This document shows, in pieces, positions 1-64,000 of a DNA stretch of 64,000 bases (the stretch's first letter is position 1; each line of letters begins with the position of its first letter). The position numbers and the translations under genes were made by a program. The DNA is taken from assembly GCF_000315625.1 (NCBI RefSeq), contig NW_005434565.1:112374-176373 (forward strand), read 5' to 3'. The DNA comes from Guillardia theta CCMP2712 (taxonomy: Eukaryota > Protista > Cryptophyta). Below the pieces are notes generated by a model. The model saw only the letters and a program-made list of their open reading frames with translations. It searched no databases and was not told where the DNA came from.

Positions 1-149
1 ACTTTTTGCGGAATTTTAATGGTTGTGAGTTAAGGGTTGGTCAAGAGGAGGCATGTCAGAAATTTTCAAGGGCCCCCAAGACCTCGGTCAGGTTTTTAGT
101 TTACCGCTCTTCGCAAACAAGACGATTGGGCAGCTCCGACAAGGCATCG

Positions 150-3046
150 TCACTGAGGCAGGGAAGCCAGCCCAGCTGTTTCAATACCTAGCGAGCTGAA
201 AGTCCAGTCTCGACCTTCTTGCTTCTCTTGCTTCAGCTGGCCACACACGTCAGCAGACTCGTCGTGCTCCTCCCGCCTTGTCAAAACCTTAGTTGACAAC
301 TCTTCTTGCGAGCTTGTCAGACTCTGCAGGCTCCCCTCATGTATTGTCTTTGCGCTTCCTCGTCTGTCAGCTCTAGAGCCCGCTTCACGCCACCCCAGCT
401 GCTCACCTTTGAAGGCTCTGGTTCTCTTTCTTCAGGTCCTCCAACTTCCCCCTGAGTTCCACCTGATGCCAGCACGTCAACAGCTGGAGAAGAGACGAGT
501 CAAGGCTACCAGGGTGCCCTTGCACGTTGTCAGCTCCGGAGGGAGAGAGAGAGAGAGGGAGATTGGAGGAAAGGGATAGAAAGGGATACCTTCACAACAG
601 TAAGTTTGAGGTCGATCCCACCAGAATGAATGCAAGTGAACAGCATCAGGCCAAGAAGGGACCCGATGAAAGAGACAACCTGAAAGCAAAATGCGATCAA
701 TGATTTACCATATCTCCCCGTCTTCCTTACATTGCTGCCGAACTCGATGCAGTCGGAGTTGTCGTCTCCCGTGAGATCGGCCGATCTCACTGTCGAGTTC
801 CTCGACGAGCCGATACAGATTCTGCACAGAGGATGACAATAAGCAAGAGGAAGGGAGGGAGGAGAGAGGGAGAGGGAGAGGGAGAGCAAGGAGGAATGGA
901 GAGGGGTTAAGAGCAAAGGTGAGGAAGAGGAAGAGGCACGGAAGAGGAAGAGGATGAGGATGAGGATGAGGAAGAGGAAGAGGAGGAGGAAAAGGATGAG
1001 AAGGAGGAGAAGGAGGAGAAAGAGGAAAAGGATGAGAAGGAGGAGAAGGAGGAGAAGGAGGAGAAGGAGGAGAAGGAGGAGGAGGAGGAGGAGGAGGAGG
1101 AGGAGGGTTCGGGCTTTGAGATGAGAGTGGATCTCACTTGTCATTCATCGACCAACTCTGAATGTGCCAGAGAAGTTTTGTTCGCTGACGATTCTCCAAC
1201 CCAACCCGAGAGTGATGATCTGATCCACATGGAATTAAGAAAAGACAGAGGAGGGAAGAAAAGAGGGAAGAGGTTGGGAGGGAGGAGAGAGGAGGAGAGA
1301 GGAGGGGAAGCAAGGCAACAGACGAGGTGTGAGAGGGGAAGGCGAGGAACTCTCGACAAAGCATAGGGCAGGAAATGAGCTGTTTTGTACCTTGATAAAG
1401 TTTTGCCTGGACTGGCTCGAAGTCTCAGAGAAGATTGATGGATAACTTGTAAGGTAATCGCTCTGGGAAAAGCAGACACAAAAGTCACAAAATCTGCTCT
1501 CCCCTCCTCCCACCCATCTTACAATCCGAGTCAGGTACGGGTCATAACGGGACCGGACTTCTCCCAGCTCTGTCCCAGCTCCAGCCTGCAACACGTGAGC
1601 TGTTTCTTAGGAAGAACACTAGGAACTCGTTCACATGCGGTCCGGAGAGCCTCCAGAAATTGGGGATTAGAGGCCCACTGTACTCGCCCAGGAGATTGTT
1701 CGCCATTAGAGTGTACATTATGATGGTACTGCATACAAGGCACGAAAGCTGGTGCAAAGAGCAAGGAGGAAGACAGAGGAACAAAACGACGTGACAGACA
1801 AAGGCAGGAAAGAAAAAAGTCAGAAAAGTAAGGATATTGAACTTGCCTCCACCCTATTCAGCCATTCCACTCCTCTCACTCGTATCTTGCTCAATCCTCT
1901 CTGTCTGGCTTCCTCAGATACAACAATTCTACTGCATTTTCCTCTTACATCTCTCATCAGTCTCCCTTCTTAATCGATGCTCTAGCTCGTCCGCTCCCTG
2001 CTCCATCTCTCCATCTTCCCCACCTCATTCCCACATTCCTCCTACCGCTCACCAGCAGAATCCCGATGACCCAGATCTTCAAAGAAAATTGAAACAGGAC
2101 GACAGACATACAATATCCGAACGTGCAGCTCACGTAGTTCCACCTAAAACCCTCCTCAGTCTCCATGTTCTTCCTCCCCCTCCCTTTGCTCACCCAATCA
2201 TTGAACCCTGGCGTTCGCCGTCGCGTACTTGATTGGCAACGAGGACTGCCATGAGAGGACGGACGGCAGCCGATCCTACATGGACGATCACGAAGCCCAT
2301 CCACTTGAGGGAGGAGAGGAGGTGATGCTGCAAGTGCTTCGAGTCGGATTGGTCATCCCCCTCAACGAAATGCTGAATTGGTAACAGCAGGGTACCAACG
2401 ATGCAGGCGAGGAGGGAGATGACTTGGAGCTGGACGTTGCTGGCTGATCGGTTGTCGACGGACAGAGCGACTATGGGGGCGGAAAAGAAGAGAGCCAGAC
2501 CCTGAGCAACCTCGACAAAACCCTCGTCCTCCAGTGAAAGCAAATCCGCTGACTTTTCAGCGTCGACGGGGACTAGAGCGTCAACGATCTTGAGCCTGAC
2601 AGCCAGCAACCCAGCCAGTCCCAGAGCGATTCCTTGGGCCAGCGATGAGATGAGGAGGAGACCCACCTATTAGCGATACTCAGCACAAGAATCAAAGATC
2701 CGGACCCTCCCTCCCACTGACTCGCATTCCTCCTGAGGACCAAACCTACTCTCTTCCTCCTGTCTGCTGGAATTCTTTCCTCCTCTCTCACTGTCTTCTC
2801 AATCCAACTCCCTTTCCTACCCTCACGGCGTGATTGCCGTCTCCTGAAGACGATAACGCATGTTCCTGCGTTCCTCTGCATAGACTCTTCCTCCCTCTCC
2901 TTCCACAGAATCCTCTCTTCTCCTCTCCTCGCGTTGCTCACCACCCACTGTCGTCCATGCTCCGGCTCTCCCAGAGGGATGAAGCTCTCGATGGGCTTGT
3001 TGTTGATCATCAGCGCCCCCGCTTCGTCCTCATCCTCCCCTAGCAT
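150..3046 (-). CDS. Multi-exon multi-pass membrane protein, probably MFS-like transporter (boundaries approximate)
   Basis: Hydrophobic exons on the - strand (GLLLISSLAQGIALGLAG; WMGFVIVHVGSAAVRPLMAVLVANQVRDGERQG, resembling the MFS 'A..AD......RG' loop; FGYCMSVVLFQFSLKIWVIGILL; SLIAFCFQVVSFIGSLLGLMLF) separated by GT-AG introns. ATG at 3046 (MLGEDEDEAG). Putative stop TGA at 150-152. Confidence 0.5.
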
Positions 3047-3553
3047 AGCGCCCCGTCCCCGCGGCCAGAACTCTGGCACAAAGACGTTTCACGCTACCAA
3101 GTTTGCCAGTTTTGGAGCTGAAGTTTGTCAAATTTTATTAAATATCAACAAATATACGTGAAATTTTGAAATTTACTGACATATTTTGGAAAAGTATGTA
3201 CAATTTTCACTAACCAATTCTGAGGGGCACGCAGCAGGCATGCAGAGTTAGACAGGGGAGCAGCGCTGAAGGAGAGGATGAGGATGAGGACGAGGACGAG
3301 GACGAGGACGAGGAGGAAGATAGAAGGACAGAGCAAGAAGCGAAGAAGAGAGCGGAGGGGACAGAAGTGTACGAGGGATCAAGACTCAGCAGAGTAGATG
3401 TCTATAGATGCGACTAGAAACGTGAAGGCGTCCTGGGTGGCCATGGGAGAGAGATTGACAAGGGTGTGCTTCTTGTGGTTTTCTGAATGTTGTTTCCTGA
3501 CAGGAGGAAGGAGGAAGAAAGAGCCCGTCGACATCAGGAGCCGGTAGTTCACC

Positions 3554-5595
3554 ATGTCTCTCGCTTTCCTTGCCAAGAAGAGCTGGCATACAGCCAATAT
3601 CAACAACCAAGAGCGAGTATGGCTCAAGGAGCAGGAGAAGGAGCGGGAGAAGAAGAAGACGGAGCTTCTTCAGAAGCAGATGAAGGAGGAAAGGGAGATG
3701 GAGGAGCTGAGGCAACTGCAAGGGGCAGGCCAGAGCACACAGAACAAGCTGACCTGGATGTACGCGCCCCCTATCAATGTGCAGGCAGACGCAGACGAAT
3801 ACCTCATGGGAAAGCCCAAGGAAGACGACAAGGAGGACGAGGATCTGAAGAAGGTTCATCCTCGCACCTCCTCTACAGGCGCACTGAGCTAGTCGATCAG
3901 GTTATGAAGAACGAGGCAGTCAGTCAAGCTTTTGTTGAGAAGCAGAAAGACGCGATTAGCGCCTACCGGGATGACATGAACAAGATTCGAGATGACCCCT
4001 TGTTGGATGAGAGCTTGCTCGGAGACTGTCTCACGCGCTGCTAGGTTCGCCATCAAGCACGCAGAGAAGAAGCAGCGGGAGCGAATGCTGGACAACCCGC
4101 TCAAAGTGGCTGAGTTCAAGAAGGCATGGAGACCTTGTTCCTGTTGGCCGTGGTGATGATGGTGTTGGTAGGAATTGGAGGCGAAAAGATTGGCAAAGGA
4201 GCAGAAGAAAGCTGCAAAGAAAGAAGCAAAGAAAATGAAGAAGGAGGGGAAACGCAAGGTTGATGCCAATAGCTTCGAGCGCAAGTCAAAGTCTCTCACT
4301 CGTTCTTTCGTAGCATGATTCCGATGATGACAAAGACGACTGGAAACGGAGGAAGATGCGAGAAGAAGCTTTCGACGACAAGTATTCCCGTCAGGACAGG
4401 AGCTCAGGACAGCACGCTCGGGAGTCAAGGCACGATGCTGGCCAGAGCAGGTTAGCCCACTACCTTCTTCTCTCCTCAGCTCAGCATCTGCTGGCAGGAG
4501 GTCGAGGTCGCGAGACAGGTACGGTGACAAGCATCGGTGAGCTGCTCCGCCTTCCTCCTCTCTTCTTCTGACGCTGCTCTCCTCCTCTCTTGTTCTGACG
4601 CTGCTCTCCTGCCCTCCCAGACGATCTCGTTCTCGCGACGCTTCTCCTCGCTCACGGTCCGTCACACTTGTGTCCTCACCCTCCTGACGTGCAGCTGCAG
4701 TCGTTCAAGATCGCGAGATCGCGCGAGAGATTCTGATCGCGATCGGTGCCTTGCCGCCAGCGCTCGCGTCTCCTTCTGACTGCCATCTCCAGCAAGCACC
4801 GGGAGAGGAGCAGGGAGAGGGAGAGGAGCAGGGAGCGTGAGGGGAGCCGGGAGCGCGAGAGGAGGTGCTTCAGACCCCGTGAGAGAAAGTTGACTTGACC
4901 TCTGACCGCATGTCGGCAGGCAGGACAACGGCGCCCCCAAGGCCCATTCCTCCTCCTCCAGCGGCCTTCTCGGGTATGGCCTGTGGAAAGGGTCGCAGTC
5001 TCGAGAGGAGAATCAGACGCCGTACGTGCCCGGTGCTGCTGTGGTGAAGAAGAAAGTACGAGCTGTCACGGGCATGCAGAGATTGACTGGATGGTGCAGG
5101 AGGAGTACTCCATGACTGGGAGGAAGGGAATCATTGACAACGGTTACGAGGTTGCGCGCAAGTATCATGAAACCCGGTAGGGCTCGAGGAAGATCATGTG
5201 GAGGAGGAGGACAATAAGGGAGGACGAGGAGAGGAGGAGGCGAGAAGATGATCGAGAAGACGGTGGAGGCTCAGAGGACTAAAGACAGCGAGGTGGGCTC
5301 GCCATGTCCCATGTCACGTGACGATGACGCGCTGCAGGCTGAATTCCAGAGCAAGATGAACAAGGAGACTTTCATGGCGTCGGCGACTACCATGGAGCAA
5401 CGTACGGCACCCTTCCTCACAATCCCTCACCCTCCTCCCTCCCTCCCTCCCTCCCTCCCTCCCTCTTCCTCCTCCTCTCCCTCCTCCTCCCCTCCTCCTC
5501 CTCTCCGCGCGTGTGGGTGACGGGGAGATGCAGGGCTTGCGCAGAGGAAGCACTACCGTCAGCGCAACATCGACGACACGACAGGAATTGTGTGA
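3554..5595 (+). CDS. CWC25: Pre-mRNA splicing factor CWC25 (multi-exon)
   Basis: N-terminal Cir_N-like MSLAFLAKKSWHTANINNQERVW, then LTWMY, spliced KIRDDPL|FAIK, an RS/RD-rich middle, and spliced C-terminus MEQ|RLAQRKHYRQRNIDDTTGIV* ending at 5595. Confidence 0.85.
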
Positions 5596-5696
5596 GAAAG
5601 AAAGCATTGATTTGACGCTTAAAACAAGATTTGAACTTGTCCTACTCAAACCATTCACTACCTCTCTCTGTCTCACTCTCTCTACATCTCCAGCTC

Positions 5697-8600
5697 TCAC
5701 GTAGCCGCAGACAGCAGCATCGCCGTCCCTCGCTTGATCCAGTGATCGGCCTCTGCTTTCCCCGACCGAAGCTCGACGGTGATGATGTAGGATGGTCGCT
5801 CTCGCGTGCCGGTGCGGACGGGGTAGTAGTAGCAGGGGCACTGGTAGATGCCCTTGCTCGCCTTCTTCTTGCTCTCCGTCGGCTTGAAGTTGATCACCGG
5901 CATGCTGATGAGCAGCTCCATGGGGTTGGGCTCCTGCAGGCAAGTTGCCTCCGCGTCCCATCCAGCTCCCTCCAGGAACGTGCCTCCTATGTAGACGCCC
6001 TCCCTGGGCGGCTCCTTGACCTCGTTCACCTGGATCACAAAGTCCCACGAGAGGACGTCGATCGAGACGCTGTTCCTCCGCGCTGAGTTCTGCAGCACGG
6101 CAGTGAGGAAGCCAGTGGGGAAGGTGAAGTAGCCGAGGTTGTAGACGACAGGATACGTTCCTGTGCCCCAGTCCGAGAACTGCTTCACTCGATCCAGCAG
6201 GTCGCGCGACCAGGTCGCGAGGGGCTTGAGGGAGGGGTACCCCTTCAGCCACTGGTTGGGGATCCTCCCGTCGAAGAGGCAGACAAACACTTCGTCAAGG
6301 TCTGACGTCATCACCACCGTCCCCTTGATCGCCTTCTTCAGCTCCGTCAGCTGCCCCCGGACGTCTCTCATCAGCAGGTTGTATCGCTCCACCTCCTGGA
6401 ACAGCACAACATGCAGAGCACTCTGGTCGTCCATCTTGGCGGCCATGAACGCGTCCAAGTCCATGTCATGTGGTAGCTGCTCGAGGAGCTCCGTAGCGAT
6501 GCCGTCAACGATCTGCTCCCTCGAGGCTCCCGAGCCATCGATGACTCGCGGCTGCAGCATCAGCAGAGCCTCGAGCATCTCGTTAGTGTCTTCGATCTGC
6601 GAAGCGATGTCCGCGTTCCTGTGCTGCCCGAAGGCCTCGGGGGCGTCGAAGTTGGGCAGCTGCGCGACGTAGTCCTTGTAGGACTGGAGGGGCCCGTCCT
6701 CGGGGATGTAGTAGGTGGGGAGGGAGGAGAGCTTGAAGTTCTCCGTGTCGAAGAGGGTCTCCGAGTACCAGCTCTCCAGGTAGGTCGTGACCAGCCTCCG
6801 GTCCCAGTTGTCTGTCACGCGACCGCCGTAGTTGGCCTCCCCGATGAGGTATCGGATCGCCTCCCAGGGGGTCTGCTCATAGTTGTCGAGGTAGAGGACC
6901 AGGAGGTCTTCGCAGATGTCAAAGTCAGAGTCGTTGAAGTCGTAGGGGATGTTCCACCCCAGGTTCTTGAACTTCCTCCTCTCCAGCAGCGACGCGTGGA
7001 AGTAGCACAGCACGAAGCACATCTTCTTGTACTTGCTCAGCTTCTTCGACCTCTCGAACTGCGGCTCTGTGAACTTGTTGAGCAGGCGCGTCAGGTTCGG
7101 TTTGATCCCCCGCGGCGGCTCTGTCGTCATCTTCAGCCCACTCTGCAGGATCGACATGGGGAACTTGGGGGTGGGGGCAGAGGAAAGCCACATGCGAAAC
7201 TCAGGGTGCAGCTGCCGGGACGGCAGCTCGGCGACTCGTTTCTCGAGCTCGCCCATGTAGCTCAGGCAGAGGTGACAGTTGGCAAGGAAGACCCAGTGGC
7301 CATCCCTCATCCCCTCGTCCAGCATCCTCCCGGCGATGGGCCCCTGCCCCTGCCCCAGCGACAGGCTGTAGAACTTGTCGCCTATCCCCTTCTGCTCCGC
7401 CTTCAACTTGAGCATCACCACCGGATCCACTCCCGGGGAGAGCACAAAGATCAAAGGGGCTGTAGGAAGAGAGTCGTTGTAGACCAGGTCCAGGTCGAAC
7501 GCTGGCGGCTCGACGAACTTGGGGCCGAGGTTGTTCGCCACGAAGCTGCTGACGGCAAAGATGACTCGGTCAGGGCGGAGGAAGCGGATCAGAACCAGTC
7601 GCTGCAGCTCTGTGCACTTGTTCTCCCACTCCCCGGGCAGCGGCGAGCTCTCCGGCTCCTGGTTGACGTACCACTTCTTCCAATCGGAAGTGTTCTGCTC
7701 CAGAGACGAAGTGATGTTGCGCAGGTTTGACAGCCGGTTGTCCATCTCACAGATCGCCTCCCATGCTGACTCAGCGATCCACTCGGGAGCTGGGTTGGGA
7801 GGGTGAGAGGACTTGTCGACCAGTCCGGGGCCGCGCAGGAAGAACTGGTACTCGTCGTTGTTGATCTTAGAGGACTTTTGCAGGATCTTGACGCACATCT
7901 GGAAGGAAAAGAGGAGCTTGTGCTTCTCGAAGAGGCTGCGGCAGATGTTCCTGTAGGCTGAGGCCGTGTGATACGTGTTGAGATGTCTGATCCTCTCTTC
8001 CAAATCCTCTGACTTTGCGCTCTTGTCGATCGACTGGTTGTAAAGATCGAAGTAGTAGTCCAGAGAGAACTGATACATGGTGTCCAGGTTCGTCAGATCC
8101 GTGATGACAAAGTAGAGGATGGAGGCTCGGGTTGCGCAGGGCCTGTAAGACTCCCTTGCCTTGTCGATCTGCTCCTTGGTACCTTCAGAGATCTGGAGCT
8201 GAGAAGAAACCTCCTCTGCCGTCAGCTTCGACGTCTGCAAGGTGTCTACCAAGCTCGCGTCGTCGAGGAGCGAACCTTTGCTGGAGGACAGCAGGGCAAG
8301 GATCTTGTTCTCGAGGTCTACAAGAGTTCGCTTGCCCTGCGCCACGTTGACTATGAGCTCTTGGTTCTTCTCCTCCAGGTCGGGGCGTTCCTTCTTCACC
8401 ACCAGCCCCAGAACCTGGTCTTCCATTCCGTCCTCCTTCACTGCGAAGTTGATCACTGTCGTCTTGGTGGAGATCTCGGGAGTGTAGTGCGGGTTCGACA
8501 GCTTCGTGGTGATGTAGAGCTTGAAGTCCGGGTTGAAGTCGACCTCCTTGTCGCCGAGCTTGAGGATCATCGAGTTTCCTTTCTTGGTCACGGCCTTGGA

Positions 8601-11600
8601 CAGCACCGGCTCCAGGGACGAGTCCAGCTCCTCGCCGATGTCCTGCAGCAGCACGGGGTTGCCGAACTGGATGGCGTTCTCCATCTGCCTCATCCAGTCC
8701 GACATGTTGAGGTCCATCACCTTGAGCCCCTGCGACTTCTCCAGGTTCTTGATCCACTTGTTCGCTTGGAACTGCGGGTCGATGCACAGGGGCCAGCGCC
8801 GGCCGAGGGTCACCAGCACGCCGTTCTCGGTGGAGAAGGAGTCGGGGGGCAGCCCTTGAATGTTCCACGTCCTCACAGTCGAGGGCTCAGCGAGGAACTC
8901 TGAGAAGGAGAAGTTGTCTGATGCAACGATCTCCAGCTTCTTCAGGTTCGGAATCCACGAGTTGTGGACCAGGTCCAGCCTGTACTCAGCTGTGAAGGGC
9001 CCGCAGTAGGACAGGTACGCGGCCGAGATCGCGCAGTCTCCGATGAGCTTGGTGATCTTTGACTCCAGGTTGGTCGCACTCTCGTCCCAGCGATCTCTCT
9101 CCCCTCCCAGCCCGCCCACCAGCCGCTGCGCTCGGTCCAGCTTGGCCTCGAGCTCGGCAGACTCGTTCATGAGCCTCTCCTTCAACCCGACGCTCTCGTC
9201 GTACTTGTTCTTGAGCGCCAGCATCTTGTCCGTCACTTCCTGCAGGTCGTCCTGGGCAGCCTTGAGCTGCGATCGTTTCTTCACCAGGCTGTCCATGGCT
9301 GCCTTGAGCTTCGCCTTCTTCGGCGCCACGTTCTTCGCTACTCGCCCGTACACCACCATCGCCCTCACCCACAGGCAGAGAGACTTGGCTGCCCCCGACT
9401 GTTTGCCGACCTGTTCGGGGTCGAACTCAGGCTTGGATGTATACTTCGACACCTTTGACAACATTGACTCGTTCAAGTTCGCGTCCTTGTCGTAGTTGAT
9501 CAGCTCCGACAGGAAACTTGGATTTCCCAGCTCTTTTTTCGCCTCTTCCCACGAGCTCTGACCCTTTCTCAGCACCATCACGGCCTCCATCACCATCTCA
9601 ACAAGTGGAGGCGGTTTGGCGTACGCCTTGATCTCTGACAGATCCTTCTTGTTGAGAGCGTTCAGAGCTTCTTCGGCTGCTGAGAGCGCCGGCAGAGCCT
9701 CGTCAAGGTCCTTCTGCGCGTCGTCTGCGATCTTCTGGGTCTCTGCCTCCTCGCGCTGGACCTTCTCGCTCTCCGCCTGAATGCTCCTCTGCTGCTCGTC
9801 GACAATCTTGCGGTCTCTGACGATCACCACCAGCATCTCCTCGCACTCCTTCTGCGCTACTGAGACTTCTTTCTTCTTCACCTCCAACTCTTGCGACATC
9901 ACTTCGACTTGCTCGCGCGAGTTGTCAAGCTTCTCGATGCCGTTGCGGAATTTGAAGATCTGGTCCTCGAGCTCCTTCTGCTTCTGTGTCAGCACGCTGA
10001 GGTAGACCTTGACGAGCTCGAGGAAGTTGGTGGGGGTGACATAGTTGTTTCTCTTCAGCTCCTGCAGCATCCGAGCTGTGCTGTCGATGACGGAGGTGTG
10101 AACGACCGCAAAGATGTTCGACACTCCCTGCGTTGCCTCCTTGAGGTTCTGGTTGGTCGACTCGTTGAGGAACTTGAGCGAGACTTCTTGCAGCGCCTCG
10201 TTGGACCAGGCGGGGAACCAGTCGATGGTGCAGCAGTTGACCAGGTTGGGGAACATGCGCACTCTGGTCCTGAAGGCCTCTCCTATGGGGCTCATGCAGA
10301 GGATGAGGTGAAGGTTCTGTCGGCACCTCTCGATGAAGAGCTGCCATAGCACCGTCGGCGTCTCCTCCATCCCCGCCGCTCTCGCCTCGTTCCTCATCAG
10401 CTCCCGATAGTTCGAGACCTCATCGGGCGCAAAGAGGCCAGGGACCTCGCCGCTCCCGAGCAAGCAGTTGATGTCCTCCAGGAAGAACTCCTCCACGATC
10501 TGACTGTCGTTGAACAGGAAGACCGTTGGCTGGTTCTTGGCGCCGGCCATCTCAAACAACTTCTTGAGATCTTCCCTGAAGTCGTTGTAACGGTACGACT
10601 TGCTGATCTCGATCATGAACACTTTGAACTCACAGATGTAGCAAGCCAACCTGCTGATGCTCTGCCGCCCGCTACCTCCCACCCCGATGAGCAGGCAGTT
10701 TCCGCGAGGAAGCTTGATCACCCTGCAGATCCTGCTGAGGTGGGCAAGGGCGTCTCGGAAGAGGACCAGGTTCATCTGGACGACTCCTGGCTCTGTATTG
10801 TATTCATCCAACTTCTCTTCCACAAACGTCTTGAACGCCGCTTCATCCATCACCTCCTCATACGGGGGAGGATCATATCCTGCTCTTAGGAAGTCTACGA
10901 ACATGGTCGGGTTGCCGTTGCCAATGTAGATCTGACTCCAAGAGGTCTGGAACAGAGTCTCAAGCTTGCCTTCCATCAGCTTCCGGAACCAAGCTCTGTC
11001 CACGTCGTCGGTCAACCTGTCGTGGAAGAGCCGGAAGCTTTCATGGATCCACAGTCGCGTCATGGCATCTCTCGAGTCGGTGAACTGCTCGTCAGCTCGG
11101 AGCACTCCCTGGAACACTCGGCTCAGGTCTCGCATGTTGAACATGTAGTGGCTCTTGGACGGCGTTGGCAGCAGCTCAGCCTTGACGGTGTTGTAGATCT
11201 CGATGGTGGCCTGAGTCATGATGTCCCCGAGCGGCTTGATCTCGTCCGCGAAGTGCTGGAGCTTCATGTTGATCAGAGTGCCGAAGATCCTCCTGACCTG
11301 CGAGTCATCCGGGAACGTGAAGTTCACGCAGTGAAATTTGCTCTGGAACCTCTGCGGCAGCCAGTTCCTCCCTCCGCCAGGGGGCCCCAGCGCGCCGAGC
11401 ACGAAGCAATCTTTGATGAACCGCTTGAGCTGCTTTGCACGGTCGTACCAGAACCCGTACTCGAGCCACATCTTCAAGAGCTCGAGGGGAGGCATGCTCC
11501 CGAAGGTGTCTTTCTGCGGCATGTTCATGTCGTCGATGAAGATGATCATCTTCTTGTTGGCAGGAGGTGCGTACGTGTCTTTGGTCCGTTTCTCCACGCT

Positions 11601-14600
11601 CGCCTCGATGGTTTCCTGCACACGGTTCGAAGACGTCTGAGCTGAGAACTGAATGTTGAGGTCAGTCATGGACTCCGGGAGCTGCGCGAGGCACTGCTGG
11701 ATGATGGTTGTCTTGCCGCAGCCGACAGGGCCAGTGATGATGACGTCACGATGCTCGCGGATGAGAACGTCTAGTAGAGACGTGTTGCGGATGGAGTCGA
11801 TGGTCGGCACGATCAGCTTGAAGAAGGGAGTATCCGCAGTCGGTCTCCATTGCTTCGCCGTCACTTTCTCTTCCCAGGGGCTCCACTGCACCTTGTGAAC
11901 GTCAACGAAGTAGTCGTAGACTGTGTTCTTGCCCGGTAGCTGGGCATCGATCTCTCTGATACAAACGTCCAACTTCCTCCTTCCGTTCTCGTCTGCTCCA
12001 GCTCCCAGAGACCAGGCTAAGCAATATATGAACCACATCTCAGTCATCTTTGCAAGCGTGTCACTTCCTGGTACGATTCCGTTCGCCTTGGTGCTCAAGG
12101 CGTCGAAGAGCTTCGTCAAGCTGATCACAGTGTTGAGAGGAGAGAGCGGAATGAGCTCAGTGACGTTGTGCTTCTTGTTCTCGAGTATCTTGTCGATGTA
12201 CTTGTCGATCAGATTCGAGATCAGCGGTACCATCTCAGCATCCTCCTCCTTGCCCTTCTTGGACTCCAACCAGCTGTCAGTGTAAGAGCGCCATCCCAGC
12301 CCTGAGAGGTCGAAGTAGATCATCCCTGCTCGACTCACTGTGGCAGGTGAGGCCACAGCAAGGTCCTCGACTTCGAACAGACACTTGACCATGGGAGGCA
12401 ACGCGATTCTTTCGCCGTTGATCAGAGTCAACAGCTTATTGTCGTCCAGAACCGTGTTCATGCTCTCTATCCACAGGGTGTCGACGGGCCCGTCCAGAAG
12501 GATCCATTTGTTGTCGGGCTTCTCGTCGGAGCAGGCTTCACGCATGCAGCTACTGAGAGTTCCATCAGTCCATTCGCGCGTCATCAGGTTGTACTCGCCG
12601 AACAGCTCTCCCAGACTGAACGCCTTGGGATTGAGCACGAAAGTCACCACCCGCTCCCACCCGCTCTTATTCTGCTTCTTCAACGAGTTGTGAGCCTTCT
12701 GCAGGGTGGACCAGGCGGTGGTTTTTCCTGTCTTGGTTCGCCCTACCAGCATGTTGCCGTGCCGGCAGGCCTTGGCCTCGTAGATCTGGATGGTCTTGAG
12801 GATGATGTTTTGATTGTGCTGCAGCTTTGACTCGGTGAGGGACTCTTTAATGCCTTGCAGCAGATCTCCGTAGTCCACCACAGGCAGCTCAACCCCTGGG
12901 AAAAGATCCCCGCAAAGAGCGTTGAAGAGGTGGATGTCCGAGCCCACCAGCTTCGGGATGGACATGTCTCTCACTGCCCGCAGAAGGATCACTTCCTCCG
13001 ACATCTCCGGATCGACTCGCTTGACAGAACCTGCGACGACGAGGACGGCTTTGATAGCTCTCATCCCGTAGTCATAGTGATCCTGCTTGCTCATCTGCTG
13101 CTGCATCAGCTGGTAGAGCGTGATCAGCTTCTTTCCCAACACTTTTCCGTTCTGAAATCCCTCAGAGCTCAGCATGATTTCAGCTATCAAAGCAAGATCC
13201 GGCACCATCATCGCTATCGGCCTCAGAAGAGCTTTCAAATTGTCGGGAAGTTCAGAACGGCCGGCATATCCCGGGTTCATGGTGACGAAGATCCCGAGGG
13301 TCTTGATCAGCTTGATATGAATTCCTTCGAAGATGAGAGAGTTTTGCATCTCCTTGACAGCCGTGAGGATCTGAAGGATCTGCTGGGCTACAACTGAGAG
13401 GACCTCTATGTCAATCCTGTTGAACTCATCGAAGCATGACCACGCTCCCTGCTGGCAAAGACCTGAGAACATGCGCCCGAGAGACTTGTAGTCGAGGCCA
13501 TCCGAGCAGTTGAAGACTAGCACGTACATGGCGATCGCCTTGCCGAGGTCCTTCACCGTCTCTGTCTTGCCGGTGCCAGCTGGGCCCAGGGGATTTCCTC
13601 CTCTCTTGAGGTGCAGAGCTGTGGTGAGGGTCATGTAGCACCTGTCAGTGAGAGGGGTGATGACAAGCCTTCCGTTGTTCCCCTGGTATTCGTAGCCGTA
13701 GACGAACTTGCTCTGATTCTGCTTCGTCAGGCAATCGTCAATCTCTTTGTCCCAATAGAATCGAAGTTGTGACATCCACTCGAAGTCGTTGAGGTACGCC
13801 GTGCCGTTTTTGATCATCTTGTCGATTACATCTCGAGCATGGACTTCGATGGTGATGATTGCGACGACCTTGTTTCGGTTGAGCTTGTTCAACTGGCCTC
13901 TCACCATCTCCGCATACTTGTTGAGCAGCACCACCTGCTTCTTCTTGGCGGTGCGGACGCCGACCTTGTTGCCTTTCTCGCTATCAAGGAGACCCTTCTC
14001 ACACTCAGACGTCCACTGCATCTGACCGGCAGTGATCAGGAGCTGACCCGGAAAGTCGTTGACCCACTTCTCTCGCTTGGTTCCTTTCATGGAGCTAAGG
14101 GTTTGATTGAGAACCTTGCGGAGGGTCTGGCGCATGACATTCTCGATCTCCAACAACCAAACTTCGACAGGTCCATCTATCGTGATGTGACTCGTGAACA
14201 GCACGCTCTCTCCGTCCGGCGAGTTCATGGCGATCGCTTCGTAATTCCTCCGACCGTCTTTGCCGGGCGGCTCAAGTTTGAGGGACTTGATGGCTTCGAA
14301 GCACTTCTTCAAGTGAGGCTGGACAGCCAGGGGGTCTCTTGCCTGCCCTAAAATCTCCAGAAGGTCGTCGTTGGAGATGAAGTAGAATCGCGGGAACGCC
14401 TGCCGTTTGGTCTCCAGGTACTGGTCCAACGACTTTTGGATCTTCTCGAGGTTCGACTCCAAGTTGTTCAGCGTCTTCAGCATTCCGTCCAGTTTGCAGG
14501 CACTCACGACGTTGTTCTCCTGTTGCAGACGTTTCATGATCTGCTTCCATGTGGTGTTGATCTGATCGAAGAGCTTCGACTCGGTCGGCAGCTGCTTCCG

Positions 14601-17600
14601 AATGTCTTCTGAGCCCACGAAGATGTTCTCCAGGTACATCCAGTATCTCTGCACCGTGAGGATCGACTCGACGGTCTCTGAGACCAGTGACAGCGTTTTC
14701 TCCCACTTCTCAAGCTCGGGGAGAAACGACAAGGCATACTTGGATGACTTCATGGTTGAAAGTGAGACCACGTTGTCCTCCAAGGCTGCAAACACTTCCT
14801 CCGTAGATCTCAACATCAAGTAGTCTTCCTTGTACTTGTGAATATCTAGCTTCATGACGTTCCAAGTGCTTTCCATGTTGTTGACTGCTTTCTCAATCAT
14901 CAACTCCTTGCTGGCAGAGTTCGAGATTGTACCGATCACCTCTGCAAAACTGGGAAGCTGTAGTTCCATCACCTTGTTCAGGGTGAAATCGTCATCGGAA
15001 GGCTCGAAAGTCTTGCCAATATGCTCCATCAGTTGTATCCAGTGACGATCACGAAGGGCCTCGTTCCTGAGGTCTTGGATGAGAGGCAGCGCTCTCTTGA
15101 ACTGGTCCACTTTCTCTCTCGTCTTTTCCCAGATGTCCCAGTTCTTCACCTCCTTCCCAATCCTCTGCAACTTCTTGTTGAACTTTGCTGCTGCCTCCTC
15201 CATTTCCTCTGTGTGAAGGTCCGTGAACCTTCCGTTCTTCCACAACTCCCACATTTCATTCCACTCCTTCACCAAATTCCAACACTGCTCCAATAGCTCC
15301 AGGTCCTTCTCCACCAGAGATATGTCTTTGTACACCGGTCTATCCAGACCAAACAAGTCAACTCCGGCCTGCATTTTGCTCTCACCTTCTCGGTCTGCCG
15401 ATGTCATTTGCTTCCAGTGTTGGATCTGACTGAAGGCCTTCTGCAAGTCAGTGTTGGGATCGAAAGGTCCTTCCGACAGAAACTTCTTCCTCTTGTTGGC
15501 GACATCAATCTTGAATTGTTCCAGGCTCTGAATCAGGTTGCCTTTCATCTTCTCTTTGCTGCTGTGAAGCGACCGCTCTGAGTCTGTTAGCATCGCCTTG
15601 AACTTGACAAACTCATTGGGAAGAGACTCCACTTGCTCTTTTTCTTCTTCGGGAATGATGATGTCAAATTTCTCCAACAGCTTGTAGTGATCGTACAAAG
15701 GCTCAAACCTTGCGCTGATAGAATCTGTTTCCTCCTGCAGCTTCTTACATTGTGAAATCAGTTCGGCCAGCTCATCCAGATTGGAAGGATGTGTCTGAAA
15801 CTTCTGCGTGTTTGAAAAGAAGAGATCTCGCAAGGCATTTAATTCTGATGTTGCATTGCTGTGAAGCAAGGAAGTGAACTTGTTCTGCCAACCAATGCAG
15901 TGGCCAACAATTGCTTGCTTCAATGGCGAGCAATCGATACAGATGAAGTTCATGTTGACTATTGTATCTTCGGCAAGTATGTCATTCTGCAGCTCTCTGT
16001 ATCGTTGAATGTCCTGCTCGAAGGTTGCCAAGGTGCGGTTTGCTTTGGCATACCTCCGGATGTATGCATCTTTGTCATAGTCCCACGTGTGCTTGTACTT
16101 CTCCCAGAACGTCAGGTACTTTTGAAGTTTATCCAGGCTTGAGCTCATTCCTCCCATCACGCTCACCATAATCTTGAGGATATCTTCGTCATTCGAGATC
16201 CGCGAGTAAAATGTCTCCTTTGAGTCATGGAGGTCCTTCAACTTGGGGATGATTGTCACCACTGTGATGAGCTCCTTGGAGACATTGTTCACCATTTGCG
16301 TTAAGTTGTTCATCGTGGGTTTAAACTCCACTCTCTCCCTCTCTAACGTCATGTTCACCTTGAAGATAGGGTGCACCTCAGTCTTGGCATCGCCGTTGAT
16401 TGCCTTCGATATTTCTTGCAAAGATTTCTTCACGGTTGTACGCAGGGCATCTTCAACCATCCGATCGATCTTGGAAACATACCTGTGCCATTCTCTCTGT
16501 ATTTCTTCCATGTCGTTGCTGAACATCTCGTAACTCTTTGAAATCAGGTTCTTGATCTCTTCATGCGCATTCTTCAATTTGTTCTTGACGTCAGAACGGT
16601 GTTCGTCTTGCACTTGTTCAAAGCTTCCTTCTTCATATATACGCTTGTTCTCTATCTTCACCAACAAGGTATCTGCAATCATGTTCCCAAGTTTCATGAT
16701 TTGATCATGATTGGACTTGAAGGTCAGAACGAGTCTATAGACTTCTTCACAATGTGTACGGCATTGTCTGCAGTAGTAGTCGACTATACCGCGGGAGGAC
16801 CAATGCATCTTAGTTATACCAGGGTTGATGATCCGTTTCAGGTTGTTGAGTTTCTCCTGGAATAATTTACGTTCTCCCTTGTCTGTAATAGACAGAATCT
16901 TGTTGAAATCTCGCACAACAAGCAGCACGTTCTCTCGGATCACCCTGAACTTTTCACGCTGAGAAGCCATCTCCATAGCCGTGTAGGGGATAGGAAACAC
17001 CAACTTCTCCCAGTACCGGACTTCTTGGAACAATCGGATCAAGTCCTTGTCGAAGTTCATCTCCAGGAAGCCTCCGGCCACCTGGACGAGAAGGTTTCGC
17101 TCCAGCTTGCTCGCGTAGTTCTCGTCGATGTTAGACGCCCAGTCCTGATAGTTCTTCTTGATATATTCATCGATCGCGCCGCTGAGCGCGTAAAAGTTCG
17201 ACTGAGCCTCTTCATGCTCTCTGCAGCTTCTCAGGTAGTAGGTCGAGTTCAAGACTGTCATCTGATCCTGCAACCTTTTCTGCAAGGACTTGGCCCATAC
17301 GGCTGAACCGGAATACTTGGGAATTCCCTGACTGATAGGAGGGGAAGAACGATTCTGATTGAACTCACGTCCTACCTTTGTCAGCTCATTGAAAAACAGT
17401 GAGTAAACAAACGACGATTTGTTCTGCACCGTCCTCTTGATTGCTTCGCGCTTTGCCATATGGTGGAATGCCTCTAGCATCCTCAGCCCCTGCTCTACGG
17501 TGGAGACTGTCTCGAACGCACTTGTGATAACGTTTTGCATCATCATCTCCAAATCCTTGACTCCAGATTTGAATACGTTGTAATCATCATGCCATTTGGT

Positions 17601-19670
17601 CGCCTTCACATCCAAAATATTATACTTGAGGTTTGAAAAGTTAGTGATGAGCTTCTTGAAACTCTGCTGAATCTTTGTAAGGTTTTTCGAGATTTCGTCT
17701 CCTTGCACGCCACTGAAGACAGGTATTTCTGATTCCTCCGAGGGGCTGAATTGATTTTGACTCTCACATACCTCCAGCAAGTCACGGCATCTCTGCATGA
17801 AGGCATCTATTTGTGCGAAGATGCGACTCTCGTCATAGTTCCATGCTTTTTCGGGATCGATTATCTTCATCCTTTCTACCATCTTGCGGTAGATTTCTTT
17901 CCAGTCGTCTCCTGACTTTATGCTTTCCTGCAAAACTTGGGAGGGTTCTTCTATTTTACCGTCGAAGATGTCTTTCAAGTTGATGTTTTCACAACAACGT
18001 AGAATGATCTCGTTGCTGACTTTTCTCAGCAACCCCATGATTCGCTCAGGCGTATGGTAGTACTTAGACAGAGACCATATCACGCGGATCAGATTCAAAA
18101 TCTCCGGGAGATGTTGTGAAATGTCTTTCGGCTTCGCGCTTGCCAGTTTGGTACAGGGATCGAAGAGGATTTGGAGGAACTTGAGGTTATCGCGAGCTTC
18201 TTCACTGCCATCCATGATCTCTTGCGCTAGGTCGCTGAACGGTTTCAAGTATGACGACTTTGCTTTCTCAAGGACCGAGCAGATCCGCTTCACATCTGAT
18301 CGTTCGAGCTGTGAGCTGATTCCACTCAAATCGTCTGAGCGGCTTTTCCAATGCTGTATCTCCGCTAGAGGGCCTCTGTCCTCGTGTTGAGCATCGCTGT
18401 GAGAGGCATCGGACCCAGCAATCACCTCTTTGATCTGCCTCGTCCAGTGAATCAGGTTTGTCTCCAGGCGCTGGACTAGCTCCTTGTCTTTCACGCAGGC
18501 ATCCAAGTCAGTCAGATCGTCTCTCGGCACGTACAGCACGGTGTTGCCATGGATCTGATGCGAGCTTTCAGTCAAGATTGCCATAAACTTGTGTATCTGT
18601 CCGCTGAATTCCTTTCTAAAGCTGCACGCACTTGTCAGGGGTGACAAACAAACGCTCGACTACAGACCTATCTGGCCATGTGCTGTTGGACGAAACCGCC
18701 GGCACGTAGATTCTGCTCATCAACTTCAACAGGCTCGGTATACTTTCAGGACCAAGACCGTTCAGCTTCCCTGCAACAATCAGCCAACATGTCAGTGCAA
18801 CATCGTTTGCTATCCCTGCACTCACCATACTGCACCATCCTCCATATGTTTTCTCTCGTTACTGGAGACCCGCTGGACCTCATGAAGTACATGGCATTTT
18901 TAGCTCCGGGAGGCGGCAGATATTCTGAAAGGACAAGATCCCCTTTGAGTTTATACGCAAACAACCTCGCGCTTCTATCGCTTGTCAGGAATTTAACTGT
19001 TTCTTTGCGAACCTCATCTTCCTGCCACCAGACAAACATCAGGGATTGCATGAAGCACAAGCGTCGCACTCACAAAACTCTGATCTTCAGCGCACACGTG
19101 GGATTCAATCAACCTATCCCTGATCCACTCTACGCACTGAAGCAAACGCATGCCTTCCAAAGCTGAATCTGAGGGATCCTGCTCCGAGGGAAGGTCGGCC
19201 AGGATCTCTCTTGTAGTTGCAGACGTGTTCTTTTTCACGCTGATTTCTGCAGTTGCTTCAATCGGAGAGGCCTTGATCGATGAGACCGCGATGGAGCCAT
19301 TCACATTTTCGTTCTTAGGGGAGGTTTCAGAGGCGGTTGGATCTTGTACATCAGTTCCATTTGGTGATGCTTGCTCTTGCTCTCCTTGACTTCCGCTTGC
19401 CTCTTGACTTGTTTCATTCTCAGCAGGTCTCTCAGGGCTCTCGCCATTCTCATTACTCTCTTCGATCTTTTCATTGTCAATCAGTTTTTCTTTGCTTCCA
19501 ACCGGTGTATCCGTATCGTTGTTCTGCGGAGAGACGTTCTCGGGGCTTTTCTTGCCTGAATTTGGATCGTCATGCTTGTCGTCTTGACCAAGTCCTTCCG
19601 CTTGCTCCTCTCCTTCCATGACCGTCGCTTCTACCCCCTTCTCCTCCTGCTCCTCCGCCTCCGTCGCCAT
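5697..19670 (-). CDS. DNAH2: Axonemal inner-arm dynein heavy chain, I1/f-beta type (DNAH2/DHC10)
   Basis: 4316-aa ORF plus three upstream exons (introns 19022-19073, 18771-18825, 18622-18667). P-loops GPAGTGKT, GRTKTGKT, GPVGCGKT, GVGGSGRQ; CFDEFNR; stalk coiled coil; C-terminal DHWIKRGTAMLL and N-terminal WPDSFRKEFSGQIHKFMA resemble DNAH2. Confidence 0.93.
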
Positions 19671-20280
19671 TCCAATCGGCCCGCGGGTACCAGGACTTCA
19701 GAGAAACACTCCAACTGCTAAAATTGTATATTGAAATTCGAAATGTGATAAGGATATATTCAAAATGAATACCCAACTCCAAGGTAACTAACGGTTGGGC
19801 TCCAATGCTCCATCACATTCACCCTCATCCCCCTCTAGCCCCGCCAAACCCACTGGGCCTGATTGGGGCCCGGTCTGCCCGGGCCCCGACTGAGACTCCG
19901 GGCCTCTTTGCTACCAGTGGTTTACTCAAAGTTAAGTGATCGGACGGACTTCCAGCCATTCACCGTGTAGTGACATAGTAATATTTACCCAAGGGGAAGT
20001 ATCCAGTACTATCTTTTCTCAACAAATTGCATACGAAGCCTGCGGAGGGAGAAAGGAGCATGTTGACCTATTGACTCTGGCGAGCAGGTAATGGACGGCC
20101 GTTTGGAGGGGACAAATCTGCACTTTCAGTGTTACAGGAGATCTACCAGCAGCTTTCTTTTACAAGTGACTCAACAGCTATGGATGCGTACATACGAGAT
20201 GGTGATACGTTGGAGTATTTTGGAGGAGTGAAAAGCAATGTTCATGAGGACATCTTGAGGCTCGGACCATAGTATGATAA

Positions 20281-20480
20281 ATAGCTTATGAAAAATATAA
20301 ATAGCATATGAAAAATGATATGGCATATCAATAGCATTTGAAAAATGATATGGCATATCAATAGCATATATGAAAAATGATATGGCATATCAATAGCATA
20401 TGAAAAATGATATGGCATATCAATATCATATGAAAAATGATATGGCATATCAATAGCATATGAAAAATGATATGGCATAT
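20281..20480. repeat. AT-rich 30-bp minisatellite (~6 copies of ATAGCATATGAAAAATGATATGGCATATCA)
   Basis: Head-to-tail copies start at 20301, 20331, 20361 (+2 nt), 20393, 20423 and 20453 (partial), with a degenerate copy at 20281. No spacers. Confidence 0.95.
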
Positions 20481-20759
20481 TCATTAAAAGTATTGCGGCA
20501 TAGTCACTGAGTAGCATACTAGTTCTGACTAACAAGAAAGCATTTGTGCCACTATACGCTGTGACTCAATGACCCCTTGCTAAGACATGACTGGAACAAC
20601 TTGTCAGTGGTATATCACGAGAGATATTTGTGATAATGAGCTAAATTGAAATCGAATGTCTGATGAGTCTTGAACACAATCAACGTAGAGCCTGACGCCA
20701 CTCGCGGCCTACAGCCTTGGATTCTACTTGGACGTACAAGAAAGGTTAAGTTATCATAT

Positions 20760-23700
20760 CTACTTTACTTCCGACAACAAGCTTGACGCCTCTGCGACCG
20801 CTGCGAGGACATCCGTCCAACCAGCGACCTGAAGCTTGAGGGCCTGCAATAGGTGAAGTCATCATGTGGAATTGCATACGAGCAACGCACTTTTCTGTAC
20901 AGGTCCTTGAACGCATCCTTGTTGCGATGACTGCTGGCTCCACCTCGTGCCGGTGCCGTCGTCGACAAATCTCGCAGCAGACTTCGAAGGTCGTCGAGGA
21001 CGTTCTCTCTCGCCGACTTGATGTCGTTGGTCAGCTGCTGACTGCCTGAAGGAAGTCTCCGAGCGATGGCAAGGGCGTCTAAAGATTCCTTCATCGCCTG
21101 CTCCTCCTGTCACTGCCCGACAGCACAGCTGCAGCAACTTCACCTGCAGGCTCCTGGGGTTGGAGAACCTCCTGCGAACAAGTTTGGAAAGCGAGGAGAC
21201 AGCAAGGAGGAACAAGGCTTCTCCTCCCTCCGCCTGCCCTGCTCGTCAGAGTGATACACGAGAGTACCTTCACCACCTCGCTGCCACAGATGTGCATGCA
21301 CTTTCTGAGCTGGTTCTCAGCTGCTTCAAACCGTGACTTGTGCACCCTGGATGCCGGGCTGCTTCCCAGCTCTCCTTGGCCCAGGTCGAGCGTCTTCAAG
21401 TAGAAAGAGCCGAGGGAGAGATGTGACCGGGCCACCCTCAGAGCTGGAGCCTGCTGCTGCTGCAGGAAGTCCAGGGCCCTGACCGCAGCTGTCACGTGAC
21501 CTCCTCTTCCGAGTAAAGTCACCTGGCCCTCAGGTCGACTATCAGCTGGGCGTCTTCTCTCGCCCCTTGATCGCTCCACCACTGAGCCGCCGCGTTCCCC
21601 GAAGGATCTTCACGTAGGATGTCCTTCTCGAGGAGGGAGGCCATCTCGTCCAGAGTCTCCGCTATCTCCCCCTGCCGAACCCTACGGTGAGCGTGACTGA
21701 CTCGAATGACTCTGACTCGCCTGTATGATCTTCCACACCATCGGATTCGTCTGCCTCGTCTTGAGCGCTTTGAACGCCAGTTCATACCTACGTCCCTGTC
21801 TCACTCTCCGCCACATCATCAGCCTGCCACCCACATCGGGATGGAGGACGCGAAGCAGGCGCGGGCAGGGCCCTGAAACCTTCCTCCGCCCTCTTGTCGC
21901 AGCATGGAGCTCCTGCCCTTGCAACATCAGTCGCTTTCATCTCCCGCTTCACCAGCACCTCCCCCTCATCAGCCGGCCGAGGTTGATGGCAACAACCGCT
22001 TGATTGTCCTCATCCCTGTTGACGTCCATCAGCAGCTATCGCGCTCAGTTCACGAGTTGACAACCCGACGGTTGTGAAGACGCTGAGCGCTTGCTTCCAG
22101 TTTGTCTCCGCCTGCAGGCGATCAGCACGAGGAGGAGGAGGAGGAGGAGGAGGAGGAGGAGGAGGAGGAGGAGGCTGGGGCACCTCGTCGACATTCATTT
22201 CGCTCCAGAAGATCTTAGCCATTTCGTTACGCGCGTGCCCGAGACGTCGCTGAATTAGCGTGAGAAGACAAGGAGGCAGGCGATCGCCTTCACCATGTGG
22301 ATCACAAAGTCGACGTAAGAGCCGTGAAAGGCGAAGTAGCTCGTGGCCTTCTCGTAGTGCCTCAGCGCCTGAAGGTCCGTCAGCTCCTCCGCCAACATGA
22401 GCGAAGCTCTGACATGTTGCAGCCGCGTGCTCTTGGGCATGGCAACGACGTCCTGTAGAGGAATGTAGGGTAGATGTTCACCGTGCACGTCGAGACCAAT
22501 CAGCTGCCCTCCTGATTCCAAATTGTTGGAAATTTCCTCCACATCTGGAATGGAGTGAGGGACAGAGGAGGCGGAAGACAGGAAGCGACTCTCTCAACAT
22601 CATCTCACCTTGTTCTGGAGCCTGGTCACTTTCCTTCTCCTCCTCCCCGTCATTGCTGCTCGTGTCTCCCGGGCTGCCGCTGTTGGGGGACGCGAAGAGG
22701 TCGCCGAGGAGGACGCTGAGGGGGAGGGTGAGACTGATGTAGGAGGGATGAACAAGGTCACCGTAGGCGGGCGAGAAAGAAGGCCTCGAGCGGCTTCAGC
22801 CTGTTGGCTGCCGGTGACTGGTGAGAAGAAGAGAGGAGGCGTTTCTCACTGCGAGTCCTTCGACGAGGTGATGGCACATTGGAAAGCGCGTCGGAGCATC
22901 AGAAATGCGCTGGGAGGGTGGGATGTCAGAACAGGAGTCAAACTGCACCTGGCGGCTGATCTCAGCTCACCTGTCAAACTGCCCTTTGGAGACGTGAACG
23001 TTGCAGAGGAAGACAAAGCACTCAAGGGCCTGTGGGTGGCAGGTGACTGGAAGGAAGAGAGGTCCCATCAACTCGCCTTCCTCTTCAGTCGGTATAGAAG
23101 CGATCCACCGCCTGCAAGGGTTTGGAGGACGTTGATGCCCCTGGTAAGGCAGAAAGGTCATTAGGAAGCAGGAAAATCATAGTCGTTCCATCATCACCTT
23201 GACAAGTGACCGACGGCGCACTGAGTATCGAATCGCTTGTCTGAGGAGGGGAGGACGAAGGTGTCTGCATGTAGCGCATGATAGCTCTCGACGCACCTTC
23301 GAAACTTCCTCTCAGAATGGGGTAGGAGAGGTGAGGGAGAGGTAGAGCCTTACCCCAGTCTTCTCGATCTCACTTTGCTGCTGATCTCCTTGTCATCCTT
23401 CATGTCGTCTTCGATGTCGATGGCAACATAAGTTTCTGCAATCCCTTCTTCCACGGTCGCAATGAGAAACCCGTGCTCCCTCTCGTCCAACAGTGAGGAA
23501 CAGTGCAGCAGAAGCTCTCTCCTCCTCGTGCGATGCTCCTGCTCCACTGCTTTAACTCGCACTGCATGTCTCTTCCCTTCCCCACCTGCTTCAGGCTTCC
23601 TGCAAGACTGATCCAACATGTGTCAGTGTCTGGAAGAATCATGGGAGAAGGATAGAGAGATTGAAGAAAAGGAGGAAAGAGGAGTTGCACTGGAAACGAC

Positions 23701-26700
23701 AAGTAGCAAGAGTGGAAGAGCAGAGGAGGAGGAGAAGGAGAAGAGCAATAGGCACGGGTAGGAGGAGGCTGCTCACCGAGCTGCCGCACGGAAGCACAAC
23801 ATGGCGACAGGGAATGCAAAGCGAGGAGGAACAGACTTGATATGACTGAAACTTTCATCCTTGCTGGCACCCATCGCTCGATTCATCGCCTCGAGATTGT
23901 ACAACTGCTCCTCGTCATCGCAAAGTCTCCTCCTCCCCTCGCCTGCTCCTGCCCTTGATCCTCCTGCTCTTCCTCGCTCCAGGCCCTGCTCCTCTCCTCC
24001 CCTCTCCTGCTCCTCCTGCTCCTGCTCCTCCTGCTCCTCTCCTCCTCTCGCCTGCTCCTGCTCCTCCTGCTCCTCCTGCTCCTCCTCTCTCCTGCTCCTG
24101 CCCTTGATCCTCCTGCTCTTCCTCGCTCCAGGCCCTGCTCCTCTCCTCCCCTCTCCTGCTCCTCCTGCTCCTCCTGCTCCTGCTCCTCTCCTCCTCTCGC
24201 CTGCTCCTGCTCCTCCTGCTCCTCCTCTCTCCTGCTCCTGCCCTTGATCCTCCTGCTCTTCCTCGCTCCAGGCCCTGCTCCTGCTCCTCCTGCTCCTCTC
24301 CTCCCCTCTCCTGCTCCTCCTGCTCCTGCTCCTCCTGCTCCTCTCCTCCTGCTCCTGCTCCTCCTGCTCCTCTCCTCCTCTCTCCTGCTCCTGCCCTTGA
24401 TCCTCCTGCTCTTCCTCGCTCCAGGTCCTGCGCCTGCTCCTCCTGCTCCTCTCCTCCTCTCGCCTGCTCCACCGCTCTCTCCTCCTGCTCCTCCTCTCTC
24501 CTGCTCCTCCTGAATGCTCACCTGGAGCTTGTCGTCTCCTTGCTCGCGGTAGAGCCAGTAGGTGGATGCCTGCCAGCATTTCAGCATTTGAGCATACGCG
24601 AGAGATTCTTGTGCTACCTCTCTGCTGCACTCTTGACGGAGCCATTTGAGGACTTGCGCTCCACTGCAGGATGCACGCGAAGGTCAGGGGGAGGAAGGAG
24701 ACGACGAGGAGCCAGGGGAGATGTGGGGGTGGCGGGGGTAGCGGAGGAGGAGGGCAAGACAGGTCACTTTTTCTCGACTCTCTCAGGGCTGAAGGCAAAG
24801 TGCGTCATCTCCGGAATATCCTGAAGAATTGTTACGAGTTGACTGAGAAGCTTCAGGTCTCTCACTTGAGTCCTTTTGAGCATGTACCCTTGCATGACAC
24901 AGTCTTTGTGCCAACAGATCATCACCTGCAAAATCATCGTCGTCAACATCGTTCCCCCCCCGCCCCCTCCCCACCACCAACACCAACACCACAATCATCG
25001 GCATCATGATCATCATCATCACCACCACCACCACCACCACCATCACTATCACTATCCTCGTCATCATCATCATATTCCACGTAGTCGCCGTCTTCATCCA
25101 TGGCTGAACATCCTCTCACACCTCAGGGACGGAAGCGATCACGTTGTCCAACCAGAGGTCAAGGTACGAGTGCAGGCTCATAACCTCAGGGTCCCTTACA
25201 TACAGCGACACACATGGATGTCCGCTCGACCCGAACACCTTGAGGGCCAAGTCAGCCAACCACCAGCAAAGTGTCTTCTCCTCCTTCTCCTCCTCCTCCT
25301 CCTCACCATCACGTCGGACCCCAGCAGCATCTGCATCCCTCCGAACCTCAGACGACACATGCGGAGAATGCTTCACACAAGGTGGTCAGAAGGAGGGAGG
25401 AGGGAGGGCTCGGAGTACCTCTCTTCCTGCTCCTCCTCCTCCTCGCTGCTGTCAGATTCTTCCACCTTGAGGTGAACCTTGCTCGCATTCACATCATGCG
25501 CTGGTGTTCGTGAATGCTGTTCCCCCTTCTCTTCCCCTTCCTCCTCCTTGGCATCTCGGAAGCTGTTGGTTTCCTTCCCGTCTCCTCTTTCATACACAGA
25601 TATCGCAAGGGGGCCCTGCCACTCCTGGTTGATGTTCTCCTCCTGCTGCTGCTCCAAACTCTCGCTTCTCCGGGAAGGGACCTGACAACACATCAGACGT
25701 TTACTTTTCAATCGATCACGGAGCATCGACCTGTCTCTTGCGGGCAGACGTGCTCCCAGGGCACTCCGGCTCCTCGTCTTCCCAAACCAGTTTCTCTGTC
25801 ATCTTCACGCTGTCGAGCCTCTCTGTCTCGCTGGCAGATAAGACCCTGTTGTACAACGCTCGCTGCAAGTTTCGGTTCTGCTTTGCTCTACCCGTGAACT
25901 TGTCAGAGCAAAGGAGCAGAGAATGGCAGTTGAGTTTCACCTCTTGGAACAAGATTTCTTGGGTTTCTTCCACGAGTTCTGGTCGGAAGCATCTGGAGGA
26001 CCTGGAGTTCCCTCTGCCAAAGTCAATGGTCAGGATTCGCGAGCAAGGAGCCTCCTGTCTTCTTCACCTTCCGCGCTGTGCTTGCTCATCCTTCCCACCG
26101 AGTCGATGAAGAGGGTCTCCCCGACCTGAAGAGGTTGAGGGGTGAGGGGAAGGAGAGGAGGCGAGGAGCAAACTTACCCTGTGGACGGCGAGGGAGACCT
26201 GATCATCCGAGTAGGGAAGTGAGAGGATTTGCTTCATGCTCCCTGCCATCCCCCGTTATGGTCGTGCACAACAAACATCCCTGTCGCTCTACCAGCCTGA
26301 GCGATGATCTCCAGGTCACCTTCTGCCTGCGAGAAAGAGCCGTCGTAGGTATCTCCACTGAAGTTGTTCACTGCTCTGTCATCTTTGTTCCTCTCTGCCT
26401 TCCAGCCCATGACCTCTCTGACCATGACTGCTCCAAACATTCAGCAACAGCATCGAATGACAAATGTACTCGTCTGCCGACTACCTTCAGGCCCTCTCTC
26501 CCCATACTTCTCCACCTTCCAACAAGACATCAGCTGCAACTGCAGCAGCGAGGATTCTCAAGAAAGATCTCACCTTGTTCGCCATCGACAGTTTCTCTGC
26601 GTCCTGAGAAACCCAAGACAAGCAAAGCGCCTGCTGGTTTCGCGAGTCTTCAGCCTGCAAGAGGCCATAACTCCCCTCTGCTGCAGCTTGCGAGATCGGC

Positions 26701-27503
26701 AGGGCAGAGAGATCAAGGTTTCTCCTCTGCAGAACGTTGGGAGAGCTCAACGCATCTCCTTCTGTTGAGTTCGCTCTCACGACATTCAAGGATAGAACGT
26801 TTTCCTCACCCGGCCTCCAGAACTTAGTCTGTTCGTTGGTGGAACCCCATGCCATGCTGGGGCTTTCGTAGTTGCCATGCTCGTCGTATCCCTGAGAAGA
26901 GGGTGAGGGCAGGAAGCAGACGATGAAGGGCACAGCACCACACACTTGCCTGCTGAATGCGAAAGGTGGAGACGGGAGGGACGAGCGGATGAGGGCGAGA
27001 GAAGAAGGAGAACGACATCCCAGCACTCGTTCGCTCCTCACCTCCCTGATCGCTCCTTTGGTGTTTTCAGACTCTCACGTACGAGTTGATGCTGGTAGAA
27101 AACTTCAGGGCTGCTGTCGTCGTTCAAGGCCTTCAATTCGATCACGAGGCCATCGGTTCGACCTCGATTGAATCCTTGGATGCTTGTTGGGCCAGCATCG
27201 CATTGCTTCGCTCTCACTCAACTCTAAACTCTAAATTCTAATCTCCCTCCTACGTCTGTTCCATTGAAGCTTCTCATCAGCACCCTTCTCTCGACCAACC
27301 AGACACCCAGCAGGTTTACTCCCCAATCCCTTGCTGCATTGCTTTCTTCGTACTGTTCGTCACAATAGCATCTTAGCTCTCACAGACGTTCGTCTTCCTT
27401 CTACCCATCTATCCTCAGCATCTGGCGACACCTCATTCCCCGTCCTGCCCATTCTTTCTCTCCTCCTGCCTTCTATCCGCCATTACACACTTACCTCGAG
27501 CAT
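20760..27503 (-). CDS. EDRF1: EDRF1 (erythroid differentiation-related factor 1)-like protein with TPR-like C-terminal region; many exons, 5' end uncertain
   Basis: Spliced exons match EDRF1 blocks: IIAQAG|SMKQILSLPYSDDQVSLAVHR|VGETLFID; VFGSSGHPCVSLYVRD...LDLWLDNVIASVPE|VMICWHKDCVMQGYMLKRT; TYWLYREQGDDKLQ|LYNL; RFAFPVAMLCFRAA. C-terminus KDLYRK|ALKL...EVK* ends at 20760. Confidence 0.75.
23930..24510. repeat. Intronic compound satellite (CTCCTG-based, four higher-order units)
   Basis: The anchor GCCCTTGATCCTCCTGCTCTTCCTCGCTCCAGG recurs at ~23951, 24100, 24240 and 24393 within the intron 23905-24521 of the EDRF1-like gene. Confidence 0.9.
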
Positions 27504-27799
27504 GGAAAATTCCTCAGTCAAGTTCTTGGTCATACAAACGTTTAGTTAATGATCAATTTCAGTCAAAAATTTAGTTGATGGATCAACTTGGGAAAAAGTA
27601 TCGACTTTGCCAGCCCACCTCAGGAGAATGATTGAACGAAAGAAGAGGCAGACAAATATTACTGCAAATCTAATTACCCAGAGCCAGCCTGGGTCTTTTG
27701 CTCTGAGGTGAGCTGCCTATCGCTGTCCCGTTCAGTGAGGGGATGAGGTTCCACCAATGCATGCGTTACGGCCCCAAAACTGATATTTGCGGTAGTAAA

Positions 27800-28580
27800 G
27801 CGATGGAGAGACAGGGTGGGTGATGGCGAAAATGTCGGTTAGAATATTTCAGGGGAAAAGGGGGTACTGCATGGTTATCAAGGGGGTGGGGTTAAAAATT
27901 CTGAACAGGTAGGGTTATCCATTTATAAAAGTTGTGGGCGGACATTTTTAGCCAGGGTGGAGGTGGTATGGAATTGAAGGGAGTAGAGGGGGTTGGGGTG
28001 GTAGGTCCACTCCGGAAGTAAAACTTTTCTTTCGGTGAGGGGCTTCCCGTTGGTGTTGAAATAGAGAAATTCTGTATTCTGCCACATTTACTAGAAACAA
28101 CATACTATAATTGAGTAATAATGTATATAATTCAATAAATTTAATGTGTAAATCAGTTTTCTGGGATCTCTTTTTTTGCTGTATTCAATTTCTTCTTCCG
28201 TCCAAAGGACCTTGTCGCAAAATTCCTCCTGTCCTCAACCGAAAACGCCCCCCCACCCCCACGTCAGCAAACCCCCTCTAAAACCATGGTGACTTTAACT
28301 ACCCCCATATTATCCATCTATCACCCCACCTTTTACCAGGAACCCTTCCGGTTCCAACAGCAAAGTCACCCCTGACCCCTTCCCTGAGACTAGGTGATAC
28401 CACCGGTTCCGTTCTCGTCGAGCGACCCCACAGGTGAACTATTTACGGTACCCCTATTTTCCCCAATGACTACCCTCTCTTTCCCCAGAAGGCACAACCA
28501 CCGTACCCTACCCTTTATCATTTCAACCCCTACAGGCTTTCCCTCCACCCGCAATGCCATCCAAGTAAACCCGAGCACTA
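27800..28580. promoter_or_regulatory. Putative bidirectional promoter region: G-tract arm, AT-rich core, C-tract arm
   Basis: Lies between the divergent EDRF1-like and NEK genes. GGGT/GGGGTGG runs at 27810-28010, AT-rich sequence at ~28080-28190, ACCC/CACCCC runs at 28245-28575. Confidence 0.4.
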
Positions 28581-28876
28581 TACCTACTTCGTCTTCTTCA
28601 TACCACCTGCTTTCCTCCCCCCTTTCCTCTCCAAAACCAACCTCTCCTATTTCTCTCTCTCAGTCCTCCTCCTTCCCTAACTTCCTTCTTCTCCAGCTCA
28701 TCCAATTACTTTTCCCTTCTTTTCTGTTTCACACAAACGATTTCCATTGCCATCGCAAATTCATCCTCTCGAACACCTTTCATTATTCAACATCACCAAG
28801 TCTGCTCCCCCTGTCTGGTGCAGCACCCCAGGGAGATTAGTATACTGTTCTGCAGTCTCTTCAACTAGCTTCAGAG

Positions 28877-30239
28877 ATGGTCGCATTTGGTGAATCGGGG
28901 AAGCTCTCGGAATTCAAGAACCTCACCCTCATCGGGAAAGGATCGTTTGGGAAAGTTTATCGAGCTGTTCGTCTGTCGGACAATATCGAGTGAGTCTATT
29001 CCTGAGCGTCTCTCGCGCCCAGTACTGACTCACTGCTGCAGGTATGCCCTCAAAGAGCTGGACATGCGCCCAATGCAACAGCGAGAGAGAGAAGATTGTG
29101 TTAACGAAGTTCGCATCCTTGCCTCCAGTACATGCAATCCTTACATTGTCCGTTATTTCGATGCCTTCATGGAAGGCGAAAGCCTCTGGATTGTCACTGA
29201 ATTGGCAAGAGGAGGCGACATGGACGCCAAAGTCAAGCGGCATCAAAAGCGTGGGGAGTACATGCCTGAAGATATGATCTGGAACTTCTTCATTCAGATT
29301 TGTCAGGGTTTGAAACATCTGCACTCAGCCAATATTTTGCACCGGGACATCAAAGCTCCCAACATCTTCATCACAGGTCCGCGATCGGTGAAAATTGGCG
29401 ACATGGGTGTGGCCAAGTGCACGAGGAGCGGCATGGCGCGGACGCAGATTGGAACGCCTTACTACATGTCCCCTGAGCTATGGAGAAACCTTCCATACGA
29501 TCAGAAGAGCGACATCTGGTCGCTGGGGGTGCTCATCTACGAGTTTGCTGCCCTCAAGCATCCGTTCCAAGCACAGAACGAGCGGCAGCTGTACGAGCGA
29601 GTGATGCGAGGTGCCTACCCTCCCATCCCTCGATGCTACAGCCCGGAACTAGCGAATGTGATCAGAATGATGCTGACTCAAGATGCTTCGAAGAGACCCA
29701 CCACGGATGAGCTCCTTGCCCTCCCAGCAGTCCAGAAGCACTTGGAAAGTGCTGAGACAGCTATGGAAGACATGATCTTCAACAAGGAGTGTCTTGTTGG
29801 CACAATTCAGGTTCCCAGGATCCTCACGCATCTACGAAACAGACTGCCAGGATCCAAGTATGAGCACGACAGCAGGGACATTGGGGAGAACGGCCCAGTG
29901 CCAACCTCACGGAGCTCGGAAGGTAGAACGAAGAGACGTAAGGACCGGGGCAGCGTGATCAAGAGCATGGATGAAGGATTAATCAGGAGGTCGAAATCAG
30001 AAGCTCTTGAAGCCCTTAACTCGGAGTTTTTCTCCAAGAAACATGATTCGCTGCTCCAGAGAAACAGATCGGAAGTGAGTGTCCTCCCAAAGATTCCCTA
30101 CAACATGGCGAAGAATGCAGAGATCGTGAGGATCAGGAGGGACGATGTGCTTGGACGATTACCTCCCATCCCTACGGCCGGCTCGAGATACAGCAGGCAG
30201 GAATTGAGAGCATTCCATGATAGACGACGACCGTGGTGA
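28877..30239 (+). CDS. NIMA-related (NEK) Ser/Thr kinase, CNK2-like
   Basis: ATG 28877 gives MVAFGESGKLSEFKNLTLIGKGSFGKVY; intron 28990-29041; then YALK, EVRIL, HRDIKAPNIF, KIGDMG, TQIGTPYYMSPE, PYDQKSDIWSLG, all typical of NEK kinases. Confidence 0.92.
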
Positions 30240-30388
30240 GATGAACTTGTAGAAAATTCAACCCTTTCCCATTGATGTAATTTAGTCTTAATGTGCGATT
30301 TCACTTGTTCGAGTACAGAGTAACTTCTTTTCAAGGATGTCAACTTACTAATAAAAAGAGAACAATCTACTCGTTGTCTATGTACATG

Positions 30389-32092
30389 TCAATCGCTCGC
30401 CCCATTCCCTTCAAGCGCCTTGCTGCTGCTGAGGCATCTCCAGAACCCTTCCTGGGCCCTCTTGGTGGAATCGATCGCGTCCTGGAACACTGGTTTTGGA
30501 GCAGGCACTTCATCTGTACCCTGGAAATCTTCCAGCAGATCTGTTTGAAGGAGGGCACAGGTGCACGCGGCAACCGACTGGCTCGTGGCTCTAAGACTGT
30601 AGCCCCCCTCCAGAACGAGCACGACTTTCCCTCCTGCCAGTTGCATGCAAGCTTGCGTCATCTTGTAGTAGCACGACGGTGTCACTTGGCACCCACCTAG
30701 TGGGTCACCTTGCGCGGCATCGAACCCAGCGCTGATGAGGACAAGGTCCGGGCGGAATTCTCTTCCTATCGGGAGGAGGAGCTGGTCGAGGACGGCGAGG
30801 TACTCGGCGTCTCCTGCTCCAGGCTTAGGCCAAGCCACGTTGACCGTGAAGCCTTGTCCCTCGCGAGTGCCGCAGGAGGACGAACTGCCGTCGGGGCCTC
30901 CCGGATAGAAAGAGCCTCTGTCATGACGATGGACGGAGAAGAAGAGGACGGACGAGTCCTCAAGAAACATCTTCTGTGTCCCGTTACCATGATGCACATC
31001 CCAGTCGAAGATCAAGATCCTCTTGGCCCACTGCCTCAGCTTCGCTTCCCGTGCCGCTACAGCAACGTTGCCGAAGATGCAGAAACCCATAGCACATGCG
31101 GGCAGCGCGTGATGTCCTGGCGGTCTGACAGCACAGAGCGCCCTTCCAAGTGCGTTGGAGGCGACCATCCTTGTGGCCTCGACCACGGACCCAGCAGCCA
31201 GCAGGGCACACTCCCGAGACTGCGGGCAGAGGTAGACAGAGTTCATCTTGGACGCGATGTCGTCGAGCTCCTTCTGCTCCTCCGGCAACGAGCAGATGGT
31301 GTGCACGTACCCAGCTGCGTGCACAGATGAGAGCTCCTCGGGCCTCGCGAGACGGGCTCGCACCAACTCCATCCTCTGCAGGAGCCCGTGCTGCGCGAGC
31401 TCGGCATAGATGTAGGAGAGGCGGAGCGGCTGCTCGGGGTGAAAGCCGTGGGGCGATTCATGCAGCTCCATCCGTCTGTCGTACACGAGTCCAACTCTGA
31501 ACCGTGGGAGGGTGTCGTGCACAGACTGGTGCGAGCCGACGAGGTCCTGAGGCTCCATACTCAACCACTTGTCGATCTTCTTACTGTCTCTCGTCGAAGG
31601 GCTGGTGCGCGTGCCAGCAGCCTGAGGCTTGACGGCTGGGCTTCCGTTTGGTGCGGAGGCGACGGAGACGTTGATGACTTCGAGCTTGTCGGGGCGAACG
31701 AGATGGCCGTGAAGGGGTTGGCAATCAAAGAGCCTCCTCCCCTTCACTGTCCCGTCATTCTTCCCCACGGCCTCTCGGTACCTCACGCCCACCCAGAAGC
31801 CTATCGGGAGATTCTCTACCTCGCCGATGAAAGCTACCTCACCCTCCTTGCCCTCCACGCGGCAAAGCTGCCCCACACGCAGCTTGGCCGCTGCACTTGC
31901 GAACTCAGCAAGAGCTTGGCTTGAAAGCTGCTTCTTAGCCATCATGTGCGCCCGCACTCGCTCCTCCTTCCATGCAGCGACAGACGCATGCGCGTTTGGC
32001 TTCAGACCATCATCATCGCCTCCTCTGATATTCTCGTTCACAACCGCAAGCTCCCTCATGGCGAGCTTGTCCTCGCCGTCGTTTCCTTGCAT
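30389..32092 (-). CDS. CAP-Gly domain + class IIb (HDAC6-like) deacetylase fusion, intronless, 567 aa
   Basis: CAP-Gly: FWVGVRYREAVGKNDGTVKGRRLFDC. HDAC: HPEQPLRL, NSVY, RPPGHHA, MGFC, DWDVHHGNGTQ, FYPG, SAGFDAAQGDPLGG, LEGGY. An in-frame stop lies upstream of the ATG. Confidence 0.92.
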   Translation of the reverse strand: MQGNDGEDKLAMRELAVVNENIRGGDDDGLKPNAHASVAAWKEERVRAHMMAKKQLSSQALAEFASAAAKLRVGQLCRVEGKEGEVAFIGEVENLPIGFWVGVRYREAVGKNDGTVKGRRLFDCQPLHGHLVRPDKLEVINVSVASAPNGSPAVKPQAAGTRTSPSTRDSKKIDKWLSMEPQDLVGSHQSVHDTLPRFRVGLVYDRRMELHESPHGFHPEQPLRLSYIYAELAQHGLLQRMELVRARLARPEELSSVHAAGYVHTICSLPEEQKELDDIASKMNSVYLCPQSRECALLAAGSVVEATRMVASNALGRALCAVRPPGHHALPACAMGFCIFGNVAVAAREAKLRQWAKRILIFDWDVHHGNGTQKMFLEDSSVLFFSVHRHDRGSFYPGGPDGSSSSCGTREGQGFTVNVAWPKPGAGDAEYLAVLDQLLLPIGREFRPDLVLISAGFDAAQGDPLGGCQVTPSCYYKMTQACMQLAGGKVVLVLEGGYSLRATSQSVAACTCALLQTDLLEDFQGTDEVPAPKPVFQDAIDSTKRAQEGFWRCLSSSKALEGNGASD

Positions 32093-32283
32093 GACTCTCT
32101 CGCCCGCTGGCTCAGCTCATCTGCAAGAGAGGAAATCAGCGCTGCCTTTACTCATTCAACTTGTCGAGCGAATGAAAGCTGGTGATCACCCTCCTCCTTC
32201 CTCAACCTTCTCCAGCAGCACCTCGAAACACTATCTCTCCTTCCTTTCCTTCCTCCCCTCCCTCTCCTTCCTCTCCCTGCCGG

Positions 32284-32364
32284 ATGTACCTGCTGTACCT
32301 GCTGTACCTGCTCATGACTGCTGTACCTGCTGTACCTGCTCATGACTGCTGTACCTGCTGTACC
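32284..32364. repeat. Short tandem repeat (CTGTACCTG units with CTCATGACTG variants)
   Basis: Read directly from the sequence, in the spacer between divergent genes. Confidence 0.8.
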
Positions 32365-32727
32365 CGCTCTTCTTGCATCTCTTCTCCTCCCCCCTCCCTG
32401 CATCCCGCGCACTCTCCTCGCATCCCGCCTTCCCCACCTCGCCCGCTCCCTTCAGTCCCGGCCTGCCTCAGACCCACCTAGACAAACTCGGATGCGACTG
32501 CATGGTTTTTCGGGGAGAGCAAGCAAGGGGTGAAGAGGAGGAGGGGGTCGAGGGAGAGGAGGAGGAGGAGGAGTAGTAGTAGTAGTAGTAGTGAAGAGGA
32601 GGAGGAGGAGGAGGAGCCAAGGAGGAGGAGGAGTGAAGAGGAGGAAGGGGTCGAGGGAGAGGAGGAGGAGGAGGAGGAGGAGATGGAAAGGAGGAAGAGA
32701 GACTAGTTGAAACCGATAGGCACGATA

Positions 32728-35700
32728 ATGTCGCCTGCCCGATGCCTCCTGGTCCTCGCGATGTTGAGCACCGCGAGCAGTCTTGACCCGTTGAGTCCGC
32801 ACGCGTGCAATTGCGGGATGTGCGGTAAAGACGCCATGGTGGAGGAGCTTCTCCTTCAGCGGCAGAGGAAGATGATGAAGCTAGAGACTCTCGTGCTGGG
32901 ATCTTCTCAGGTCCTCGCTGAACGTGACACGGTGGCACTGAGGACTCGATGGGTTGACCTGAACGAGGAGCAGGAAGCAGCCGCTCAGTCTCTTGCTGCC
33001 AGCATGCGCGCTGAGTTTCCTGGCTGCCATGACGAGCTCGAGATGCGGCAGGGAGAATGGATCTCCTTCACATGCAGGCTGAGTGACTGCAAAGTGCTAA
33101 AAAGCCTGTCAGGCTGCATGTCTGTGGGAGAGAAGTCGAAGTTCAGAGTGCCGAACTCGATAGTGCCGGCGCTCTGCCGGGAGATGTTCGTTCATGGGAT
33201 GAGTCTGATCAGCTTTCAGAGCGACGGGACTGATTTTCTCCCTTGCTCCACAGACCTCAACCGATTGCTGTCTATGAATAATCAGCCACCAGCCTCTCTG
33301 GTACAGCAGGGAGCCGCGTGTCTAGAGGTGTTTGTGATCTGCAGAGACATGAGTCCTGTGAGGCATCTCTGTGATGTCTACTGGAAGAGCTTGTCGGTTG
33401 TAAGAAACAACTCAGCGAACAGCACCGAGGACAAGGGAAAAGTGGCCAAGATCAGGTGATAAGGCTCTAGTAAGAGGTAGTTGCGAGACTGACCGGAAGG
33501 AAGCCCGAGGCCTGGGGATGAGGTGGAGATCGCCTGGCAAGCCTTCGAAGAGCGCACAGGAAAGCAGCAGGAGACAACTTCTGGCTTCATCTCCCTCAGG
33601 GTCCCAGGCAAGTCCTCCTCCTCCAACCTCCTCCTCCTCCAACCTCCTCCAACCTCCTCCAACCTCCTCCAACCTCCTCCTCCTCCTCCTCCTCCTCCTC
33701 CTCCTCCTCCTCCCACTCCTCCTCCTCTTCGCCAGATCCTGACGGGGCAGCAGGGACTCAGAACCCCCTGCTCTCAAACGAGGACAACATCAAACTAGCA
33801 ATGCGGAAGAGAAGAGGAGATGAGCAGCAGATGAAGCTCCCAATGGGTGTCTGGGTGGCTGTTGTGTCCCTCATGGGGGAGGGAACTTCGGTCAGCATCT
33901 TCGCCCTGCCCTCCTGTTACTTACCTCCATGAAAGATCGAATGCCTTTGCCCGACCGACACCCAGCAAGGAACTTTCAAGACGTCTTCCTCCTCCAGTCT
34001 TCCTCACAGTGTTCCACAGCGTAAGAACTAATTTTGCGCTATAGCAGCAAGTTGACGTTTCCGCGCAGCAGAGAACTTCACGAGATACCGCGTGCGGCTC
34101 CTTTCATGGAGTGAAGTGTCGGTCATGAGACTCGAGGAACGGACGTTCAACCATGCAAGGAGGAGGAGGAGGAGGTTAGCGATCGTAAAACGCGTGACCC
34201 ATCAGGCAATGGACTTTAAGACAACGTTCAATGACGATGGAACTTGGTCCTCTTACATCAATCCCCATCCTCCCCCTGCTGATTTATCGCCCCCACCGCT
34301 CTCCATTCCCTCCTCCCACTTCTTCCTCTACTTTCCTCCCCCTCATTATCACCCTGTTGGATGTCTCATACAGATGCAGGATACGTGCACAGATTGAAAG
34401 TCGGATAGGATTCCAGCCAGCAAATCAAGATCCCCGAAGGTGAATCTGTTTGCTTCTTTCACGTTGCTAAGTCGAAACAAGTATCCTTCAGGGCCCCGAC
34501 CCCCTCGCCACCTCCACGGTGCCTCTTCCGAGCGCTCTGCGTTCGTTCTTTGACCTTGGAGACCAGGTGATCAGTGCGTGGAAGGAGAAGACTTTCTTTG
34601 TTGGAGACGGAAGTTTGCCGTACGAGGTTGAGAGGGATATCCAATCCCATGACTCTCCTCTGATTTCTCCGGCAGTTGTGCGAATGTCTACAAGAAATGA
34701 TGATCGGAGACGTTTACGTCGTAGCCATTCCCTCTCGCGCTCTCGACGACAGTGATCATTTCTCTCCTCCTCCTCGTCCCTTGACCGTTCTGCAGAATTT
34801 CTCTCTTGGAGCACGAGCATCAAGGATTACAGAATCTTAAAAGCTTGCTTGCTTGACGACAAGAACCTGGGTGCGAATGTACATAGCGAACCGAGCAGTG
34901 GCAACGACGAAGTGGATCAGGATGAGGAGGAAGAGGAGAGGGAAGAGCCAGAAGAGGAGCTCGAGCATTTTCTTCTCTACAAAGTGAAAATCCTCGAAGC
35001 CATTCCTTCGTTCCAGCTCCCACCTCAAGGTCCTCACCCTCCCCAGCAATGGTCCATCTGACAAGGGGTCTGCAGAGCTTCTGCTTCAAGCCAAGAATCG
35101 AATCGCAAGGTCTCGTGGCGGTGTCGGGAGTTTGTGCCTGACTGGCCAAGCAGGGGGGTGCAAGCACGCAGCCTCCAGCATCTGGAAGGTGATCCGAGGA
35201 AGGAGGGAGGGGGGAAGAGAAAGAAGAGAGGAGAGAAATAGAGGAGGGAAAGATGGGGGGAAAGAGGAAGGAGAGAGGAAGGAGAGAGGAAGGAGAGAGG
35301 ATGGAGAGAGGATGGAAACAGAGGAAGGGGGGGGGGGGGGAGAGAAGAGAGTGACATTGTTTGAAGCTGCGGTCGACTTCTTCCTAAAGTCTCACAAGCT
35401 TCTGTCCTCAGCAGCGGTGACATGGGTATACGAGTTGCTGTGCTTGCTGACCGCTGGTGACTTCATGCGCAGTCGTCAGTGGATGGGGAAGAGCTCAGGT
35501 GCAGGGAGAGGAGAGGAGGGGGGTCCGGCAAGTGACTCGTCAGCAGCACCACCCGATTCTCGCTCATGGCCGAAACTTGCCTCGGAGTTTCCAGCTGCCT
35601 GCTCAAGCTCGGAAGGCAGCTGGGCAGGAACTTTATCCCTCTGGTCCGCGACTACTGCAAGCAAGGGCTCGCGTCTCTAGAGACGACCCTCGACGATAGC

Positions 35701-35754
35701 AACACACAGAGAGTGCGCAAGGAGCTGGTTATGACTCTTTCTTCCTGTCGGTAG
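32728..35754 (+). CDS. Signal-peptide protein with degenerate FKBP-type domains and a TPR-like C-terminus (multi-exon)
   Basis: N-terminus MSPARCLLVLAMLSTASS. FKBP-like segments: CMSVGEKSKFRVP; SPRPGDEVEIAW...LPMGVWVAVVSLMGEG...RYRVRLLSW; FFVGDGSLPYE|LCECLQEMMIGDVYVVAIP...LLYKVKIL. TPR-like end: ETCLGVSSCLLKL...RDYCKQGL. Confidence 0.55.
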
Positions 35755-38700
35755 CTGCACCCTGTGCCGGGCTGCTGATGGAGGGGAACACAACCTTCCT
35801 CCGAGGGTCGTAGCGGTATGGAGAGTCGGGACGACACTTTCTCGCACCTGTAGCAGCTGCTGGAGCTGCTGCTGGAACAGGGGGTGGGTCGGGGCTGATG
35901 GCAGGAAGAGGCTGCTCTGCCCCCTTGCTCGTGCGGTTTTTCAGCTGAACTGTGCCGTCAGAGGTGAAGACTTGCTCTGCCGTGTTGTGCTGGCACTCAA
36001 ACTCCTCCAGCAGCGCCGTTGCCTCCTCCATCACCACCAGCCCCCTGCCGTTGGCTCGAGAGGCCCCGAAGGAAAGTTGAGCTCGAGCTTGTTGGGACAA
36101 CAGGATCCCTGACCCTCCGTTGCCCTCGAACGAGCAGAAGCGAGCTTGCATGCTTGCTCCCTCAGTCACGGCGAGCCCGCTGCTCTCGTTGTCATGTACT
36201 CTCATGTCTGAACATGTCACAACTGTTCCGCTCCCTTTCACCGTCAACCCGTTCCTGCCATTGCGCCGCACGTAGCTCTTCCTGCCTCCCTCCGCCCCCC
36301 ACAGGGTCACTGCTGCCCCGTCCTCCACGCTCACTCCGTCCTCCCCGTTAGCATGGATCACCTGCAGGCTGGTGAGAGCAGCAGGAGTCACCCCATCCTC
36401 ACCGTCTCCGACGCTCGCAGCGTCGTTCCGCTCCCCCTCGCCCGAACTCCAGCAGCACGGTTGAGGAGCACATCGCAGCTGTCCAGCTGCACTCCAGCTC
36501 CATCACAGACGAGGACGCCGTCGGTCGCGTTCTCCCGGATGATGGAGGACCGGAGAGACATCCGGCTCCGCTTCTCCTCACACACCACCCCCTCCTGCAC
36601 CTCACGATCTTGCAGCCCGTCAGCACTGCCGACCCCCGCGCTCCCACCGTCAGCCCGTCCTCCATGCACTCGCAGATGATGCTCCCCACCGCCTCCATGG
36701 TCCCCCCCACCAGCACGAGCCCGCAGCTACGACTCTGCTCCGAATCAGCTGGGGAGAGAAGGTGAAGAGGATATCCCACCTTGCTGACAGAGCTGTCCTT
36801 CAGTCTGAGGTCTCCAAAGCTCTTCAAGCAGCTCGACTTCAGCTCGGAGTTGACAAGCTGCGGCAGCACGTCACTTGAAGCGGACAAGTGCAGGAGGGAC
36901 CTCAAGAGAAGCGCCGGCGAGGACGCAGAGAGTGAGGTCTTGCGAGGAGAGGATGCAAGAGGTCAGCTGGAGCTGCTGCTGGGCCTCGCAGATGTTCACT
37001 TGTTGCAGTCACAAAGGTCAGTGGGAGCAGGCGACTTCGTTCAGCTACCTTGTGCCCCGTGCGCCTCTCCCCCTTGAACGTCGACAGTGACACCCACGAG
37101 CGATAAGTTGAGACTCTTGCCGTCAGGTCGTCAGCAGAGCATGTCAGCATCTGCTCGCTCACCAGGTCTCGGCACGAGAGCACGCAATCAAGGGAAGTAC
37201 ATCCGTAGGCTGATACTATGGAGATGTGTTTCATCTCCTTCAGCGGGGTTCCTGATGTGTGATGGAGGTGAGAACGGCAGAGAAGCTGAGTGTTTTCAAC
37301 CTGTCAGCTCGTATCGACCTCGGCCAATGATAACAGCGTCGTGGTCTTGTGCTTGCTCCAGCAAGGAGTTGATGACAAACACGTCTTCATCGACTTCGAA
37401 CATGGTGTAGTGGAAGGTCTGAAGGAGGTCGATGAAAGCCTGAGAATCCTTGACTTGACCGTCTAGTTCAGCTTGTTTCACTTCTCTCGCTCTGTCTCTT
37501 CCATCTCTCACGATGATGGCTCTTCCTGTCAATCTGTTCTCAACCATCTGCTCTATGCTGAAGTCTCCGGGAATGCTGACGTCATCAGCTGCTAGCGATG
37601 TGCCTGGCTGATCTTGTTGGGGTTTGGTGTAGGCGATCATACCCTTCTCCCTCATGATCTTCTTCCTCTGCATCGACCCTCTTCGCTTCAGCAGCGACGA
37701 GTAGCAGAAGTGAGAAAACTCCTCCATGCTCAGAACTCCATCTTCGTCAACGTCGTTCTGTCGGATCATGGCATACACCTCCCCCTCCATCTTCTTCATC
37801 CCCAGCACCTCCATGGCCTCGCTCAGCTCCGCAACCCCAACACGCCCTGACCCGTCAACGTCCATCTTCTCGAAGATCTCCTGGATTGCTCGGACGAGCT
37901 CGTCTCCTGTCAACCCGTCGATCTTCTGCGTGAATAGCACAGACGCCTTGGAGATGCCGGCCCAGGAGCGGAAGGTCAACCCCAGCTGAAACTTTGGGGA
38001 GAAGAACGAGCTGGCGATCTTCATGTTCGGCTGGCTGTGCTGAGCGATGTCTTCGTTGACGCTCCCAAAGATAGCGCAGTTGACAACCTTTATCACTGCG
38101 GCGTCTTGCGACCACACCCCGTAGCCGTTGCCCTTGACTGTAGAGTGACTGACGTGAACGGAGGTCTCGCGCTCCTTCAAGTCCTTGTCTTGGATCCCGA
38201 TGGCTAAGATCCCGATGCTCTCGTTGTCCAGTACCGCACACTTGCGGAGCTCGACGCTGCTGCCGTTGAGGATCCAGAGCCCGTTCTTCTTGCTCTGCGT
38301 CACTTTGGTCTGCAGCATCGACAAGCTTGTCTGGTAGTCGTTCACACTCACTCCGCTCCATCTCGATCGCGATATCATGCTGCCTTCCACCTTCACCTGC
38401 GCTCCCTTGCCGACTACAAGTCCTCTCTGACCGCTCTCGGTGACTTCGAGGGCGATCCCGAGGAAAGAGACGCCTCCTCCCTTCACGTCTACTCCATCCT
38501 TGGCACACTCACACACCTTCACCTCAGCAAGTTCTACTCTCCCCTGCTCCATCACAAGGACCCCGTTTCCTCCGCATCCTCTTACTTGACTTGCCTTCAT
38601 CATCAGCGCTGCCCCTTCCCCCTCGCCCTTCACCACAACTCCGTTGCCTGCCTCCGTCGTGACATCTACATGCACCAGCTCCATCCTACCGCCCTCGACC

Positions 38701-40305
38701 TTAGCGCACTGGGGAGGCCATTGGAACGAGTCGTTGCGTCCCAGCAGCTCTAGTATGATGCTCTCGACCCGGCTGGACCCCCGCAGGCAGCAGAACACAG
38801 AGTCTATCATGCTCCCTCGCACTTGAGCCTGTTCGGGGTATGCGACGCCCATTCCTCCTCCTCCGAACCCTCCGCTCGCCCGGGGGAGCTCAGCAGGCAG
38901 TCTGCTCCCCTTCATGCTCTCGAGGGTCTGCTTGATCCCGCTGCCTCCTCCTGGCAGAGACCCCGAGAGCTTCTCCAAGCAGAACTTGAACAGCTTCTCC
39001 TCCGAGGGCCTCGATGCCGCCGCTGCGTTGAAGTAGCACGAGCTCACTGGTCTCGAGCTCCCCGACGCTCCGTCTCTCCCTCCCACTCCTGCATTCTCAC
39101 CCAGCCCGCTGCTGCCATGCTCCTCTAAGCTTGCGTCCCTCCCATCACTTCCTGGCGTTGTTATCGAGTCTGTTGCTCCTCCACCTCCCCCAGCCGCCAC
39201 CAACACCGCTCCGCTCGAGAGCTCCTTCTTGAACACGAAAGTCCCTCCTGCTCCGCCCGAGCAGCTCCCCATGCTGTCAGACAAGGTAGAAGAAGTGCCT
39301 CCTACCAGCAGGAGCACCCTCTCCCCCTCCTCCAGGTGGAACTGCGCCTCTATCACCGCCCCTGTCCCTCCCTTGCGATCTCCGGCCCCTGCTGCTCCTG
39401 CCCCTGCAACTCGCAAAGCATACGTGCTCTTGATTGGAACCGTCCACAGCTCGACCCTGCCGCTGTACTTGAAGAGCCACTCGTCCTCCAAGATAACGTC
39501 CAAGATCCTCACAAACCCATTCCCTTCGTTTCCCCGCAGCTCTACCCTCCCCTTCACAGTCTGATACCCAACGTACTTCGACACGCTCTTTGCTAGATTG
39601 CTTACAAAGCTTCCTCCTCCGCCGCCTCCTCCTCCTCCACGACCTCCATACCCACCACCTCCTCCCCCCGACCATCCTCCCCCACCTCCTGCAGCGTAGT
39701 TGATCTCGGGGCGAAACACCAGATCCTTCTGCAGGAGCGTGTGAGCAGGGGATGGAACGAGATCACAAAAGCTCTGCTACCTCCGTCACAAACGGCTCGC
39801 TGATCTCTTGGATCCCTCGCTTCACTATGATCACGTCCCCGTCATGCAGCTGCTGGGGTCCTCCTGGACTCCCTCGCAACGACGAGGGGGCTGAGAATCC
39901 GAGGCTACTGAGAGCGATGCCGTACTTGTGGCTCAACACGTGCGGCTGTTTGAAGAAGAGCACAAAGGGACAGGCTTTCAGTCTTGCCTTCTCGAGCGAC
40001 CTTGTGTTGATGGCATTGCCAAGCTCTCTCGAGTATTCTTCTACAGTGGAGGAAATCTTCTGCAGCTCTACTCTCTCCCTCTCCAACATCCCGTTGAGCT
40101 CCTTCCATGACGTGGCTGAGAACTTTTTCATCACCTGATCATGAAATCCTTGCCGCTGACTGCAGATTGCTGCTCGGAAGAACCCATGTCTCACAGGAGG
40201 CTGCTGAGCGTTGGGAACATACCTGACTCCCTCCTTCTGCTCTTCCTTCTCCTCCTCCTCCTTCCCCTGATCATTCTCCTTTCTTCTTGGATCATGTCGC
40301 TTCAT
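35729..40305 (-). CDS. Large protein with right-handed beta-helix repeats, ALK/LTK-type Gly-rich domain and an EF-hand pair; 5' end uncertain
   Basis: Repeated 'G.GV.V......L..C.V..N' units in ORFs 37296-39719, 36399-36905 and 35729-36391. Gly-rich motif WTVPIKSTYALRVAGAG...LVAAGGGGG. EF-hand loops DVDGSGRVGVAE and DVDEDGVLSMEE. Confidence 0.75.
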
Positions 40306-40865
40306 ACCTCAACGACCAATCGGATCAAGATGGAAGCACGTGATGCGTTCCCCCACTTCGAACAGCAGTAGCTTCTACTTTCTCTCTGATTTACTTGCTG
40401 CCTCCTTCCTGCTCCCATCCAGCCATCCTGGTCCTCTACAGCTCCTATCGAGCCATCCTCGTGCGCAGCAGTTCCATTCTCGACATTCTCCCTCCTCTGT
40501 CTCCCGTTCTTCGTCTCCTTCCGTCACCTCGTTTCCTCTCTCCATCCTGCCTCTTGTGCCCTCCCCCTCCCCCCTGCCAAATTGTCCTGGGCCTACCAAG
40601 GAATTTGATCTCCTACCCCGCCCATATGAAATTGTTTGCCCTCACTCCCTCCACCTCTCCCTTCACGCATGATCATACTCTATTCCTCCTTCGCTTTCGT
40701 CTCAGCATGCTTTCCCCTTCTCCCCCTCAACTGCATCTCAACCTGGTTCCTCCCCTCCTCCTTACTCCCTGCACTTCCTCATCGGAACAGCCTTTCATCT
40801 CCCTGCTGCAATCTCTCGACAGGGACTGGGCTCTTTTGGCCCCTTGTCGTATCAGAGAAGAGCAT

Positions 40866-42392
40866 TTACTTCTTAGGTCTAGTGGAATAGACGAGCTTGG
40901 GAATGACAGGCTCTGCACGCAAACTCACTCACGAGACTGCCACAACTCATGACAAGCTCACCTGCTTGCTTGGCGGTGGCGGTGGCAGTAGCAGCAGCCG
41001 CAGGCATCTTGGGGAAACCCAGCAGCGATTTCATGAAAGGCACCTTGAGCAAGAGCACCTGAACATTCAGCCATCAGTCAACGGACAAGGCCAGGTGGCA
41101 GGAGGCACCTGGAGCAGGGAGAAAACGTTGGAAGGGATCCAGTAGAGGAAGACTCCGTTGGGGATTCCTGACATGATTACGAGAGGAACCATTGCAACCT
41201 GAGCGCAATGACATCAGGTAAGCAGGTCCAGCTGAACTGCTGCTCTCACCGCAAACCCACGCATCGCGAACTTCATGGTGGACTGCTGGTCTTTCATGGC
41301 CTGCCCGGTCTCACCTCCGAGCTCGATGGTCGCCAGCATCGACAAGCTGGCGATGACCGGCAGCATGTATGTCGGGTCGACGATGGACAAATCCTGAAAC
41401 CACATAGTCCCCCCGTCCTTGAATGAAGGGTAAGTTGTGGCCATGTGCCTTAGGGCAAAGAAGAAGCTGACGAAGATCGGCCCCTGACTTACTCGTCACC
41501 ATCACGTAGACATCCCCCCCAACAAGTCAACCTGTACCGCCAGACCGATGAACGATTTCCAGGGGTTGCAGTGATGCTTTGCGAACAGCTCCTTGAGCTG
41601 CTTCTGATAGACGTCAGTCGCCCTGGGAGGAGCAGAGTATCCGCCAAGCTTGCGCCAGTTGTTGGTGATCACCTCCATCTCAGGTTTAACAAGATTCAGA
41701 CGAGCAATGTTCTTCATCTGTCACAAGTCTCAACGAGAGCAAGACCAGGAGCTGGACCAAGGGCCGGCAATCAGGCCAAGCAAGGGGAGAGGGGAAGCGG
41801 GCAGGCAGCAGGAGCAGGGGGGAGCCAGGAGGAAGGAGGATGGCAGCACCTGATAGACCACGACAGGAAAGAGGAGAAGCCTAAGGGAGAGAGTGATAGC
41901 ACCGATGGACATCCACCACTCCAAGCCGAAGTAACCATGAATCGCTACGATGGCTGCCTCGGCCAGGGCCGGGGGAGACCATCCCATGGGCGAGGGGTCG
42001 GAGATCCCCTCCACGACATCGGCGACAGTCACCATGGCATGCGGAGAGGCTTCAGACATGTCAGAAAGAGGAGAGGAGCTGCTCGAGCTCGTTGACGACA
42101 TCATCCGTGCACCCGGCGCGCTCGCACCAACCAGCATCAACCTCCTTGGCACGACGGCTCCCAGCTGAGCATGCGAGGATGCGCAAACTGCATGCGTCGT
42201 GGGTGTTGGAAGCTGGATGTGCAAGGCTCGAGCCGGTGCCGATTGTGCGGGCCTTGAACTCTCAGGACTCCAGGAGACTCGGTTCTGTGACAAGTGGGAG
42301 ATCGTTGCTGTGAAGGACGGGATCAGCCGCCTCTGGAAACTTTGCTTGTGCAGAAGATGCGAGAAGAGCATCTTCCCCAAAGAAGAGGACAT
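40866..42392 (-). CDS. OXA1: Mitochondrial inner-membrane insertase OXA1 (YidC/Oxa1 family)
   Basis: Ser/Arg-rich presequence MSSSLGKMLFSHLL; GLEWWMSIGAITLSLRLLLFP; Q|GPIFVSFFFALRHMA; SFKDGGTMWFQDLSIVDPTYMLP; GVFLYWIPSNVFSLLQ; stop TAA at 40866. Confidence 0.9.
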
Positions 42393-43013
42393 CTCCTTCA
42401 ATATCTCTCAGCTGCTCCTGTACAAACTTCATCATCGAAGAAACATTCGAAGCAAGATGAAAATATGCTCCAGTACTTGACTATAGTCCCTCACTTCACC
42501 TGCCTTTCCTCCTCCTTGAAATCATTCTCCCTTACCGTAACATGAGATTCAACAGCCTTATCTTCCTCTTCCTCTTCCTCTTCCTCTTCACTCCCCTTGC
42601 CATCTCCTCCCTCTCTTGATATCGTGCTCATAATCGTCTTTCATTCCTGCCTTCCTCCTCCTCCTCCTCCTCCTCCTCCTCCTCCACCACCACCACCACG
42701 ACGACTCCCCCCAGCCCCCTCCCTCTTCGTCGTCCTCTCTCTCATCATCTACTGGACCTCTCTGGCTCCACACGTCCTTCCCTTATCTACCCACCCTTCT
42801 CCTTCCTCCTTCCTCCACCACATCCTCTGCATCATATGCAGGCATGCGCTTATTTCATCCCCCTCTTACTCGTCTCTCCATTGGCCCCTCATCCCCCCTC
42901 AAACGGAACTGAAGACTTGTCCCTCATCCCCGCTCTTGCCCGTTTCAGTTCATCCCCCTCTTACTCAACTTCCCTCACAAACTGAGAAATGGTATCGCCG
43001 ATGTCCAATGTTG

Positions 43014-43320
43014 AGGTGGGGTAGTCGATACACCCCACCTTTGAAAGGCTCAAAATGAAGAAAAATATGGGTGGGGGTAGGAAAAGCTTGTATTGATACA
43101 GGTGGGTCCATTCAATGTTGATTATAGGGGTGGGGGTAGTAGAGGCTAATTCAGAAGAAGGGTGGGTTAATTCCTTGACTACCCCACAATTGTCAGCAGA
43201 TTTACTACTTATTCAGGGGGTGGGGTGACCATCTCTCTAAGAAAAGTCACCCCACCCCCTGTAGTTCGTTCCCAGCTAGAATTTAGATAAGGGGTGGTGT
43301 ATCCTTCCCCACTGAACCCT
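43014..43320. repeat. GGGGTGGGGT motif cluster with perfect inverted repeats
   Basis: 16-bp IR CAGGGGGTGGGGTGAC at 43214-43229 / 43246-43261 (16-nt spacer); 9-bp IR at 43014-43022 / 43032-43040. Confidence 0.85.
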
Positions 43321-43511
43321 AGTTCGTTCTTCTTCACCACCTTCACATCCTCTGCTTGGAACTGAGTTTTCCGTCTCTCATCCACCATATCCATCACTCC
43401 TCCTCTTGATAAGCCAGAGCCGTGCTGATCTGACACGCTGATCACGTAGGGCCATCTGTTCCAGTGTGCTGTGGTGTCAATCTTGACTTTGCCTTGATCA
43501 ACAGAAACCAA

Positions 43512-45339
43512 ATGGAGCCACGTTTGAAGCTGCAGCTGGAGATCACAAAAGGTCAAAGACAATCAACATGCGACGTGAAAACATTTTCCATCGACTCTGA
43601 AGAATGGCTTGTTGATGCCGTCGATTACTACTTGTAAGTTTCAACGGTTCTTTCGCTTTTGTCTATTCTTTCTTTTCTAATCCGTGTACAGGACGCATTT
43701 CTCTCTTTCTGAACGTCGAAACGACCAGAATGTCCTACTGGGCAAGAAAGACGTTGAGAACCTTGCGCATAACAGGCCGAACCTTATGCTGAAAGAGTAT
43801 GTTACAAGGGAGGGAAAGGAAGCTTGGGGAATCAGCTTCTCGCAGCTCTGTAACTTCACTACAGAAATCTTCTCAGGAGGCCACAGTCACCTGGGAATTC
43901 CTCGCAAGTTGACGATGATTGGTCGACAGAGCAAGATGAGGACTATCCTGTCCATAGATACCAGCGACTCGACTCCTGCAAGCGAACTTGAGCCGACCAG
44001 AGGAGTCGAGGAAGACCGGAGGAGGAAGAAGCCGAGAACCAAAAGTCCAGACCCTCTCCCATGCAAGCAAGAGGAACACGATGAAAACATTGTCACTGGC
44101 AACAGCAGATCGTCACAGGAGAACGAGGCGACCGATCAAGCTGCATCAAGCCCACATTCTCGAAGGACTTCCAGTCGCATCTCAAGCTTGAGAGCCAAAG
44201 CTGAAGCACAAGAAGACTCGAGCAGCGTCGTGAGAAAGACGCGATCGTCAGGCAGAATCAGGAACTCTTCTCAACATCTAACGGAGTCGTCAGACTTTCA
44301 GCTTGATGGAGAGCACAATGAAGAAGATGACGAAATGGCAGTCGACGGAGACATTTCCAATTGCAACGTCGAAGCCAGCATTGAGGATAATGCCATGGAT
44401 GATCCGGACTTCAACGCAAGTTCTCCTGATCCTGGGGCAAGGACTCAAAAGCGAAGAAGAACAAGAGTGCAAGAGCCCAACGATGCCGATGCAGACAGCA
44501 ATGACATCTCGCACGACGAGCTCGGGGATATCAGCGAGGCGCAGCTGACGTTCATGTTGCATTTCGAGCACTACATCAACGAGCTCCAGGAGTTTGAAGC
44601 CTCCTCCGACTCTGATTCTCCGATCCCGGACTCATCCTCCGGGCCGCAAGCGAAGTCAAAGTCGTTCAATCCTGAGTACTGGGAGTTGCTCGAATCGCAC
44701 TGGAACCGTGATGATCGGGATACGATAGCGAAAAAGTTTGACTCCCTAAAAGTCGGGGACATTGTTTCCCTCGACTGGAAGATCAAGAATGGGCAGAAGA
44801 CCTGGCTCGGCGTAGTGTCTATCAAGAGCGAGAAGGACTTCATGGTGAGGTTTACAGACTCAAAGGACATTCGCTTCGCTCGATCAAGCAAAGCTGAAAT
44901 CGACGTTATCCGTTTCAACGAGGATGTCTACAAGCAGCGATGCGAGCAGATCATGCACAGCTCAGGAAGCATTCTAGAAAACGCGGACTCATGTCCCATT
45001 GCGCATCAGGTAGCGCAGATGGTCACCTCCCGGCTCAAAACAAAAGAGATCCCGGAGGAGCTCAAAGACGAGCTTCACATTTCTGATTGTGACAAGAGGC
45101 GGCTGCACCAAGATGAGTATGTCATCGTCTATCAGCCGCATGGTTACAACAAGAACTTCCTCGTGGGCGACTGGCTTCTCGGACGAGTGGAGGAGGTGAG
45201 GAGGAGTGCAGGGTATACAACGAGCTTCAGCGTCTTCTTCTACAATCACAGCTACTCCGGCCTCTCCAAGTATGACGCGTCAAGCAGCAGGTCGCTCGTC
45301 TTCTCCATCAGATTACCGGATGGTGAGGAGGACGACTAG
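43512..45339 (+). CDS. Hypothetical, probably nuclear protein with Tudor-like C-terminal region
   Basis: ATG 43512 MEPRLKLQLEITK..., GT-AG intron at ~43634-43691, then a long exon. Basic clusters RRRKKPR and KRRRTR, an acidic linker, and Tudor/SH3-like LKVGDIVSLDWK...WLGVV...FMVRF. Confidence 0.6.
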
Positions 45340-46360
45340 GAGCGCCACTCGGCACTCTGGCTCGCCGATTCCAGAAGGTTGAGGTGAATGACTTGTCTTG
45401 CACGCAAGCATCACCGGCCTGACATGTATTCGCCAGTCCATGAAGATCGTTTTCTTGGATCTAGTCATGATTCGCATCAGTAACAGTGTCTGGGTTGCTA
45501 TGAGCTGGCCTGGCAACGGAGTTTCGGGTTGAGTCTGGGTAGCTTTGCCTCAAGCTTGTAAACACGACATACGGTAGTACAGCCTGATATAGCACGTCTA
45601 TCATACGCTATACAGTACTCGACTTTACGGCTGGCCGTAGTCAAAGGCCTCCTGCCCGCGGCCATGGGCCGGCGAAATGCTCCGCCGACCGCCGCGTCCG
45701 ATCCCGGGTCCGGCGTCACTGAGGGCGCTGGCGCCGGGCCGCAGTGAAACTGTGACTCCGACGGTGATCGAAGGGAAGAGGTGCAAACTCAGTGAGCCTC
45801 CCGGCGCTGTCGAACGGCCCGGCCGGAATCGAAACCGCAACGTTCCGCGAGTTCGTCGGAGCTCCGAAGGCCCGAAGAGGCTCAAAGGCTACCGACTGGC
45901 AACAGAGAGGTCTTGTACCCCTTCTAATCCCGCGCGAGGTACCCCTCCCCCAAGTTACTGAAGTGATCTCGTGATTACAGGGACCGTGACCTCAACACTG
46001 CACCTCTGAGGCCGGCCTGTCATCCGCTACTGTAAGTTTTAGCCAAATACATCCGAAAAAAGAACTATATTGCCCAGAAAAAACAAACCACCCCACCCTT
46101 CCGCTCCCACGAAAACGATCAGTGGTAAAAAACGTGTTCAAATTTCCAGCTTGCAGTACCGGGTGGTTAATCACTGAATCCTGGGCCAGGGTGGGGTGGG
46201 GTACACATCTCATGTCAAAGACACAACCAGGGGTGATAGCTCCTGTCCTTTGCCTGCCCCCCGTACGGCCCCTCCCTCCCACTCCTTCCTCCTCCCGCTC
46301 GCTCCTCGCACAGCCCTTGTTCCTATCTCGCTCCCCGTCATCGTCCCCTCGCTCTGACTC

Positions 46361-47220
46361 ATGGTCCGACCCTCTGCCACCCCAGAATCCAGGAACGTCG
46401 GCGTCTGCTTCGCCCAAGTCGTGAGTGAGTCCTCGTGTCCCTTCACTTCCATGACAGAGCTCACGCGCAGGTCGCTCGGGTCGTCCCCACTCTCCGGCAT
46501 CTCTTCATCCCTCGCCGGGGACGCCTCTCCTTGTACGAGGGCCTCAAGGAGTGCATTCCTGCTGCTGTGCGCAGCAAGGAGCAGTCAGCAAGGTGCTTCG
46601 GGCTGAGCGAGGTGGAGTTCAACAAGGCGCTGGAGAGGAGCGGGTTCAAGAAGCTACGCGACCGCTGCCATGTCCCCGTCGGAGTGAAGGAGCTGGACTT
46701 TGCCAAGGGCCCCACCGCCCGCTATGTCTTCTGCAACCGACGCTGGAGAAACCCCGACGATCCCCTGGAACTGGAGGAGCTCCGCCAAGGCTGGCTGAAG
46801 CTCCGTGAGTGCGTGTGGATATTGGGAGCTGACCTGAGCTTCGAGAGCCTCGTGCAGTGCTGCCGGGTCAGATACGCGCAGTGGGCAAGGATGACGACCA
46901 ACTGGAACAAGAGCCCCCGACGGGTCGGTCGTACCAAGCCCCCCCCTGCGCCCAGCAACGCCCCACGGGGATCAGCGACCCTCCATGACGCGCGTGCTCT
47001 ATCATCATCGTTAGACCCTCAGGGGGCGCACAAGCGCTCAGACAAGCATGGTGGTGGAGGGTCAGGGGAGAGGCCGGCAAGTGAGCCAAGCTGTGGAGAA
47101 GACGGGAGGGAGGTGGACGAGTGGTTTGACCAGATTCTTGTTTGTGTGAACTGGGAGCTGCCAGAGGAGGTGGTTAGCCTGCCGAGCAACGGAGCTCGAA
47201 GTTGGTCGCCTGCAGCTTGA
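46361..47220 (+). CDS. Hypothetical protein (one intron ~46421-46470)
   Basis: MVRPSATPESRNVGVCFAQV|VARVVPTLRHLFIPRRGRLSLYEGL...RRWRNPDD. GC3-rich coding pattern; no family recognised. Confidence 0.6.
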
Positions 47221-47963
47221 GTGTAGCAGCGCTTGTCTGTCTGCAAAGGCAGCCGATGTAAGAGTTTTGAGTATGGAAGGTAAAGGTAAAGGAAACGACG
47301 GGATGAGTTTGACTGCTGCCCAATTCGATTCTTCCAGTGCCGACTCTTGCCCTGTGATCGACCGGTGCTCCCCATGATCGCTGATGTCACACTGAGTCCC
47401 TTCAGCCAAGTGTCACTATGACGCGGGGACATCATCATTGACCATGCGGCTCTAGAAGAACCAAGTCGCAAGGATGCCATCTTGGAACACAGAGATGTCG
47501 TCCGAGGACGATCTCATACATCTCATGTCACCCGTAGCGAACATCCACACCCTAACAGAGCGAACCCGCCTCAGAGAGGACCCACTCAAGATTTCTGGGG
47601 ATAGCAAGCGAAGCTAGGCTTACCCTAGACCCTCGTCAAGGTCAGTGACGGCTAGACCTGACCTCTGACCGCTGAGTCACTACCGCCAACAAAGACAACC
47701 TTGGTCAGGGGATCGGAGAGACATCTCAGTAGTCGTCTGGGTCGAGGCATAGGATGCCCCTTGTCTCCTTCATCTATCATAATAGACTTCTTGAAGGTAC
47801 TGTACGGTCAAGTTTCAGCTCTCGGGCCGGCGCCAGCCGCGAGCGACAGGGCACGGTGGGGCCGCAAGTCAGCAGCGGACTGAGACTGAAGTACTCGGAA
47901 CAAGACGGTGCCTTGAGGTAAGACTGGAGCCGCTAGCATCTCAGAGGCACGGAAGTGATGACG

Positions 47964-49860
47964 TCATAGCATGCGAAGCATCGCCTGGTGGAGCTCGACC
48001 AAGGCCAGGGTGTCAAGCTTGCAGTAGTTGAGGAGGTTTTGACGGAGGACCTGAGCCTGCAGGAGGTAAGAAAGGAGAAGGGGAGAGGAGAGCAGAGGAG
48101 AGTAGAGGAGAGAGGAGGGGAGGGGAGGGAAGAAGGAAGCATAGGAGAAGAATGGGATGGGGAGGAGATTAAAGCGACGGGGAGGACAGAGATGCGTTAC
48201 CTGTTGAGGGTCTGCAACTTTCATCGCCTCGAACTTGACAGCAGCAAGTCTGCCGTTGTTGATCGGAAGGTCCTGGGAGGAGGAAGGTGAGAATAGTGAA
48301 GGAGCCGGGCAGAGGATACAAGGGCACGGGTAAGGGGAGAGGAGAGAGGAGAGAGGAGAGAGGAGAGAGGGAAGGGGAGAGAGGAGGAGAGACAGCAGAG
48401 GGGGGAAGGAGGGAGGGAACAACCTTGTAGGCAGTCCGATATGCAGGGACAAGAGCAGGAAGAACGTCCTTGATCGAATGTGAACCTCTCAGGTCAGGAT
48501 GGTAAATCGTCTCCTTAGCCAACTAGAAGATAGGATAAGGAAACGAAAGAATCTCATACCAACAAACCTTGCAGAAATCGATCATGCGAGCGTTCACAGC
48601 GTCGATCTGTGAGGAGAGGTCAACAAGAGAAACGCTATCTTGCTCTCCGCACCCTGGCAGCGTACGCAGGGAAGTCGGCTTTGAATTTCTGAGATAGAAA
48701 CCCTTGAGGTGCCGAAGATCACAGCAGGAGAGGGAGGACAGAGGTAGCAAGGAGAGGAAGGGGAACGAGGACGAAGACGCAAGGGAGGCATCACATTCAT
48801 CTGGGTCGTTTCATACGAATAGTAGATGACGATCGAACCCTCCTCCTCTAGAGCCTCCAGCAAGTGCTGCAGGAGGTGCTCCCGCCAGTCGATGCTGAAG
48901 GCATGCGTCAGAGGTGGATAGGGAGGTGAGGAGATGGAGGACTTTGGATCAGCGAGGTACTCGAGATGTTGTATCTCCCCTTGAGAAGTTTTGCGATGTA
49001 GAGAATACTGAAAGACCTGTGGGATGATGAGCACGGCAAGAGAACACAAGAGTGGATCTGATGGGAACCATCGTCTTCAGCGGCCCGGTGCCTTCGATCC
49101 TGAAGAAAGGAGGATGAGAAGGAGTCATGAGGAAGGGAGAGGGAATTGGAGAGAGAAGGAGGATAGGGAGAGGGAGAGGGAGAGGGAGAGGGAGAGGGAG
49201 AGGGAGAGGGAGAGGGAGAGGGAGAGGAGCAACGAGGGAGGCGGAGGGAGGAGAGTGCTTTCCATGGGAAGACTGGGGCAATTGTCTCGAAGTCCAGATA
49301 GAAACAAGGATAGACGATGGCGTTGAGCGTCTGCTCACAATGCTCGTTCAGCAAGAAAGCGGGAAAACGAGACGGCGAGCATAGGAGATGGTGAATTTGG
49401 TGATGATGGTGATGATGATGATGGTGATGATCTCCACGACGATGACGACAAAGGAGGAGGATGAAGAGAAGCAGGGAGAGGAGAAGGAGTACTTACTTCG
49501 CCAAGTTTTTGATGGTTGATGTAGGGTATGCTGCTGTTGACGCTTTGGCGAATGATCTCATGTGCAGGAGACAACTCAACAGTGCCGGGGAGTTCCTCGA
49601 TCTGACGGGATGACGGGAGGCCATAAGTGTTCTAGCAAGCACGTGGTCCTTCACCTCTTTTGTGATTCGAGCCAGTTCTCTTAGCTTTTGACCTTGGATC
49701 CTATGGAAGAGACGAAGTCAGGAACACGATAAGAGCAAACTCACAACAAACCCCTTGAGCTCCCAGATGGAATGGCGCAGATCTCTGGTATGGCTGCACA
49801 GAGTCAAAAGGACGAGGACGAGGACGAGGACGAGGTCGAGGTCGAGGACGAGGTCGAGGT

Positions 49861-49891
<31 letters not shown>

Positions 49892-49892
49892 A

Positions 49893-49981
<89 letters not shown>

Positions 49982-51628
49982 GTCGTGGAGAACAATTAAG
50001 AAGACAAGGAAGAGATGTAGGAGGATAGAAAAGGCGAGAAGGAGGACGAGGACTAGGGCGGGGATAAGGGGCAGAGATCAGTGTGACATTACCAACTCTC
50101 AAAGAATTGACATTTCTTGCAAGATGTTTCCACGATCACCGGAGGAGGATCATCCTGAGAAGTGACCAGCAGGACGTGTGCGACGGATTTTGACTCCTCG
50201 CTGCTGCCTTCGAGCATCTGATGAGGACGGCAGAAGTTGGAAAGGTCTCTGTCACAAATCTTGCTACCAACGTTCTCCTCCCCTCTACCTGCAAGCTTCC
50301 GCCCTGCCCGAAGATCTGGGCAGAGACATCCTCCCTCTTGAAACTTGTGAAGAAAGTCAGAGAGAAGTTTCCCCTGTCTTTCAACTGCACAATCTTGATG
50401 CTTCCATCCCTTTGCGAAACTGCGCGTTCCCGTACACCGTCGCAGCCTAAACTCCTTTCAGTCTCAAGCTAGGCAAGAGACAGGTTCATAAACACCTTGG
50501 TAACTCGAACTCCGCACTTCTTGACAACATACACTGAGAACGCAAGGGCAAAATGCTTAGAATCCCTTGTCTCCCAACTTCAGCTATTTGCAAGGGAAGC
50601 AGGACGATCACCTGAGAGAAAATTTTTCTGTGTTGATTTTCACTGCTCCCCATTCCTCTGCATAAAGACAGGAAACTTATGAGCTAGCCAGACCCTTCAA
50701 CGAGCCTCTCCTCACCATTGCCTAAGTACTCCAGCATGTCTACTCGTGCTCTGACTTCTTCGTTCATGAAGAGACCATGAAAGATTGCCGGCCGCTCACC
50801 ATCCTCGCAGTCTAGGAAACTTCTCCCGCGGTTCTCCTCCTGGATCCTATGGAGCGTGGCCATGGTGGCATCAAGAAGACTAACGGATCTGCTTGGCTCC
50901 GGCTTCTCGCTCCTGGACGTGTTGTCCTCAGAAACTCAGGTGCCTCTTATGATCGTTTGTTACCTGGGGTGGAGAAGTTCCCTGTACATTTCATGCCGTC
51001 TCGTCTCTTGTTCATACTTCCACTTCTCTTCTTCTGTGGATTCTTCGAGCCCGTAGTGCCGTATGTTCCATCCTTTCCTCTCGCATTCTACGGCGGTCGA
51101 TTTGTACAGGCTGTAGTTGATAGGAAACGAGGCCGTTGGCTCCTCTACCGAGAGGTCGTGGAGGAAGAAAGAAGCATCTTGAGGCTGACTATCGGTTGTC
51201 TGATCCAGCACTGATCGATCATGGTCGTTCGCATCCTCGATCTCGCTCTCATCTCCCAAGTGCAGTGATCCAAGGATCTCCCCTAGAGAATCTTCTTCCC
51301 CTCCTCCTTCGACCGGATCCATTGCACGCGGCGGGCTTCCAAGCTGCTCCACAATCTCTCCTCCTCTCTCAATCCTGACTGTAACGCTGGTTAGTCCGCC
51401 TCCCTCCCGCGTCTCCTCTCACCTCCTCCTCCTTCCCTCCCTTTGCGCACCTCCTCCAGCTGACCTCAAAACTTGAGCAGATCTTAAAAATAGTAGGACG
51501 CCTTCCCTAAGGCATGTCTTGACAGGGTCCTGATCCTGGCAATTGTCTTCAATATCACCAGAGTCAGACTCATGCTGATCAAGATGACCGTCGACATCAT
51601 GATCATCGTCAGATCCAACACAAGACTA
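47964..51628 (-). CDS. DUF2779-family nuclease (N-terminal RecB/PD-(D/E)XK-like fold + C-terminal RNase H-like DEDD exonuclease); many introns, start uncertain
   Basis: Exons give YPCFYLDFET, FQYSLH, LEEEGSIVIY, YHPDLRGSHSIKDVLPALVP and LLNYCKLDTLALV. N-terminal exons give YSLYKSTAVECERKGW, AIFHGLF...RARVDML, LAFSVYVVKKCG and SCKKCQFF. Confidence 0.78.
49146..49226. repeat. (GGGAGA)n intronic microsatellite
   Basis: Read directly from the sequence. Confidence 0.9.
49810..49981. repeat. (GAGGAC)n intronic microsatellite
   Basis: Read directly from the sequence; lies between exons of the DUF2779 gene. Confidence 0.9.
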
Positions 51629-51847
51629 GGGGACAATGGCAACTGTCCAGCATCGGAGACAAGATTGCGGAGCACGTCATCAGATGCTGTCTGTCGCTTG
51701 ACATCTGGACGACAGCCAGTGAAAGGAAAGGTTTTACTGTTAAATCACAAGAGTTGAAGGTACTTTGAATCACTGAGAAACATAAAATTCATCAATGTGC
51801 AAATGGATGCTGAATCCACTGCTCGTTCCTCACTGTTCTCAATCTCT

Positions 51848-54079
51848 TCAGATCAAAACTTCGTCCACCTCTGCCGTCTCTTCATCGCTCTCTTCCAACC
51901 TTCGTCGCTTGATCGTCTGCTTGCTTTCCACTTCCACAACTTGATGCTCTTCTTCTCCTTCTGATCCTTCTCGCTCCTCCTCCTCCTCCTCCTCCTCCTC
52001 GGATTCAAGTTGATCTCTTACCCTCCTCACTTCTCTCTTCTGTACTTCTTCGCCATTTCCTGAAGCAGAATCGCTGTCACGGTCTGACCCCTCCTCCTCG
52101 GAATCGCTGTGCCGCTGCAGACGGAGCTTCTTTCTGTCAGTCGATGTTGAGACTACAGCGGGCTGAGCCTGAAAGAAGGAGTTGATCCCCTTCTGGTTGG
52201 CCGTGCGGTCGAAGGGCTTCGTGGGGGGAGTCTTCTTGTTGGTGCTGGTCCGGTTCTTCGGAGTTCGGGCCAGTGATTCACCCGCGGGTTCTTGATGATT
52301 TGACTCCTTTGATTCCTTCTTTGTCGGGCGACTTTCTTTCCTCTTCTTCTTCTTCCTGACAGCGCTGGTGTCATCTGATCGCAGAGAACTCTGTATCTCC
52401 TCGATTTCAAGAGCACAAAGCTCCAGCTCTTTGATCGACGGATCGTAAGAGTAAAAGGTGAAGTCTGACGCAAAGCATCCAGGATTTGCAACCTGAGTAG
52501 ACTTGAAGGTGATGGTATAAGCGCTGGCTTTGTCACCCAGAATCAAGACATTCGGGAGAGGGTACATCCTTAAGGCATGATCGTAGTTCCAGTCGATGGG
52601 CGCTACATGAAGAGGAAGGGGGCAGAGGTGGCCCTGGCACAGGATTGTCTTCGCCGCGTGCTCGTAGACTGACTTCTCGGTATTGGAAGGCCGTCTGCTG
52701 TACTGACGAAGCTTGGAACAGATGTCGTCACGGTGAAACAAGAGCTCTTGGCTGTAGAATTTGATTCTGCAAGGATCTGATGTGAAGGTGCTGGATGGAA
52801 CCTTGTTCTTAAAAGGCTCGGTGATGACGGTTGGAAGCGAATTCCTTGGCAAGATCATGCCGTTGCTCCCTAGAACATCGTTGGGACCCGGGATGAAGAT
52901 GAAGCTTGATTTGTTCTCAAGGTTCTTGAAACTCTGGATTATGGTCCCCAACTAAAAAGAAAGAATCAGTGATGATTTGCAACGGAAAATGTTATGGAAC
53001 CTGATCAAACAACTCTCGGTGCAACGTGTAATTCTTTGGGGCAGGTTGAGATGTGAAGTTTCCCATGAAAACAAAGATCAAGAACAAATCTGAATCTTCA
53101 CCAGCTTCTTTGCAGGCTGAGTCGTATCGAAACAACATCATTTTGAGACCGTTCATGACTTTCGCCCTATCCAACCAAACATCGGACAGCACGATCACCC
53201 TAGTCCCTGCTTGCTGTGATTCCTCAGCCCTCAGAGATTCCAGTTCCTCGTTCGTGTATGGCTTCCTGTTGGTGGGCACAGATAGCGTGGGGAAAATCCT
53301 ACATGTTTCTTTGCGATCTTCGGCGGGCGGCATTGCGAGCACCTGGACCACAAAAATGTCTCCCTTCATCATGCCTTGAGCAACCACCACACAGTTCTCA
53401 GTAAACAATCCAACAGATGTATCAGCGTTTGAAAGATCAATTTCTATTTCGCCAGTCAAGTCTTCAAGGTGGAATTTTCCTTCTTTGGGCTGTGTCAGAA
53501 GTCCCAGTACACAAGAAGACTGTCCAGGGTTTCGACGCAGGCTGGTAATGCTGGAAATCTCCTGATAAGTCGAGTCTTGAACGAACTTCTTCTTTTCGAA
53601 GATCTCGTTCCGCATGACGCGCTGGTTTATGATCTCATATCGTTCACGGAAGGCTTGAAGTCGATTGAACTGAACTTTTTTCGCAGAGATGGATCTTGAA
53701 GATCCATCTTCGCGAAGGAAGACTTTCCTATCTTTGTCGTACCTAGAGATTGGTGTCTCCTTGTGGTCGATGATTACAATCGCCTCCGTCGATTCTCCGT
53801 CCCTTTGCTCGGTTTCATTGATGATCTCCTGGACGAGCTCAGAAGTGATCTTCGACTGTGAAACTGGAGGCATACAGTCAGAAACAAGTTCAACTTTCAT
53901 GAATCGCCCTCACAGTTGGGATGGTTCTTGATCCGGACGACAAGGTCCTTCAAGCTTGCGTCAAAGTCTTCGGATTTTTGAAGGTACTCCATGACGGAAT
54001 TCAGTGTGTCCTTCCCCGTCAAGACAAGTCCATTCATCCTGAAGCAGGACCATACCTCCTTTTGCTGCTTTCGAGACAT
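51848..54079 (-). CDS. POLE2: DNA polymerase epsilon subunit B (DPB2) with a C-terminal extension
   Basis: FRERYEIINQRVMRN, LGLLTQPKEGKFHLEDLTG, GLFTENCVVVAQG, VLSDVWLD, FVFMGNF, FIFIPGPND, DPCRIKFYSQE, QGHLCPLP...PIDWNYDHALRMYPLP, NPGCF. Two short introns near 53865-53912 and 52952-53000. Confidence 0.95.
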
Positions 54080-54494
54080 GGCCAGGAATGCTGGTCAAAC
54101 AAATCCTGATGAAGAACGCCTCAGTCACGTATCAGCAGATCCCGCCCCCCTTGCATTGACACCGCTTCACAGAAATGCTCTTAAAATCTTCGTACAGATA
54201 TGCTCAGCCATATCCCTATCTTCCATCCTAGATGGATCGATTTCTTTCTGAAAGAATGAAGTTCCTCTCGTACCTGGTCGCTACATCTTTCAAGACCAGC
54301 TTAACGTTCTGAACATTTTTGTTGATAGCCTACATCAGTATCCTGGAAATCCTTGCCCCATCACACCTGCTTCCCCCATTGTTTCTCTTCTCTGTCCCCT
54401 CATTTCATCCTTCTTTCCCCTTCTTATCTCTTCTCGAATCGAATCGTTTCCCTCTTCCTCGTCTCCTCTCGTCATTCGGTCTCCTCCTTTTCTA

Positions 54495-54607
54495 CCTGCT
54501 GCCTGCTGCCTGCTGCCTGCTGCCTGCTGCCTGCTGCCTGCTGCCTGCTGCCTGCTGCCTGCTGCCTGCTGCCTGCTGCCTGCTGCCTGCTGCCTGCTGC
54601 CTGCTGC
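54495..54607. repeat. (CTGCCTG)n heptamer microsatellite
   Basis: Read directly from the sequence; intergenic. Confidence 0.9.
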
Positions 54608-55032
54608 CTCCTACTCCTCCTCCTGTTCCTCCTCCATCTTTCTTCCTCTCTTCTCCGCTGCCTCCCCCTCCCCATTTCATATCGACGGGCATTGCGCGCC
54701 AAAATCCCTAGAGTGACCCTCATACAACCAAGCCCACCTCAGTGAAGAATTCCCTACCCTCCTACCCCTACCCCACCCCTTCCTAATCGAGTACCCACCC
54801 TTTCTAAATAAACTTATCCACCCCTACTTTTCTAAATAAATTCACCCTACCCCCTACCCCGTGTGCAACTTTTTCAAAAGATCGAGGGATTGACGAGACT
54901 TGTCATTCGAAATGGTGAGAAAAACATGGAGGAGGAGGACGAGGAGGACGAGGAGGGCGACGAGGAGGAGGAGGAGGAGGAGGAGGACGATGACGAGGAG
55001 GGCGACGAGGAGGAAAAGGAGGACGAGGAGGG

Positions 55033-55063
<31 letters not shown>

Positions 55064-55250
55064 CAAGTCAAAGAAAAGGTGGAACAACAAACAGGAAGGC
55101 AACAGATTGGAGTCAAACAAGATCCTGAGTGTTTAGAGTCCCGGGAGTGGGCTGTGAGAGTCTCTGACTTGCCTCAAGGTTGCAGCCAACATCATCGTCG
55201 GGATATTGATCATACTGTTTGCATTGACGTTTGACGCTGTGAGGTCTGAA

Positions 55251-58200
55251 ATGTGGTTTGGAGGGCTCACCGGCCATAGCTCACCTGGGTTCCGAACAGT
55301 GCTCCCATTCTTGGTGTTTTCAAAGGATCTGCTCGAATCTTCGCTGCTACTTCAACGTACTTCCGCAAGATCTTCGGTCTCTTGTAGTTTTCCTTCCTTC
55401 CTCTCCCTGACCTGCGAGGTGCAAGCAGGAAAGTCTGCGGCCCTGCAGGCAGCGAACAAGAAGGACGATGATGCGAAGGCTCCTCCTCAGGTGTCTCAGT
55501 GTGCTCGCGCTGTCGGCCGGTAGTTCTGATAGGAGCGATGCAAGCTGTCGGAAGAGATCAAGGAAGAAGTCGCCAAGCTGGTCCGCACGATGATGACAAG
55601 GGCGGGGAGCGAGAATGCCGCAGAGGTCGCAACGCATCGATTTTCGTCGCAGACAGGCTGACAGACTGTTGAAGAATGCTCGGAATGACCTGCCCCCGAG
55701 CTCCGCGACGGTGAGGGTGGGATGATGGAGATGAGAAGTTCTGAGGAGCAGCTGCAGCAGCAGCCGAACGATCTGAACGAGGAGTTGAAGTCGAGTTACA
55801 ACAGGTTGAGGGCAGAGATTGCAGCAGCCAAGTAAGTAGGAGGAAGCGGAGGAGGGGGATGGGGAAGAGGAAGATGAGCAGCAGCAACAGCAGGTGGAGT
55901 GTGGGAGGGAAGGAGGGGGGGGGTTGGGGTGACAGGAGGAGGAGGAGGAGGAGGAGGAGGAGGAGGTGCTGGTGGTGGTGGATGAGCGGAGGAGGAGGAT
56001 GATGAGGCTGAGGAGGAGTGTCTTCGTCCTGATAGCCTCCAGGCAAGAGAGCTTGGAATTGCAAAACCTGAGGACGGAGGTGACGAGTGCTTCAACTTTG
56101 GGGGTTGCGGGGGCGTGTGAAGGAATGTAAGAATTCTTTCAATGTCACTGACAGATGTCTGTTATCCTTCAGGTCGAGATGTCGTTGCAGAGTTTGCGGA
56201 TTGAGATCGAGCAAGCTGCCGACGCCAAGAACAGGAGCGTCACTCATGTACAATCCCTCCCTTCCCTCCTACTCCTGCTACTCCTCTGCCTGCTTCTGAA
56301 CTTTCCGTTTCTTGTCGCACTTTGGCAGTTTCGAAAGGAGCTGGAGAGTACAAACTTGTCAATCGCAAGATTTGAGAATGAGGTGAGTGAACCTACGATC
56401 TTTCCTTGCCTCGCCTTGTTGTCATCTACTGACTTTGGGCCTTTAGATCCAGAGGATGGACACGTTGATACAATCCGAGAGAGGGAATTCTGAGGTGAAT
56501 GAGGGAGAGACAGAGAAGAAGCAAGGGAGGGATTGGGCAAGGAGTAAGAGGAGTAAGAGGAGGAGGAGTAAGAGGAAGAGGAGTAAGAGGAACAAAAGGA
56601 GGAGGAGGAGGAGTAAGTGGAGGAGGAGGAGGAGGAGTAGAGTATCAATGGATCCACGTGAACTTGTTCTTTGGCTTGCAGGAATTGAAGAAGAAAAGTG
56701 AAGATCTCGACAATCAGCTCAGAGATCTGAGAGCTCAGCATGTCTGTCTGCCTGCTGTGATCATGTTTGTTCCTCACTACATTCTCCAACAGGACCTTCT
56801 GGGCCTCGAAGTTGGTCATGTCAGAAACCAACTGAGCAAACCTGTCAAGGAAGTATCGTTCCACCATGTCAGCTCAAACCATGTTTCCCTGTTGTGTTGG
56901 TTTATTGTGAGGAATCTTTGCTTTCAGACGGCTGTTGACAAGATGGAAGTGGACAAGCTGAGAGAGAGGATGGAAGGTTTTGAAACACAAGTGAGTGTCG
57001 CATCTGCGTCTGCATGTTTGCTGAAGTTGGTCTGAGCAGCTGATGAGCCTGGGCGAGAGAAGAACGAGGGAGGAGTCAACAATAGCAGACACAACAACTT
57101 GTGAAAGGACGAATCACGAACTCAGCAGCGATGTGAGAGTGATTTGACAGTGTTCTGTTGACTTGTTGGTGATGTTCAAATTGTTGCAGCTGGATGCAAG
57201 GGCAGCCCAACTCACCAAGACAGCTTCAGAGGTGAACACGTTGCAGAAATTTCGAGAGAGCAAACTTTCTTTCTTGAAACAAGAGCGCTTGTTGAACTCA
57301 CTATATGCGTGTGCTCATGTCTGCAACCATTCAGGTGCTGGGTGCAAAGAAAATGATCGAGTTGTTGCACACGGAGTACAAGCAAGAGTGAGAGTTGTCA
57401 GAGGCGAAGAAGATCTGTTGATCATGATCCCAGAAAGATCGCCATCGAGACAAGAATTAAGCAGATGGATGAGAAAGTCGAACAGGTTTGAGCTGACTTC
57501 TTTTGCCTCCTCCTCCTCCTCCTCCTCCTCCTCCTCCTCCTCCTCCTCCTCCTCCTCCTCCTCCTCCTCCTCCTCTTCTGATAACCCAGCAGGTTTCTTC
57601 TTCCAACCTCGAGGCGCTGGCAGCTCTTGAAGCGATTCGATACAAGGTCAGACTGTCCTTGCTCCCTCGTCTCCTCATCCATCTTTGACTTGCAGTACAA
57701 CGAGTTTCTGACGCTCTCCAACGAGCTGAACGCGATGAAAGACGAAGTTGATTGCCCTTGACATGTTGTGCTGGACTGATGATGATGAAGACGAACAGTC
57801 TGATCAAGGAGAGCTCTGGCAAGGTGAGCAGAGGGGACGAGGGAGAGGGAGAAATGAAGATGAGACGCGGGAAGAGCCAGGACGAGGAAGGAGAGGGTTT
57901 GAGAGGATGTAATCAAGGGAGAGGAGGGAGGAGCAGGAGCAGGAACAAGAGGAGAAGCAGGAGAAGGAGGGAAGGAGAGAAGAAAAGGAGCAGAGGAGCG
58001 AGGAGAAGGAGGAGGAGAGATGTCTTGTTGATGTATTCTGAAATGATGCAGATGAAGGAGATCTCCACTGTTCTCGATCAAGTGCAGGAGCTGAGAAGGG
58101 AGATGACGGTGAGACCGCAGACAGAAATCATAAGATACCATAGCACAACGTCTTCATCTCACATTACAACATGTCATATTATAGCATAACAAGACATATG

Positions 58201-60055
58201 TCAGCAGTGTTGTGACGTTCAGAATAATCGGGTTACATATCAGTCTCATCTCATCTCATTCCATCTGATCTCATCTTGTATCAAATCATGAATTTGAATG
58301 CAGTTGAGGGACGACGCTCTTGACATTCGGTTGAGAGGTAAGGATTCTGAGAATTCCTCCTTGAATCTTGTTTGTACTTTTCTTTCTCCTTTTCTTCTCC
58401 CACTTTCTTCTTTCTCCCCTTTCCTTTCTCTTCTCACTCCTCTTCTTCTTACATTCTCTTCAAGAACTCAAAGTGCAGCTGAAAGAATACATAGTGAACA
58501 AGAAGAAGGCAAAAGATCCCTCTCCCTCTCCTCCTCCTTCTCCTTCGTCTTCTCCTTCTCCTTCTTCTCCTCCGCCCCCCCCCCCCCCCGCCCGCCCCCC
58601 CTTTTCTCCTCCTCCTGATTTTCTGCATCGCCTCCCTCTCTTCTCCTCCCCTCTCCCCTCTCCTCTCTTTTCCCTCCCTTCCTCCCCGCTCATCTCAAGT
58701 CTCTCCAGGAGCTCGACGGAGCCTCCACCCCTTCTCGCCCGACGTTCACGCCCGTCTCTTCTCCTCCTGCGCTGACATCGGAGTCACGATGCCCTTCAGA
58801 TCAAGCGACCAGGCGCGACAGGAGAATTTCAAGGTGCGGAATCATGAGGAGGGGCAGAGAGGGAGCTGGAGAAGAAGAACATGAGAGGAGGAGGAGAGGA
58901 GGAGGAGGAGTTGGTGTTGGTGGTGGAGGAGGTGTAACAACGTTACAGGAGCAACGCCGTCAGCAGGTCTTCTTCCTTCTCTCACGCTTCCTTGTGCCTC
59001 CCCCCCCTCATCTTCTCCCCAGCCCATCAGGGGGTTGGCGGCGACGGCACGGCCAGCAAACTTTCCTTGCGCTCTCAGTCGCCGTCTGAGGTCTCAACGA
59101 GGAGGAACGAAGCCGCTAGACCTTCTCCCGAAGCTCATCAAGACGTGAGACGATCCTGCTCGTCGATGACTTCCTCCTCGTCTCCTGCTGCTGCTGCTGA
59201 TCCTCCTCCTCCTCCTCCTCCTCCTCCTCCTCCTCCTCCTCCTCCTCCTCCTCCTCCTCCTCATTCTCATCCTTTGCTCTCAGGTTGGCATAGGAGTCAA
59301 GTTCTCAGCGACAGGGGACGGGCTGCTGGTAACCTTTCCTCCTTGTCTCTCCTCCTCTCTCCCCTACTCTTCTCCCTCGCTCCTTCCCTCCTTCCCTTCC
59401 CCCTTCTCTTGCTCCTCCAACTCCTCCAACTCCTCCTCGCCTCCCTCATCCTTGCCGCAGGTCGTCGATCTCGTTCCCAACAGCGCTGCCGCCCATGTCT
59501 CGGCCGTTCTCCTCCTCTCCGCACTGACTCGTCTACCTCAGAGCGGCGAGGTTCTCATAGGCGATCGTGTCGTCACCATTGACGGGCAAGACATCTCCAT
59601 GGTGGGGACTCCTTCCCTCCCTCCTCCCTCCCTTCTCCTGCTTCTGCTCCCGCTCCCGCTCCCGCTCCTGCTCCGCGTGCTGCTGCTGCTGCTCTCCCCC
59701 TCACCAGAACTCCAGCTGCCGTCCTCGGAGGCCGTCCGCAAGATCCTCGGAGCCCCGAACTCACTGGTCACTCTCGGAATCAATCGCCATGGGCAGGCGA
59801 GTAACAGAAGTCCCTCCTCCTCCTACTCCTACTCCTCCTACTCCTTTCCTCCTCAACCCAATCATTCCCTCCTTTCCTTCCTCCTCCTTTTCCCTCTTCC
59901 TCCTCCTCCTCCTCCTCCCAATCATTCCCTGCTCTACCTCCTCCTCTGCCATCTCTTTCCCCCCTCTCTCCTTGTTCTCCAATCTTCTTCCCTCAAATTC
60001 TCTACAGTCAAGGAGCGTCAAGTTGGTCCGAGGCTGGACATCGAGCATGCCATGA
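55251..60055 (+). CDS. Coiled-coil protein with C-terminal PDZ domain; many exons, start uncertain
   Basis: Short heptad-rich exons (VEMSLQSLRIEIEQAADAKN; FRKELESTNLSIARFENE; ELKKKSEDLDNQLRDL). Spliced PDZ: VGIGVKFSATGDGLL|VVDLVPNSAAAH|SGEVLIGDRVVTIDGQDISM|LPSSEAVRKILGAPNSLVTLGINRHGQ|SRSVKLVRG. Confidence 0.7.
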
Positions 60056-60362
60056 CCGAGGGGAAGGAGGAGGGAGATAGCTAGAGGGTCGAGACTTGTT
60101 CATCTCTTGGCTTTTATCTTTCATCTGATCTTTTTTGTTTTTTGAACTTCACAAAGAAGAAATTCCCTGTGAGCAAAGAAAAAAACAGGTTTCCCTTACA
60201 ACTTCGATTACACATTTCATGGTACATCCTTCTGTTCAACCTTGTCGCCGTCCAACGCCAAGTCCCTCTCCATACATGTTGCGCCACCATTCGTTGTTTC
60301 CCGCTTGCTGATCCATCGCATGTACAGTCTCATCCATTCCCATGAGCAGCTTCTTACAAGCC

Positions 60363-62121
60363 TCAGGCCTGGTTCGCGTTCCACGTGGTTGGACCGGAGA
60401 CCGATCCTTGACCAAGACCATAGAGGACCTGCAGCGATAGTCAGACGACGCTTCCTCCTTCCATCCCATGACTCACCCCAGCATACTTGGATTCATCGAT
60501 GTTGTTCTCAAAAAATAATCTTGCCATTTTGAAAAATGTCAAAGATGTGACCTACACGCCTCAGTCAGGACGACACGCTCAACCAGCTGAGCTGCTCTTA
60601 CCAAGCTGTCGCTGCCTGCTTGATGCGACGGTCCCACCCTCTTCACCTGTCGGAGACATTCAACGGCTGCTTTCTGACAGCAGGGGGAAGACCTCGAGCG
60701 TCTCGGCAATGCGATTCAGACCTCCTTTCAGTGATTCGCAGCTCTTCATGATGTACTGCGTGGCCCAGTCAGGCCACTTTGTCAAAGTTCTAACAATCTC
60801 ACCTTGATATCGAAGAAGCATGGAAAGTAATCACCGAGCAGAGCAAAGAAGTCGCTTTCCTTCTCAGGAAGCTGTCAAAGAAATTCAGCCACACTGAATA
60901 GATGAAACCATCGTCCGACCTTGGCATTCGTCAACACTTTCACCAGATACCTGAAATTTCGCACTTATTAGCACGCGCATTTGAATTTAACGAGGGAAAA
61001 AGAAAAAAAAATATTACCCAAAATCGAAGTATGAATGGAAGGAAATCCATCGCACTTCCTCACTAAGAGTGAGTCCAGAAACCTGGAATACATCATCACT
61101 TCTTCTTACTCCCTCCCTCCCTTGTATACCATGAATAATCCCCCGAATTCTTCTACATCAATTCCATCTTTTTGATGCTTTTCAAAATCTACACCAGCCT
61201 GTTCGTCCAAGCCGTCAGCATGTCAACTCTCCCCCAGAAAACGAGATGTGCTTGATACCTTTCGCAGCAGATCGATCGAATCTTGGGCGAAAATATCATT
61301 TTCCAGATCAAAGCTGGAAGATATGTCATGGAAACACACCCGACCTTGCAAGTCCCAACCTGAAATGAAATTGCCATGTGCACCTTTCATGTAAGTTTCC
61401 GTTCTCGTCCGAGAAAGTTAATCCGAGCTGAGAAATTCCACTCAGCTACATGTCTGGCAACGGACGGGTATACCTGAATTATCCTTAACAGGTCAACATT
61501 GCATTTCACAGTCTGGAGAAGAAGTGTAAGAACGAGGACGAGCTCGTCATTTCGAGTGAATCAAAATTCTTCGAAATGAGGCATAGCCGAACAAAGACAG
61601 GACACATAATTACTTGATATTGATAATCTGTGTGAGAACGGAAGGTTCCATAAGGCCTTGCAACAACACCAGGAAATTCCGTGTCCATAGCAACGTATGG
61701 GTGCTTCAAGGAAGAACAAAAAGAATCAACAACCTCAAAGTCCCCCGCTCCATCCGTTCTCCTCACCGTTTGAACGATGTCAGAGATCTCCCTGAAGGCG
61801 TCTTCAAGATTATGCCTCCACACATTGATGATATTGGTGTCGTCAACAATCACAGGCTGGTTTGCCGCCAAGAGTTCGTTCATCATCGGAGCGGTCATCC
61901 CGGCACCTTGGTCGTCCTGGCGACAACGTGAGCTAACCTTCACTTCACGCTCTCCTTCCCTCCACGCTCTCCTTCCTCACCATGGACTGCTGATTCATCC
62001 ATTCTGTTTGAGCAGAAAGTGTTGAGAGCTCGCTCGGTTCTCCGGGCGCGTCCCAGTCCTCTCCGTCGCCAATGGTCTCATCGTCTCCCTGCGCACCATC
62101 TCCTTCGGGTGCCATGGCCAT
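60363..62121 (-). CDS. CAF1: CCR4-NOT deadenylase subunit CAF1/POP2 (CNOT7/8)
   Basis: HPYVAMDTEFPGVVARP, VKCNVDLLRIIQ|LGLTF, WQFHF, WISFHSYFDFG|YLVK, LKGGLNRIA, RVGPSHQAGSDSL, KYAG|VLYGLG across ~13 short introns; stop at 60363. Confidence 0.93.
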
Positions 62122-63239
62122 TGGGGTCAAACTTCAAATCGCTTCAAACCAGGAAGGGATTATTCCATCTGCAGAGATAAATGTTAGACCATGATAAAAT
62201 CAGCAAGCTGCCAAGATTTCACTTCCATGATTCATCTCTTGTAACATAAGGATCCGTTGAACTAAACCTGTCCACTAAATCCTGCTCCATGCGACAATTC
62301 CACGCTGAATAAAGTTTGCTGTAACTAGCTGCTTTCGCATAATCATTCATAACCTCTTATTCACGCCCCCTCCTACTCTTTTACAAAGTTTCTTGTGGTA
62401 CATTTACCTTAGAACATCTGTCAACCATCTCCTGCCCCTCCTACCATACGCTACCAAGGCTCACCCTGCTAATCTTTCTGCATGCTTCGGCTTCAGCAAT
62501 CTACCTTTCTTTGCCTGGCATTTCTTTTGTTCCAGCATCATCCTCTTCACCTCCCCTTCCTCTCCCCCTCCTCCCCTCCCTTCCTTCCCCACCATTGCCA
62601 TTCCTCTTCCTCGCAGCGCTGGCGGGCGACGAGCGGAAGGGCAGGGGGGTGATATGTCATGGGTGGGTTACACGAAATCTTTTAAGATGATTCTAAATTA
62701 TGAGATTTTGAGTTGCAATTGCCTCCTAATATTCAAATAAAATTTGAATATTTTGTCTAAAACTCCCATCGAAGGGGTGGGTAGTGAATTTAGTAGGGTC
62801 CTTTGGGGGTGGAGGGCTCATGATTTAAAAAAACCGATAAATAGTTTTATATCTGTATACACTATTTATAAATTTATATGATATTGTACTAACAATAGCA
62901 ACTAATGGACTGATATTTTCCATAAATAAGTCGAGTAATATTAAAAAGATGTAAATAGTACACGGATATCAAATTTCGTACGATTTACTACCAAGTTTTT
63001 TCAATAGAAATTTTGAACATGGCTCTATTTAAAATACTAAAATAATGATAACTAAACCTCATGGTAGTTAACCCTTCCACTTTTCGAAGTTTCGGCCCCA
63101 GAACGTCCAAACTTTCAGAAATTTCGCCACTGAAGTCTCAAAGTTTCACCGATCGGCGGCAGCCGGGCCCGGGCCGGGTCCCCGGGCCCGGGCCGCCGGG
63201 CGCAGCAGCAGGTAAAAGGCAACTTGTGCCTGTACAGGT

Positions 63240-64000
63240 GCTCTCGGACATGTTGCAGATGTCTCTGAATTGATACAAGTACTTCACACTATCAAACAAA
63301 ATCCCTCGGGGCCCCGGACGCTCAGGTTGAGTTGCTCCGCGTCGCCTCCTATGCTCATGTGGTAGTTCGTACAGCCACGTCGTGAAGGAGATACGCAATA
63401 AAGATGTGCAGAGCCCCAGCATACATGGCGAGGATGAGGACGATCTGTGAGTACGAGTGAGGATAGAAGAGTAGAAGAGTAGGGGGAGACAGGCAAGAGG
63501 AGCACAAGGAGCTGGGATGAGGGGAAGGGGGTAATCTCGGAACAACACGGTGGGTGCCGCGGCGCTAGAGGAGCAAGTGGGGAGTTACTGAGGTGAAAAG
63601 GCTGACCGGCCATGGGCTGCGCAGGTCCCTGCGAATGCGGAAGAGAGAGATGCCGATGTTGCGGATGAGGGAGAGGAGGGCGCGCCGGAGACCACTGCAA
63701 GAGAGAGGGGAGAGTCAGTGAGCCACTGGTGGAAAACAAACAGGAAGAGGAGCCGTGGAGTAGATGCAAGAATCTGAGGAGGGGGGGAGGGAGGGAGGGA
63801 GGGAGAGAAGGGAGGAAGGGAAGGGAGAGAAGGGAGGAAGGGAAGGGAGAGAAGGGAGGAAGGGAGGGGGGGGGAGAGAAGGGAGGAGAGACCTGGCCTC
63901 GACCAAGAGACTTTCACAGTTGTCTCGCTCCACATGCTGCATCCGCTCGCAGTGCCGGCAGTGTTGGTTTGACTTTCCCCCCATGGAGCTCACCATGTTC
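63240..64000 (-). CDS. Probable 3' part of a multi-exon gene entering from the right edge (hydrophobic C-terminus)
   Basis: Spliceable pieces HVERDNCESLLVEA|...GLRRALLSLIRNIGISLFRIRRDLRSPW and IVLILAMYAGALHIFIAYLLHDVA. Frame joins and stop are uncertain. Confidence 0.35.

Follow-up and report, generated by a model that had tools for sequence, protein, structure and literature searches.

Does the reading frame at positions 30389-32092 of the minus strand encode a single protein in which a CAP-Gly domain is joined to a class II lysine deacetylase, and what would such a protein do in the cell? The frame lies in a 64,000-nucleotide stretch of the Guillardia theta CCMP2712 genome (the window). It starts with ATG, although M12 is a possible alternative start, and runs uninterrupted for 567 aa; the first ATG and the frame are the same in a relative (L035). 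The initial annotation had described it as one intronless ORF joining a CAP-Gly domain of the tubulin cofactor B (TBCB) type to an intact deacetylase resembling the second catalytic domain (CD2) of HDAC6, and had pointed to transcripts across the domain junction and to the rarity of the architecture as checks. Pfam recognizes one CAP_GLY and one Hist_deacetyl domain in the protein, each over the full profile length, and the same search returned no UBL, no zf-UBP and no second HDAC domain. The following features were assigned to the locus:

32093..32244, minus strand: 5' untranslated region (cDNA contigs, no joints)
30389..32092, minus strand: whole CAP-Gly/HDAC ORF, 567 aa, with the stop codon at 30389-30391
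31886..31984, minus strand: S(V/L)A(A/E)WK motif and long helix (alignment A1; AF2 model)
31682..31876, minus strand: CAP-Gly domain, TBCB-type, residues 73-137 (Pfam PF01302; PDB matches; AF2)
31751..31765, minus strand: GKNDG motif of the tail-binding groove, residues 110-114 (motif search)
31604..31660, minus strand: flexible Ser/Pro/Ala-rich linker, residues about 145-163 (AF2 pLDDT <50)
31442..31594, minus strand: conserved pre-domain segment, residues 167-217 (alignment A1; AF2)
30554..31441, minus strand: class II (IIb-like) Zn-dependent lysine deacetylase domain, residues 218-513 (Pfam PF00850)
31106..31123, minus strand: PPGHHA, residues 324-329, with the tandem catalytic H327/H328 (motif search; invariant in A1)
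30980..31006, minus strand: DWDVHHGNG, residues 363-371, with the Zn ligands Asp365 and His367 (HDAC6 CD2 alignment)
30692..30727, minus strand: GFDAAQGDPLGG, residues 456-467, with the third Zn ligand D458 and the gatekeeper L465 (HDAC6 CD2 alignment)
30596..30613, minus strand: LEGGYS, residues 494-499, with the catalytic tyrosine Y498 (HDAC6 CD2 alignment)

The fusion is invisible in databases because the public annotation cuts the gene into two fragment models, and for the same reason the exact ORF sequences of the window are missing from the protein collection. One model (P0404, 83 aa) covers the CAP-Gly domain, starts at an internal Met and stops mid-domain; the other (P0289, 301 aa) covers the HDAC domain and has no start codon; neither terminates at a stop codon. 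Two separate partial models would be expected if the ORF were a false merger of two adjacent genes or a product of misassembly. However, both models are mid-ORF fragments, and the junction at 31500-31700 is spanned without a splice joint by cDNA-derived contigs from three studies (X1, 29042-31837; X2, 31147-32122; X4, 30405-32122). Upstream of the ATG, the contigs extend to 32244 (X1 record 2) and to 32122 (X2 record 5 and X4 record 11). The GT..AG introns of the neighboring genes (52-nt and 48-nt) are missing from the X1, X2 and X4 runs, and the depth of these runs in the intergenic region 32274-32607 is zero, which identifies the contigs as RNA-derived. Expression of the ORF is low, with contig depths of 5-40 versus thousands for the neighboring kinase (X4). 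A 6% sample of the single raw RNA run X17 contained zero reads on the ORF; its reads cluster where the transcript of the neighboring kinase is polyadenylated.

An environmental ortholog (P0405, from L035) is 97% identical and keeps the whole frame. The dN/dS ratio against this ortholog is 0.19 overall, 0.24 in the CAP-Gly domain, 0.23 in the linker and 0.12 in the HDAC domain, which is the most constrained part of the protein. With the frame unbroken, the cDNA contigs crossing the junction, the identical fusion in independent metagenome assemblies and purifying selection on the linker itself, the two-gene or misassembly artefact was rejected, and we give it almost no credence. The CAP-Gly/HDAC fusion is a real, single, intronless and transcribed gene that evolves under purifying selection.

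The same architecture was identified in P0001/P0125 (a 44-member cluster from Tara marine metagenomes), P0135, P0136, P0137 and P0176/P0406. The fusion is conserved in at least five lineages, four of them marine environmental. It is nevertheless rare among the best-ranked relatives of each domain, in agreement with the initial annotation: a CAP-Gly domain was found only in P0001 among the best 240 HDAC relatives listed, and an HDAC domain only in P0176 among the best 150 of 3501 CAP-Gly matches (1.84 billion representatives). The closest relative, P0096, has no recognizable CAP-Gly domain, and a tblastn search of L039 for an upstream CAP-Gly exon found none. A literature search found no paper describing a CAP-Gly + HDAC fusion, and the combination of CAP-Gly with an HDAC6-like deacetylase is apparently both rare and undescribed. 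The locus also illustrates how a real multi-domain architecture can escape database surveys when a reference genome carries only partial models of its single domains. The contig of the marine ortholog (L001) is gene-dense, with a GC content of 0.58-0.60.

The CAP-Gly domain matches PF01302 over profile positions 1-65 of 65 (E 3e-18, 65.9 bits, cut-off 26.5) and is modeled with pLDDT >90. Its GKNDG motif is intact, as had been proposed; the groove residues W100, K111 and F122 are present in columns that are invariant across 40 CAP-Gly domains, and N112/D113 are nearly invariant in the same set. The top four PDB matches are all TBCB (4b6m, 1whg, 1tov, 1lpl), by a modest margin of 72-59 bits for TBCB (T. 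brucei, mouse and C. elegans) versus 55-52 bits for dynactin p150Glued and CLIP-170, the two standing at 55 and 53. The TBCB exon of G. theta itself shows 75% identity to the domain over 20 aa. Together with the lack of a PF14560 match in the protein, these matches support the earlier assignment of a TBCB-type CAP-Gly domain without UBL. The likeness to TBCB claimed for the preceding segment is retained in part: a helix (residues 38-69, pLDDT about 80-97) leads into the CAP-Gly domain and is included in the alignment with mouse TBCB (1whg), which spans residues 46-138, but SVAAWK itself (residues 37-42) falls outside it. Within the family this motif takes the form S(V/L)A(A/E)WK, with W41 invariant in alignment A1. 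A predicted complex of the CAP-Gly region (residues 30-145) with the last 40 residues of the G. theta alpha-tubulin gave a score of 0.19 and a mark of 0.34 in a run made without controls, and speaks neither for nor against binding.

The domains are separated by a linker (residues 138-196) rich in Ser, Pro, Val and Ala, whose length and sequence vary among orthologs, as seen from the gappy columns in A1. It is followed, with pLDDT of about 90 from residue 171 or so, by a segment that packs on the HDAC domain and carries the motifs (I/Y)(D/E)KW ... PR.R.GLVYD; its invariant positions in A1 are K175, P181, G186, P196, R197, R199 and G201-D205.

The deacetylase domain matches PF00850 over profile positions 1-297 of 298 (E 8e-90, 301.6 bits, cut-off 27.9). 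The catalytic and Zn-binding motifs GHH, DVH, GFD and GGY, previously called intact, were all located, and D365, H367, D458, H327/H328 and Y498 align with their HDAC6 CD2 counterparts. The alignment-based AF2 model of the full protein has pLDDT 88.6, with the HDAC domain >90; it replaced a single-sequence model with pLDDT 33.6. By sequence, the best PDB match is HDAC6 CD2 (313 bits, versus 273 for CD1; identity about 45-50%), and by structure, Foldseek places the HDAC part at TM 0.96 and rmsd 1.4-1.9 to zebrafish HDAC6 CD2, with CD1 at TM 0.95-0.96. A protein-atlas search with the 567-aa protein returned generic HDAC clusters only (0.87). At the gatekeeper position the protein has Leu versus Lys in HDAC6 CD1, for which PDB titles name a 'K330L' mutant. 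In HDAC10 this position is occupied by Glu. A role as an HDAC10-like polyamine deacetylase was rejected, the gatekeeper being Leu and not Glu.

How specific this likeness to CD2 is can be judged from the motifs and the phylogeny. Of the marks cited in the initial annotation, GDPKG in HDAC6 CD1 was confirmed by PDB alignment, but the Ser of the 'SIY' motif and GDPLG do not hold as marks of CD2. The protein has NSVY at residues 284-287, but aligned PDB sequences show that CD1 shares the Ser of 'S(I/V)Y' with CD2, so this residue does not single out CD2. GDPLG (residues 462-466) also occurs in the second class II HDAC paralog of the genome, which has no CAP-Gly domain, and is the consensus among single-domain class II enzymes of plants and protists, which makes it the usual form and not a CD2 signature. 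In a maximum-likelihood tree built without HDAC10, yeast Hda1 and class IIa references, the domain falls in a clade of protist single-domain enzymes (support 100/96, then 99/92), outside metazoan CD1 and CD2, with weakly supported deep nodes. The CD2-like claim is thus supported as a best sequence match and, in this tree with its weak deep nodes, not supported as orthology: 'HDAC6-CD2-like' denotes similarity.

Also in the wider clade of the tree are HDA5-like enzymes of plants and Hda1-like enzymes with Arb2, of which some act on histones. The protein might be a chromatin or general deacetylase of the Hda1/HDA5 type, in which the CAP-Gly domain recruits some partner other than tubulin, either one with an acidic-aromatic C-terminus or a ligand of the zinc-knuckle type. 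Its position in this group and the generic GDPLG loop would agree with such a role, and no sequence feature proves tubulin specificity; however, the CAP-Gly domain is specifically closest to an alpha-tubulin chaperone, the CAP-Gly-less paralog could cover a generic role, and the acidic N-terminus has no nuclear localization signal obvious by eye. We regard this explanation as unlikely. Much less probable still is a TBCB-like role in tubulin biogenesis or recycling, with the deacetylase domain regulatory or inactive. The CAP-Gly domain and the preceding helix are of the TBCB type, but the catalytic residues are all conserved in the most constrained part of the protein, the protein lacks the UBL domain required by TBCB, and a canonical TBCB is already encoded at C24:528528-529326. 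The only PF14560 matches of the genome lie there, at C24:529018-529326, adjoining a separate CAP-Gly exon.

The gene content of G. theta fits a tubulin acetylation and tyrosination system. The genome encodes a homolog of aTAT1/MEC-17, an alpha-tubulin that has K40 and terminates in GEEY, a vasohibin homolog and many TTL-family genes. A search for MATCAP gave no match, nor did its control. A canonical, tandem-domain and zf-UBP-bearing HDAC6 was sought in the genome and not found; the three zf-UBP (PF02148) matches are all on contigs without an HDAC match.

On balance, we lean towards the protein being a cytosolic deacetylase docked on tubulin tails. In the proposed mechanism, a TBCB-type CAP-Gly domain, placed behind a long helix, would be tethered by a flexible linker of ~20 residues to a complete class II deacetylase domain with an active-site entrance of the HDAC6-CD2 type. 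The GKNDG groove would grip the acidic-aromatic C-terminal tail of alpha-tubulin (GEEY here), and possibly the EB1 tail as well. Docking would concentrate the enzyme locally on tyrosinated tubulin, whether in soluble dimers or in dynamic microtubules, where it would strip acetyl groups, most likely from K40 of alpha-tubulin, and so counter the aTAT1 of the genome. The protein may fill the role of animal HDAC6 where the tandem-domain HDAC6 was not detected. We infer tail binding, the substrate and the selectivity for tyrosinated tubulin, as well as the cytosolic location, which is read only from an acidic N-terminus without a hydrophobic signal-like stretch. The coupling of tyrosination state to deacetylation and the part in flagellar control suggested by the initial annotation are likewise conjectural.

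The geometry of the microtubule bears on the choice of substrate. K40 faces the microtubule lumen, whereas the alpha-tubulin tail lies on the exterior; a protein docked on the polymer would not have its active site at K40, which makes soluble dimers, or substrates other than K40, more likely. Dimers are the preferred form of tubulin for HDAC6 and the only one used by TTL (PMC10136095).

Tubulin is also not necessarily the ligand, since CAP-Gly domains bind EB1 and other EEY/F tails. The protein might instead be a plus-end-tracking deacetylase, with the CAP-Gly domain on the EEY/F tail of EB1 and with +TIPs, MAPs or EB1 as substrates in place of lumenal K40. Such a role would remove the geometry problem, the CAP-Gly domains of p150Glued and CLIP-170 score near those of TBCB, and EB1 homologs are present in the genome. 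In animal cells, HDAC6 associates with end-binding proteins and with CLIP-170 (PMC3967059). However, the EEY/F end of the intron-containing G. theta EB1 genes is putative, and the protein has a single CAP-Gly domain and no coiled-coil dimerization region of the kind found in most +TIPs. We consider plus-end tracking improbable, somewhat more so than the Hda1/HDA5-type role.

Docking on tubulin tails, if correct, would allow a more specific proposal. Detyrosination and acetylation have long been known to co-occur on stable microtubules. The protein might act as a reader-eraser, in which the CAP-Gly domain reads the terminal Tyr of alpha-tubulin and confines K40 deacetylation to tyrosinated tubulin, that is, to freshly recycled dimers and dynamic microtubules, so that detyrosinated axonemes and rootlets stay acetylated. 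This proposal is tentative, and we would not expect it to hold, although we rate it slightly above the Hda1/HDA5-type role. If true, it would supply a direct molecular cause for the co-occurrence of the two marks in a single polypeptide that could be reconstituted.

The architecture can be compared with several known systems. Like HDAC6 CD2, the protein has all catalytic and Zn-binding residues, the Leu gatekeeper and its best sequence and structure match there, and HDAC6 also has a microtubule connection. Unlike HDAC6, it has one catalytic domain, with no CD1 and no zf-UBP, and carries an N-terminal CAP-Gly domain instead. Single-domain class II deacetylases (plant HDA5-like, yeast Hda1/Clr3-like and the protist P0110, P0116 and P0117) share its single catalytic domain, the GDPLG loop and the protist clade (99/92), whereas they have no CAP-Gly domain and the Hda1 type has Arb2 instead. 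TBCB shares the CAP-Gly domain and the preceding helix but carries a UBL, and its CAP-Gly domain is C-terminal rather than N-terminal. CLIP-170 and p150Glued have GKNDG CAP-Gly domains that read EEY/F tails, yet are non-enzymatic dimeric linkers. CYLD (three CAP-Gly domains and a USP deubiquitinase) sets a precedent for joining CAP-Gly domains to an eraser of a lysine modification; it differs in its catalytic domain and chemistry, in its several CAP-Gly domains and in its occurrence in animals. It is a tubulin- and microtubule-binding protein that also modulates HDAC6 and the acetylation of tubulin.

Animal HDAC6 relies on a disordered N-terminus, two catalytic domains and partner proteins. 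In the present protein, a putative tubulin-tail reader is welded to a single HDAC6-like domain within about 60 kDa, and docking and catalysis should be separable experimentally. The protein bears on how a tubulin deacetylase finds its substrate and on why two marks, acetylation and detyrosination, go together on stable microtubules. The gene may also serve as a 'Rosetta stone' fusion, in support of CAP-Gly proteins being functionally tied to tubulin deacetylation. HDAC6 physically interacts with CLIP-170 in cells; on CLIP-170 the contact maps to the coiled coil and the zinc finger and not to the CAP-Gly domain (PMC3967059). The fusion resembles this known partnership made covalent. An axonemal dynein gene was also identified within the same 64-kb window.

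The ORF at 30389-32092 (-) is unbroken, starts with ATG and encodes a protein of 567 aa. The fusion of a CAP-Gly domain to a deacetylase, proposed in the initial annotation, is confirmed by this ORF, by two Pfam domains matched over their full profiles, by the presence of all the motifs named there, and by a confident AlphaFold2 model (input alignment of 83 sequences; mean pLDDT 88.6, pTM 0.72). In the Pfam search UBL, zf-UBP and a second deacetylase domain were all absent from the protein, which is organized as follows.

Residues 37-42, SVAAWK
Residues 38-69, long helix (AlphaFold2 model)
Residues 73-137, CAP_GLY domain (Pfam, E 3e-18, full profile)
Residues 73-139, beta-rich CAP-Gly (AlphaFold2 model)
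Residues 110-114, GKNDG
Residues 145-163, disordered stretch of only ~20 residues (AlphaFold2 model)
Residues 167-560, compact deacetylase body including the conserved pre-domain segment (AlphaFold2 model)
Residues 218-513, Hist_deacetyl domain (Pfam, E 8e-90, full profile)
Residues 284-287, NSVY
Residues 324-329, PPGHHA
Residues 363-371, DWDVHHGNG
Residues 456-467, GFDAAQGDPLGG
Residues 494-499, LEGGYS

The N-terminus is acidic and without a hydrophobic stretch, from which we infer a cytosolic rather than a plastid-targeted protein.

RNA evidence over the domain junction at 31500-31700 was available as Logan contigs from three sequencing runs of three studies (X1, X2 and X4), all of which span the junction unspliced, with zero joints on the ORF.

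30405-32122, X4 record 11, crosses the junction
29042-31837, X1 record 1, crosses the junction
31147-32122, X2 record 5, crosses the junction

The three runs are cDNA-derived, since introns of the neighbouring genes are spliced out in the same contigs (a 52-nt intron at 28989/29042 and a 48-nt one at 33453/33502, each GT..AG) and the depth is zero in the intergenic region 32274-32607. The CAP-Gly-HDAC ORF is a single gene with a single transcript. It seems weakly expressed, with contig depths of 5-40; in X4 the depth is 31 vs ~6,000-14,000 for the adjacent kinase gene. In a 6% subsample of raw RNA run X17, zero reads fell on the ORF; this run looks like a 3'-end library, because its reads accumulate where the kinase transcript is polyadenylated. 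The full-length protein is absent from the public annotation of the genome, where the gene is split into two partial models on one 228,520-bp contig, P0404 (83 aa, CAP-Gly core) and P0289 (301 aa, HDAC core), so that the fusion is invisible to architecture searches; split gene models thus mask a real fusion architecture. That the fusion is an artefact, as two separate models might imply, is barely credible beside the contigs crossing the junction.

The architecture is real, expressed, conserved and rare. Over its full length the protein P0405 on the metagenome contig L035 shows 97% identity, and its gene shares the first ATG and the convergent kinase neighbour; dN/dS between the two genes, which rests on small counts (33 synonymous and 21 non-synonymous changes), is 0.19 overall, 0.24 for the CAP-Gly, 0.23 for the linker and 0.12 for the HDAC domain. 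A second, marine group with the same architecture includes P0001/P0125 (44 clustered members from marine metagenomes, Tara Oceans among them, and one contig of 41 kb), P0135/P0137, P0136 and P0176/P0406; its members share 70-77% identity with each other and 51-56% with the G. theta protein. In the family alignment W41 of S(V/L)A(A/E)WK and the CAP-Gly core including GKNDG are invariant, the Ser/Pro/Arg-rich spacer is variable, and the (I/Y)(D/E)KW ... PR.R.GLVYD segment leading into the catalytic domain is conserved. In all four partial marine orthologs (P0135, P0136, P0137 and P0176/P0406; L031 and L032) homology ends right after CAMGFCLFG, which suggests a shared intron position, absent from the G. 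theta gene and P0001/P0125.

Of the 240 top-ranking HDAC relatives for which precomputed Pfam domains were listed, a CAP-Gly was found only in P0001. A region-restricted search added three further CAP-Gly-HDAC proteins, and an exhaustive phmmer search with the CAP-Gly region over 1.84 billion representatives found an HDAC domain in 1 of the 150 best of 3501 matches (P0176); these figures rest on the top matches inspected. No named NCBI or UniRef record underlies any of the CAP-Gly-HDAC proteins. The architecture appears undescribed in the literature searched: a non-exhaustive full-text search found no published description.

The assignment of the CAP-Gly to the tubulin cofactor B (TBCB) type, without UBL, was borne out. 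The four best solved structures for this region are all TBCB (T. brucei 4b6m, mouse 1whg, C. elegans 1tov and 1lpl; 72-59 bits), followed by dynactin at 55 and CLIP-170 at 53 bits, and the mouse TBCB alignment reaches into the helix preceding the CAP-Gly. Several of the best single-domain database matches are UBL + CAP-Gly proteins, and the CAP-Gly exon of the genome's own TBCB shows 75% identity over 20 aa; the three remaining CAP-Gly genes show 34-47%. The protein thus shares with TBCB the CAP-Gly type and the preceding helix but lacks its UBL. Since canonical TBCB (UBL + CAP-Gly) is intact at C24:528528-529326, the fusion represents an additional TBCB-type module and not TBCB itself. A TBCB-like, non-catalytic role would suit the CAP-Gly type, but is very unlikely for a protein with the full set of deacetylase motifs.

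The HDAC domain scores best against HDAC6 CD2 (313 bits), followed by yeast Hda1 (280), CD1 (273), HDAC7 (268), HDAC4 (258) and HDAC10 (246), while the structural fit is about equal for CD2 (TM 0.96) and CD1 (TM 0.95-0.96). In a maximum-likelihood tree of 67 HDAC domains the CAP-Gly proteins group together (100/98), then with P0100 (100/96) and with eight CAP-Gly-less protist or environmental single-domain enzymes (99/92); this clade is separate from the metazoan groups of CD1 and CD2, and the deep nodes are poorly supported. The initial label "HDAC6-CD2-like" holds for the active site and the top sequence score, but probably not for ancestry. Its two proposed CD2 diagnostics fail: the serine of the NSVY-type motif is common to CD1 and CD2, and GDPLG is found also in a CAP-Gly-less paralog of the genome and in the consensus of plant/protist enzymes. 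This paralog (C43:376798-377676; ORF 1000-2658 of L003) is a second intronless class II deacetylase of 552 aa, with neither a CAP-Gly nor any other Pfam domain; the enzyme at C43:188319-189206 belongs to class I (Rpd3-like). Because the sister proteins P0110, P0116 and P0117 contain no CAP-Gly, the origin of the fusion is placed, by sequence comparison, at the base of the small CAP-Gly-HDAC clade. P0096 (JGI metagenome contig L039), the closest relative of the marine group, keeps the linker motif and the HDAC domain; a recognisable CAP-Gly is absent, the aligned N-terminal stretch, without GKNDG or the Trp, is remnant-like and decayed in look, and no CAP-Gly exon lies within 2.5 kb upstream. 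Its CAP-Gly may have been secondarily lost.

In the assembly (87,145,349 bp, 669 contigs) no contig contains both an HDAC locus and a zf-UBP match, which argues that canonical HDAC6 is missing. The fusion protein is a variant of the class II/HDAC6-like deacetylases and neither HDAC6 proper nor TBCB. The genome encodes a vasohibin homolog (E 6e-32), an aTAT1/MEC-17 acetyltransferase (E 1e-36) and an alpha-tubulin that has K40 and ends in GEEY, and it has TTL-family matches at 48 places. We slightly favour a tubulin- or microtubule-directed deacetylase, with K40 specifically as a more tentative substrate. The closest precedent for joining a CAP-Gly to an enzyme is CYLD. The CAP-Gly groove would grip the EEY end of alpha-tubulin (or EB1), the short flexible linker would tether the catalytic domain to the bound tail, and the deacetylase would strip acetyl groups, most likely at K40, acting against aTAT1. 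K40 faces the lumen, and the C-terminal tail lies outside. HDAC6 prefers tubulin dimers, and TTL works on dimers only (PMC10136095). On these grounds soluble tyrosinated dimers or dynamic ends would be the favoured target, recycled tubulin being reset while detyrosinated stable arrays escape deacetylation. HDAC6 binds CLIP-170, not via the CAP-Gly of CLIP-170 (PMC3967059), and the fusion can be likened to a covalent form of this known partnership. A deacetylase of chromatin or of proteins in general, its CAP-Gly serving to bind a partner, would be in keeping with the CAP-Gly-less relatives and is unlikely. EB1 homologs are present in the genome and could dock a plus-end deacetylase acting on MAPs, which we regard as distinctly improbable. 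The fusion protein offers a compact, testable system for how tubulin-tail state connects to acetylation.

Other features of the window were as follows.

28887-30239 (+), NEK-like protein kinase, intron 28990-29041, poly(A) site 30369, convergent with the deacetylase gene
32707-33459 (+), transcribed 250-aa ORF, intron 33454-33501, divergent from the deacetylase gene, without Pfam match
32150-32800 and 33380-33800, microsatellite-like low-complexity DNA, which on both strands yields long pseudo-ORFs of poly-Pro, poly-Leu, poly-Gly and poly-Arg
37296-39719 (-), 807-aa ORF with a right-handed beta-helix region and an EF-hand pair
5697-18647 (-), intronless dynein heavy chain of 4316 aa with an axonemal DYH2/5/8 coiled-coil domain

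The kinase poly(A) site and the deacetylase stop codon are only 20 nt apart, and an overlap of the two genes' 3' ends is therefore probable. The kinase neighbour is retained on L035 and does not adjoin the marine ortholog on L001. Run X2 has a one-base deletion at 32707, in the divergent 250-aa ORF. The axonemal-type dynein heavy chain indicates a flagellate organism, and its intronless ORF is unusual, as the genome's other genes are split by many ~50-nt introns.
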